A stretch of DNA of 64,000 bases from Eutreptiella sp. 'Long Island Sound 2002'. Taxonomy: Eukaryota; Protista; Euglenida. The DNA lies in contig OZ038378.1 in assembly GCA_964036045.1 (NCBI GenBank), forward strand, positions 58,094,001 to 58,158,000, given 5' to 3'. A program made the translations under genes and the position numbers. The notes beneath the pieces are model-generated. The model had not been told where the DNA came from. It worked only from the letters and a program-made list of their open reading frames with translations, and did not search any database. This document shows, piece by piece, positions 1 to 64,000 of this stretch. Within the stretch, counting starts at the first letter, position 1, and every line of letters starts with the position of its first letter.

Positions 1-116
1 GGGGGGGGGGGGCAAGGTGCACTTTTGAGGTAGAGCAGAATTAGAGCACCTTGCATTAACTAGTTAGAGCAAAGTTAGAGCACTAGTTATCACGCGATAA
101 CTCAGCTATCGCGTAG

Positions 117-1873
117 TTATCGCAGGTAGTCATCGCGCACCCCACCCCCACTCCTGAGTGGAACAAACAACACAAAACACTTGGCACAAAGCATTGTTTG
201 ATGAATGTTTGAGGCCTTCTCTGCCTCAAGTCCCAAAAGCCCTTGCTCACGGGCCGTCAAACTCCTGCAATGGTGCATATGTTGCACCGACAAACTTCGT
301 GTCACCAAAGACCAACCTTGGAAGCAATTTTGGAGCCTTCTCTTGTAACTGTAACGTGTAAGGCCCATGTTTGTATTTTGTGGGGATGGAGGATAATTGA
401 AAAATGTTTCTCCACTTCTTCGCAAAAAAAATAGAATGTGCCAAGCACCAGTGAATCCCCCTAGTCGGGGACCAACCTGAATCTCCCCAAGCTTTGGAAA
501 ATTTTGTGGTAACCACACGATGGTGTTCCGATGGGTTACAATGTAAGCACCCGTCACCCTCCAAAGGTCATACAAACACTCAATGCATTTTACCATGACA
601 TGCACAACAACCCACAATGGAGGTCCACTAGGGGTCCTCACTAAGGGCATATGCTCTTTGAGGCAATCCACAAATTTGCCTTTGGAGGGGGGGGGGGGCT
701 TGAGGAACGCTTTGGTGCTCGTAACATCCTTTTCCTTCACCCTTGACGGCTAGGGGCGACGTTCCCTCGTAAGAATGCCGGAGGTCTCATCCCTGAGTGC
801 CCGTTTGAAGGCGTGCTAAGCTGCAATAGCTTGGGTTTTACCCATGGTTCCGGGGGTAAGGCGTGAAGGGTGGTCTCAGTGCGTTTTGCAATGCCATTTA
901 GGATTCGGCATGCAGCATGTTTGTAGTTACCGGTCCACGTGGTTGGGCTGATGCTTCTCAGAACTGCCTGCCATCTGGAGGTGGACCCCACCTCCTTTTC
1001 CTCAACAATACCATTGGGATCCCTGCACAACCAACACTTACAGCTAGCCCCACCCATTGTTTGCATCCCTTTTCCATCCCCAGTCAAAATAACAATGCAA
1101 GTCAAAAATTGGTATTGACATTGTAGGATTGCCTCCTCCACATCCTTCACCTCTTGATGGTGGTTTGCGGAGACATCAATGCTTCTTGAAAAAGCTTGTT
1201 CATCCCCCCCATCCATGCAAACCATGTGGACCATAGCTTCACTTTGGATGCAAACTTCAACCCCCCCCCCCCCGTACATTGACCCATACATCTACACGGT
1301 TCAAGTATGCCTTCCAACGGGAAGTTGCAAACGGAGAAATTACCACAAGGGCAACGCCGCTATGGGGGGGGGTCCCAATAACTCGACCCATGCAAAGTAC
1401 AAAATTGACAATAGATTGTAAAGGGACATGGGCAGCTGCCCTATTACGGCCCGTGGAGGACTTTGCAATAGTTGCTTGGGGAAAGTATCACAATACCCTT
1501 TTCTGAACGGTCCTTAGGTCCGGTTGGGTACAAGGTCGTGGCATCGGCAAAACAACCCGTAAAAATGCATGCGACATGCCATGCGTAGCATGCTCAAGGC
1601 CTCATGCTCAGCTGCAAGTGCAAGATGCCCACCAAGTGGGGAGGAGAGGGCAGTGGAGGCCCCAACACTTAAACAAACTTCTTCCTTGGTGTTGGTGACA
1701 CATATGAATTTGGGATCACCCAGAAGAACTCAAACCAACATCTGAACCACCGTTAAGCGCCGCCGGCGGGCCTTGGGGGATTGCAACTCTGTGTAGCGCC
1801 ACATGTAAACTTGGTATACAACGCTTAGGGCATCATTCATAGAAGTGTCCATGCGGATCAAGATGCTGTGCAT
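117..1873 (-). pseudogene. DDE transposase remnant, RAG1/Transib/CMC-like
   Basis: Minus-strand frames give VILTGDGKGMQTMGGASCKCWLC (D codon 1076-1078, CxxC 1025-1036), NYKHAACRIL (917), QHMHHC and QGLLGLEAEKASNIH (~200-245). This order matches the D..CxxC..HxxxR..H..E motifs of RAG1/Transib-type cores. Frameshifts and stops are present. Confidence 0.6.
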
Positions 1874-1914
1874 GGGAAATGAGGGATGGATGTGATGCAG
1901 GTGCCCAAAAAACA

Positions 1915-2119
1915 CACACGATAACCCACACGAGAACTCGTGCTCTAACTAGGTATCGTGCGCTAATCCCTATGATGATCCCCGCGATAGCTTAGTTAGA
2001 GCGCGATAACCCCCAGCGATAACTAGTCAGAGCACCCAGTTAGAGCGCGATAACTGCCGCGATAAGCAGTTAGAGCATGGGTTAGTGCGCACTAGCTAGA
2101 GGGGTTAGTGCGCCCTAGG
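1915..2119. promoter_or_regulatory. Intergenic GCGATAAC/TTAGAGC motif cluster (between dioxygenase gene and transposase)
   Basis: Dense degenerate repeats (cgcgataac, agttagagc, tagtgcgc). On the minus strand they are followed by a pyrimidine-rich stretch and the ATG at 1873. Homologous clusters lie at 28-123, 5941-6078 and 19546-19643. Confidence 0.55.
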
Positions 2120-3900
2120 CTACCTGAAACCGAGGTGAACAAGCCGCTGCCGCCACATAGCCGTGCAATGAGGCAACCCGCTTGCACTGTGGAAGATCAC
2201 ATTCCATCGCTCACCCGCCCATGGCAAAGGAGAATGTAGTGCCTGGGTATTGAACAACACTGGGACTTGTGGTGTGGCCTTGCATGCTCAACCCACACCT
2301 TGAGATCCTTGTGCACACGCGCGTGCCGCTTTTTGTCCCTAAGGGAGGGATTCAACAGACCACCACTCTCCACCCAAAAATATCCTCCCGTGAAAGACCC
2401 CCCCACACACAATCGGCGCCGTGGGCATCCCATCACGCAAATGGGCGTGAAGGCCCATGGCGACACTCCCTTGCGTACACACCATCCGGATGCTACACCA
2501 TGTGAATCATGGTGGAGCATTCACATTGCAGTACTCATTGAGGTGTGCAACCAAGGGGGCGGTGGGGAGGTCTCAAGGGAGCGGCAGCCACCTTGGGGGT
2601 CATAAAATTAGAGGGGTGGGGGATGCAGCTTCCCACTAGGCCCAAGTGGCACATGTCCACTCGGGCCCCATATCTTTGATCCCCCCAGAAAATCCCCTTA
2701 GGCACCCCCCTTGACCAAATCGAGGAGTCATTCACTGGCACTCCTGCGGCTGGCGGTACCGTGACTTTGAACCCCTTCCTAAGCGCGAAATGTGGCACTG
2801 AGGGTGGACGGCGGGCCACCCACGTGCGCCTTGGCCACGCCTAGCCGCTGCATGAGGTCTTCCTTGGCCTTTTGCAATATCTCCACCTCCACCCTCAACC
2901 CTTCCGCCTCCATTTTGGCCTTTTGCCGCCCCTCGATTGCTTCCTTTAGGTCATCCCTCAACCCGTGGATCCCCACCCGTCTCTTGTGCACCACTTGGAG
3001 GCCACAGTCAAGGGCAGGGTGTGTGTTGCCTTGTGGCTTATCCACCTTCGAAAGCTGCGACATGCTTTCGGCATGCCCTCCCTTGGTCAGTGTTGTTCCA
3101 CCCTTGCGACGGCAGCTTGCTCAACAAGAGTTTGGCAAGCGTCCGTCGCGTGGTTGGCCACATTGTGGGCCAAGGCCCTCACATCAAGGGTGGTGGGAGG
3201 GGGGGCTGGGCCTGCACCGTGGGCACCTTCGCTCGTTTGGGGGAAGGGGTGACTAACCTAACCCAAAGGGGGAGGCCTCACCCTCCTCCACCACCACCAC
3301 CTCCCCTCCTTGGCACTTCGTTTTGCGGGCCTCACCCCCTTGGGGCGGTAGGCTAGCACCCACAATGCCGTGGCATGGCGGACACTTTGGGGGGGGGGGG
3401 TACTCCCCCCAGCTAGAGGATGTCCGACCCCCGCTGCAGCAGCTTGTGCCACACCTCCCGCCCTGCTTAATTCCCCTGTCTTCCGACACAAAGCACAACC
3501 GGCGGAGGAAGTAGCTCATCCTTTGGGGGGGGGGGGTCGGACATACCAAAGAGGCACAAGGAGGCGGCGAGCGTCTCCCCCTCTGGCAACTTTGGCTAAT
3601 TGGCCAGGGGCTTCCCCCCGCCCACCCAGACGTAGGAGGGGAGGGTGAGGTTGGTCTTCCTCTTCACGTCCCCTTCTTTTTCCAAGATGGTTGCCTTGTG
3701 GTACCATCCTGTACCTCCCTGCCGGCACTCCTCATCCCCCGGCTCCCCCCACCACCAGGGTGCCCCCTCCGGCAGCTTCTTGATCTCCTACATCTGCAGC
3801 TCCGCACGGGCCGCCACCCGCTTGGCTGCCAGTACTCGTCGTGCTCGAGCTGCTCCCGTTGCTGCTGCGGCGGCTACCTCGGCCACGTCCTTGGAGAACA
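2120..3900 (-). pseudogene. Cargo gene Y: Tudor-like segment + coiled coil + C-terminal TET/JBP-like 2OG-Fe(II) dioxygenase domain (2120-2506)
   Basis: Translation across frameshifts: FTWCSIRMV..GLHAHLRDG..IVC.GSFTGGYFWVE...VPVLFNTQALHSPLPWAGERWNVIFHS...LVHLGFR* (stop 2120-2122). This shows an HxD-like segment, the GG-xW strand, a distal His and a G-x-R 2OG-binding strand. Coiled coil LRDDLKEAIEGRQKAKMEAE at ~2850-2990; GWYHKATILEK at ~3680-3710. Confidence 0.65.
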
Positions 3901-5879
3901 GGACTTGCCTCCAGTCCACCACCTGTGCCAACCCCTCGAGCTCCGGGGGGACCCGGGCCACTCCCGCATACATTCCCCTCCTCAGCATCAATATGGTGTT
4001 CGCCGGCACCTTAATTCCAACATGATCCTGCAAGCTGTGCCACGGCACTCCCGCCCCATGGCACACCTTGGCTAGGGGGTGCCGGTCGGGATGGCCTCCC
4101 ACCCCCCCCCCCCGGCCCCTCCACAAATAACGCCCGGTGCTTGTCCCCACCGGGAGCAAGCATTGAGCACATTGCTCAATGCTGACCCCATTTGGGTCCC
4201 CGCGCCCACCTCCCCCTCCGGCCCCTCCACGTCCCCCCCCTCCTTGCACGGCACACAATTCCCATCTTTGTGTGCCGCACACAAACCCGCCCGGCGCCCG
4301 GCCGCACCTCTAGCACTTGGCTACGACCTTCCCCCTGCACCTAACCCCCCCCCTTGACACGTGAGCGCCTTGGCACCCGGGCCTTCATGCGACCCCTTGT
4401 GGGGTCGCTTGATGGCTAAGGTGACATGGAGGTTGGGGAACTCAGGTTATGGCCTTGGATTAGCTCAATCGCAAAAAATTCCATGAGGCGGGGATCGGAC
4501 ACACCGCTGGGCGAGGGCTTTGGAATGCCGGACCCTCGGTGAACAGCAAGGGCATTGAAAAGAAACGCAGTGCCACAACCCTTCCCACCCAAGGGTCAAG
4601 TGACCCAAAACTGATTGAGGGGACGAAGAGAAAATGTGAGCCAGCCTCGGCCTCATGATTATGCATCAGAATAATTAATCATTTAACAATCTATGTGCCC
4701 TCAGGCACATTGTGTGTGGGGCGGGGGGGGGGGGGGCACCGCGATACAGGTGCTGCGGGATGTGGTCATAGCTCGAGATTTCGGCCATGTCCAGCACCAT
4801 GCAGCTCCACCCAACCCCTCCCACCAGCCCCTTCTTCGTCGTGTGGCCGACACGATGTGCGATTCTTTTTGACGACCGGCACATCGTGCATTGTACGGGG
4901 GTTGTGCTTGTAGTGATGGCGGCCCCCATAGTTGCCATAAATAGTGCGACGGGTGCCTGAATCCTTGGGCCTGGCCACAACAGGGGGGTTACCGTTGAAA
5001 ATGAACACCTTGTCCGTGAATGGCATCCTCGCAAGCTCTTCCAACAAAATCTCGCGCTACACTTGACTCAAAAATTCATGCTTGAGCAAGTGGTTCAGCA
5101 CCAACGTGTCTGCAATGGTGACCACGAGATCGTTTGGATCCCGATTAAAGGACCCGATGGGCTCCGCCATATCCACTTATTCGGCCTCCCCAATAAGGGG
5201 AGTTGTTGACCCCAAAGGAAAAAACATCACCTCTTGCCCTAAGATAATCTTTGGTGACTCCATACTACTCACGCTCCCCCTCCCTTGTGTCGAACAGGGA
5301 GTGGATAGGGAGCTTGGTTTCTGGGTCGTTAGTGTAGACAAGGCGGGTGTTGCGGCTGAAGGGTTGGGGAAACCAATCATCCGTCTTCCCCTTCCCCTTA
5401 CCCAGTCCAATTCTTGCGTTTTGCACACTAATCATGAGGGGGTGGTGGGGCTTGCCCTTCCCCCCCCCCCCACACCTCCTCCTCACCTTGCTCCTCCCCT
5501 TCGTCCTCCTCCTCCTCCTCCTGAACCTGATAGAGGCTGGTCTTTGTCCCCACACCCTTGTCGGCGTGGGCCGTGACGGACTCCACCACCACCTCCATGT
5601 CTTGGGGATGCAGCTGGATCAAAAATTCATCATCCCCTCAATTGATCTCCCACAACTCAAAAAATGTAGTTGCTGAGAACCAGGGGATCCTTGTTTTCGA
5701 CCATGAAAGGCGGACTTATGGATGATCAGTCCAAAGTCCACACGCTTCTCAAAATGACTAGCTACAGGGTGCCTCACCGAGGTGTCACACATCGTAAGCC
5801 CCTCGCGTATGCGAAGGCGATTAATCCCAACGAGCTTTTGATGGCGCTTGCACCAAGCATCAGATCGGGCAAGGGCCAT
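3901..5879 (-). pseudogene. Cargo gene X: chromo-like/acidic N-terminus + 2OG-Fe(II) oxygenase-like domain + Cys-rich C-terminus
   Basis: VVESVTAHADKG...LYQVQ (chromo-like, ~5525-5600), then an E-rich run. Oxygenase-like core WSCMVL..YDHIPQHL ... EAEAGSHFLFVP ... (copy 2: VPFRKGTAFFFNALDVHRGSG) ... PRL at 4460-4870. CxRC and CAQC motifs at ~4150-4330. ATG at 5879 follows a pyrimidine tract and AG (5881-5882, 5897-5898). Confidence 0.45.
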
Positions 5880-5940
5880 ACTAAAGAACGTCAGACCTAA
5901 GACGAAGAGGGGAAACATGGAACAAGAGCAGACGAATGGT

Positions 5941-6102
5941 GATAACCTCTGCGATAACTCGTGCGATAACCAGTTTGCGCGCGATAACTACCGCGATCAA
6001 CCACTCGATAAATGAGTTATCGCGCGATAACCCCCGCGATAAGTAGTGCAGGAACCCCGTTCTAACTAATTAGAGCACAAAAAGACCACATCGCCAAAAG
6101 TG
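5941..6102. repeat. Right terminal motif cluster / imperfect TIR of the transposon
   Basis: About eight GCGATAAC-type units, the perfect palindrome GTTATCGCGCGATAAC at 6016-6031, and terminal CAAAAGTG. Confidence 0.7.
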
Positions 6103-6324
6103 CAAAACGGGCAATATTGAGCAAAAGAGACATGCAAGGCACATTGTTGCATCATAGTGCACCCATGTAACACATAAAACTCCGGGTTCCAACCATATCA
6201 ACCACCCCTAAACGTGGGAGGGTTTCGCACTAAGCTTTAGAGCGGCAGATCATGTACCATGGGGGGCTGAGGCTGTTATTCGTGGCCCCATGCGGCATAC
6301 CACTCCACACCAAGAATTGACCCA

Positions 6325-8445
6325 TCAGCAAGTGTCGTTGAAGGAGTAGTTCCTCGGACAGTTCCACTCGGCATCGATGATCTGCATGAGGGTTTTCTTG
6401 TCTCTTGACGCAAGGCTTTCGAAGGTTTCTGGTGCATTTGTGAGTTGTATGTGAGTCGCGATTCGTTGAACGAGTTCTCCGATTTTTTCGTCTCGTTCGT
6501 TTGTGATGAATTCTCGCGTGTGGGTGGTGGGGTTTTTGATGGAGAGACGGAGGTATTTGGGGTAGTCCGTGTTCAGTAGGTGGACATCAGGTCGTTGGAT
6601 CGAGGACGTCATCAGTGAAGGAAACATCGTGAAGCTAAAGACCAGGGTGTTGGTCAAGGGAATGTCCGCAACATCTACTCTCCACGGCCAGTGGGTGACC
6701 AGTGGTCGCGGGTTGGGAGAATGCCCACAAATGCCATGGAAATAGCCCACAATGGCTGGGACGATGATGGCCCTCTTGAGGGTTGGTGAGAGATCGGCGA
6801 AGTCCTCGGGTCGCATTCTTTGATGGATTCGATAAGCAGAGTTGTGTACACGGTATTGCTGAGAGAGGAACTGGCATACTTTAGTGGACTCCGGGGTTCT
6901 GGCCTGGCAGCTCCGACTTTTTGTTGGTTGATGACCGTTTCGGATCATTTGTCGCCATGGACTTGCGGATTGAGATGCATGAGGTAGATTCTTGGTTACT
7001 CCACTGTTTTGGTTGGATTGCATGTGATGCTGATTGATCACCTCATATGTGATTGATAACCTTGATCACCATGTGCACTATTGGCTAATGTCATTTTAGC
7101 ATTGCGGAGTTTCTTCTTTCTTTGGTTTGGGGGATTGTGGTCGACTGTTTGGATTTTGGAGGGGCTCCTGCAGAGGACGTTATTGTTGTTGTGCTCTGGT
7201 GATCGCCGAGATTTGCGTGGTATCGTTGAACTGTGCGTACCACGTGCGGTATGAGTCTACCTAGATACGTTTGGATGGTGTGCCTGTGTCACCCGCATGC
7301 ATGGCTGCTAGGTTGTCCGAAATGGCACTCTTGATTCGGCTTGGATTGATTTTGAAGCGGTGGATGAGCAGCTTGTTGAGGACCTTATCGCACCATTCGG
7401 CTATCCCACTGCCGTCTCCTTTGCATCTTACTGCAGAGCTGGCTTTTATGGCTACTCGATTGCTCTCAATCAAAAGTGCGGACCATGCATGGTCATCGTT
7501 CTCTTTTGATCTGCCTGACATGATGATTAGGTATCCTTCGGGAGTGTGCAGTACTTCGATTCAGATGGGGCATTCTGTGAGGTTTGCCGGGAGGTAAAAG
7601 GAGACGTCATGCTGAGCCATCCATTGTTGCGCATTGAACCAGTTTGGAAGGGGTGGGGGGTGCTAGGCTTGAGGTACGGCATGATCGTTCGTGCGGTCTC
7701 CCTAGTGTACGTGCTTTTGCTGTTGCAAGAAAGGAAGAGGCTTTTGATAGGCGGGACAATACATGGGGGATTGCAAATCTGATGTCATCGAGGCCTGCCC
7801 ATAGCATCTTACTCGGGGTGCGCACAGGGATGCATAGCGCTTTGAAGGCTGTTCTCTTCATTTGTTGTGCTTGTACCCATTCGGCTTGCATTGGGATCGC
7901 CGAGGGCACGTAGTCTACCACGGACAGGGTGTACGTGATCACGATGCGCAACATGAGTACAAAGGAGGGTTGCGGTTGTGCGTGATTTCCTTGCAAGATA
8001 CAGAGGCTTTTTACGAACTTCAAAGTGGGTTCTTTGGGGATCTCTCCTCGGATGAGGGGGATGCCGCTCATCTTCAGGTCAAATTTCTAGAGGGTGAACA
8101 TGTCTTGCATTGTCTCCACTTCGCCATCAACATATTGCAATCTGCCATTTTTTGGTTCTGCTCCGTACATTTTTACGTTCTTGCACTCCGATGATCCTCC
8201 TCTTGACCAACAGCCGTGGCTTAATGTGTTCTACATGTGAGCCATGTGTTGAGGATGCATGGTCGCGAAACCTTTGCCATCATCGCTGTATACGATTTCA
8301 AGCAGTTTTACACTTGGGTCCCATGGGCTAGCTAGACTTTTGTACGTGTGGCGCTCGGCCCGGGGTGAGAGGTCTAGTGGATTCTTGTGTTGTAGAAGTA
8401 CTCCTTGGTTAAATTTGGTGCAAACACACGTTGTGGTGGCGTACT
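6325..8445 (-). pseudogene. RT catalytic/thumb and C-terminal part of LINE ORF2
   Basis: YSDD at 8279-8290; fragmented ORFs 7607-8071, 7261-7521 and 6325-7041. Segment 6103-7207 is duplicated at 21968-23072. Confidence 0.6.
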
Positions 8446-9250
8446 AGCCAACTCGCATACAGTTGCCTTGGGATCCTCAAGCAAGCCCAAGCACTATACA
8501 GCGGAAGACCGGACGTAGCCCTGGATCACGAGCACATTAACAGAGGCAAGGAAATCAGCCCTTACCCACGTGAAGACAAGCCATATTTTCTCACTCACAT
8601 GCTGCGATTGCAGCGAGAACGCAAGAACTTTCCCCTCGAAGACCCTGCCGGCAAGAGTCCTGTTTTCCACGAGCTTGCCGACCTAGTACGGCGATCATCC
8701 TCCGAGGCCACATCGCCGGAGCAACTTCCCCATGCCTTTGCGAGCCGGCTGGATGGATTCAGCATCTACCTGTTTACCTCCCTCCTGCAAGCCTTTGCCT
8801 AGGGTGGCAATGACCGCTGCAGTACTCCACCTGTGCCTAATGAAGAAACAACCGAATTGGGTCATCCCCAACCGTGACCCCATCCTCTCAAAACGGTACA
8901 TACGCCGGCTAGAGTCCAGCAACGTCCTCCTTCGCTAACAGCAACGCTCATAATGGACAGCCCCGGTTGCCCACAATCATTACACCTACGGAAAGTAGCC
9001 GTCGCAACAGATGCCTGCGATCACATGCCGATGGCTGGTAGGTGTTTCGCCCACTACTATGGCAAAGTATTCATCATTGATTGTGACAAAAGTAATGCAT
9101 GGTGCAACACCATCAGAAACAACATGGGCAGCCTCTTCCCATCCAACCCACACCACACAGAAGAATGGGCAGAGAGGTTCTCCAATTCCTTTGAAACATA
9201 CGTGGTATCCCCATACGAAATGGCCGGTCCATACACAATGCGTCATGCAG
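8446..9250 (+). pseudogene. Inverted N-terminal half of the LINE reverse transcriptase
   Basis: ELADLVRRSSSEATSPEQLP (APGPDG-like), LMKKQPNWVIPNRDPI (K..NYRPI-like), FIIDCDKSNAW (DxxKAFD-like) and GPYTMRH, which joins minus-strand VR at 8444 to give a GVRQG-like motif. Confidence 0.6.
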
Positions 9251-9724
9251 AGCATCTCCTCCGGAAACCCGGTCTTTTCCTTGGGGAAGTGTTTTCCATA
9301 AGCGCTGATCGCATCCACGACCTGGAATGTGTTCTTTTTAAATTTTACGACGAGGGTTGTGGCCTATGCGACGGAGACTCCTATAAACTTTTCAAGAGGG
9401 AAATGGAACTTCGCCGCCATGGCCTTGTTGTTTCTATTCTCCCACCAACGGGCGAGGTCCGCGGAGCGTCTTCCGCTTTGGGATCGTAGGACTGCTGGCA
9501 GGGCTTTGGCATCCGCTAAGGAGAGTGACATTTTGGATAAACGGCGGGGTATGATGTCGTCCATGGCTGTGAAGTATGGGTGCATGCCGGCTGCGGGGTT
9601 CCACTCGGTGATGTTGGCCCATGCTAAGAGGATGGAGCATGCCTTCGTCACTTCTTGGAGTTCTTCTTGATCCTGCTGACAAAAGTGGTATCTTTGGTTG
9701 CAGAGATTTGTGGGTCTCATCTCC

Positions 9725-10365
9725 TCACAGTCTATGACGAAGGTGAGTACTAAGGCGCGGTAGTCGTTCCGTGGTGCACGCCACGCAGGGGGTGCTGATG
9801 TTGAGGACGAGCCAATTGATCTCCATCATGGGAAGTCCTGTCTTGGTGAGTAGTGGATTCGTTCGCCGGGCTGTGGTGTGTGGGCAGTGGTATTCCTTCC
9901 GACACTTGCTGAGTGTATGTTTGAGCCATTCTTTGTAGCTGCGTTCCACGTTGTTGTTGAGATCTCCTCGGCCGAGGGAGACCGTTGCGCGGGTGTTCGA
10001 AAGGAATTTTGCCACAGCGACCTAGATCTCTGCGCTGGTATCTGGGTGTATTTTCGTGGGAAAGTGTATTGTGGCACCGTAAGAGAGTCAGAGGTGCCTG
10101 GGTTGATGTGCTCTTTGGCTTGTATTTTCCATCTCGACCTGAATGTGCGGTGCGTGTGCACGAGGATGATCAGGCCTCCTCCTAGAAAGGCTAGCACTGA
10201 AGTGTGCTGATAGGGTAGTCGGTCCAGCCATCCTTGTGGCAGGAGTGCCCACGTTTCCTGGAGGCAAGCTGCATCTAGAAATCCTAGGATGAGGAAACAG
10301 GAGGTTTGATGCAGCTTTTTCTCAAGGCTACCACAATTGATGTCCAATGATTGTGAGTTTAGCCC
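9725..10365 (-). pseudogene. APE (EEP-fold) endonuclease domain of LINE ORF2
   Basis: N-x-G-S-L start, LQETW and GGGLIILV motifs in ORF 9826-10347. Confidence 0.7.
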
Positions 10366-10910
10366 AACTGGGTGTTACGGGGTGGGCATGCCGAGCGGGC
10401 GTCTGATTGTATTCATTCTGCATCTCGGCGTAGAGCCGTATCGTTTGTGAGTGGATGTCTTTCGTTGTTGGGGTTCTTGCTGCCGTGTTCGGGAATCTTC
10501 CTTAGAGTTGGAAGGGGCCTGTGAATACGGTGCAGGCTAGGGCCATTTGTGCGGTTATTGGTGATTCCTTCCGTAGGTGCCAGGAAGCTGGGATTCTGTG
10601 CTTGATGAATGTGGTAGAGAGGGATGAGTGCGCTGTCATGGAGTAGCCCGACACCTTGCCACATTGATGATAGGAGGGACCACCGATCCAAATAGCCTTT
10701 CTTTGTGGTTCGCAGTTCCTAGTGCTGAGAGCATGATAGCCCTAAGACTCGTACTGAGAGTAGTACTGTGTTATGTTGTGGTGGCCTGCTTGAGGTCGAA
10801 TGACACACTTGCACGAGATCAACAATGCATTGTTGAGGGATACTATTGGGTTGGAGGGTGTGTACGCTTTCTTGTGCTTGCGCGCTGATTCAACGCAGGC
10901 TTGGACCCGT

Positions 10911-13497
10911 TTTTATGAGTGTATGTGTTATGGACTTCCCCCACCCCACCCCCACTTTGGTGTCCCTTGGATGGGACACACGCATGAATTTTTTTGTTCT
11001 AGTTTTGTTCTAGGCTAGAATGTTCTAGCGACATTCTAGCGAACAAGCTAGATGGGCGCTAGGTCGGCGCTAGCACACTTTTTTTTGTTTTTGGTTTGGC
11101 CTCGGAAATGTGTTTTTCTGACATAAAAGATTTGGACCCCGTAGTATGCTACGGGGCCCCCAAGTTCCAACATTGATATCACCGAATTCCCCCACCCACG
11201 GGTTGGGGTAAACCCCGCTTTTTTTCCGTTGTAGCCCTCTAGCGCCATCTAGGCCAGAACGAAATTGGGTCTTCTAGTGTATTCCTAGGGCATCGGATCT
11301 AAAGCATGATCCCTTACTCGAGGATGCGCCGGAACTCTTGTCCAAAGACCATCACAAACCGTCATATGGTTGCACAAAATGTGGTATAACTGCCACACAT
11401 AATAAGGATAGAAGATGCAGCTGCACCGACACTACCTTATGTTCCATACCCTGCCTCCGCCCCGTACACTCGGCAACGGCAGCCGTGAACATCCTGCACA
11501 ATCTCACCCCCCTTCCGCCACTACCGAATACAGCAAATTTGGTCATCACCTCCCATGTACGCATCATCCACGGCTCCACACAACATAGGTTCGGACGGCA
11601 CAGTAGTACAACACACAATCCCACACCATAGGCACACACAGCACGCAGGAGGGAAGGAGTAGCACACCTACCTATTGGTGTCAATGTGTACTCACTTCTT
11701 CAAATTCAATAGATTTTAAAAAAAATCACGCCTACAAAAAGGAAATGGATACCCTCCCTAAGCTGAAGTACAACAAGCAAGGTAGCCCCAAAACCAAGAC
11801 CACAACATGGAAGCGGGCGGGGGGGGGGGTGGATAGCTCAACCTTCAGGGGGTGCTTGTGTGGTGCTTGTGTTTCCCCTCTTACCACACCCTCCCCACCC
11901 TTGACATCTTATGTTGTGTGTTGTGTTGTGTGTATGTGTATGCCAAATTGTGTGTCCGGGGGGGGGGGGGGCACATATGCATAGGCATGCAGCAAGTCTA
12001 GTAAGGGGCACAGTGAATAACCCAAGTGGGGCGGTGGGCAAGGGAGGAGGGATGGTGACAAGGGGGGGGGGCGTGTACACTAGAAAATGCCACACCGTAG
12101 GCACACACAGCAGGGAGGTGGGAAGGAGTAACACACATACCTCTTGGTGTTTATGTGTACGCACCTCTTCAGATTCAACAAGTGCAAAAAAGAAGCATGC
12201 CATCAAGGTGGTATGCTTTGTCCCCCCTCCTCCCAGTTTATGGAATCGCCCCTCCGCCCTGTGTGCAGTGGTACCTGGCTTGTTGGTTCGTTGGCTTGGT
12301 CTTCGGGTTGCTTGGTTGGTTGTTGTTTGATTGGTTTGTAGCCTGCTGAGTTCGGCTGCCTGGTTGGTGGTAGGTAGGTTGTTTGGTTGGTTGGTTGGTT
12401 GGTTGGTTGGTTGGTTGGTTGGTTGGTTGTTGGCTCGTTGCTGGGGTGCACTTGTGTGTGCACAGGTGCTGTAGAACGCCAAGTGTTGGGTGGGATGTAT
12501 GTGTGTGTGTTGCTTGGTCACATGCTGTGTGGTCTTGTTGCATAGTGTGTCTGTGCGGAAGCATGTTTGTGCAGCCATTGCAAAGGTTTACGGGGGGGCA
12601 GTGCACATTTCATTTTGGCGTTCCCGCGGCGTTCTAGCGGCGCTACTTGGCTTGCTACAGCGCCGCTAGAGCAGCTCGCTAGAACGCTGCTAGAATGCCA
12701 AAACAAAATGTGTCGAGCCCCACCAAAGGCCTTTGCAATGGCTGCACATGCATGCTTACACACAAACACACTATGCAACGACCCCACACATCATGTGTCC
12801 AGTCAAAATGCACACATACACCCCAGCAACTAGCCAACAACAACCCAACCATCCACCAATCCAACCAACCAACCAACAAACAAACGTGCCAAACTCAAGT
12901 GCCCGCGAGCCAATGAACCACCAACCAACCAATCAACCCCACAAACCAACAGCCAACAAAGGAATGCTGCAAGTTGCAATGCACGTAGGGGGGGGGGGGG
13001 GGGTATCCATAGCCTGGAGGCGGGGGGACAAAGCATACTACAGGTAAACAGACACCGCCCGGTAAAGGAAATTGATATCATCCATAACCTTAAGCACAAC
13101 AAGCAAGGTAGCGCAAGAACCAAGACCACAACATGCAAGCGGGGGGGGGGGGCTGATAGCTCAACACCCAAGGGGTGTTTGTGCGGAGCTTGTGTGTGGC
13201 CTCTTACCACTCCCTCTCCACCCTTGACATCTTATGTTGTGTGTTGTGTTGTGTGTATGCCTATGCCAACCTTTGTGTGTGTGTGTGGTGGTGGTGGGGG
13301 GGGCACATATGTGTATGCATGCCTCAAGTCTAGTGGTTTTTATGAGTGTATGTGTCATGGACCTGCCCCCCTGCCCAACTGATTTGTTATTGGTGTTCTA
13401 CGAATTCTACCTGTCTAGGGTAGAACAAATGGTGTTCTAGGCAGAACGCTGTAGCGCGTTCCGGGCTAGAACGAAATCAGGTTTTGTAGCGTGTTCC
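10911..13497. repeat. Composite insertion with CTAG-rich motif clusters, direct repeats and a central inverted repeat
   Basis: Direct repeats 11744-12003 ~ 13070-13333 and 10911-10945 ~ 13337-13370. Inverted arms ~12350-12625 and ~12690-12900. CTAGAAC/CTAGCG clusters at ~11000-11075, 11235-11290, 12630-12695 and 13395-13497. Confidence 0.65.
12384..12428. repeat. (GGTT)n microsatellite
   Basis: Pure tetranucleotide run. Confidence 0.95.
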
Positions 13498-15879
13498 TAC
13501 GTGAACAGTTGTTGGACCAATTTTGCAGCTCGGTGAGTACGCTGGAGACCGTTTGTCTGTTCGATGTTCTTTTTTTCGGGAGACTATCAAGGATTGCTAT
13601 ACAGAGGGCGGCCCAGGAGGTGGCTTCGCGGGGGAGTATGACGGGTAGTCATTTGTGCCCCCTGCAGCACTCCTCGGGCCGCACGAATGGACATCGAGGA
13701 GCCTGTTACCTTCGATTCGGGCAGTTCTTCGTGATTGTCAGGGGCTGCTTTGTCTGCCCTAGGTGGCTGCTGGTTGGGAAGTGCGTTCTGCACGATGGGA
13801 ACCTCGAGGGCTGAGCCGGAAGAGCCTGAGTACTGTAGACATGAGGAAAGTATGACGGCCTGGGATGAGTTGATGAGATCGCTTGAGAGGTTAGGGTAGG
13901 CATGTGCAGCATCGGGTTGTGCATTGGATATTGGTAAGGGGGCATCATAGGAGGTAGCATAGGCATCATAATTGGTTGTAGCGTCATGGGTTGCGTGGGT
14001 GTCTGAATATCCGCGAGCGTTGAAGGAGGCGGTGGGTGGGGCATCGGTTGAGCCGTATTCTCTATCCTCCTCCTCTTGGCTGAATTGAGGGGCTCGTAGG
14101 GTTGACCTTTCATGTGCTTCAAGTGGATACCCATGAACTTGATGTCCCGGATTGGGATCCATGCTGTGTCTTTTCCTTCGGACACTACATACCAGTTTGC
14201 AGGGTTGACGTTGTTGATGAGCCAGAAGTTCATTTTCACAGCGCTGCGAGATAGGCCTGTGTTTGGGCCACATCTTTGATGGATCGCTTCCTCCGGGTTC
14301 TTTAATGGTGCATGTTTCGGCGTAGTGAGCATGAGCGTCAACCGTAGACCTTGCGCCTGCATTTCCCTTTCCGTTCTGTGCCGGTGGGGCTTGTGGTACA
14401 GGGAAGGGCAAGAGTGAGGTTTTGTGCTCTTGCGGTCTCTAGTGGAGGTACTAAGATTGATTGGTTTGAGGTGTTCATTTGGGTTGACGGTAGGCGATGT
14501 TTGTGAGGGGAGGTGCATTGGGGGTGGTGTTCAGCGATGTGTAGCTGTAGATGGTGTTCTGGTGTTTGTAGCTGTGTTTGAGTTGCTGTGGGTGGTTGAC
14601 TGGGCATGGGAGCATTCACTTCTTCTGCCAGCACCCATTGATTGATCAAGTCCGGGGTTTTGGTGAATGACTGGGCTCCGAGGGATTTGACTTCTTCTCT
14701 GACGATGCGAAATTTTTCAGGACCCGGGGTGGTTGTCAGGTTGCGGATGAATGCATTACACCATTGCGCCGCGTTCTGTACTGAGATGAGGTTGAGGCGG
14801 GGGCTTTCGTCGGAGTGCGGAAGAGAGGGTGGTGGCCGACATGGCCCGATTTTGCCTCCTTCAGTATTGATTGCCACATGGATCGACATGAGTTCGCCCA
14901 ATTGTTTCTCGGCATGCCGAGTGCCTTGGTTGCCGTGCGACAGCATGTATTTCAACGAGTCTTGGAGGGCCTTGGATGCAGCAATTATATCCGTTGTGAG
15001 GGCGCACACGTCTGCCTTGAGTAGCGTGCCTATCTGTCTCCCTTGGTTTACTTGGACTAAGAAATTCTGGGCTTTGGCTCCAGCCTTGATCTAGTGGAAT
15101 CTCATTGTCCGGCAGCCAGCTGGCAGTCACAGTCGTCGAGTTCGTTGCACTTGTTAGCAATTTGTCGTACGATCTCTTCATGTTGAGCATAGGAGTTGAT
15201 TGGGTGGGGATGATGTGGCTGAAGCGGCGAGATCGGTTGGTACGGCGGGGTTCCTTGGGGGAGGGATGCGAGGAGGTAGAGTGTGGTGCCCACTGTGCCG
15301 GTCGGGACTGACGGGTTCAGGATGTTGGACCATGAGATGCAAGTCTTCGGTGGGGAACGTGGGAGGAAACGAGTGCGAGAGGAGCAGAGGGGTCCGTGAA
15401 GGCGAACGGTTTCTGTTTGTAGTAGTGTAGTCCGGAGATGCGCGGGCATCGTTGAATCGGCTGAATGTGGGGTGGACACACTTGGTTTTACTGTCATTCT
15501 GGCGATAGCAACAGATGCTTTGAGTGAGTGGTCCAGCATCGCTTGATTGTTCGGTTTGCTTGCATGAAATTATGGGTATGGGATGCGGTGTTCCAAATCA
15601 TCGTGCGGAACCCCTAGTTGGAGCACAATTTCTAGAACACCCGTCAAGCCCTATTTCTGGTGCAACCACCCAACAAAACGGATTCGGCACCCTCATAAAC
15701 CCCCCATCCCATCTCGTTTCCCAAGGTATCCTCATTATGGCGGTGGTTTTCGAAGGGGGGGGGGGGGGCAAGGTACACTTTTGAGTTAGAGCAGAATTAG
15801 AGCACCTTGCATTAACTAGTTAGAGCACAGTTAGAGCACTAGTTATCACGCGATAACTCAGTTATCGCGTAGTTATCGC

Positions 15880-17439
15880 GGTTAGTTATCGCGCACCCCA
15901 CCCCCACTCCTCAGTGGAACAAACAACGCAAAACACTTGGCACAAAGCATTGTTTGTGTTTCTTCACACAAAGTCAGGAATGTTTGAGGCCTTCTCTGCC
16001 TCAAGTCCCAAAAGCCCTTGCTCACGGGCCGGCACACTCCTGCAATGGTGCATATGTTACACCGACAAAATTCGTGTCACCAAAGACCAACCCTGGAAGC
16101 AATTTTTGAGCCCTCTCTTGTAACTGTAACGTGTAAGGCCCATGTTTGTATTTTGTGGGGATGGAGGATAATTGAAAAATGTTTCTCCACTTCTTCGCAA
16201 AAAAAGTAGAATGTGCCAAGCACCAGTGAATCCCCCTAGTCGGGGACCAACGTGAATCTCCCCAAGCTTTGGAAAAATTTGTGGTAACCACACGATGGTG
16301 TTCCGATGGAATATAGTGTAAACACCCGTCACCCTCCAAAGGTCATACAAACCCTCAATGCATTTTACCATGACATGCACCACAACCCACAATGGAGGTC
16401 CACTAGGGGTCCTCACTAAGGGGACATGCTCTTTCAGGCAATCCACAAATTTGTCTTTGGAAGGGGGGGGGGTTTGAGGAACGCTTTGGTGCTCGTAAGA
16501 TCAAAGTCGTTTTCCTTCACCCTTGAGGCCCAGGGGCGACGTTCCCTCGTAGGAATGCCGGAGGTCTCATCCCTGAGTGCCCGTTTGAAGGCGTGCTAAG
16601 CTACAATAGCCGCACCCATTGTTTGCATCCCTTTTCCATCCCCAGGCAAAATAACAATGCAAGTCAAAAATTGGTTTTGACATTGTAGGATTGCCTCCTC
16701 CACATCCTTCACCTCTTGATGGTGGTTTGCGAAGACATCAATGCTTCTTAAAAAAGCTTGTTCATCCCCCCCATCCATGCAAAACCATGAGGACCATAGC
16801 TTCACTTTGGATGCAAACTTCAACCCCCCCCCCCCCCCGTACATTGACCCGTACATCTACACAGTTCGAGGATGCCTTCCAACGGGAAGTTGCCAACGGA
16901 GAAATTACCACAAGGGCAACGCCGCTATGGGGGGGGGTCGCAATAACTCGACCCATGCAAAGTACAAAATTGACAATCGATTGTAAAGGGACATGGGCCG
17001 CTGCCCTATTGCGGCCCGTGGAGGACTTTACAATAGTTGCTTGGGGAAAGTATCGCATTACCCTTTCCCAAACGGTCCTTAGGTCCGGTTGGGTACAAGG
17101 TCGTGGCATCGGCAAAACAACCCGCTAAAAATGCATGCGACATGCCATGCGTAGCATGCTCAAGGCCTCATGCTCAGCTGCAAGTGCAAGATGCCCACCA
17201 AGTGGGGAAGAGAGGGCAGTGGAGGTCCCACCACTTAAACAAATTTCTCCCTTTGTGTTGGTGACACATATGAAGTTGAGATCAGCCAGAAGAACTCGAA
17301 CCAACATCTGAAGCGCCGTGAGCTGCCGCCGGCGGGCCTTGGGGGATTGCAACTCTGTGTAGCGCTACATGTAAACTTGGTATACAACACTTAGGGCATC
17401 ATTCATAGAAGTTTCCATGCGGAACAAGATGCTGTGCAT
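15880..17439 (-). pseudogene. Transposase remnant, copy 2 (CxxC/HxxxR block deleted)
   Basis: ILPGDGKGMQTMG is retained. The sequence then jumps at a TAGC microhomology (~16607-16610) to the downstream region. Confidence 0.55.
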
Positions 17440-17685
17440 GGGAAATGAGGGATGGATGTGATGCAGGTGCCCAAAAAACACACACGTTAACCCACACGAG
17501 AACTCGTGCTCTAACTAGGTATCGTGCGCTAATCCTTGTGATGATCCCCGCGATAGCTTAGTTAGAGCGCGATAACCCCCAGCGATAACTAGTCAGAGCA
17601 CCCAGTTAGAGCGCCATAACTGCCGCGATAAGCAGTTAGAGCATGGGTTAGTGCGCACTAGCTAGAGGGTTTAGTGCGCCCTAGG

Positions 17686-19494
17686 CTACTTGAAACCGAG
17701 GTGAACAAGCTGCTGCCGCCACATAGCCGTGCAATGAGGCAACCCACTTGCACTGTGGAAGATCACATTCCACCGCTCACCCTCCCATGGCAAAGGAGAA
17801 TGTAGTGCCCGGGTATTGAACAACACTGGGACTTGTGGTGAGGCGTTGCATGCTCAACCCACACCTTGAGATCCTTGTGCACACGCGCGTGCCGCTTTTT
17901 GTCTCTAAGGGAGGGATTCAACAGACCACCACTCTCCACCCAAAAATCTCCCTCCCCGAAAGAACCCCCCCACACACACAATCGGCGCCGTGGGCATCCC
18001 ATCACGCAAACGGCCGTGAAGGCCCATGGCGACACTCCCTTGCGTACACACCATCCGGATGCTACACCATGTGAATCATGGTGGGGCATTCACATTGCAG
18101 TACTCATTGAGGTGTGCAACCAAGGGGGCGGTGGGGAGGTCTCAAGGGAGCAGCAGCCACCTTGGGGGTCCTAAAATTAGAGGGGTGGGGGGTCCAGCTT
18201 CCCACTAGGCCCAAGTGGCACATGTCCACTTGGGCCCCATATGTTTGATCCCCCCAGAAAATCCCCTTAGGCACCCCCCTTGACCAAATCGAGGAGTCAT
18301 TCACTGGCACTCTTGCTGCTAGCGGTACCGTGACCTTGAACCCCTTCCTGAGCGCGAAATGTGGCACTGAGGGTGGACGGCAGGCCACCCACCTGTGCCT
18401 TGGCCACGCCTAGCCGGTGCATGAGGTCTTCCTTGGCCTTCCGCAACGTCTCCACCTCCACCCTCAACCCTTCCGCCTCCATTTTGGCCTTTTGCCGCCC
18501 CTCGATTGCTTCCTTTAGGTCATCCCTCAACCCGTGGATCGCCACCCGACTCTTGTGCACCACTTCGAGGCCACGGTCAAGGGCAGGGTGTGTGTTGCCT
18601 TGTTGCTCATCCACCTTCGAAAGCTGCGACTTGCTTTCGGCATGCCCTCCCTTGGTCAGTGCTGTTCCACCCTTGCGACGGCAGCTTGCTCAACAAGAGT
18701 TTGGCAAGCGTCCGTCGCGTGGTTGGCCACAGTGTGGGCCAAGGCCCCCACATCAAGGGTGGTGGGAGGGGGGGCTGGGCCTGCACCGTGGGCACCTTCG
18801 CTAGTTTGGGGGAAGGGGTGACTAACCTAACCCAAAGGGGGAGGCCTCACCCTCCTCCACCACCACCACCTCCTCCTCCTTGGCACTTCTTTTCGTGGGC
18901 CTCACCCCCTTGGGGCGGTAGGCTAGCACCCACAATGCCGTGGCATGGCGGACACTTTGGGGGGGGGGGGGGTACTCCCCCCAGCTAGAGGATGTCCGAC
19001 CCCCGCTGCAGCAGCTTGTGCCACACCTCCCGCCCTGCTGAATTCCCCTTGTCTTCCGACACAAAGCACAACCGGCGGAGGAAGTAGCTCATCCTTTGGG
19101 GGGGGGGGTCGGACATACCAAAGAGGCACAAGGAGGCGGCGAGCGTCTCCCCCTCCGGCAACTTTGGCTAGTTGGCCAGGGGCTTCCCCCCGCGCACACA
19201 AACGTAGGAGGGGTGGGTGAGGTTGGTCTTCCTCTTCACGTCCCCCTCTTTTTCCAAGATGGTTGCCTTGTGGTACCATCATGTACCTCCCTGCCGGCAC
19301 GCCTCATCCCCCGGCTCCCCCCACCACCAGGCTGCCCCCTCCGGCAGCTTCTTGATCTCCTACATCTGCAGCTCCGTCCGGGCCGCCACCCGCTTGCCTG
19401 CCCGTACTCGTCGTGCTCGAGCTGCTCCCGTTGCTGCTGCGGCGGCTACCTCGGCCACGTCCTTGGAGAACAGGCGCGGCAGCTGGGGGTTCAT
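17686..19494 (-). pseudogene. Cargo gene Y copy 2 (TET/JBP-like dioxygenase at C-terminus)
   Basis: Starts MNPQLPRLFSKDV after a motif cluster and pyrimidine tract. The C-terminal domain carries a GDFWVE strand and VPVLFNTRALHSPLPW-E-G-E-R-W-N-V-I-F. Stop at 17686-17688. Confidence 0.6.
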
Positions 19495-19545
19495 GTCCCA
19501 TGGGCGAAGAAGGAATGCGCCAAAAAACAAAAAAAACCACGCGAT

Positions 19546-19643
19546 AACTCGCACAATAACCCGCGCGATAACTTGTTAGAGCACCCAGCGAGAGCGCAAC
19601 AACTACCGCAATCACTAGTTAGAGCAGGAGTCAGTGTGCACTA
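19546..19643. promoter_or_regulatory. Intergenic GCGATAAC/TTAGAGC motif cluster between genes X and Y (absent from copy 1)
   Basis: cgcgataacttgttagagcacccag...ctagttagagcag..tcagtgtgcacta aligns with 2024-2095. Confidence 0.55.
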
Positions 19644-21744
19644 TTCACACCTGGTGAAAGGGGCACATTCTTTGCCCGCTTCCTTCTTGGGGTCATCCGG
19701 CACGAGGTTCATCTGCTGCAGCCACACGAAGTCCGTCACGGCGCATACTCCTCGACTTGCCTCGAGTCCACCACCGGTGCCAACCCCCCCAGCTCCGGGG
19801 GGACCCGGGCCACTCCCCCATACATTCCCCTCCTCAGCATCAATATGGTGCCCGCCGGCACCTTAATTCCAACATGATCGTGCAAGCCGTGCCACGGCAC
19901 TCCCGCCCCATGGCACACCTTGGCTAGGGGGTACCGGTCAGGATGGCCTGCCACCCCCCACCCCCCCGGCCCCTCCACAAAAAACGCCCGGTGCTTGTCC
20001 CCACCGGGAGCAAGCATTGAGCACATTGCTCAATGCTGACCCCATTCGGGTCCCCGCGCCCACCTCCCCCTCGGGCCCCTCCACGTCCTCCCCCCCCTTG
20101 CACGGCACACAATACCCATCTTTATGTGCCGCACACGAACCCGCCCGGCGCCCGGCCGCACCTCTAGCACTTGGCTACGACCTTCCCCCTGCACCTAACC
20201 CCCCCCCCCCTTGACACGTGAGCGCCTTGGCACCCAGGCCTTCATGCGACCCCTTGTGGGGTCGCTTGATGGCCGAGGTGACATGGAGGTTGGGGAACCT
20301 CAGGTTATGGCCTTGGATTAGCTCAATCGCAAAAAATTCCATGAGGCGGGACCGGACACACCGCTAGGCGAGGGCTTTGGAATGCCGGACCCTCGGTGAA
20401 CATCAAGGGCATTGAAAAAAAACGCAGTGCCCTTTCTGAATGGCACAACCCTTCCCATCCAAGGGTCAAGTGACCCGAAGGTGATTGAGGGGACGAAGAG
20501 AAAATGTGAGCCAGCCTCGGCCTCATGATTATGCATCAGAATAATTAATCATTTAACAATCTATGTGCCATTAGGCACATTCTGTGTGGGGCGGGGGGGC
20601 ACCGCGATACAGGTGCTGCGGGATGTGGTCAGAGCTCGAGATTTCGGCCACGTCCGGCACCATGCAGCTCCACCCAACCCCTCCCACCGGCCCCTTCTTC
20701 GTCGTGTGTCTGACACGATGTGCGATTCTTTTTTATCACCGGCACATCGTGCAATTTACGGGGGTTGTGCTTGTAGTGGTGGCGGCCCCCATAGTTGCCA
20801 TAAATAGTGCGACGGGTGCGTGCATCCTTGGGCCTGGCCACAACGGGGGGGTTACCGTTGAAAATGAACACCTTCTCTGTGAATGGCACCCTCGCAAGCT
20901 CTTCCAACAAAATCTCGCGGTGCACTTGACTCAAAAATTCATGCTTGAGCAAGTGGTTCAGCACGAACGTGTCTGCAATGGTCACCACGATATCGTTTGG
21001 ATCCCGATTAAAGGACCCGTTGGGCTCCGCCATATCCATTTTTTCGGCCTCCCCAATAAGGGGAGTTGTTGACCCCAAAGGAAAAAAAAATCACCTCTTG
21101 CCCTAAGATAATCTTTGGTGACTCCATACTACTCACGCTCCCCCTCCCTTGTGTCGCACAGGGAGTGAATAGGGAGCTTGGTTTCTGGGTGTTCAGTGTA
21201 GACAAGGCGGGTGTTGCGGCTGAAGGGTTGGGGAAACCAATCATCCGTCTTCCCCTTCCCCTTACGCGGTCTAATTCTTGCGTTTTGCACACTAATCATG
21301 AGGGGGTGGTGGGGCTTGCCCTTCCCCCTCCCCCCCCCACCTCCTCCTCCCCTGGCTCCTCCCCTTCGTCCTCCTCCTCCTCCTCCTGAACCTGATAGAG
21401 GCTCGTCTTTGTCCCCACACCCTTTTCGGCGTGGGCCGTGACGGACTCCACCACCACCTCCATGTCTTGGGGATGCAGCTGGATCAAAAATTCATCATCC
21501 CCTCAATTGATCTCCCACAACTCAAAAAATGTAGCCACTGAGAACCAGGGGGTCCTTGTTTTCGACCATGAAAGAGGGACTTATGGATGATCAGTCCAAA
21601 GTCCACACCCTTCTCAAAATGACTAGCTACGGGGCGCCTCACCGAGGTGTCACCCATCGTAAGCCCCTCGCGTCTGCGAAGGCGATTAATCCCAACAAGC
21701 TTTTGATGGTGCTTGCACCAAGCATCAGTAGCGGCAAGGGCCAT
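19631..21744 (-). pseudogene. Cargo gene X copy 2 (2OG-Fe(II) oxygenase-like)
   Basis: FIFNGNPPVVARPKD..YGNYGG..; WSCMVPDV..SDHIPQHL; EAEAGSHFLFVP; VPFRKGTAFFFNALDVHRGSGIP; ends ..KECALSPGVNSAH* at 19631-19633. Confidence 0.45.
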
Positions 21745-23946
21745 ACTAAAGAATGTCAGACCTAAGACGAAGAGGGGAAACATGGAACAAGAGCAAACGA
21801 ATCGTGATAACCTCTGCGATAACTCGTGCGATAACTAGTTTGCGCGCGATAACTACCGCGATCACCCACTCGATAGCTGAGTTATCGCGCGATAACCCCC
21901 ACGATAAGTAGTGCACGAACCCCGTTCTAACTAATTAGAGCACAAAAAGACCACATCGCCAAAAGTGCAAAACGGGCAATATTGAGCAAAAGAGACATGC
22001 AAGGCACATTGTTGCATCATAGTGCACCCATGTAACACATAAGACTCCGGGTTCCAACCATATCAACAACCCCTAAAAGTGGGGGGGTTCCGCACTAAGC
22101 CTTAGAGCGGCAGATCATGTACCATTGGGGGCTGAGGCTGTTATTCGTGGCCCCATGCGGCATACCACTCCACACCAGGAATTGACCCATCAGCAAGTGT
22201 CATTGAAGGAGTAGTCCCTCGGACAGTTCCACTCGGCATCGATGATCTGCATGAGGGTTTTCTTGTCTCTTGACGCAAGGCTTTCGAATGTTTCTGGTGC
22301 ATTTGTGAGTTGTATGTGAGTCGCGCTTCCTTGAATGAGTTCTCCGATTTTTTCGTCTCGTTTGTTTGTGATGAATTCTCGCATGTGGGTGGTGAGGTTT
22401 TTGATGGAGAGCCAGAGGTATTTGGGGTAGTCCGTGTTCAGTAGGTGGACATCAGGTCGTTGGATCGAGGACGTCATCAGTGAAGGGACCATCGTGAAGC
22501 TGGGGACCAGGGTGTTGGTCAAGGGAATGTCCGCAACATCTACTCTCGACGGCCAGTGGGTGACCAGTGGTCGGGGGTTGGGAGAATGCCCACAAATGCC
22601 ATGGAAATAGCCCACAATGGCTGGGACGATGGCGGCCCTCTTGAGGGTTGGTGAGAGATCGGCGAAGTCGTCGGGTTGCATTCTTGGATGGATTCGATAA
22701 GCAGAGTTGTGTACACGGTATTGCTGAGAGAGGAACTGGCATACTTCAGTGGACTCCGGGGTTCTGGCCTGGCAGTTCTGACTTTTTGTTGGTTGATGAT
22801 CGTTTCAGATCATTTGTGGCCAGGGACTTGCGGAATGAGATGCATGAGGTAGATTCTTGGTTACTCCACTGTTTTGGTTGGATTGCATGTGATGCTGATT
22901 GATCACCTCATATGTGATTGATAACCATGGTCACCATGTGCACTATTGGCTAATGTCATTTTAGCATTGCGGAGTTTCTTCTTTCTTTGGTTTGGGGGAT
23001 TGTGGCCGACTGATTGCATATTGGAGGGGCTCCTGCAAAGGACGTTATTGTTGTTGTGTCTTGGTGATCGCCCAGATAGGGCAGAGATGACCATATTTTT
23101 GACAGGTTGTGCGGGGCATTGCTCGGGAGAAGGACCTATGTAGTTTGCATTCTGACACGGGAAGCGAGAGCAAGTTGCCCACAACTGGCGCCGCACCAAT
23201 TCTGTGGGGCTTTCATTTCGGCAGTGGGTTCAGGTATGCATTAAGGGGAGGTTTGTGCTGACTTGATGATGGATGCTGCTTTCCATTGAGTGTGACCCCA
23301 GTGGCACGGACATTGAGAATGGAGGGTTTGCAATGTTCTATAGTTCTTTCTTCCTTTAGGGTGATTGGAGTCAACTGTTTGCATGCCAGCGGGTGTCCTG
23401 TTGAGGACATCATTGTTCCTATGTTTGAGTGTGCGCTAAGATAGGGCAAGAATAACCATATTTTAAGTTCGTTGGTCATGTTTGTTTTCAGCGGGGCATC
23501 TGTTTCGAGGGGGGATCTATGTTGTACAAGTTTAGATGAGAGCAGGGGGAGCTGGTTACTCACAGCTAGCGCTGTTCCGGCTCCATTAGACTTTCATTGG
23601 GGCCGGGGAAGTATGCATGGAGAGGAGGTGTGTGCATTCTGATGGCTGACATGATTATCAGTATGCTAGAGTGAGCACCGAGGATGGGCATAGAAGACCA
23701 TACTTCTGGTTGGTTGTTGGTTTTGGCTTTCACTGGGAGCTTCGTTAGGAGGACGGATGTATATTGTCCGAATTTAGTCACCGTAAGAGAGAGTAGGTTG
23801 CCCAGAGCTGGTGATGTTGTAGTTCTGTTGGGCATTCATTTGGGCTCATGGTTCAAGTACGCTTAATGAGAGCATCATTGCTTTCTGATGGCTACCACTA
23901 TTCATGGCGGTGAGCTGCGTGCTGCTAGTGCTGACATGTTCTGTTC

Positions 23947-24018
23947 CCCTAACCCTAACCCTTATTATGACCCTAGCCATAACTTTGACCCTGACCCCGA
24001 CCCTAGCCCTAATCTTGA
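23947..24018. repeat. Degenerate interstitial telomere-like (CCCTAA)n tract
   Basis: ccctaa ccctaa ccctta ttatga ccctag ccataa ctttga ccctga ccccga ccctag ccctaa; strict 6-bp phase. Confidence 0.65.
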
Positions 24019-24499
24019 CTTTGCCTTGCCTCGTTCTGGTCTGATCCGCTCTCCTCTGTGCTGTAGTGTGCCCTTCTGTTGTGTTTTGCCTTGTGCCATT
24101 ATGCTGTGTCCTATCCTGCCTTGCTCTGGGATGCAAATGAGGTTTTGCGGGATTGGTACATGCTTGGGAGCACGGCAAGTTGAAGGCACACCTAGACAGA
24201 AGAGATTCATCGGGATTCGTTAAGTTGTGTTACGGTATTCAAGTTGATCAGGGATTCGAGCGGATTCGGACTGGGCCGCACTGAAACCGAAATGGTTCGA
24301 TTTTGTACTTGAACGGCACGGGCAGGTTACGTGGTCTGTGTTATGCATCAGTTCAATTTTTGGTGGGATAATTCTCGGTACATTCGCTGGTTGTTGCAGC
24401 TCTAGACACACCATGGGTCTGATGTATGTTTTGGTTCGCTTGCAACAGTGGGTGCGTGGATTCGGTTCTTTGTGCCAGATCACTCACATTCTTTCGTGG

Positions 24500-25570
24500 T
24501 GTACATTTTGGGGTGTGTAGCCTGGGTGTGCTGCCGCGACATGCATGTGCATGCATCACATGGGGGTTGAGGGTAGACGTGTGTTATGAGCCCTCGCGGT
24601 TGGTGGTGGGGAAGTTGCTGAGCGGTGTGTTTTAGGGAGTGCTTCCCATTGTCACGTGTGCTGTTAGGGAGCCGATACACGTTCATTTGGGTATTGCACT
24701 TGTGAACTCTGGGTACGGTGCGTACTGTGGGTATGCTTTGAGAGCCGGGTACGCCGGATAAGCTGACACATGAATACAATCATGGAGTGAGCAGGTTGCC
24801 ACAGCTGGTACAGTCACGTATACTTTGAAGCGCGGGACGCATGCATGCTGAACGGACGATGAGCTCACTAATGCTGGATTGCCCGTGGTTGGCTTAGTAT
24901 CAAATTTGTCACGCTGAGCTGTCGGGTCATGGATATAGTGAGGAGGGGGAGGGTGGGTTGCCCACAGCCGGCTTTGTACCAGTTCTGTGACGCTTTCTTT
25001 GGGGCGCTGGCCTCATGTACGCATAGTTCTTTCCTGGTGCAAATTTTGGGGTGTGTAGCATATGCGTGCCGCTGGGACATGCATGTGCGTGCATCCTATG
25101 GGGTTTGAGGGTTGACGTTTGTTATGAGCCATCGCAGTTGGTGGTGGGGAGCCAGCAGAGCGGTGTATTTCGGGTAGTTTCCCATTGTCGCTTGTACCGT
25201 CAGGTAGAGCGGTACAAAATCATTTGGGTGTTGCACATGTGCACTCCGGGCAGGGTGGGTACGATGGGTGCGCCGGGCGTGCTGGCTACACAAGATGAGG
25301 TGGGACATGAATAGGATTAAGGAGTGAGCAAGTTGCTCCCAGCCCGTATTGTCACGGATACTTTGAAGAGCGAGACGAGTGCAAGATTAGCGGACGATCA
25401 GTGCAGTCTGATCACATATGCAGGCTTGCCCATGCTAGGCCCAGTACCCATTCTGTCGGGCTGAACAGTCGGGCCATAGATATAGTGAGGAGGGGGAGGG
25501 TAGGTTGCCCACAAGTGGCATTGTACTAGGTGTGTGATCGTTTGTCGAGGATGCTGGGCTCATGTAAGCC
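24500..25570. repeat. Diverged tandem duplication, ~540-bp unit x2
   Basis: ttttggggtgtgtagc (24506 / 25045), gcatgtgc.tgcatc (24543 / 25081) and gatatagtgaggagggg (24931 / 25479) recur at ~540-bp spacing. Confidence 0.7.
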
Positions 25571-25599
25571 GAGTGTACGGGTCTGCGTATTCAGAGATT

Positions 25600-27300
25600 G
25601 ACATCCTTTAGAAGGGCGGGTCGCCCATTACTGGTGCTTGACCAGTTCTGCTCCCATCTTCCATTATTCCCATGCGCGGCTTGCTGAACGGCGCGTGTGC
25701 TTGCTCACGTTGATTCCGATTCCCGGCGACACATTCAGACTAATGTTACATGGAGAGCGCTGGCGGTCTGGGTGTCGCGGAGGCTGTCCACGCTGGAACC
25801 GGCGGTGGAATGGGATGAGGGGGTCGCTCAGGCGCTCATCGGTTTTGCCGCTCTTGCCGGTGGAGTACGACGGCTTGCCACCCTTGCCACCTTTGCTGAC
25901 ACACCTTTCGTGCTCGTCACCTTTCCAACGGCAGGATTCAGCTTTGCCGATCTTGGAGGAGCGGGGCGACGGTTGGGTCTCGAACTCTCCGTGGTGACTG
26001 ATTCCTTTACCTTGGATGGGCTCAGCTTTGCTTCCCTTGTTCAGGTGGGTCTCGTCTGTCGGTCCCCCGGGTCTCGGTCGCGGTTGCGGTTTCCGGCGTG
26101 CGGGAAGAGCGCACGCGTGAGAATACCCAGCGCGGATAGTAGCGTCTGGGCAGCTGCGCTGGGGTCCGGGCTGGAGCCCGTCGGACTAGATTCGCTCAGT
26201 TCGGTTGCATGTTCTGCGGTGGATTGGGGGCCGCGCTCCAGGCTGTATGCTGATACTTTCGGCCTTCGGGTCACTGGTGCGTCTTCATCCGATCGTTCTT
26301 GCACTCGTTGGGCTCTCGGCAAACGAGGAACTTGAGGGCGGCATGGGGTACCGTCGGTGTGGCGGCATCGGACAATGTACGTACCCTCATCCACATTGCG
26401 TTTGATGTGATGCGTGTTACTGGGATTCGCCAACTTCTAGATACGCTTGGGTGATTGGATCATCCAATATCCTTGTTCTCTAGCAGCCCGGAACGCGGTT
26501 TGTTCAATCGGAGTACGCAACCAGAGGTGTAGGTCCTTCGAAACATTCTCAACGTTGTCAGGGGTGATGCCGCTGATCCTTAGAGCCACCAATCCTTACG
26601 GATCGCGTTCTTTCTGTGTAGGGGACCGGGGATCTTCTTCTTGGCGCGTAGACCGATGGTGAATGGTGGAGTACGGCGAGCGGTGATATGGAGCCGGGCT
26701 GCTTTGCTCGATGTGCTAGGCTTGCGGGGACCCCTCTTCGTGGTGCGGAGACCGATGGTGACTGGAGGAGTACGGCGAGTGGTGGTACGGAGCTGGGCTG
26801 CTTTGCTCGGTGCGCTGGGGCTGCGGGGATCGCTGTTTGCCTTTTGTGGGCTGTGTGGGCAGTTTTTTCTCTCTTGCCATGTGCGGAGTTGCCTTTTTTC
26901 TGTCCACCATCTCTCGTTGTACCAGTGGTTGTCCCATTCTTCATTCCATTCCTTGTTCCTTTCCTCATCCCAGTCTGCATAGTAATAATCTCCTTCGCCA
27001 TATTCCTGCTGCGTCTTGATTGAAGCTTGCGTCGGGGAATACGGAGGTGGCGAATAGTTTGGGGACGGCAGATCTTCACAGTTTTCAAAATCTTTCATTC
27101 TCTGCTCTTCAATGGATTCAACGATGTCAGGGGAAGGCGGTTGGGCATTTGTCCACTCTTGGAAGTGGCACTCTGTTTCTTCGGGGCGCATGAAGGGGTC
27201 AAGCAGAGCCGACGGAACAGGAGGGGGCGTGGACTGGTGCTGAGATCCGTCGGACATTGTGGGGCCACTGGTGGTGTCATGTCGGCAGGATGAGGGTTAT
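25600..27300 (-). pseudogene. ORF1/gag-like remnant of an unidentified repeat
   Basis: Adjacent minus-strand frames (26580-27257, 26041-26433) read as one low-complexity protein with stops. Internal 99-bp tandem duplication at 26651/26750. No family assigned. Confidence 0.3.
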
Positions 27301-28164
27301 GAATGGGGTCCTATGGGGTTGGACTGTCTGCTGTTCATCGGAAGGGTGTTAATTTTTTTTGGATGGCTTTACTCTAGTGATGCGATTCCGTTTTGTTTGG
27401 TGTGTGAGGAGGAATGGGTGCTGGATGTATCGTATGGTGTGAAGGAAAATTGTGTTATGCTGTGGATCTTTCGGATCTGCAAGAAGGTTTGAATCATGTG
27501 GATTTTTGGTGGGGATTTACGTTGTTGCCTTTGTGTCATATCGTTGTTCGCTGTGCTTGCCTTGGTTTTGACGAATTGGTTTGAAGGGTTGGTGTTTGGA
27601 CACACACATATTAAGAGGGACAGGAAGGTTCTTCTCAGAGCCGATACTGTCTCGGTTCTCTGGGGATCGTTGTGGCCCATGGGCTTGACATAGTGATGAT
27701 TTGGAGAACGGACATATGGACATGGTGCAATGCACAGATAAGGTATGGGCTTGTATGGGTGAGTAGGATGATTGCTTCTATTGACAGATTGGAGTGAGAA
27801 GGAATGAGGTCTCAAGGTGTGGAGTTGTTTCCCGGGCCGCGTTTGAGACGGTTCCCTACGGATGATGTCTGATTGCTTTTGGATTGCATATTTCACTTTG
27901 GTTTCCTTTAGGAGCATGGATATCGGGTGAGAAGAACGCACGTGGGAACTCATAACTTTGCTGTGAACACTGTGGTGTAGTACAATTACGAGTACCGTTA
28001 CGTAGGCTCGACTGTTTTTCCGTACACACCCGGCCTTTGAACGAGGAGGGCTGCCCCACCGCCGCCACGAGCCTTTTCGGGCCGGACTGACGGGAAGTTG
28101 CAGGAACGAACCAAGCAATCCACAGACGACGACTGCCAATGGACTGCCCCCCGCCACCCCCAAT

Positions 28165-28372
28165 TTGTGTTGTGTTGTGTTGTGTTGTGTGGTGTGGTGT
28201 TGTGGTGTGGTGTGGTGTGTGGTGTGGTGTGGTGTTGTGTTGTGTTGTGTTGTGTTGTGTTGTGTTGTGTTGTGTTGTGTTGTGTTGTGTTGTGTTGTGT
28301 TGTGTTGTGTTGTGTTGTGTTGTGTTGTGTTGTGTTGTGTTGTATTGTGTTGTGTTGTGTTGTGTTGTGTTG
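28165..28372. repeat. (TTGTG)n pentanucleotide microsatellite
   Basis: About 40 units with a few TGGTG variants. Confidence 0.97.
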
Positions 28373-28515
28373 CCGTGGGTAGCATGGGGGGGGGTACTTT
28401 TCGCCTCCGTGTTGGTCCTTTGTTAACACAGGAGGGGAAGGAAGGGTGCTTTTCACCTCCATTTTGGCCGGTGCCTATTGCCCTACAACCTTTGCTCGAG
28501 CCCACGCCCCTTCAC

Positions 28516-29015
28516 CTAGGCTTGTAGGAGGTATTTTTGAATGGCGTGCTTGCATACCCCTCCTCTCGTGATACGTGGAAATGTGGGGCACCAATAATTC
28601 TTGCGTCTCTTCATTACTTTGCACACCTCGCTTCTCCAAGCAGCGTCCGGACGGTTTGCTGTTGATGGTTTTACGATGGGCCAAATGAATTTCGGCACGC
28701 TATGGTGAAGTGTGACACATGCACGAACAACAGAAACAACCATTCGTGTAAAAAGAGATTGCATGATGTGTAGTGACCCAAGGGCGTGGGCAATCAATTT
28801 CCAGGGATGGATCAACACAATCAACTTTGCCATGCACCATGTGAAACAATGATGATAGCCCTCCATTAGCACCCCTCCATGATCGCCAAGGTACAACGAT
28901 TCGCCAAAAAACAAGGCAAATAGATACGTCACCAAGTCCTTTGAATTTAGGGACAGGATACGGTTTGCATGGCCTTTAGTGATGTGGAATGTCGTTGAAC
29001 TTGACGTGGTACACC
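28516..29015 (-). pseudogene. Possible MULE-type transposase C-terminal remnant with SWIM-like zinc finger
   Basis: NYWCPTFPRITRGGVCKHAI (28539-28598) resembles the SWIM C-x-C...C-K-H motif. Confidence 0.3.
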
Positions 29016-29024
29016 TCCCATTAA

Positions 29025-30196
29025 AAGTCTTAGCTGGGGGCGAGATTTGACGGCGATAATCGTTAGCTCCGTCTCGCGGGAGAGGTAACAATTATCGTCC
29101 TGAAATCTGGAGGGACCAAGCCAGAGGTAACGATTATCGTCATGAAATCTCGGGCAACCTCCAAATCACCTAGGGTTGTGACCAATCGAGGCCGCCTCGC
29201 ACGTGCATAGGTTGATTTGTGTGCACCTACGGGTGCAAATAGAGGTCCCATTTTGTCATACCGGCACCTTTGCGCTTCAAACCTTTTCCATGGTCGCGAT
29301 GCATGCAAAGTGAGTGAAATACAGCCCATGTTGACACTTTGATGCCCAGTTATGTACTTGTGGCATAAGGAAGAACTGTAGGTGTGCAAAAAGCACGATG
29401 CAATAGAAATGTAGTCCTTTGCAATGCGTAGGTTGCACGAAACCAAGACCTACATGGCAAAAAGAGCTTAGGTAGTACAAAAAACTGCACGGTGCACAGG
29501 TCCGGGAAGTATCTTGCGCACAAATGGTAAAAAAACATGTGCTGTGCATGAGTCTAGATTGCAACAGTATGCAACCTAAACCGAAGTCTAGGTAGTATGT
29601 GCAAACGGCACAAAGCATGAGAATACGGGTGGGTACAGCGGTTGTTGGTTGTCAATGATGACATCGTCATGACAAGAGTAATAAATGACAAAATGCCGCA
29701 TTTGCATAAAGCAAAAAAAAAATAGGTGGCAAGAACATTCTGGTCATCATCAGTACAGAAGTGCATCAGTGCAATGTTTGCAATGCCCCTTTTCATTAGA
29801 AATGCTTCGATAGCTTTGCTATGAAGCCGGAGGATGGGTTGGGCCCTTGTTATCTTGAGACCAAGGAGTAGGTTCATCTATCTATCTATCTACCTGTAAA
29901 AATTCAACTTTCGAAATCGGTGAGTGCATGCCTCACTCCAACGGAATCGGAGGACAAATCTTCACACTAGCATGTGTATTGTTGCATGCTAACCCTCAAG
30001 AAACCCAAACCTCACAACTAATCTATACATTGGGACTTTTTTTTCCCGTATGGGTTTTTTTTCATGCCCTATGTGGTTTTCAAGCGTTCACTCCCTTTGC
30101 TTTGCCTTGCACGTGCTTGAGGAGGGATGGGGCATGTGGCGCTGATATGGAGCTAACGATTATCGTCCTAAAATCTCGCCCCTCTAGCTAACACTT
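29025..30196. mobile_element. Non-autonomous DNA element with TTAA TSD and RR...YY termini (Kolobok-like)
   Basis: TTAA at 29021-29024 and 30197-30200. ~45-bp TIR: AAGTCTTAGCTGGGGGCGAGATTT..GATAATCGTTAGCTCC versus reverse complement AAGTGTTAGCTAGAGGGGCGAGATTT..GATAATCGTTAGCTCC. Confidence 0.7.
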
Positions 30197-30201
30197 TTAA
30201 G

Positions 30202-30330
30202 TAATCGTTAGTAGGTAACAATTATCGTCCTGAAATCTCCGCCCGTGGGAGCGAAGCGAACTGGGCCGAGATTCGCATCACTCCCACGGGCCGAGATTTC
30301 AGGACGATAATCGTTACCCACTAACGATTA
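30202..30330. mobile_element. Hairpin MITE (50-bp arms, ~30-nt loop)
   Basis: taatcgttagtaggtaacaattatcgtcctgaaatctccgcccgtgggag pairs with ctcccacgggccgagatttcaggacgataatcgttacccactaacgatta (3 mismatches). Confidence 0.8.
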
Positions 30331-30842
30331 TGTAATAGTAATGGGAATCCTCAAGGAGCCGAGGCGACCTACATTTTACATTTTGTACTTGTACTGTAAT
30401 ATTCCTAATTTTCGCACATGGACGGTATTCCTAATTTAGCACCGGGTGATGCAGGCATGGTATTCCTCATTTAGCACTCAGCTCCCTATGAAAATGGACA
30501 TATTCTTGTTGTAGCACTGTACCTGCGTAGAATCAGAAAGCACAAGAAGCACCTACGACATTTTCGCTTTTCGTGTTTGCACTCCTCATGTTGAGAGTAC
30601 CGACTGCTGCCAACCGGGAGCCCATTTTTGCCAAATCACGGTTGCAAAATACAGGCATTCCCCGACCCTTCGCACAAATCAGGATGGAGCGTGTCGCGCC
30701 GTCCAATCGGTGATCAGCTCGGGTGTGCAATCTTCTTCCACGCAAGCTCTCATCAGGACGTGGTTTCTATCGGTGGTAGCCTTTGTTTTGCGTAGTAACG
30801 GCAGCTGATCTAACAAAGGCACGGAGTAGCCTGTGCTGGGTC

Positions 30843-30892
30843 ATGTCCCTCCCGGCTTCCTCTGTTTTCTTCCAACAACCAACAACCCACAG
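30843..30892 (+). promoter_or_regulatory. Polypyrimidine tract + AG splice acceptor 2 nt before the INO1 ATG (probable trans-splice site or 5'UTR intron end)
   Basis: tccctcccggcttcctctgttttcttccaacaaccaacaacccacAG|tc ATG. Confidence 0.55.
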
Positions 30893-30894
30893 TC

Positions 30895-31608
30895 ATGGAG
30901 TCTGTGAACCCCTCTTCTTTCTCCTCCCAATGCGGGCTGTCCACTTTGGCGGCGGACAGAACGAAACTCATTCACGTGGACAGCCCCGGCGTGACGTACA
31001 CCGACGAGGACATCGTCGCGAAGTACCAGTACTCCCACAACGTGACCTCGATTGTGGACAACGTCCTGCACGTCAAGCCAAGCGCCATCAACCTGACCTT
31101 CAAGACCAAACGCGCCGTTTCGAAGACTGGGGTCATGTTCGTAGGCTGGGCCGGCAACAACGGCAGCACCACCACTGCCGGCCTGCTGGCGCACAAGCAC
31201 AACGTCCATTGGGAGACGAAAACCGGGATGCGGAAGCCTGATTTCTTTGGTTCGTTGACTCAGAGCAGTACGATCCGCATTGGGGCCACCGACGCGGCTC
31301 TGGGACCGCAGGTGGACTACCACGTTCCGTTTTTCAGCGTTGTGCCGATGGTTGATCCCACACAGCTTGTGGTTGGTGGTTGGGACATCAATGGAGCCAA
31401 CATGGCCGACGCCATGCGCCGCGCGTGCGTCCTCGATGTGTCGCTGCAGCAGAAACTGGCGCCGTACATGGCCGACCTCAGGCCCCTGCCCAGTATGTAC
31501 TACCCGGACTTCATTGCAGCGAATCAGGAGGAACGGGCCGACAACGTGTTGAAGGGGACCCGGAAGGAGCATTTGGCGAAGATCCGGCAGGATATCAAAG
31601 ACTTTAAG
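30895..31608 (+). CDS. INO1: INO1 exon 1
   Basis: MESVNPSS...DIKDFK|gt; Rossmann motif GWAGNNG. Confidence 0.93.
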
Positions 31609-34600
31609 GTTCTCCACTAAGCTTTGCACACGCCCGCTTTGAGAAAAGGACATGTGGGACCTGTGCAGCCAGGGATTGCTCTGCAAGGGGCAGGCCCGGC
31701 GAAGGAGGCGGGGAGTACCTTCGTACCAGCATGCACAGTAAATAGTGGTGTTGCTGCCCCTCCTGCCCCCTGTTTGCAGTGCTGTTTGCAGACAACAGGC
31801 CGAAAGGCAGATATGCAGTAAGTTCTTGCTCTGACTGTGCGTTTGCCAGTGCGCTTTTTTCCTTCCTCCTTCCCACTCCTTTTTGAAGTTATGTACTTTT
31901 TCAGTGGTTGCGATCCAGAAGCTGATGGTAAGTGGGTGTGTTAAACAGGTTAAGTCCACCAAAGGATCCACCTGCACCTTCGCTTAGCTCATCATAATTC
32001 CTGGGACATCTCCAAGGCTCCAGCGCAAAGCAGATGATTGTCGCTCAAAGGATGCGGAAAATGCAGCAGGTGCAATTGGGCCAACGAGGAGATGTATGAG
32101 GGAAGTAAAATGCCTAGGACAACGGGCATTCCAATATTCGTGAAATGCGCCCAATCCAGTTTAGAGAAAGGTTGAGAACAGATCACGCATCCTCACTAAC
32201 CCAAGTCCCGCATCCGATCTGCCTCACACCCCATCTTTCGTTCTATGGCCTGTCACCACCAGCGTTCAACTTTGACTGGTTGTGCAGCAGCAAAACTTGT
32301 GTTTTATTCCCTGAAACTCTCACACTGGTAACATTACTGAGCAAGCTGGGGGAGGGGAAGCTGGGCACCGGACGACGCTCAAAAGATGATGGCCTTTAGG
32401 GGATCATGTGCTGACGTAGCCACACGAGGCAGCAGGTTCATCGGTGCATTCACTGGAAGCATGACTGCATCAATCCATCCCCGAAGTGCGGGCTCATGTT
32501 TTCCTGGTCTGGGGATATTGCACAGCTGAATGGTGGTGTTCTCTTATACTTCTTCGACAGCTGCATAACTGTAGAATTGGTAACGCAGTGGTGTATCGTG
32601 TATGTTGTAATTCGTGTAATTTTTTTGTTGGCGGTAAATGCGTGTAACAAAAAAATTGTCACCAGTTACATGCATTACTGCAAAAAAAAAAAAATTACAC
32701 GACTTGACGATTTTTTTGTCCACGACTTACCGCAAAAATAAAATTACACGACTTGACGATTTCGGGTAACCCCATACCCTATTTTGGGGTCGCTGAATCC
32801 GAATATCATGGTGGTTTCACGTAATTTTGCGGTATTTTTGAGAAAATGACCGTTTTGTGGCGAAAAACGCACTCAGTAGGAATCTGCAAAACTCGTTAAG
32901 ATATGCCCAAACTGTGACGTGGCACCCACGAATTCGGAACAAGCGACCTCAAAATAGGGGGGGGGGTGTTATACTTTGATTTCAGGATGGGTCTACAATG
33001 TCGAACTTCTATGGTGCAACGCCTAAAAAGTTTTTTTTTAATTTACACGACCTACCGCGAAAAAAATTACACACATTTTTGGGAAAAAAAATTACACGAC
33101 TGACAATTTTTTTGTACACGAGTTACAGTTTTCACTGGTGTATCGCATGCCGGTTACCGGCGGGTGCGCAGGTTCGAATCCTGCCCCGGGCTACTTTTTT
33201 CCTGGTCTGGGGATGTTGCACAGCTGAACAGTTGTGTTCTCTTATGTTTCTTCGACAGAACCAACAGGGTGACGGTCGTATAGTTGGTTGGACGGTGGTT
33301 TGTTGGCACCACCCAGAATGGGGTGTGCATTGTGGATGGTTCCTTGCCGGTGCGCAAGCATAGTGCCACCCTACTGCCGCCGGAAGCATTAATCGGGTCC
33401 ACTGACAGAAATAGCAGACAGCAACGACAAGCAAGCCCGGAAGAATCGGGAAAGGTTGCGAAGACACACCCCTAGACCCCCTGAGCATCGGCCCTTGTGC
33501 AGATGTTTGGAACGGGTTTGAATCCCACACCAGTGAATCCTCCAGGTTCATGTGCACTGTTTCAGGCCTTCAGGCCCTCTGACTCAGCGAATTACTGCCC
33601 CGCAACCCTGATGCCACTCAGGCCAAGCACAAATTGGACCAGGTCATCGTGCTGTGGACCGCAAACACGGAGCGGTTCACGGACATCCGGCCGGGCCTCA
33701 ACATGACGGCGGACGAGGTCCTGCACTCTATCGACATCAACGACGAGGAGATCTCCCCGAGCCAGATCTTCGCGGTGGCGTCGATTCTGGAGGGCACCCC
33801 GTACATCAACGGGTCCCCGCAGAACACCTTCGTACCGGGGATTGAGGACTTGGCGGAGAGGCACCGCGTGTACATCGGGGGCGATGATTTCAAGTCGGGA
33901 CAGACCAAACTGAAGTCGGTCCTCGTGGATTTCCTGATCAGCGCCGGAATCAAAGTGGAGTCCATCGCGAGTTACAACCACTTGGGCAACAACGATGGCA
34001 AGAACCTCCAGGTTCCAGCACCCGGCAAGAACGGGGGGGGCGGGTTGCGAAAAATAGCCCAAACGGCCGATGCGGGTAATCCTGTGGGACAAACATAGAA
34101 CCAGACAGCACTGATCCTTGATTCCCAGAGCTATCTCGAGTACCATCTGGTGAACAGGCTTCACCGACTTAACTAATTCTCGACCAAAAAGAAAAAGAAC
34201 AATCCTAAATGCATGTGTGTCGAGGCAGTGGACCTAAGTAACACATATTCATGCGCCTCAGGTCCATGCCTACACATGCATAGTTACACTGCCCGGTCAA
34301 TACGCATTGCACACACAGACACACCCTCGTCACCTCGCAATTAAATTGGACACCCGCAAAACAATGAAACAGAATGTGCACATCACAACGTAAATCACAC
34401 CGGCACGTCCAGTGGCAAGAGCCAGGAGGTGTTAGTGGTGAGGGGCAAAGGCAGTGATTCCCTGCAGAGTCAGGGAAAGAAAGGGCAGGATGAGGCATGG
34501 TGGGTAAGGGGCAGTGTTTGCAGGGTGCAAGTTGCAGGTAGCGAGGCAAACGACGTGTCACACCCGTTCGCCATTCGCAGGCTCCCATGACCTTCCGCTC

Positions 34601-35693
34601 AAAGGAGATCTCCAAGAGCAACGTAGTGGACGACATGGTGTCGGCCAACAAGATCCTTTATGAAGAGGGCGAGCATCCGGACCACGTGGTGGTCATCAAG
34701 TACATCCCGCACGTGGGCGACAGCAAGCGCGCCATGGACGAGTACACCAGCAGCATCTTCCTTGGAGGTCTTTGGGGTCTGAGTGGTCCAGATGCAAGAG
34801 GATCCGCACGCGGAGGGAAATTGTGACACCGAGCGATGGAAGGGAATGTGGAATGGGGTGGCAAGGGGCGAGCGGAGTGCAGGCGAGGGCGTAGAGAGAA
34901 AGCCATTGGGAGGCATGTATGGGGGTCGGGCTCAGCCGCACGGCGAAGCCCGAGGCACGGCCCATATGCACAGTCCCTCTGGCAGGCGTGCATGCAAGCA
35001 AACTGTGGCCAACCGCGTGTCCCACAAGCATGCCAATGACCACCGCGTTGGGGGTTGGGTTTCTACATTCCCATTCGCCGCGGTTTGCAGAAGCGCGGTC
35101 CGGCAGCACATTGTCACCGTGCCTGACGTGTACAGCACAATGTGGGGGCAGCTGGCACCCATCAAGTGCATTGTTTCGTGCAAACCTACGGGGACGGTTG
35201 GATGATTGGTGCAGTGAGTGTGCCTACCAGCCCTGAAAAATGGATGCCCCTGCTTCATCTGTCTGCTTGTGCCTGCAAGTGCCGTGGACACATGGATCCA
35301 TTCCATGCTGCCGACAGGTGCTCGTGTGAGTGCACATGCACCTGCACCCTGGTCCCCTTCACTTCCCCGCACTGTGCAGGCACCAACACGCTGGTCATCC
35401 ATAACACGTGTGAGGACTCGCTCTTGGCGGCCCCCCTAATGATCGACCTGGTGCTGTTGACCGAGCTCATGACCCGCATCACGTACCAAGTGGAGGGGTC
35501 CACGGAGTGGCAGTCGTTCCGGTCGGTGCTGTCGATCCTGTCGTACATGCTGAAGGCGCCCCTGGTCCCTCGGGGCACGCCGGTGATCAACGCCCTCATG
35601 AAGCAGCAGCGCGCTATCACCAATCTGCTGTGCGCGTTGGTGGGCCTGCCGGTGGATGGGGATATGATGCTGGAGCACAGGTTGCGCCTGTAG
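30895..35693 (+). CDS. INO1: Myo-inositol-1-phosphate synthase (4 exons, 534 aa)
   Basis: join(30895-31608, 33622-34011, 34581-34767, 35380-35693) = 1605 nt, in frame, with three GT-AG introns. Contains the MIPS signatures [51 protein letters not shown] and SYMLKAP. Confidence 0.96.
32570..33265 (+). mobile_element. tRNA-like SINE head split by a MITE (INO1 intron 1)
   Basis: A-box-like ttggtaacgcagtgg (~32577-32591) and B-box GGTTCGAATCC (~33172-33182). The following ~65-bp body ttttcctggtctggggat... is repeated at 32498 and 33197. Confidence 0.5.
32598..33135. mobile_element. MULE-like MITE with 9-bp TSD
   Basis: TSD TGGTGTATC at 32589-32597 and 33136-33144. TIR GTG....TGTAA(T/C)TCGTGTA and internal AAAAAATTACACGAC repeats. 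A nested ~190-bp TIR element lies at 32776-32962 (ccctattttggggtcgct / agcgacctcaaaatagggg). Confidence 0.7.
33622..34011 (+). CDS. INO1: INO1 exon 2
   Basis: cag|[18 protein letters not shown]...DGKNLQ|gt. Confidence 0.93.
34581..34767 (+). CDS. INO1: INO1 exon 3
   Basis: cag|[12 protein letters not shown]...SIFLG(G)|gt. Confidence 0.93.
35380..35693 (+). CDS. INO1: INO1 exon 4
   Basis: cag|(G)[15 protein letters not shown]...EHRLRL*. Confidence 0.93.
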
Positions 35694-36203
35694 ACGCCTC
35701 AACAGGCGGTTCTTGGACCACCCGTCAGGCTCGTATGGCCATTGGATGGGCGCGGCTGGTTAACCACTGTCCTGTGCTGGTGACTCACTGTCCTGTACCC
35801 GCCAATCGCGGTTGGTTCGCCCACGGAGTGCCTCCGCCCCAGGGCAGGTGTAGGAAAGCAGGGGCAGGCGGGCACGGTGTCGGTTTGTGATTGCTCAGCA
35901 TTTTATGGGCCGCTGTGCATTGTGCACTGCGCTCTGCGGCTGTGAGGCCGCCGAGCTGGGCTGAGGGAGTGGTACTGTGATCTATGCAAGCCCCCACCTC
36001 TCAGAGAGTCATTAGATATCACACACACACATACACACAAACACATACATGCATACAGCACAGCATTATCTCTTGCAGACTGCAGTAACCTTGTGTTCAA
36101 GGTGTGATGCGCCCTGCAGAGGCTGGACCAATTCCTTCTGCAAAGGGCGGCGCCGCCAACACACCACAGCTTGTCTTGGCACATACCGCAAGCGCACGCG
36201 CGC

Positions 36204-36240
<37 letters not shown>

Positions 36241-37845
36241 GGCATGCAGGGCGTGCCAGGGGGTTTACCCCTCTCTGTTCCGTTTTGAATGGGAACCATG
36301 GTACAGCGTTTTTTCAGGTCGCGATTATCTTCAGAGCTCTGGCCTCTGTTAATCTTTTTGGTCGAGCTCGCACCCCTGCGTAGTGCTTAGCAACAATGCA
36401 TGCACTGCAGCACGGTTTGGAGACATGGACGCCAATCTGTGGATCCGGCCAGCTTGCGTGATCCGTCGAACTTATTTGTCGCATGCACCGCAGTGTGAGG
36501 AGACTGATAAAACGATCAGGAAATTTGTGGCTTCAGTTTGAGAGGAACCTGATTTAGTTGTGTGTGAAACCAGCCCCCACCCCTCCCAGTTGAAGCACGA
36601 AGCTACTAGGGTGCAGCAGGCGCGAGGAGGGCACTCCAAAGGCAGTGCATGAATGGCGCCATGTTAGTACGCGCATAGTCAGGTATGCTTTGTGTCCTTT
36701 GGTGCCTTGGCACTTTTCTCTGGGCTCATTACCCGAACCCTCTCGCCGTGGACGCCTGTCCCTTTGCAGCTTCGGGCTTGCTACAGGGCGTGACGAGAGC
36801 AGGTGCTTTGCCCGATCTCCTCGACCTTTCGCCACAACTCTGCCTGCCCCACGCGTTGTGATTGTGGGCCGCAACAGAGTCACTGGGGGTGGCGAGCTGA
36901 TGCAATACCTAGTGTTTTGTATGTTGCAATACCTAGTGCATTGTATTTTGCGAAAATAAGGACCGCAGGGGTTAGATTGGGCAGCAGGGTCTGGGATTGA
37001 TGGACAAATTAAGTGGACAATTCAGCTCCGCCCTTGAATTCGTCATCTCCGGCATGACACCTCCGTGGACAAATTGGTCCAGCTGCTGCAGCAGCTGGTA
37101 GGATCAGCCCGAGTTTGCGTGTGCGGCATAGCAGGATCGTCTGTCTGTTGGAGCGACAAGAAGCTCTTGGAGAGTCGATCCTGTCGTACATGCTGAAGGC
37201 GCCCCTGGTCCCTCGGGGCACGCCGGTGATCAACGCCCTCATGAAGCAGCAGCGCGCTATCACCAATCTGCTGTGCGCGTTGGTGGGCCTGCCGGTGGAT
37301 GGGGATATGATGCTGGAGCACAGGTTGCGCCTGTAGACGCCTCAACAGGCGGTTCTTGGACCACCCGTCAGGCTGGTATGGCCATTGGATGGGCGCGGCT
37401 GGTTAACCACTGTCCTGTGCTGGTGACTCACTGTCCTGTACCCGCCAATCGCGGTTGGTTCGCCCACGGAGTGCCTCCGCCCCAGGGCAGGTGTAGGAAA
37501 GCAGGGGCAGGCGGGCACGGTGTCGGTTTGTGATTGCTCAGCATTTTATGGGCCGCTGTGCATTGTGCACTGCGCTCTGCGGCTGTGAGGCCGCCGAGCT
37601 GGGCTGAGGGAGTGGTACTGTGATCTATGCAAGCCCCCACCTCTCAGAGAGTCATTAGATATCACACACACACATACACACAAACACATACATGCATACA
37701 GCACAGCATTATCTCTTGCAGACTGCAGTAACCTTGTGTTCAAGGTGTGATGCGCCCTGCAGAGGCTGGACCAATTCCTTCTGCAAAGGGCGGCGCCGCC
37801 AACACACCACAGCTTGTCTTGGCACATACCGCAAGCGCACGCGCG

Positions 37846-37885
<40 letters not shown>

Positions 37886-39490
37886 GGCATGCAGGGCGTG
37901 CCAGGGGGTTTACCCCTCTCTGTTCCGTTTTGAATGGGAACCATGGTACAGCGTTTTTTCAGGTCACGATTCTCTTCAGAGCTCTGGCCTCTGTTAATCT
38001 TTTTGGTCGAGCTCGCACCCCTGCGTAGTGCTTAGCAACAATGCATGCACTGCAGCACGGTTTGGAGACATGGACGCCAATCTGTGGATCCGGCCAGCTT
38101 GCGTGATCCGTCGAACTTATTTGTCGCATGCACCGCAGTGTGAGGAGACTGATAAAACGATCAGGAAATTTGTGGCTTCAGTTTGAGAGGAACCTGATTT
38201 AGTTGTGTGTGAAACCAGCCCCCACCCCTCCCAGTTGAAGCACGAAGCTACTAGGGTGCAGCAGGCGCGAGGAGGGCACTCCAAAGGCAGTGCATGAATG
38301 GCGCCATGTTAGTACGCGCATAGTCAGGTATGCTTTGTGTCCTTTGGTGCCTTGGCACTTTTCTCTAGGCTCATTACCCGAACCCTCTCGCCGTGGACGC
38401 CTGTCCCTTTGCAGCTTCGGGCTTGCTACAGGGCGTGACGAGAGCAGGTGCTTTGCCCGATCTCCTCGACCTTTCGCCACAACTCTGCCTGCCCCACGCG
38501 TTGTGATTGTGGGCCGCAACAGAGTCACTGGGGGTGGCGAGCTGATGCAATACCTAGTGTTTTGTATGTTGCAATACCTAGTGCATTGTATTTTGCGAAA
38601 ATAAGGACCGCAGGGGTTAGATTGGGCAGCAGGGTCTGGGATTGATGGACAAATTAAGTGGACAATTCAGCTCCGCCCTTGAATTCGTCATCTCCGGCAT
38701 GACACCTCCGTGGACAAATTGGTCCAGCTGCTGCAGCAGCTGGTAGGATCAGCCCGAGTTTGCGTGTGCGGCATAGCAGGATCGTCTGTCTGTTGGAGCG
38801 ACAAGAAGCTCTTGGAGAGTCGATCCTGTCGTACATGCTGAAGGCGCCCCTGGTCCCTCGGGGCACGCCGGTGATCAACGCCCTCATGAAGCAGCAGCGC
38901 GCTATCACCAATCTGCTGTGCGCGTTGGTGGGCCTGCCGGTGGATGGGGATATGATGCTGGCGCACAGGTTGCGCCTGTAGACGCCTCAACAGGCGGTTC
39001 TTGGACCACCCGTCAGGCTCGTATGGCCATTGGATGGGCGCGGCTGGTTAACCACTGTCCTGTGCTGGTGACTCACTGTCCTGTACCCGCCAATCGCGGT
39101 TGGTTCGCCCACGGAGTGCCTCCGCCCCAGGGCAGGTGTAGGAAAGCAGGGGCAGGCGGGCACGGTGTCGGTTTGTGATTGCTCAGCATTTTATGGGCCG
39201 CTGTGCATTGTGCACTGCGCTCTGCGGCTGTGAGGCCGCCGAGCTGGGCTGAGGGAGTGGTACTGTGATCTATGCAAGCCCCCACCTCTCAGAGAGTCAT
39301 TAGATATCACACACACACATACACACAAACACATACATGCATACAGCACAGCATTATCTCTTGCAGACTGCAGTAACCTTGTGTTCAAGGTGTGATGCGC
39401 CCTGCAGAGGCTGGACCAATTCCTTCTGCAAAGGGCGGCGCCGCCAACACACCACAGCTTGTCTTGGCACATACCGCAAGCGCACACGCG

Positions 39491-39530
<40 letters not shown>

Positions 39531-41135
39531 GGCATGCAGGGCGTGCCAGGGGGTTTACCCCTCTCTGTTCCGTTTTGAATGGGAACCATGGTACAGCGTT
39601 TTTTCAGGTCGCGATTATCTTCAGAGCTCTGGCCTCTGTTAATCTTTTTGGTCGAGCTCGCACCCCTGCGTAGTGCTTAGCAACAATGCATGCACTGCAG
39701 CACGGTTTGGAGACATGGACGCCAATCTGTGGATCCGGCCAGCTTGCGTGATCCGTCGAACTTATTTGTCGCATGCACCGCAGTGTGAGGAGACTGATAA
39801 AACGATCAGGAAATTTGTGGCTTCAGTTTGAGAGGAACCTGATTTAGTTGTGTGTGAAACCAGCCCCCACCCCTCCCAGTTGAAGCACGAAGCTACTAGG
39901 GTGCAGCAGGCGCGAGGAGGGCACTCCAAAGGCAGTGCATGAATGGCGCCATGTTAGTACGCGCATAGTCAGGTATGCTTTGTGTCCTTTGGTGCCTTGG
40001 CACTTTTCTCTGGGCTCATTACCCGAACCCTCTCGCCGTGGACGCCTGTCCCTTTGCAGCTTCGGGCTTGCTACAGGGCGTGACGAGAGCAGGTGCTTTG
40101 CCCGATCTCCTCGACCTTTCGCCACAACTCTGCCTGCCCCACGCGTTGTGATTGTGGGCCGCAACAGAGTCACTGGGGGTGGCGAGCTGATGCAATACCT
40201 AGTGTTTTGTATGTTGCAATACCTAGTGCATTGTATTTTGCGAAAATAAGGACCGCAGGGGTTAGATTGGGCAGCAGGGTCTGGGATTGATGGACAAATT
40301 AAGTGGACAATTCAGCTCCGCCCTTGAATTCGTCATCTCCGGCATGACACCTCCGTGGACAAATTGGTCCAGCTGCTGCAGCAGCCGGTAGGATCAGCCC
40401 GAGTTTGCGTGTGCGGCATAGCAGGATCGTCTGTCTGTTGGAGCGACAAGAAGCTCTTGGAGAGTCGATCCTGTCGTACATGCTGAAGGCGCCCCTGGTC
40501 CCTCGGGGCACGCCGGTGATCAACGCCCTCATGAAGCAGCAGCGCGCTATCACCAATCTGCTGTGCGCGTTGGTGGGCCTGCCGGTGGATGGGGATATGA
40601 TGCTGGAGCACAGGTTGCGCCTGTAGACGCCTCAACAGGCGGTTCTTGGACCACCCGTCAGGCTGGTATGGCCATTGGATGGGCGCGGCTGGTTAACCAC
40701 TGTCCTGTGCTGGTGACTCACTGTCCTGTACCCGCCAATCGCGGTTGGTTCGCCCACGGAGTGCCTCCGCCCCAGGGCAGGTGTAGGAAAGCAGGGGCAG
40801 GCGGGCACGGTGTCGGTTTGTGATTGCTCAGCATTTTATGGGCCGCTGTGCATTGTGCACTGCGCTCTGCGGCTGTGAGGCCGCCGAGCTGGGCTGAGGG
40901 AGTGGTACTGTGATCTATGCAAGCCCCCACCTCTCAGAGAGTCATTAGATATCACACACACACATACACACAAACACATACATGCATACAGCACAGCATT
41001 ATCTCTTGCAGACTGCAGTAACCTTGTGTTCAAGGTGTGATGCGCCCTGCAGAGGCTGGACCAATTCCTTCTGCAAAGGGCGGCGCCGCCAACACACCAC
41101 AGCTTGTCTTGGCACATACCGCAAGCGCACGCGCG

Positions 41136-41175
<40 letters not shown>

Positions 41176-42780
41176 GGCATGCAGGGCGTGCCAGGGGGTT
41201 TACCCCTCTCTGTTCCGTTTTGAATGGGAACCATGGTACAGCGTTTTTTCAGGTCACGATTCTCTTCAGAGCTCTGGCCTCTGTTAATCTTTTTGGTCGA
41301 GCTCGCACCCCTGCGTAGTGCTTAGCAACAATGCATGCACTGCAGCACGGTTTGGAGACATGGACGCCAATCTGTGGATCCGGCCAGCTTGCGTGATCCG
41401 TCGAACTTATTTGTCGCATGCACCGCAGTGTGAGGAGACTGATAAAACGATCAGGAAATTTGTGGCTTCGGTTTGAGAGGAACCTGATTTAGTTGTGTGT
41501 GAAACCAGCCCCCACCCCTCCCAGTTGAAGCACGAAGCTACTAGGGTGCAGCAGGCGCGAGGAGGGCACTCCAAAGGCAGTGCATGAATGGCGCCATGTT
41601 AGTACGCGCATAGTCAGGTATGCTTTGTGTCCTTTGGTGCCTTGGCACTTTTCTCTGGGCTCATTACCCGAACCCTCTCGCCGTGGACGCCTGTCCCTTT
41701 GCAGCTTCGGGCTTGCTACAGGGCGTGACGAGAGCAGGTGCTTTGCCCGATCTCCTCGACCTTTCGCCACAACTCTGCCTGCCCCACGCGTTGTGATTGT
41801 GGGCCGCAACAGAGTCACTGGGGGTGGCGAGCTGATGCAATACCTAGTGTTTTGTATGTTGCAATACCTAGTGCATTGTATTTTGCGAAAATAAGGACCG
41901 CAGGGGTTAGATTGGGCAGCAGGGTCTGGGATTGATGGACAAATTAAGTGGACAATTCAGCTCCGCCCTTGAATTCGTCATCTCCGGCATGACACCTCCG
42001 TGGACAAATTGGTCCAGCTGCTGCAGCAGCTTGTAGGATCAGCCCGAGTTTGCGTGTGCGGCATAGCAGGATCGTCTGTCTGTTGGAGCGACAAGAAGCT
42101 CTTGGAGAGTCGATCCTGTCGTACATGCTGAAGGCGCCCATGGTCCCTCGGGGCACGCCGGTGATCAACGCCCTCATGAAGCAGCAGCGCGCTATCACCA
42201 ATCTGCTGTGCGCGTTGGTGGGCCTGCCGGTGGATGGGGATATGATGCTGGAGCACAGGTTGCGCCTGTAGACGCCTCAACAGGCGGTTCTTGGACCACC
42301 TGTCAGGCTCGTATGGCCATTGGATGGGCGCGGCTGGTTAACCACTGTCCTGTGCTGGTGACTCACTGTCCTGCACCCGCCAATCGCGGTTGGTTCGCCC
42401 ACGGAGTGCCTCCGCCCCAGGGCAGGTGTAGGAAAGCAGGGGCAGGCGGGCACGGTGTCGGTTTGTGATTGCTCAGCATTTTATGGGGCGCTGTGCATTG
42501 TGCACTGCGCTCTGCGGCTGTGAGGCCGCCGAGCTGGGCTGAGGGAGTGGTACTGTGATCTATGCAAGCCCCCACCTCTCAGAGAGTCATTAGATATCAC
42601 ACACACACATACACACAAACACATACATGCATACAGCACAGCATTATCTCTTGCAGACTGCAGTAACCTTGTGTTCAAGGTGTGATGCGCCCTGCAGAGG
42701 CTGGACCAATTCCTTCTGCAAAGGGCGGCGCCGCCAACACACCACAGCTTGTCTTGGCACATACCGCAAGCGCACGCGCG

Positions 42781-42830
<50 letters not shown>

Positions 42831-45800
42831 GGCATGCAGGGCGTGCCAGGGGGTTTACCCCTCTCTGTTCCGTTTTGAATGGGAACCATGGTACAGCGTT
42901 TTTTCAGGTCACGATTCTCTTCAGAGCTCTGGCCTCTGTTAATCTTTTTGGTCGAGCTCGCACCCCTGCGTAGTGCTTAGCAACAATGCATGCACTGCAG
43001 CACGGTTTGGAGACATGGACGCCAATCTGTGGATCCGGCCAGCTTGCGTGATCCGTCGAACTTATTTGTCGCATGCACCGCAGTGTGAGGAGACTGATAA
43101 AACGATCAGGAAATTTGTGGCTTCAGTTTGAGAGGAACCTGATTTAGTTGTGTGTGAAACCAGCCCCCACCCCTCCCAGTTGAAGCACGAAGCTACTAGG
43201 GTGCAGCAGGCGCGAGGAGGGCACTCCAAAGGCAGTGCATGAATGGCGCCATGTTAGTACGCGCATAGTCAGGTATGCTTTGTGTCCTTTGGTGCCTTGG
43301 CACTTTTCTCTGGGCTCATTACCCGAACCCTCTCGCCGTGGACGCCTGTCCCTTTGCAGCTTCGGGCTTGCTACAGGGCGTGACGAGAGCAGGTGCTTTG
43401 CCCGATCTCCTCGACCTTTCGCCACAACTCTGCCTGCCCCACGCGTTGTGATTGTGGGCCGCAACAGAGTCACTGGGGGTGGCGAGCTGATGCAATACCT
43501 AGTGTTTTGTATGTTGCAATACCTAGTGCATTGTATTTTGCGAAAATAAGGACCGCAGGGGTTAGATTGGGCAGCAGGGTCTGGGATTGATGGACAAATT
43601 AAGTGGACAATTCAGCTCCGCCCTTGAATTCGTCATCTCCGGCATGACACCTCCGTGGACAAATTGGTCCAGCTGCTGCAGCAGCCGGTAGGATCAGCCC
43701 GAGTTTGCGTGTGCGGCATAGCAGGATCGTCTGTCTGTTGGAGCGACAAGAAGCTCTTGGAGAGTCGATCCTGTCGTACATGCTGAAGGCGCCCCTGGTC
43801 CCTCGGGGCATGCCGGTGATCAACGCCCTCATGAAGCAGCAGCGCGCTATCACCAATCTGCTGTGCGCGTTGGTGGGCCTGCCGGTGGATGGGGATATGA
43901 TGCTGGAGCACAGGTTGCGCCTGTAGACGCCTCAACAGGCGGTTCTTGGACCACCCGTCAGGCTCGTATGGCCATTGGATGGGCGCGGCTGGTTAACCAC
44001 TGTCCTGTGCTGGTGACTCACTGTCCTGTACCCGCCAATCGCGGTTGGTTCGCCCACGGAGTGCCTCCGCCCCAGGGCAGGTGTAGGAAAGCAGGGGCAG
44101 GCGGGCACGGTGTCGGTTTGTGATTGCTCAGCATTTTATGGGCCGCTGTGCATTGTGCACTGCGCTCTGCGGCTGTGAGGCCGCCGAGCTGGGCTGAGGG
44201 AGTGGTACTGTGATCTATGCAAGCCCCCACCTCTCAGAGAGTCATTAGATATCACACACACACATACACACAAACACATACATGCATACAGCACAGCATT
44301 ATCTCTTGCAGACTGCAGTAACCTTGTGTTCAAGGTGTGATGCGCCCTGCAGAGGCTGGACCAATTCCTTCTGCAAAGGGCGGCGCCGCCAACACACCAC
44401 AGCTTGTCTTGGCACATACCGCAAGCGCACGCGCGCATACACACACACACACACACACACACATACACACACATACAGGCATGCAGGGCGTGCCAGGGGG
44501 TTTACCCCTCTCTGTTCCGTTTTGAATGGGAACCATGGTACAGCGTTTTTTCAGGTCACGATTCTCTTCAGAGCTCTGGCCTCTGTTAATCTTTTTGGTC
44601 GAGCTCGCACCCCTGCGTAGTGCTTAGCAACAATGCATGCACTGCAGCACGGTTTGGAGACATGGACGCCAATCTGTGGATCCGGCCAGCTTGCGTGATC
44701 CGTCGAACTTATTTGTCGCATGCACCGCAGTGTGAGGAGACTGATAAAACGATCAGGAAATTTGTGGCTTCAGTTTGAGAGGAACCTGATTTAGTTGTGT
44801 GTGAAACCAGCCCCCACCCCTCCCAGTTGAAGCACGAAGCTACTAGGGTGCAGCAGGCGCGAGGAGGGCACTCCAAAGGCAGTGCATGAATGGCGCCATG
44901 TTAGTACGCGCATAGTCAGGTATGCTTTGTGTCCTTTGGTGCCTTGGCACTTTTCTCTGGGCTCATTACCCGAACCCTCTCGCCGTGGACGCCTGTCCCT
45001 TTGCAGCTTCGGGCTTGCTACAGGGCGTGACGAGAGCAGGTGCTTTGCCCGATCTCCTCGACCTTTCGCCACAACTCTGCCTGCCCCACGCGTTGTGATT
45101 GTGGGCCGCAACAGAGTCACTGGGGGTGGCGAGCTGATGCAATACCTAGTGTTTTGTATGTTGCAATACCTAGTGCATTGTATTTTGCGAAAATAAGGAC
45201 CGCAGGGGTTAGATTGGGCAGCAGGGTCTGGGATTGATGGACAAATTAAGTGGACAATTCAGCTCCGCCCTTGAATTCGTCATCTCCGGCATGACACCTC
45301 CGTGGACAAATTGGTCCAGCTGCTGCAGCAGCTGGTAGGATCAGCCCGAGTTTGCGTGTGCGGCATAGCAGGATCGTCTGTCTGTTGGAGCGACAAGAAG
45401 CTCTTGGAGAGTCGATCCTGTCGTACATGCTGAAGGCGCCCATGGTCCCTCGGGGCACGCCGGTGATCAACGCCCTCATGAAGCAGCAGCGCGCTATCAC
45501 CAATCTGCTGTGCGCGTTGGTGGGCCTGCCGGTGGATGGGGATATGATGCTGGAGCACAGGTTGCGCCTGTAGACGCCTCAACAGGCGGTTCTTGGACCA
45601 CCTGTCAGGCTCGTATGGCCATTGGATGGGCGCGGCTGGTTAACCACTGTCCTGTGCTGGTGACTCACTGTCCTGTACCCGCCAATCGCGGTTGGTTCGC
45701 CCACGGAGTGCCTCCGCCCCAGGGCAGGTGTAGGAAAGCAGGGGCAGGCGGGCACGGTGTCGGTTTGTGATTGCTCAGCATTTTATGGGCCGCTGTGCAT

Positions 45801-46082
45801 TGTGCACTGCGCTCTGCGGCTGTGAGGCCGCCGGGCTGGGCTGAGGGAGTGGTACTGTGATCTATGCAAGCCCCCACCTCTCAGAGAGTCATTAGATATC
45901 ACACACACACATACACACAAACACATACATGCATACAGCACAGCATTATCTCTTGCAGACTGCAGTAACCTTGTGTTCAAGGTGTGATGCGCCCTGCAGA
46001 GGCTGGACCAATTCCTTCTGCAAAGGGCGGCGCCGCCAACACACCACAGCTTGTCTTGGCACATACCGCAAGCGCACGCGCG

Positions 46083-46136
<54 letters not shown>

Positions 46137-47741
46137 GGCATGCAGGGCGTGCCAGGGGGTTTACCCCTCTCTGTTCCGTTTTGAATGGGAACCATGGTAC
46201 AGCGTTTTTTCAGGTCACGATTCTCTTCAGAGCTCTGGCCTCTGTTAATCTTTTTGGTCGAGCTCGCACCCCTGCGTAGTGCTTAGCAACAATGCATGCA
46301 CTGCAGCACGGTTTGGAGACATGGACGCCAATCTGTGGATCCGGCCAGCTTGCGTGATCCGTCGAACTTATTTGTCGCATGCACCGCAGTGTGAGGAGAC
46401 TGATAAAACGATCAGGAAATTTGTGGCTTCAGTTTGAGAGGAACCTGATTTAGTTGTGTGTGAAACCAGCCCCCACCCCTCCCAGTTGAAGCACGAAGCT
46501 ACTAGGGTGCAGCAGGCGCGAGGAGGGCACTCCAAAGGCAGTGCATGAAGGGCGCCATGTTAGTACGCGCATAGTCAGGTATGCTTTGTGTCCTTTGGTG
46601 CCTTGGCACTTTTCTCTGGGCTCATTACCCGAACCCTCTCGCCGTGGACGCCTGTCCCTTTGCAGCTTCGGGCTTGCTACAGGGCGTGACGAGAGCAGGT
46701 GCTTTGCCCGATCTCCTCGACCTTTCGCCACAACTCTGCCTGCCCCACGCGTTGTGATTGTGGGCCGCAACAGAGTCACTGGGGGTGGCGAGCTGATGCA
46801 ATACCTAGTGTTTTGTATGTTGCAATACCTAGTGCATTGTATTTTGCGAAAATAAGGACCGCAGGGGTTAGATTGGGCAGCAGGGTCTGGGATTGATGGA
46901 CAAATTAAGTGGACAATTCAGCTCCGCCCTTGAATTCGTCATCTCCGGCATGACACCTCCGTGGACAAATTGGTCCAGCTGCTGCAGCAGCCGGTAGGAT
47001 CAGCCCGAGTTTGCGTGTGCGGCATAGCAGGATCGTCTGTCTGTTGGAGCGACAAGAAGCTCTTGGAGAGTCGATCCTGTCGTACATGCTGAAGGCGCCC
47101 CTGGTCCCTCGGGGCACGCCGGTGATCAACGCCCTCATGAAGCAGCAGCGCGCTATCACCAATCTGCTGTGCGCGTTGGTGGGCCTGCCGGTGGATGGGG
47201 ATATGATGCTGGAGCACAGGTTGCGCCCGTAGACGCCTCAACAGGCGGTTCTTGGACCACCCGTCAGGCTCGTATGGCCATTGGATGGGCGCGGCTGGTT
47301 AACCACTGTCCTGTGCTGGTGACTCACTGTCCTGTACCCGCCAATCGCGGTTGGTTCGCCCACGGAGTGCCTCCGCCCCAGGGCAGGTGTAGGAAAGCAG
47401 GGGCAGGCGGGCACGGTGTCGGTTTGTGATTGCTCAGCATTTTATGGGCCGCTGTGCATTGTGCACTGCGCTCTGCGGCTGTGAGGCCGCCGAGCTGGGC
47501 TGAGGGAGTGGTACTGTGATCTATGCAAGCCCCCACCTCTCAGAGAGTCATTAGATATCACACACACACATACACACAAACACATACATGCATACAGCAC
47601 AGCATTATCTCTTGCAGACTGCAGTAACCTTGTGTTCAAGGTGTGATGCGCCCTGCAGAGGCTGGACCAATTCCTTCTGCAAAGGGCGGCGCCGCCAACA
47701 CACCACAGCTTGTCTTGGCACATACCGCAAGCGCACGCGCG

Positions 47742-47799
<58 letters not shown>

Positions 47800-49404
47800 G
47801 GCATGCAGGGCGTGCCAGGGGGTTTACCCCTCTCTGTTCCGTTTTGAATGGGAACCATGGTACAGCGTTTTTTCAGGTCACGATTCTCTTCAGAGCTCTG
47901 GCCTCTGTTAATCTTTTTGGTCGAGCTCGCACCCCTGCGTAGTGCTTAGCAACAATGCATGCACTGCAGCACGGTTTGGAGACATGGACGCCAATCTGTG
48001 GATCCGGCCAGCTTGCGTGATCCGTCGAACTTATTTGTCGCATGCACCGCAGTGTGAGGAGACTGATAAAACGATCAGGAAATTTGTGGCTTCAGTTTGA
48101 GAGGAACCTGATTTAGTTGTGTGTGAAACCAGCCCCCACCCCTCCCAGTTGAAGCACGAAGCTACTAGGGTGCAGCAGGCGCGAGGAGGGCACTCCAAAG
48201 GCAGTGCATGAATGGCGCCATGTTAGTACGCGCATAGTCAGGTATGCTTTGTGTCCTTTGGTGCCTTGGCACTTTTCTCTGGGCTCATTACCCGAACCCT
48301 CTCGCCGTGGACGCCTGTCCCTTTGCAGCTTCGGGCTTGCTACAGGGCGTGACGAGAGCAGGTGCTTTGCCCGATCTCCTCGACCTTTCGCCACAACTCT
48401 GCCTGCCCCACGCGTTGTGATTGTGGGCCGCAACAGAGTCACTGGGGGTGGCGAGCTGATGCAATACCTAGTGTTTTGTATGTTGCAATACCCAGTGCAT
48501 TGTATTTTGCGAAAATAAGGACCGCAGGGGTTAGATTGGGCAGCAGGGTCTGGGATTGATGGACAAATTAAGTGGACAATTCAGCTCCGCCCTTGAATTC
48601 GTCATCTCCGGCATGACACCTCCGTGGACAAATTGGTCCAGCTGCTGCAGCAGCCGGTAGGATCAGCCCGAGTTTGCGTGTGCGGCATAGCAGGATCGTC
48701 TGTCTGTTGGAGCGACAAGAAGCTCTTGGAGAGTCGATCCTGTCGTACATGCTGAAGGCGCCCATGGTCCCTCGGGGCACGCCGGTGATCAACGCCCTCA
48801 TGAAGCAGCAGCGCGCTATCACCAATCTGCTGTGCGCGTTGGTGGGCCTGCCGGTGGATGGGGATATGATGCTGGAGCACAGGTTGCGCCTGTAGACGCC
48901 TCAACAGGCGGTTCTTGGACCACCCGTCAGGCTCGTATGGCCATTGGATGGGCGCGGCTGGTTAACCACTGTCCTGTGCTGGTGACTCACTGTCCTGTAC
49001 CCGCCAATCGCGGTTGGTTCGCCCACGGAGTGCCTCCGCCCCAGGGCAGGTGTAGGAAAGCAGGGGCAGGCGGGCACGGTGTCGGTTTGTGATTGCTCAG
49101 CATTTTATGGGCCGCTGTGCATTGTGCACTGCGCTCTGCGGCTGTGAGGCCGCCGAGCTGGGCTGAGGGAGTGGTACTGTGATCTATGCAAGCCCCCACC
49201 TCTCAGAGAGTCATTAGATATCACACACACACATACACACAAACACATACATGCATACAGCACAGCATTATCTCTTGCAGACTGCAGTAACCTTGTGTTC
49301 AAGGTGTGATGCGCCCTGCAGAGGCTGGACCAATTCCTTCTGCAAAGGGCGGCGCCGCCAACACACCACAGCTTGTCTTGGCACATACCGCAAGCGCACG
49401 CGCG

Positions 49405-49468
<64 letters not shown>

Positions 49469-51073
49469 GGCATGCAGGGCGTGCCAGGGGGTTTACCCCT
49501 CTCTGTTCCGTTTTGAATGGGAACCATGGTACAGCGTTTTTTCAGGTCACGATTCTCTTCAGAGCTCTGGCCTCTGTTAATCTTTTTGGTCGAGCTCGCA
49601 CCCCTGCGTAGTGCTTAGCAACAATGCATGCACTGCAGCACGGTTTGGAGACATGGACGCCAATCTGTGGATCCGGCCAGCTTGCGTGATCCGTCGAACT
49701 TATTTGTCGCATGCACCGCAGTGTGAGGAGACTGATAAAACGATCAGGAAATTTGTGGCTTCAGTTTGAGAGGAACCTGATTTAGTTGTGTGTGAAACCA
49801 GCCCCCACCCCTCCCAGTTGAAGCACGAAGCTACTAGGGTGCAGCAGGCGCGAGGAGGGCACTCCAAAGGCAGTGCATGAATGGCGCCATGTTAGTACGC
49901 GCATAGTCAGGTATGCTTTGTGTCCTTTGGTGCCTTGGCACTTTTCTCTGGGCTCATTACCCGAACCCTCTCGCCGTGGACGCCTGTCCCTTTGCAGCTT
50001 CGGGCTTGCTACAGGGCGTGACGAGAGCAGGTGCTTTGCCCGATCTCCTCGACCTTTCGCCACAACTCTGCCTGCCCCACGCGTTGTGATTGTGGGCCGC
50101 AACAGAGTCACTGGGGGTGGCGAGCTGATGCAATACCTAGTGTTTTGTATGTTGCAATACCTAGTGCATTGTATTTTGCGAAAATAAGGACCGCAGGGGT
50201 TAGATTGGGCAGCAGGGTCTGGGATTGATGGACAAATTAAGTGGACAATTCAGCTCCGCCCTTGAATTCGTCATCTCCGGCATGACACCTCCGTGGACAA
50301 ATTGGTCCAGCTGCTGCAGCAGCCGGTAGGATCAGCCCGAGTTTGCGTGTGCGGCATAGCAGGATCGTCTGTCTGTTGGAGCGACAAGAAGCTCTTGGAG
50401 AGTCGATCCTGTCGTACATGCTGAAGGCGCCCATGGTCCCTCGGGGCACGCCGGTGATCAACGCCCTCATGAAGCAGCAGCGCGCTATCACCAATCTGCT
50501 GTGCGCGTTGGTGGGCCTGCCGGTGGATGGGGATATGATGCTGGAGCACAGGTTGCGCCTGTAGACGCCTCAACAGGCGGTTCTTGGACCACCCGTCAGG
50601 CTCGTATGGCCATTGGATGGGCGCGGCTGGTTAACCACTGTCCTGTGCTGGTGACTCACTGTCCTGTACCCGCCAATCGCGGTTGGTTCGCCCACGGAGT
50701 GCCTCCGCCCCAGGGCAGGTGTAGGAAAGCAGGGGCAGGCGGGCACGGTGTCGGTTTGTGATTGCTCAGCATTTTATGGGCCGCTGTGCATTGTGCACTG
50801 CGCTCTGCGGCTGTGAGGCCGCCGAGCTGGGCTGAGGGAGTGGTACTGTGATCTATGCAAGCCCCCACCTCTCAGAGAGTCATTAGATATCACACACACA
50901 CATACACACAAACACATACATGCATACAGCACAGCATTATCTCTTGCAGACTGCAGTAACCTTGTGTTCAAGGTGTGATGCGCCCTGCAGAGGCTGGACC
51001 AATTCCTTCTGCAAAGGGCGGCGCCGCCAACACACCACAGCTTGTCTTGGCACATACCGCAAGCGCACGCGCG

Positions 51074-51115
<42 letters not shown>

Positions 51116-53450
51116 GGCATGCAGGGCGTGCCAGGGGGTTTACCCCTCTCTGTTCCGTTTTGAATGGGAACCATGGTACAGCGTTTTTTCAGGTCACGAT
51201 TCTCTTCAGAGCTCTGGCCTCTGTTAATCTTTTTGGTCGAGCTCGCACCCCTGCGTAGTGCTTAGCAACAATGCATGCACTGCAGCACGGTTTGGAGACA
51301 TGGACGCCAATCTGTGGATCCGGCCAGCTTGCGTGATCCGTCGAACTTATTTGTCGCATGCACCGCAGTGAGAGGAGACTGATAAAACGATCAGGAAATT
51401 TGTGGCTTCAGTTTGAGAGGAACCTGATTTAGTTGTGTGTGAAACCAGCCCCCACCCCTCCCAGTTGAAGCACGAAGCTACTAGGGTGCAGCAGGCGCGA
51501 GGAGGGCACTCCAAAGGCAGTGCATGAATGGCGCCATGTTAGTGCGCGCATAGTCAGGTATGCTTTGTGTCCTTTGGTGCCTTGGCACTTTTCTCTGGGC
51601 TCATTACCCGAACCCTCTCGCCGTGGACGCCTGTCCCTTTGCAGCTTCGGGCTTGCTACAGGGCGTGACGAGAGCAGGTGCTTTGCCCGATCTCCTCGAC
51701 CTTTCGCCACAACTCTGCCTGCCCCACGCGTTGTGATTGTGGGCCGCAACAGAGTCACTGGGGGTGGCGAGCTGATGCAATACCTAGTGTTTTGTATGTT
51801 GCAATACCTAGTGCATTGTATTTTGCGAAAATAAGGACCGCAGGGGTTAGATTGGGCAGCAGGGTCTGGGATTGATGGACAAATTAAGTGGACAACTCAG
51901 CTCCGCCCTTGAATTCGTCATCTCCGGCATGACACCTCCGTGGACAAATTGGTCCAGCTGCTGCAGCAGCTGGTAGGATCAGCCCGAGTTTGCGTGTGCG
52001 GCATAGCAGGATCGTCTGTCTGTTGGAGCGACAAGAAGCTCTTGGAGAGTCGATCCTGTCGTACATGCTGAAGGCGCCCATGGTCCCTCGGGGCACGCCG
52101 GTGATCAACGCCCTCATGAAGCAGCAGCGCGCTATCACCAATCTGCTGTGCGCGTTGGTGGGCCTGCCGGTGGATGGGGATATGATGCTGGAGCACAGGT
52201 TGCGCCTGTAGACGCCTCAACAGGCGGTTCTTGGACCACCCGTCAGGCTCGTATGGCCATTGGATGGGCGCGGCTGGTTAACCACTGTCCTGTGCTGGTG
52301 ACTCACTGTCCTGTACCCGCCAATCGCGGTTGGTTCGCCCACGGAGTGCCTCCGCCCCAGGGCAGGTGTAGGAAAGCAGGGGCAGGCGGGCACGGTGTCG
52401 GTTTGTGATTGCTCAGCATTTTATGGGCCGCTGTGCATTGTGCACTGCGCTCTGCGGCTGTGAGGCCGCCGAGCTGGGCTGAGGGAGTGGTACTGTGATC
52501 TATGCAAGCCCCCACCTCTCAGAGAGTCATTAGATATCACACACACACATACACACAAACACATACATGCATACAGCACAGCATTATCTCTTGCAGACTG
52601 CAGTAACCTTGTGTTCAAGGTGTGATGCGCCCTGCAGAGGCTGGACCAATTCCTTCTGCAAAGGGCGGCGCCGCCAACACACCACAGCTTGTCTTGGCAC
52701 ATACCGCAAGCGCACGCGCGCATACACACACACAAACACACACAGGCATGCAAGGCGTTCCAGGGGGTTTACCCCTCTCTGTTCCGTGTTGAATGGGAAC
52801 CATGGTACAGCGTTTTTTCAGGTCACGATTCTCTTCAGAGCTCTGGCCTCTGTTAATCTTTTTGGTCGAGCTCGCACCCCTGCGCAGTGCTTAGCAGCAA
52901 TGCATGCACTGCAGCACGGTTTGGAGACATGGACGCCAATCTGTGGATCCGGCCAGCTTGCGTGATCCGTCCTATGCTTTGTGTCCTTTGGTGCCCTTTT
53001 TCTGGGCTCATTACCCGAACCCTCTCGCCGTGGACGCCTGTCCCTTTGCAGCTTCGGGCTTGCTACAGGGCGTGACGAGAGCAGGTGCTTTGCCCGATCT
53101 CCTCGACCTTTCGCCACAACTCTGCCTGCCCCAGACGTTGTGATTGTGGGCCGCAACAGAGTCACTGGGGGTGGCGAGCTGATGCAATACCTAGTGTTTT
53201 GTATGTTGCAATACCTAGTGCATTGTATTTTGCGAAAATAAGGACCGCAGGGGTTAGATTGGGCAGCAGGGTCTGGGATTGATGGACAAATTAAGTGGAC
53301 AATTCAGCTCCGCCCTTGAATTCGTCATCTCCGGCATGACACCTCCGTGGACAAATTGGTCCAGCTGCTGCAGCAGCCGGTAGGATCAGCCCGAGTTTGC
53401 GTGTGCGGCATAGCAGGATCATCTGTCTGTTGGAGCGACATCTTGTAGAG
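35531..53450 (+). repeat. Tandem array of 11 units (~1.65 kb) each carrying the INO1 3' exon end, stop and downstream region
   Basis: Unit starts (gtcgatcctg) at 35531, 37174, 38819, 40464, 42109, 43764, 45411, 47070, 48733, 50402 and 52049. Length differences come from a variable (CA)n tract. The last unit is 1.4 kb. Confidence 0.97.
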
Positions 53451-54652
53451 CATTCTATTTTCTTTTTGCAGCAGCGACGTTGGTAGCAGGATGCGCAGCT
53501 TCTCACCGGATGTTGTTGTTGCCTCCTCGAGAATCCCCACGCCAAGCCCTCCAGATTGTTCACCTTTCTCTTCACAATTCACGTGGCACGGGAGGTTCCC
53601 TGCACCCTGCTGCAAAACTCCCCCGTCCCAAGAACGTCCGGTATTTTTTTGGAGGGGGTGCGGATGTGCCCTTGAGCCGGGGCTTCGGGAGCGTAAAGGG
53701 AGGGGATGTGGGTGGAGGTGGGTCGCTGGTTGCACTCTCCTCTACCCTGCAGCGCATTGATGTCCCAAGGCTTTTGCTTTGGATCGATTGCGGTCCCCGA
53801 GGATGGACGGGCGGGAACACAAGCAAGTGGTGAGCTCCATCCTTGTTCACAGGTGGTTCCAGAGGGCGGCACTCATGCCATCTAACAAGTGGTATGAGGA
53901 GGTGGACAAGCTATGCGCGGCCTTCGTCCAGCAACCCAAAGGGATGGTCCCCTGTCGGATTGGGAACCTGCTGAGTACCCCCATTGCAGAGCGAGGATGC
54001 CTGCATCGTTGCCCGCCACATCTGTTGCGTCGCTCCTTCAGGCGTGGCCCAAATACACTGCGAAGCCAGCAACATTCAAAAAATCATGCATGGGGTCTTG
54101 CGGATCCATTGCCTGCATGTTTGAGCTGGCAGTGTCACGGTCCAGGCTGCGACCCTCTTACCAACAGAGGCGCGGTTGACGAGTGCGGAGGGGCTTTTTT
54201 CCTCTTGCCTGAACTGTCTGCAACAAAAAACAAGACCCACCGCGTAAGTATCCAGCAGCATTGCCCCAGTGCACGAAAAATGAGAGTAGCCTGTGGAGAA
54301 TAGGACATTGCGATAGGCCATAATCCAGCACAGTGCAGTTTTGTTCTTTAGCAGCCCAAAAAGAGTTTCCCGGCAAATGGCGCCATGCATTGTGATGAAA
54401 CAATGTCATGCGTGCATTCTGTCCCCCCCCCCCATCTGAACAAATACGATGCATCATACACCGGAGCAAGGAAACCGAATGGGTGGCGTGTGGTGTGGTG
54501 TGGTGTGGTTTCCAACATCAATTTACCTTGTTTGCAAGAAATGTTCAAGTAGACAATGCCCTGGTAGTGCCTTGGTTTGGGTGCAGAAGCAAATGGTGGA
54601 ATGTGCAGGAGCTGCAGGTGGTACTTATGGATGACAAACCTGAAGGTTTTCA

Positions 54653-57600
54653 TTGGGTGGGTCTACAAGCTCAATCTTTGCTAACTCCAACAACCACAAA
54701 GCAGTCAGGGTCACAGTAATGAACCCATTGGGACCGCGGCCGGCGCCGCCACCGGTCATGGGCAATGTGTCGCACTGGCCCTCCTCGTTATTCCGCAAGT
54801 TTTCGCGCCACATGTCCCAATGGTCCAAAGCGCACTCCACTCACCAAGATCACATCATGCACCCACTAGACAGGGCGGACGCCATCATTGCCGCAGCGTC
54901 CGGCTTTGTACACGCACACCCCCGCCCACAGCCAGTTCAAGACGTGGTCGAACAACAGCTGGCTGACGAGTTGCACCGCGACCCTTCCTCCAAGAGGGCC
55001 CAGCAAGCCTGGGCGCACCACAGGGCGACCAATAATATGAAACGGGCCCAACGACACCTGCGGCGCTTCCGAAAATGCGCGGTACGCGGCCGCTCTACTT
55101 TCTTCAATGCCCTAAAGTGGTGGCTGATCACCCCCTTCCGCACGACTACCCCACAACCCGACACGACCTCGGCCGCCGAACACCTTCCGCACTTCGCGGG
55201 GGACCCACCATGGAGACCGGAAGAGGCCAAGGCTCTTCTTTCACAAGTCTTAAAGCCAGGACGACCAGTGAGCCCCGATCCTCCCTCCTGGCAATCTTTC
55301 ACAAAAGCGCTACGCCAACCCAAGAACAAGGCGGCAGGCATGGACCACGTGGCACCCCACCTGTACCAGTGGTTACCTAGGGAGCTACAGTGGGACCTAT
55401 ACATAGCAGTGCGCCATGTGTGGGAAAGCGGCGATGTGCCGCACCACTGGCTGCAGGCGAGAATAGCCATGATCTACAAGTCTAGCCCCCCTGAGGCGGC
55501 CCGCAGTTACCGGCCCATTAGCGTAGCCACGGGGATGTACACCCTTCTAGCCCGGCTCATATTGGACACCCTGCGAGGGCCCATCGACGCGGCGCTCTCC
55601 GACCCCCAAGCAGGATGTAGACGAGGCTATACCACATCACAACAAGCCCTCCGCATGTCGATGCTTTTACACCAATACGGGGACGGTGCGCTGGTATGCC
55701 TCCTGGACATCGCAAAAGCTTACCCCAGCATGCCCCACCTACGGACTCCAGTTGATTGGAACCCCAGCCCGCATCTACAACATGGTGGCTAGCATCTACG
55801 CGCACAGCACGGGGGTGTACGGAGACGTCCGTTTTCCGTTGCGTCGTGGCATCAAGGAGGGGTGCCCCCTGTCCCCAGCCCTTTTTGTTCTAGTGTATGA
55901 GGCCTTCCACCAGACTCTCACTAGAGAATTTCCCAACAGCACCATACTGGCCTATGTCGACGACATCGCCATCATCTCCCCGAGCCAACGGGAGATGCAG
56001 CACGTCCTGGAGCGCGTCAGTCAATTGTCTGCCATACTGGGCCTCAAGACGAACCCTTCAAAGACACAGGTGTACCGTTGGGCCCCACCCTCCCGCCGTC
56101 AGGGTGTGGCACGACGAGAGTCCCCGACCAGGGACACCATCACGTGGGGCGATGCGCGATTGCCGCTGCAACCCCCTATCTTCCACTACCTAGGTCACCT
56201 CCTGGCACATCCCACCTGGGACTAAAAGGCACGTGATGACTTCGTGGGGACGGCCGCAGCTGATCTGACGCGATACCAATACCTGCCACTGAACGCTTTC
56301 GAGCGGGTGCAGCTGCTGAACACCATCTTGATCCCACGGTGGACGTACCGCACCTTGTTTCTCCCCAACGACTCAATGTTCAAAGCCATGGACTCCATGT
56401 GCTTATGGCGGAGGGCATGGAACTCAATAAGGTCGACGTTCACAAATCATACAACGTCCTCCATGTCACTTCTCCTCACCGACTGGGCGGAATGGGGTTG
56501 CACCAACTGTTCTGGGCCCACAGGGCACGCTTCACCACAATGGTACAGAACACGTTACGTTCACGTCCGGGATCCATTGGCTGCAACCTTAGCAAAGAAT
56601 TGCCCTCCCGAGCGGTGCCTATTCGCAACTACTTGGCTATACTCACCCAACTAGGTGCTCGCACTGCACTCCACATAGCACTACCGCCGCGGCCGGCCGG
56701 GGGACCCAACCTCATCGACAGTGAAAGCTCCGATGACGGCGTCCTCTTGTCTGCCCGCAAGGAGCAGGTGGGGGATGCCCTCCACACGCGCCACTACATT
56801 GCCCCACACCGGTACCACGAAGACCCCTCGGCAGGCACGGTACCTGCGGGATACCACCCTGTCAACATCGCGGGCATAGCGTGCTACTCAAACAAGCAAC
56901 CGCCAACCGGAACGTCCCTATACTCCGATGGCAGCCTTCAAACCGTTCAGATTGCGGGCTCGGAATACCAAGCGGCGGGCGCAGCAGTAACAAAAGGGCC
57001 TCTTCGCATCCTCGCCCGGGTGGCGGGCCCACAGCAGTCCTACAGGGCTGAAATGTACGGAGCAGCCATCGGCGCGGCCATTGCATCTGACGGTGACACT
57101 CAATACATCGACAACATGGCCGTCACAAAATGCGCACACCGCCGACCCACGCACGAATGTTCTGACGCTGACATCCGCCACAAAGTGTGTGACCAAGTGC
57201 AGCACAAACGCGTCGCCGCGGAGTGGATCCCCAGCCACCGCCTTGAGACGGAGGCCCGTAACGCGCAGGAACGCGAACAAATTCGACGCAATGGGGAAGT
57301 AGACCTGCTCGCCAAGATGGCCACGCGCCTACCCGTGCCGGATTACGACCCCCAGCGCCCCGAAGATATTGCAATGTGCGACGGGCCCGCCCCCACTCCG
57401 GCGCGGAAATGGATCCTCCAACGGAGGCGCGTTGTCACTTTCGACGGTGCACACTGGGTATCCTGGCTGCCGATGCGCGGGGACCGACGTATGCTCTGGG
57501 TTAAATGGCTTTGGGGTCAGGTACGATGGGATGGGACGGGCGCGCCGTGGGACCATACCAACCCCAAATGCCCCATATGTCCCCTCCACCACGGTACCAC

Positions 57601-58564
57601 TGTCCACAAACGACTCATCCACTGCATGCGTTGGAAAGTCGCATTTCGCAACATGTGGCTTAGCACCTGGGGACCATGGCAAGATACGGTGACGGAATGG
57701 TGGAACAGGGCGTCAGCGGCAGACCTACACCATGTTGCCTGCCTTCGCATACCACAGTCCCTATGGGACCACATCCCCCGAACAATGCGGGTAGACCTCA
57801 GGGAGCGTGTGGCCTGGCACCAGTACCACGCCCTACATGGCGTATGCCAACTGCGCGGCCAACTCACCATGCCCCCCCGTGACCCACAGGTGCCGCCCAC
57901 GCCCTCCACGGCGGTGCCGGCATGGTACACAAAGCTGCGCTCACGAGCTGTACGACCGAACCCCACGGACTCTATCCTCCGCAATCAAGTAGGGTATACA
58001 GGGCCCCGGGAGAGAACACAGCGGCAGGATGGCCGCACCTCTCAAGAGACGTCCCACCGTAGGGCTGCGCGCACATGGGACCGGCCGCAATCGTACTACA
58101 CCCGGTCATGGGCGGTCAAATATCTCGACCAGTGCCTCTGTCCCACTGCCGCGGACCCAGGGGCGCAACACGTAGCTTCGGCAATGCAGTATCTGGCCCA
58201 GCCTTGGTTTCTGCATCAACGTGCCGTTCTCGGGGCCTCACTGATGGTTTCATACCGCGACATGCTAGAGGACCTGGTGCGGCAATCACGGCACTGGCAC
58301 ACCCTCCTGCGGCGTGCTAGAGTGTGGACCACCTCCGCAGACCAGCACTACCAGCGGCATGACCGAAGGGTCCAACTCTTTTCGGTGATGAGCCAGTTGT
58401 GGGCATCCGAGCGCGCGGCCCACTGGGTGGAGCCCCCTCTACCTAAACGCCACTGCCGCACAAGACCCGGCATCCTGGGCCAACGCCCGCCACCAGACAT
58501 GGCCCCTACAAAGCGACGAAAGCTTGTCACTCTTGAAGACCTGTGGGGAATGGCACACACGTGA
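54653..58564 (+). mobile_element. Non-LTR retrotransposon ORF2 (5' truncated): RT + RNase H + C-terminal Cys/His motif; 2 frameshifts, 1 stop
   Basis: KAAGMD, YRPIS, LDIAKAYP (55703), GIKEGCPLSP (55848), YVDD (55953), FHYLG. RNase H LYSDGS (56918)..QQSYRAEM..YIDN..WIPSH..RNGEVDLLAK. CPICPLHHGTTVHKRLIHC (~57570). Possible APE tail NHKAVRV at ~54690. Confidence 0.9.
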
Positions 58565-58659
58565 TGCAGCATGTTTAACCCCCTTAAATCTTACGCATTA
58601 TAGGCTTGCCATATGGCGTGGCGGTTTTGCCTACCGCAACAGAGAGCCCTCTGTTATAC

Positions 58660-59890
<1,231 letters not shown>

Positions 59891-60096
59891 AAAATGTGTG
59901 TGTGCAAGCAAATGGACAAGTGGGTATGTCGAGTTGCAATGGCAATATGAGACATAGTGACTCAAAGAAATGGGGTAGCCAAGGTGGACATTTTGACGCA
60001 CATGGCAAAGGTGTAGAACATGGTTGTGAATGCGGAGAATAATGTGATCCGGATTTTAGAAGATGCACAAGCCGGGAAATAAGGGGGGGGGGGGGG

Positions 60097-61400
60097 CAAA
60101 ATGCAATTTACACTGTGAATTACGTAAATTTTTGTAAATTGCTCAAAAAGTGGCGTACATTTCTGTAAATTTTTGTAAATTCGGTGTTAATTGAGGATCC
60201 CAAGTGCTTTGCATGTTATTAGATGTAGATTTAGGTGTGCAGGATGTCTAGAATTGTGAATGTTGAACAAGAATTTTTTGCATTCTTCTTTGATGTGTCA
60301 ACTTTTTCATTGCCGTGTAATGTGGGTGCGCAAGCAGTCGAGTCCGAAGAATTTGGGTGTTAATTCGGGAACCCGACTGCTTTGCATGTTATAAGATGTA
60401 CATTGACACATCTAGACATCTAGAAATCCACTTGCCTTTGGTGAAGCTGGCCGAGGTGTGCACGTTGTGGGTGAATTGCCTAGAGAGGATATCCTTCATC
60501 GTTGGTCTCGCTAACCAACATGGGGTTGAAGTATGTTCCATTTCTAGACACTTAGAGATTCCTACAATCCATTGCATTGTCGATGCCGAGGCCGTTTGAA
60601 GTTTTGCGCCGCGTATTGATTTTGCACGCCTACTTTGAAGAGCCGGTTGTATTATGTGCAGAAGCCAGTGAATAAACACACGGTGCAGTGGGAGGACAAG
60701 TGGAATTGGGTAAACAAGTCTGGAAGACATTTCGAGGATGAAGCATCGACGCTTAGTCAAGTTGAGGGGGTGGGTGCGAGGGCGGTAACTCCTTAGACGC
60801 ATGTGCTGAGCTGTAGACATCATGCTGCGATCCCAATTGCATGGGCTAGAGTTGTACATATAATTGACAGAGGTGTGGGTTTTCTTTAAAATTGCAAGCT
60901 GTTTTTGCTAGGGCACCTCATTCCCTGGGGAAGTTTTTGACAGTGCGCAGACACAAATCACTACTCAATTGAGGTTGCGTTGATCACTGTTGGCTTGAAT
61001 TCATTGTGCTCTGGGGCCTGTTTGCCGCAATTTTGAAGTAATTTGATATATTGCGTCCCCGATGCCCAGAATTTATTTTGCCTGGCAGGGTTTGACGGTG
61101 CGGTGTATGTTTTGTGTGTAGCAGTGATCGCTGTGCATACTTCAAGGCATTTATTGCATTCCTTGCCTGAAAAATTTGTGAAACTTTGGAAGAAACGTCA
61201 CAAGGCCCAAGCAACCAATCATCAAAACTTCACAACATTATTTTATGAGTTTTCCTGATGCGTTGAGTTGTTGAGTGACAATGTCTTTTTCTCAAATTTA
61301 CACTTTTTTGACGGAAATTTACGCCACTTTTGGGAAAATGTACACCAATTTACACAACCGGGGGGCCGGGGCCGAAAGCATTGTAAACCCCCGTAAATCC
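60097..61400. mobile_element. Probable non-autonomous DNA element with GTAAATT subterminal repeats
   Basis: Left gtaaattt repeats and aaaaagtggcgtacatttc (60147) are inverted relative to right gaaatttacgccactttttg (61314) and aatttacac repeats. Confidence 0.45.
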
Positions 61401-62816
61401 CCGGCTTGAAGTTGCAGTAAGAAGGAAACAGCTTTAGCACAGTAGGTAATAGGTAGCCTCTTCCTTCGTGCATCCTTACTGTTTCTGGCTATTTGCCACA
61501 TGCCATGGAGGAAGTAGTCATAGGTGCAATGGGACGAGGTGGCGGCGTTCAAATATGTTCATGCAAATGCTCAATCTGGGATCTAGCTTTGAATCACAAG
61601 CAGAGTTGTACCATTTCTTAAGGTAGTTAGTCCTAATAACACATAATACAGGGTTAGGGAAATCACCAAAGACAATTGCAGGCAGGTTTCTATTGCAATG
61701 CAATAGCAAAACAAGGCAGATTCATCTGTTGCACTCAGAGGCCAGAATCTGGTGGTGAGAGCTGAACAGGATCTTCAGGGGAAGGGGAAGGACAATCAGG
61801 TGAGGTATTGAGCAGGCTAGCCTGATCCTTAAAGCAGCACACAATAGGCGACAGGCGCTTTCAACTGCAGGCAGTCTGCAAGCAAGAAGGATTCAGTCTA
61901 ATTGTTAAATGTGAATTTGTGGACTTGCCTCCCTCTGGGCCATTAGACAGCCCATGTGACATTGCGGGGGGGCATTGAAGGGGATCATGCGCCTCTACCC
62001 AGTAGGTAAGCCAAGTGGCAGGACGATACGTTGTAGGTGCTGGTGACTTGGTTGATGTCGGTGTCAAGGGCTTGTTCTGAATACCTCCTTATCAGATGTG
62101 GTGCTGGTGGGGAGGGCTTCTGTTCGGTGTTCAAGTGGCAATGTGAACATGAACAGTCAAATGGACATGGGACACTGAGTAGGAACGATAGTTTCACGAC
62201 AGAGGAGTTTACACCTGCCAACTGCCACATGTGCAGAACTGCTAGGGCAGCTCCAACTTGCTTAGGGTAGGGGGGCATCCCATCCCAGACCCCTTACAGG
62301 GCGGGGGTGTCTGATACAAGGGGGGGGTCAAATGCAGTGAGATGGAATGGGGATACAAAAAGGTTGCGGCAAAAATTTCTTTGCTTTGTACGCTAAACAG
62401 TGATAGAATGGTACATTTTGTAGCATATGGTCCTGTGTGCATACAGTCTTCTCTTGTGCTTTGTGTGTTTGCTAATTGCACAACAACCTCCCTTGTAAGT
62501 TGTTTAGGAAAATCAGGAAACGGCAGACGACAAGTTTTTGAATCACCTCGAAGAGAGGTTGTTAGATCAAGCGCAGGCGCGTGCGTCATATACCCCCTTT
62601 TTTGGGGTCATTCGCGTAGCATACCCCAAGGCATGATATTGGATGTCCAACCCCTTGTAAAATCATTATTTTGCCCAATAAGAGCATCCCCCAATGGATT
62701 TTTTGATTTTGAGGCCTCTACCCCCTAAAACTGGATATCACTTTTTTGAGGGGGGGGGGTCAAAAGTTTTTGCTTAATAGGCTACCAGCAGTGGGGACGC
62801 ACGGCGCTGCTAACAC

Positions 62817-62990
62817 GGCCAGCGGTCCAATGGTAACGCAGCCGATACCAGCTGCGCAGGCGTCGGTTCGAATCCTGCTCCAAATACTTTTAGCGCCGCG
62901 GTCGGCGGCGGCTTCAAAGTGGGCGGACTGGGGTTCGAACCGCCGACCCCACGGCTGCTGGTCGGCCGCGTTGCCGCTCGGCCACTACTT
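62817..62990. mobile_element. Two convergent tRNA-like (SINE-type) heads
   Basis: Plus strand: aatggtaacgcag...GGTTCGAATCC (62865-62875). Minus strand: TGGCCGAGCGG A-box (~62974-62984) and GGTTCGAACCC B-box (~62931-62941). No complete cloverleaf. Confidence 0.45.
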
Positions 62991-63146
62991 GAACTGCGGT
63001 GAAGGGCCTCCCTGCTGCTTGGGGCCGCATCTGCCACTGACAAAAAACCCAAACTGTGTGTATCTGTCTGACTGCCTGCTTGCTGGCCCAGGGACTGATT
63101 GGCTGACTGTCAACCTCTCTTCGAGGTGCACTGCCGAAGGCAATAT

Positions 63147-63989
63147 AATTTTTTTCGGTATTGGATATTGGATGGATTGGCCAAAGGATAGAATTAACAG
63201 CTACCATCCAGAACGCACTGGGAATCAACAGCACAGAACAAAGCCAAAAAAAAAGGTGAACGAAAGAAGAAAGGGGCAACAAGTTCATTGCACACGCATT
63301 TTACCCTAGAGAAAAACTGTGCACAGGCATTTTTTCCCGATATACTACCCCCTGGTAGTGGGTGGAAAAAGGACCCCTAGCCAGAAATTTTCTTTCCACC
63401 CCCCCACCCCCCCCTGCCCCAGACAATCCCACACCCTCACAGCCCCTTGTAGCCATCTGAAACCACCCGCAATTAGAAGCAACACCAGCAGCACCATCCA
63501 CAAGGCACAAGGAATTTACAGTAACCATCCAGAAAGCACCATGAATTATCAGCAACCATCCACAAGTCACCAAGAGTTAATAGTAACTATCCTCACGCCA
63601 CAAGGAATCGACAGCAACCTGAAGCCGTCCACCACAAGTGCACAAGCACAAATTCTGTTCTTCGCACATTGTGTGCAAGAAAAAAGTTCAAACCTCAGCC
63701 GCTGCTCTGTAATGCAGCCTATGCGTGTGCGATACAGCCCCCCGTGCCCCAGACAATCCCACACCCTCAAAGCCCCTTGTGGCTTCAGGTTGCTGTCGAT
63801 TCTTTGTGGTTTCAGAATAGTTACTATTAACTCTTGGTGACTTGTGGATGGTTGGTGATAATTCATGGTGCTTTCTGGATGGTTACCGTAAATTCCTTGT
63901 GCCTTGGTGGTTTCGCTGTTAATTCCCAGTGCGTTCTGGATGGTTGCTGTTAATTCTATCCTTTGGAACAGACAATACCGAAAAAAATT
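63147..63989. mobile_element. Foldback-type element with long inverted arms built of ~32-bp subrepeats
   Basis: 63147-63232 pairs with 63915-63989, and 63506-63625 pairs with 63781-63903. The subunit ggaat..acagcaaccatcca recurs. Direct repeat cccagacaatcccacaccctca at 63418 and 63748. Confidence 0.75.
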
Positions 63990-64000
63990 CAAAAACTTGT

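Follow-up and report, generated by a model that had tools for sequence, protein, structure and literature searches.

Results and Discussion

A Decayed Member of a Large Transposon Family

The element at the start of the window (the window being the whole stretch of 64,000 nucleotides analyzed here) is probably the dead remnant of a cut-and-paste DNA transposon belonging to a large family with three genes per element. Its three genes, coding for a transposase and for two proteins called Y and Z, are all located on the minus strand and are all broken in the window (Table 1). A preliminary description had placed at about 20-6102 a repeated element whose three broken genes share one orientation and had interpreted it as a multi-gene DNA transposon bounded by terminal inverted repeats (TIRs). 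The repeated element is confirmed, with a second copy at 15757-22000 (92-96% identity), and its transposon nature is supported by complete relatives carrying 35-bp TIRs. The relatives compared here (L002, L003, and others) are loci taken from the same assembly as the window. Evidence for mobility comes from elsewhere in this assembly, where copies number in the hundreds, some relatives are intact, and an empty site is found. As the window copies are dead, the value lies in the family and not in this locus.

Complete elements of the family comprise 6.4-7.3 kb and end in 35-bp inverted repeats, 5'-TGGGATGCAGCG...CGCTGCATCCCA-3', with TG...CA as termini. In L003 and L004 the 35-bp TIR bounds the element on both sides; L002, L005, and window copy 2 show it at one end. 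The 9-bp repeats GCACTTTTG/CAAAAGTGC at 20 and 6102, formerly taken for the TIRs, are subterminal and do not represent the terminus, since homology to independent copies extends about 200 bp and about 150 bp further out, up to the 35-bp TIR. The left-hand 9-mer is missing from L002, and the right-hand one (6094-6102) is situated just outside the gene-Z-side motif array, still inside the element.

Pfam searches with 40 stop-free ORF pieces of the window (both strands, both copies) gave no match, the positive controls (RVT_1 and an inositol-phosphate synthase domain) being recognized. Searches of the same pieces against PDB and Atlas yielded nothing useful, Rfam found nothing in the window, and a 153-aa ORF of copy 2 has no homolog besides its own twin. 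None of the domains claimed earlier is therefore detectable on the broken ORF pieces of the window, whereas some of them are visible in the intact relatives and only there; the view that the claimed domains were imaginary was dropped once these relatives came to light. A hunt for intact copies and transcripts, as had been proposed, was successful for the former, whereas the sequencing runs found (Logan contigs) are not demonstrably RNA and yielded no usable signal of splicing or expression. A search for the dinoflagellate spliced leader found none, and L006 and L007 were rejected as transcripts, neither showing a spliced leader or a poly-A tail.

Table 1. Features of the two transposon copies and of their duplicated surroundings (window coordinates).
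Feature	Position	Strand	Remarks
Transposon copy 1	-181 to 6253 (in window 1..6253)	-	Colinear with complete L003:5804-13143 and L004:6485-12915
Copy 1, transposase-side terminus	181 bp before position 1		Window start cuts copy 1; upstream part seen in L001
Transposase-side subterminal GCGATAAC array	86..138	.	Inverted relative to 5979-6031
Transposase pseudogene, copy 1	190..1852	-	CMCT clade, RAG1/Transib fold (predicted); frameshifts, at least 7 stops
Internal GCGATAAC/TTAGAGC array	1915..2119	.	Upstream of transposase gene
Gene Y pseudogene, copy 1	2111..3926	-	Located by tblastn with gene Y pieces from L003
Gene Y C-terminal dioxygenase-like domain	2111..2711	-	At least 2 frameshifts, 4 stops
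Gene Z pseudogene, copy 1	3902..5879	-	tblastn of intact L002:223-2262; Pfam PhyH; alignment
Subterminal GCGATAAC array, copy 1	5941..6061	.	Upstream of gene Z
Copy 1 TIR, gene-Z side	6219..6253	.	Degenerate, 24/35 positions as in family TIR; end alignment and TIR scan
Duplication unit 1 (part)	1..7212	.	Partner 15757-23077; unit reaches at least 5.2 kb before window start
Transposon copy 2	15580..22118	-	Complete end to end, 6539 bp
Copy 2 TIRs	15580-15614 and 22084-22118		23/35 complementary; TA flanking both ends
Transposase pseudogene, copy 2	15967..17418	-	Without 215 bp found in copy 1 at 830-1045
Gene Y pseudogene, copy 2	17677..19483	-
Copy-2-only segment	19474..19754	.	Gene Z end and native motif array between genes Z and Y
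Gene Z pseudogene, copy 2	19648..21744	-

A Transposase of the CMCT Clade

The earlier suggestion of a RAG1/Transib/CMC-like transposase is supported by the motif signature and by the fold predicted for the protein, according to which it is a RAG1/Transib-like member of the CMCT clade. This clade of DDE transposases reportedly unites, following Yuan and Wessler in 2011, CACTA/EnSpm, Mirage, Chapaev, and Transib. There are 66 transposase homologs, including full-length ones of 540-576 aa, and the transposase displays the signature D-D-C(2)C-H(4)H-E. The motifs DATPLW, LTGDGKGM, KCWxC, WxHWxxxHS, and SSIPTExRNxxFK are conserved (20-27 homologs, 30-99% identity) and agree with the published definition of the CMCT clade (PMC12730594). 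An AlphaFold model of the transposase (pLDDT 74.7) was compared with PDB by Foldseek, and all 48 of the 48 top matches are RAG1, BbRAGL, or HzTransib (E 2e-10 to 2e-5; TM near 0.5 across some 580 columns). The fold search alone gave matches, as a transposase profile run against PDB sequences found nothing, and no similarity to the Pfam transposase models is detectable.

With Transib, ProtoRAG, and RAG1, the transposase shares the predicted whole-core fold, the order of D, D, C(2)C, H(4)H, and E, and a distance of about 20 residues between H(4)H and E. In contrast, sequence identity amounts to about 10-12%, the ends are devoid of a CACAATG- or RSS-like heptamer, the target duplication apparently comprises 2 bp and not 5 bp, a RAG2-like gene is absent, and three genes are carried instead of one or two. 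Neither hallmark of Transib proper, i.e., a CACAATG-like TIR start or a 5-bp duplication, is seen, the TIR starting with TGGGATGCAG. CACTA/En-Spm (CMC) elements resemble the present family in their C(2)C and H(3-4)H transposase motifs, in carrying more than one gene, in a short target duplication, and in a short motif that is repeated several times near the ends, both directly and inverted, here GCGATAAC at both subtermini and internally. However, the present family lacks CACTA termini, and its accessory genes are of the oxygenase type and not TnpA-like. Whereas CMCT elements usually end in CA...TG, the family described here has TG...CA termini. The enzyme lineage of RAG1 underlies V(D)J recombination, and with the present family RAG1/Transib-like transposases become known in greater diversity and from a wider range of hosts.

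Gene Z and the Possible Role of the Cargo

Gene Z codes for an N-terminal region, an acidic tract, a PhyH-type 2OG-Fe(II) dioxygenase, a Cys-rich segment, and a β-rich C-terminal domain, and the presence of one cargo gene with an oxygenase-like domain and a Cys-rich segment, as described before, is thereby supported. The distant homolog L006:3195-4781 passes the gathering score of Pfam PF05721 (27.9 bits vs 22, E 3.4e-6). Since gene Z proteins of the close family (L002, L003) reach 15-16 bits and stay under the Pfam PhyH cut-off, the assignment is transitive through L006, which is linked to gene Z of L002 by BLASTP (9e-25). The core of L006 covers profile positions 2-204 of 213, and the iron ligands H-x-D...H are conserved between L002 and L006 (LHRD/WHRD and VHRG/IHRG). 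The gene Z core differs from PhyH in forming part of a transposon protein with several domains and 680 aa. Chromo and Tudor domains, which had also been claimed, find no Pfam match in the intact 679-aa gene Z protein or its pieces; the Cys-rich segment is weakly IBR-like (E=0.1). On an unrelated contig, the transposase-gene Z pair recurs at 25-35% protein identity, and survival of the linkage down to this level suggests that it reflects a functional requirement rather than chance capture.

As both oxygenase-type proteins seem to be kept by selection and tied to the transposase across this same range of identity, they would most likely target the chromatin or DNA of the element or its surroundings and thereby counter host silencing, by analogy with the role proposed for transposon-borne TET/JBP enzymes of fungi. 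No PhyH-family enzyme is known to modify DNA or histones. These enzymes typically act on small molecules or proteins, which favors a possible, if somewhat unlikely, alternative: the two proteins might serve transposition or protein modification and not epigenetic escape, with the transposase, a chromatin or repair protein of the host, or a small molecule as conceivable targets of hydroxylation. The IBR-like segment of gene Z and the long coiled coil of gene Y suggest protein-protein interaction and would fit this alternative, as would the ancient linkage between dioxygenase and transposase. However, the sole earlier cases of dioxygenases carried by transposons are fungal, and there the enzymes are DNA-modifying TET/JBP proteins (PMC12730594).

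In those fungi, CMCT-clade transposons (EnSpm, ESTA, and Plavaka) carry TET/JBP genes, the ESTA transposase is RAG1-like by HHpred, and escape from silencing has been proposed as the role of the TET/JBP enzymes (PMC12730594; Kojima, 2025). The novelty that had been claimed for a pairing with a RAG1/Transib/CMC-like transposase is weakened accordingly. Like the present family, the fungal elements are of the cut-and-paste type, have a 2OG-Fe(II) dioxygenase gene next to that of the transposase, and belong in several cases to the CMCT clade. The present host, however, is a non-fungal microbial eukaryote, the secure dioxygenase is of the PhyH type and not TET/JBP, there are two oxygenase-type genes and a coiled-coil module, the termini are TG...CA, and the same motif array precedes each gene. 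So far, transposons with their own dioxygenase have been reported from fungi alone, with TET/JBP as the sole type of enzyme; here, a microbial eukaryote far removed from fungi shows the same strategy, combining a transposase of predicted RAG1 fold with a PhyH-family enzyme and a second, unclassified dioxygenase-like protein. The family thus offers a tractable case for studying what an oxygenase does for a transposon.

Gene Y and Its Resemblance to 2OG Dioxygenases

Gene Y consists of an N-terminal region, a Pro-rich linker, a coiled coil, a conserved in-frame stop, and a DSBH-like domain, in which the motifs GLHAHLRDG ... FWVESGG ... LFNTQALHSPLPWAGERWNVIFHS are recognized in copy 1. As judged from embedding and motif pattern, this C-terminal domain resembles 2OG dioxygenases, whereas its membership in the TET/JBP family, suggested previously, is unproven and a Pfam Tet_JBP match is absent. 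The Atlas score is 0.96, with 215 of 256 features common to Fe2OG dioxygenase clusters. In size and motif order the domain is similar to TET/JBP (Pfam PF12851), Tet_JBP clusters are among its embedding neighbors (37 of the 100 nearest clusters are in a set carrying Pfam Tet_JBP), and the structural neighbors of the top Atlas match include Tet_JBP and TET-associated glycosyltransferase clusters. The layout F-x-W-C-S-I-x-x-V...G-L-H-x-H...F-W-V...L-H-A-P-L-P...R-W-S-V-I-F-Y resembles AlkB and TET cores, and hhalign places the HSH of gene Y on the HQD of E. coli AlkB at a probability of 0.1.

That the domain is a true TET/JBP base dioxygenase (5mC oxidase or thymine hydroxylase), and that the element carries its own DNA-modification enzyme, nevertheless appears doubtful. 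Neither Tet_JBP (PF12851) nor any other 2OG family of Pfam was matched by 27 gene Y family members, even at E<=10, and the gene Y protein P0108 gave no Tet_JBP match either. Searches of the domain against PHROGs, NCBIfam, PDB sequences, phage genomes (tblastn), and JGI metagenomes provided nothing significant. The nearest Atlas clusters are unnamed, P4H-type and AlkB-type families being about as close as Tet_JBP. At the position expected for H-x-D, the domain has H-x-H (GLHAHLRDG), with the distal LHAPLP and RWSVIFY present, and its AlphaFold model (pLDDT 36) is unusable as evidence for the fold.

A more far-reaching combination of these elements is improbable. According to it, the family would be an undescribed RAG1-fold (CMCT) transposon lineage in a protist, possibly a base-J-bearing euglenozoan, with two obligate Fe/2OG oxygenase-type proteins, at least one of them hydroxylating the element's own bases (thymine/5mC) and one made by programmed read-through of the conserved stop. 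If true, the transposon would mark or unmark itself by means of its own set of epigenetic enzymes.

Motif Arrays, Mobility, and Selection

Clusters of the motif GCGATAAC occur in the window only at element ends and gene boundaries (23 matches vs 0.85 expected). Each element has four arrays with motifs spaced by about 12 bp, two of them subterminal and inverted and two internal, directly upstream of gene Y and of the transposase gene, respectively. At the L003 locus, 36 of 36 motif matches fall within the element, in four clusters. The array preceding the transposase gene (1915..2119) repeats the gene-Z-side subterminal array in direct orientation (72%). The transposase would bind the TIRs and the motif arrays, and the same arrays before each gene would couple expression of the three genes. 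Movement would follow a nick-and-hairpin reaction of the RAG1/Transib type and produce a target duplication of 2 bp. Such a duplication fits two of three junction pairs, those of L004 (CA) and window copy 2 (TA), while the third (L003) contains two unexplained extra bases. The empty site of the L003 insertion is found at L003:18478-18557. The family is represented by protein clusters of 235, 114, 69, and 58 members and by thousands of Logan contigs at 85-100% identity from two organisms and an estuary metagenome.

Between subfamilies, dN/dS for pieces of all three genes is 0.11-0.51, rough values obtained from local alignments of better-conserved pieces, which supports the idea that the cargo genes have evolved under purifying selection. 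It is very unlikely that genes Y and Z serve no purpose for the element, being host genes taken in passing (Pack-type capture) or mere neighbors of its transposase gene. Deletion derivatives without the 4-kb Y-Z block do exist (Logan contig joints 1937->6016 and 2012->6023; fusion protein P0015), and the window ORFs look like noise to profile tools. However, such dN/dS values speak against passive capture, the element's own motif array precedes each of Y and Z, gene Z is paired with the transposase gene on an unrelated contig as well, and every complete copy seen has both cargo genes between its TIRs, in support of the earlier view of a TIR-bounded oxygenase cargo.

Duplication and Decay of the Window Copies

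Although the element is present twice in the window, this does not reflect two transpositions. On one side the copies remain similar up to 7212/23077, and past the other end they do so for at least 5.2 kb (L001); similarity beyond both element ends indicates a single insertion, copied by a tandem segmental duplication with a unit of at least 12.4 kb and a period of about 15.76 kb. The notion that ordinary sequence has merely undergone segmental duplication here, the transposon being a reading artefact, can practically be dismissed: the two window copies do form one duplicated segment and the 9-bp repeat is no terminus, but other contigs hold independent copies with different flanks, a common 35-bp TIR, and an empty site, and the copy number is high.

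The history of the window element begins with a single insertion that lost the catalytic D and E and gathered stops and frameshifts in its three genes, and after this decay the tandem duplication (about 15.8 kb) copied it with its flanks. In the copy 1 transposase, the first catalytic D is gone (DAT -> PFAT) and the catalytic E is replaced by K (PTEY -> PTKY). Gene Z of copy 1 contains many stops and frameshifts, and its H-R-D is mutated to Y-R-G (HLYRG), so that iron ligands are lost. Its 3' end has disappeared in a 280-bp deletion, the segment present in copy 2 alone being a deletion in copy 1 and not an insertion in copy 2.

Identity of the Element and Recovery of Its Family

The transposon copy in the window is dead and has been segmentally duplicated; it belongs to a dioxygenase-carrying DNA transposon with a RAG1/Transib-fold transposase, a PhyH-type dioxygenase as one cargo (gene Z) and a second, unclassified oxygenase-like cargo (gene Y). 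Of the preliminary description, the element and its motif clusters stand, its TIR ends and a reading of the two copies as two insertions do not, and its interpretation as a transposon with TET/JBP-like cargo is partly supported. The window's own sequence demonstrates none of the claimed domains. Pfam gave no match for any of 40 stop-free pieces of ORF taken from both copies on either strand, though it scored two other parts of the window as expected, a reverse transcriptase and the inositol-phosphate synthase gene; language-model and PDB sequence searches with window ORF pieces were blank as well.

Logan contigs of public runs contain thousands of fragments with 85-100% identity, from two organisms and an estuary metagenome, including deletion derivatives in which ~1937-2012 is joined to ~6016-6023. 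Within one run, Logan word depth along window 150-6149 varies between 33 and 128,000, and far more abundant repeats share short pieces of the element, among them the motif arrays and stretches around 591, 2355, 4145, and 5384. The 210-aa ORF at 120-749(-) has 36 homologues (42-51% identity), all from ENA assemblies, and aligning them reveals frameshifting in the window copy. With 740-1291(-) as query, a full HMMER search returned 66 matches, including proteins of 540-576 aa at 30-37% identity. In the relative P0015 the start of gene Z is fused to the end of the transposase, a sign that the full 6 kb forms a single unit. Relatives fetched through transposase and gene Y matches comprise five independent loci from the same assembly (L002-L005 and L008) and two unrelated contigs (L006 and L007). 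Intact copies, the search for which the preliminary description had proposed, exist: the transposase ORF of L003 and the gene Z ORF of L002 are both uninterrupted. Close to another family copy, L005 carries part of a piggyBac-type transposase (Pfam DDE_Tnp_1_7, precomputed), which shows how rich in transposons this genome is.

Coordinates of the element, its relatives, and other features
Feature	Location	Remarks
35-bp TIR	L003:5804/13143; L004:6485/12915; window 15580	single ends in L002, L005
Degenerate TIR versions in window	copy 1, -181 and 6253; copy 2, 15580 and 22118	
G/C run	window 1-12; 15757-15769; L002:11276-11286	
Intact transposase ORF	L003:11104-12762	552 aa
Intact gene Z ORF	L002:223-2262	679 aa
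Gene Y in-frame stop	L003:9995-9997; L002:8310-8312; L004:9995-9997; window ~2712-2740 and 18281-18310 (-)	
Tandem segmental duplication	window 1-23077 + L001:15027-20261	at least 12.4 kb, period ~15.76 kb, 92-97% identity
Flank open frame	window 6328-7065 (-); 22193-22804 (-)	246 aa
piggyBac-type fragment	L005:15414-16049	
Minisatellite	window 27372-28524	~20 repeats, 15-bp unit
myo-Inositol-1-phosphate synthase gene	window 30814-35690	introns ~2 kb
Tandem copies	window 35531-53450	11 copies, unit 1643-1669 bp, 97-100% identity
Retroelement	window 54644-58561 (+)	ORFs of 382, 224, 766 aa
Nested inverted repeats	window 63181-63966	
Inner arms	63501-63626/63781-63906	126 nt, 94% complementary
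Outer arms	63181-63232 and 63915-63966	52 nt

Ends, Motif Arrays, and Target Site

The preliminary description had bounded the element at positions 20 and 6102, with a 9-bp terminal match (GCACTTTTG/CAAAAGTGC) as TIR. This match is a real sequence feature, but homology between the window and L002 runs ~200 bp past position 20 and ~150 bp past 6102, outward to a 35-bp inverted repeat (GGGATGCAGCGTTCTAGGGCGTGGTGCGGAACCCC) which is present at both ends of complete elements and always flanked by T...A; the window ends carry degenerate versions of it. A run of 11-21 G/C is situated ~170 bp inside the transposase-side terminus, at the same place in different family members. The GCGATAAC clusters are, as had been described, a real feature of the element, with 23 occurrences versus 0.85 expected, all confined to it. 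In the intact L003 element GCGATAAC forms four arrays with a spacing of ~12 bp, two of them subterminal and inverted and two internal, directly upstream of gene Y and of the transposase gene, and 36/36 occurrences in the 20.6-kb L003 locus fall within the element. The L003 flanks have a paralogue that lacks the insertion and so provides an empty site. A target duplication of 2 bp is compatible with L004 (CA) and with window copy 2 (TA), and the L003 junctions show GG at one side and two extra bases at the other.

One Insertion, Duplicated With Its Flanks

Self-comparison of the window shows that 1-7212 is repeated at 15757-23077 with 92-96% identity and length differences of 215 bp and 280 bp. 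The second copy therefore exists as had been claimed, and its similarity extends 1.1 kb beyond the right end proposed earlier. In addition, L001, a contig from ENA assembly ERZ25074135 fetched around one window ORF, contains 5.2 kb upstream of the window (L001:15027-20261) that matches window 10530-16610 with 94% identity. The junction of this segmental duplication lies at 7212/7213 and its second unit ends at 23077. As the flanks are duplicated too, a single insertion has been copied together with them, rather than two transposition events having occurred. The 280 bp unique to copy 2 are the native motif array between genes Z and Y, lost from copy 1. Just outside the transposon, within the duplicated flank, there is an open frame which has no Pfam match.

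Transposase

The transposase is unrecognised by Pfam, PHROGs, and NCBIfam. Alignments with distant homologues show a conserved order of motifs (DATPLW, LTGDGKGM, KCWxC, WxHWxxxHS, and SSIPTExRNxxFK), i.e., D, D, C(2)C, H(4)H, E, the defining signature of the CACTA/Mirage/Chapaev/Transib (CMCT) group and of RAG1 (PMC12730594). For an AlphaFold model from 27 sequences (pLDDT 74.7, pTM 0.67), RAG1, amphioxus BbRAGL, and HzTransib make up all of the 48 best Foldseek matches in PDB (E 2e-10 to 2e-5, TM ~0.5 over ~580 columns), with the P element transposase next at 4e-3. The RAG1/Transib/CMC-like affinity proposed from the window is thus borne out. The window copies have lost the first D (PFAT/PLAT replacing DAT) and carry K at the position of E, in addition to frameshifts and stops.

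Dioxygenase and Dioxygenase-Like Cargo

Gene Z of L002 has two matches in Pfam, both sub-threshold: PhyH, covering almost the whole profile (E 0.023), and 2OG-FeII_Oxy_3. L006, a MEGAHIT contig of 64% GC from another sample (L006:1-4782; ENA ERZ27267618 k141_659199), encodes a transposase homologue (P0087, 569 aa) followed by a gene Z homologue of 529 aa, which is 25% identical to gene Z over 410 residues (E 9e-25), retains WHRD, IHRGGG, and the Cys-rich block, and passes the Pfam PhyH cut-off (27.9 bits versus 22, E 3.4e-6). An ORF with a CCHC zinc knuckle is located at the 5' end of L006. By sequence, gene Z can securely be assigned as a PhyH-type dioxygenase, its close members lying below the Pfam cut-off and being linked to PhyH through L006. 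The oxygenase-like domain and Cys-rich segment originally noted in the second cargo gene are thereby accounted for.

In intact gene Y an N-terminal region is followed by a proline-rich linker, a coiled coil, an in-frame stop codon, and a 210-aa domain. The stop is kept in L002, L003, L004, and both window copies, in subfamilies that are 25% different in DNA; read-through, an intron, or a division into two cistrons could explain it. The 210-aa domain is very abundant (a cluster of 235 members; 109 matches, all in ENA). It had been called TET/JBP-like, and the oxygenase part of that claim finds support in the Atlas embedding search, which recognises the domain (recognition 2502) and places it beside 'Fe2OG dioxygenase' clusters (0.96, 215/256 features in common), with P4H-type, Tet_JBP-type, and AlkB-type families lower in the list. 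In contrast, 27 members gave nothing in Pfam even at E<=10, nor did the domain match anything in PHROGs, NCBIfam, PDB sequences, phage genomes, or JGI metagenomes; hhalign with E. coli AlkB gives a probability of 0.1, aligning H-S-H onto the H-Q-D of AlkB, and the AlphaFold model reaches pLDDT 36. The domain probably folds as an oxygenase-like DSBH, its H-x-H being unusual, and its TET/JBP membership is a lead rather than a result.

Nei-Gojobori estimates between the window subfamily and the L002/L003 subfamily, rough values from in-frame pieces whose local alignments favour the better-conserved segments, give dN/dS of 0.11-0.42 for the transposase and 0.13-0.51 for gene Y. Low values persist despite the decay of the window copies, and these rough estimates still argue that all three genes were functional during diversification of the family.

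The dioxygenases known from fungal transposons always belong to the TET/JBP family and occur on eleven transposon lineages, among which EnSpm, ESTA (RAG1-like by HHpred), and Plavaka are CMCT lineages (PMC12730594). In contrast, the securely assigned dioxygenase of the present element is of PhyH type. Our literature search turned up no account of a transposon carrying a PhyH-type dioxygenase, or of this three-gene transposon family.

Other Features of the Window

The myo-inositol-1-phosphate synthase gene (Pfam NAD_binding_5, E 3e-58) is followed by tandem copies of a unit containing its 3' end. The middle ORF of a retroelement matches RVT_1 (E 1e-17). A minisatellite translates as (TTQHN)n from one strand and as (CCVVL)n from the opposite one, and nested inverted repeats near the end of the window resemble a foldback or MITE-like element.
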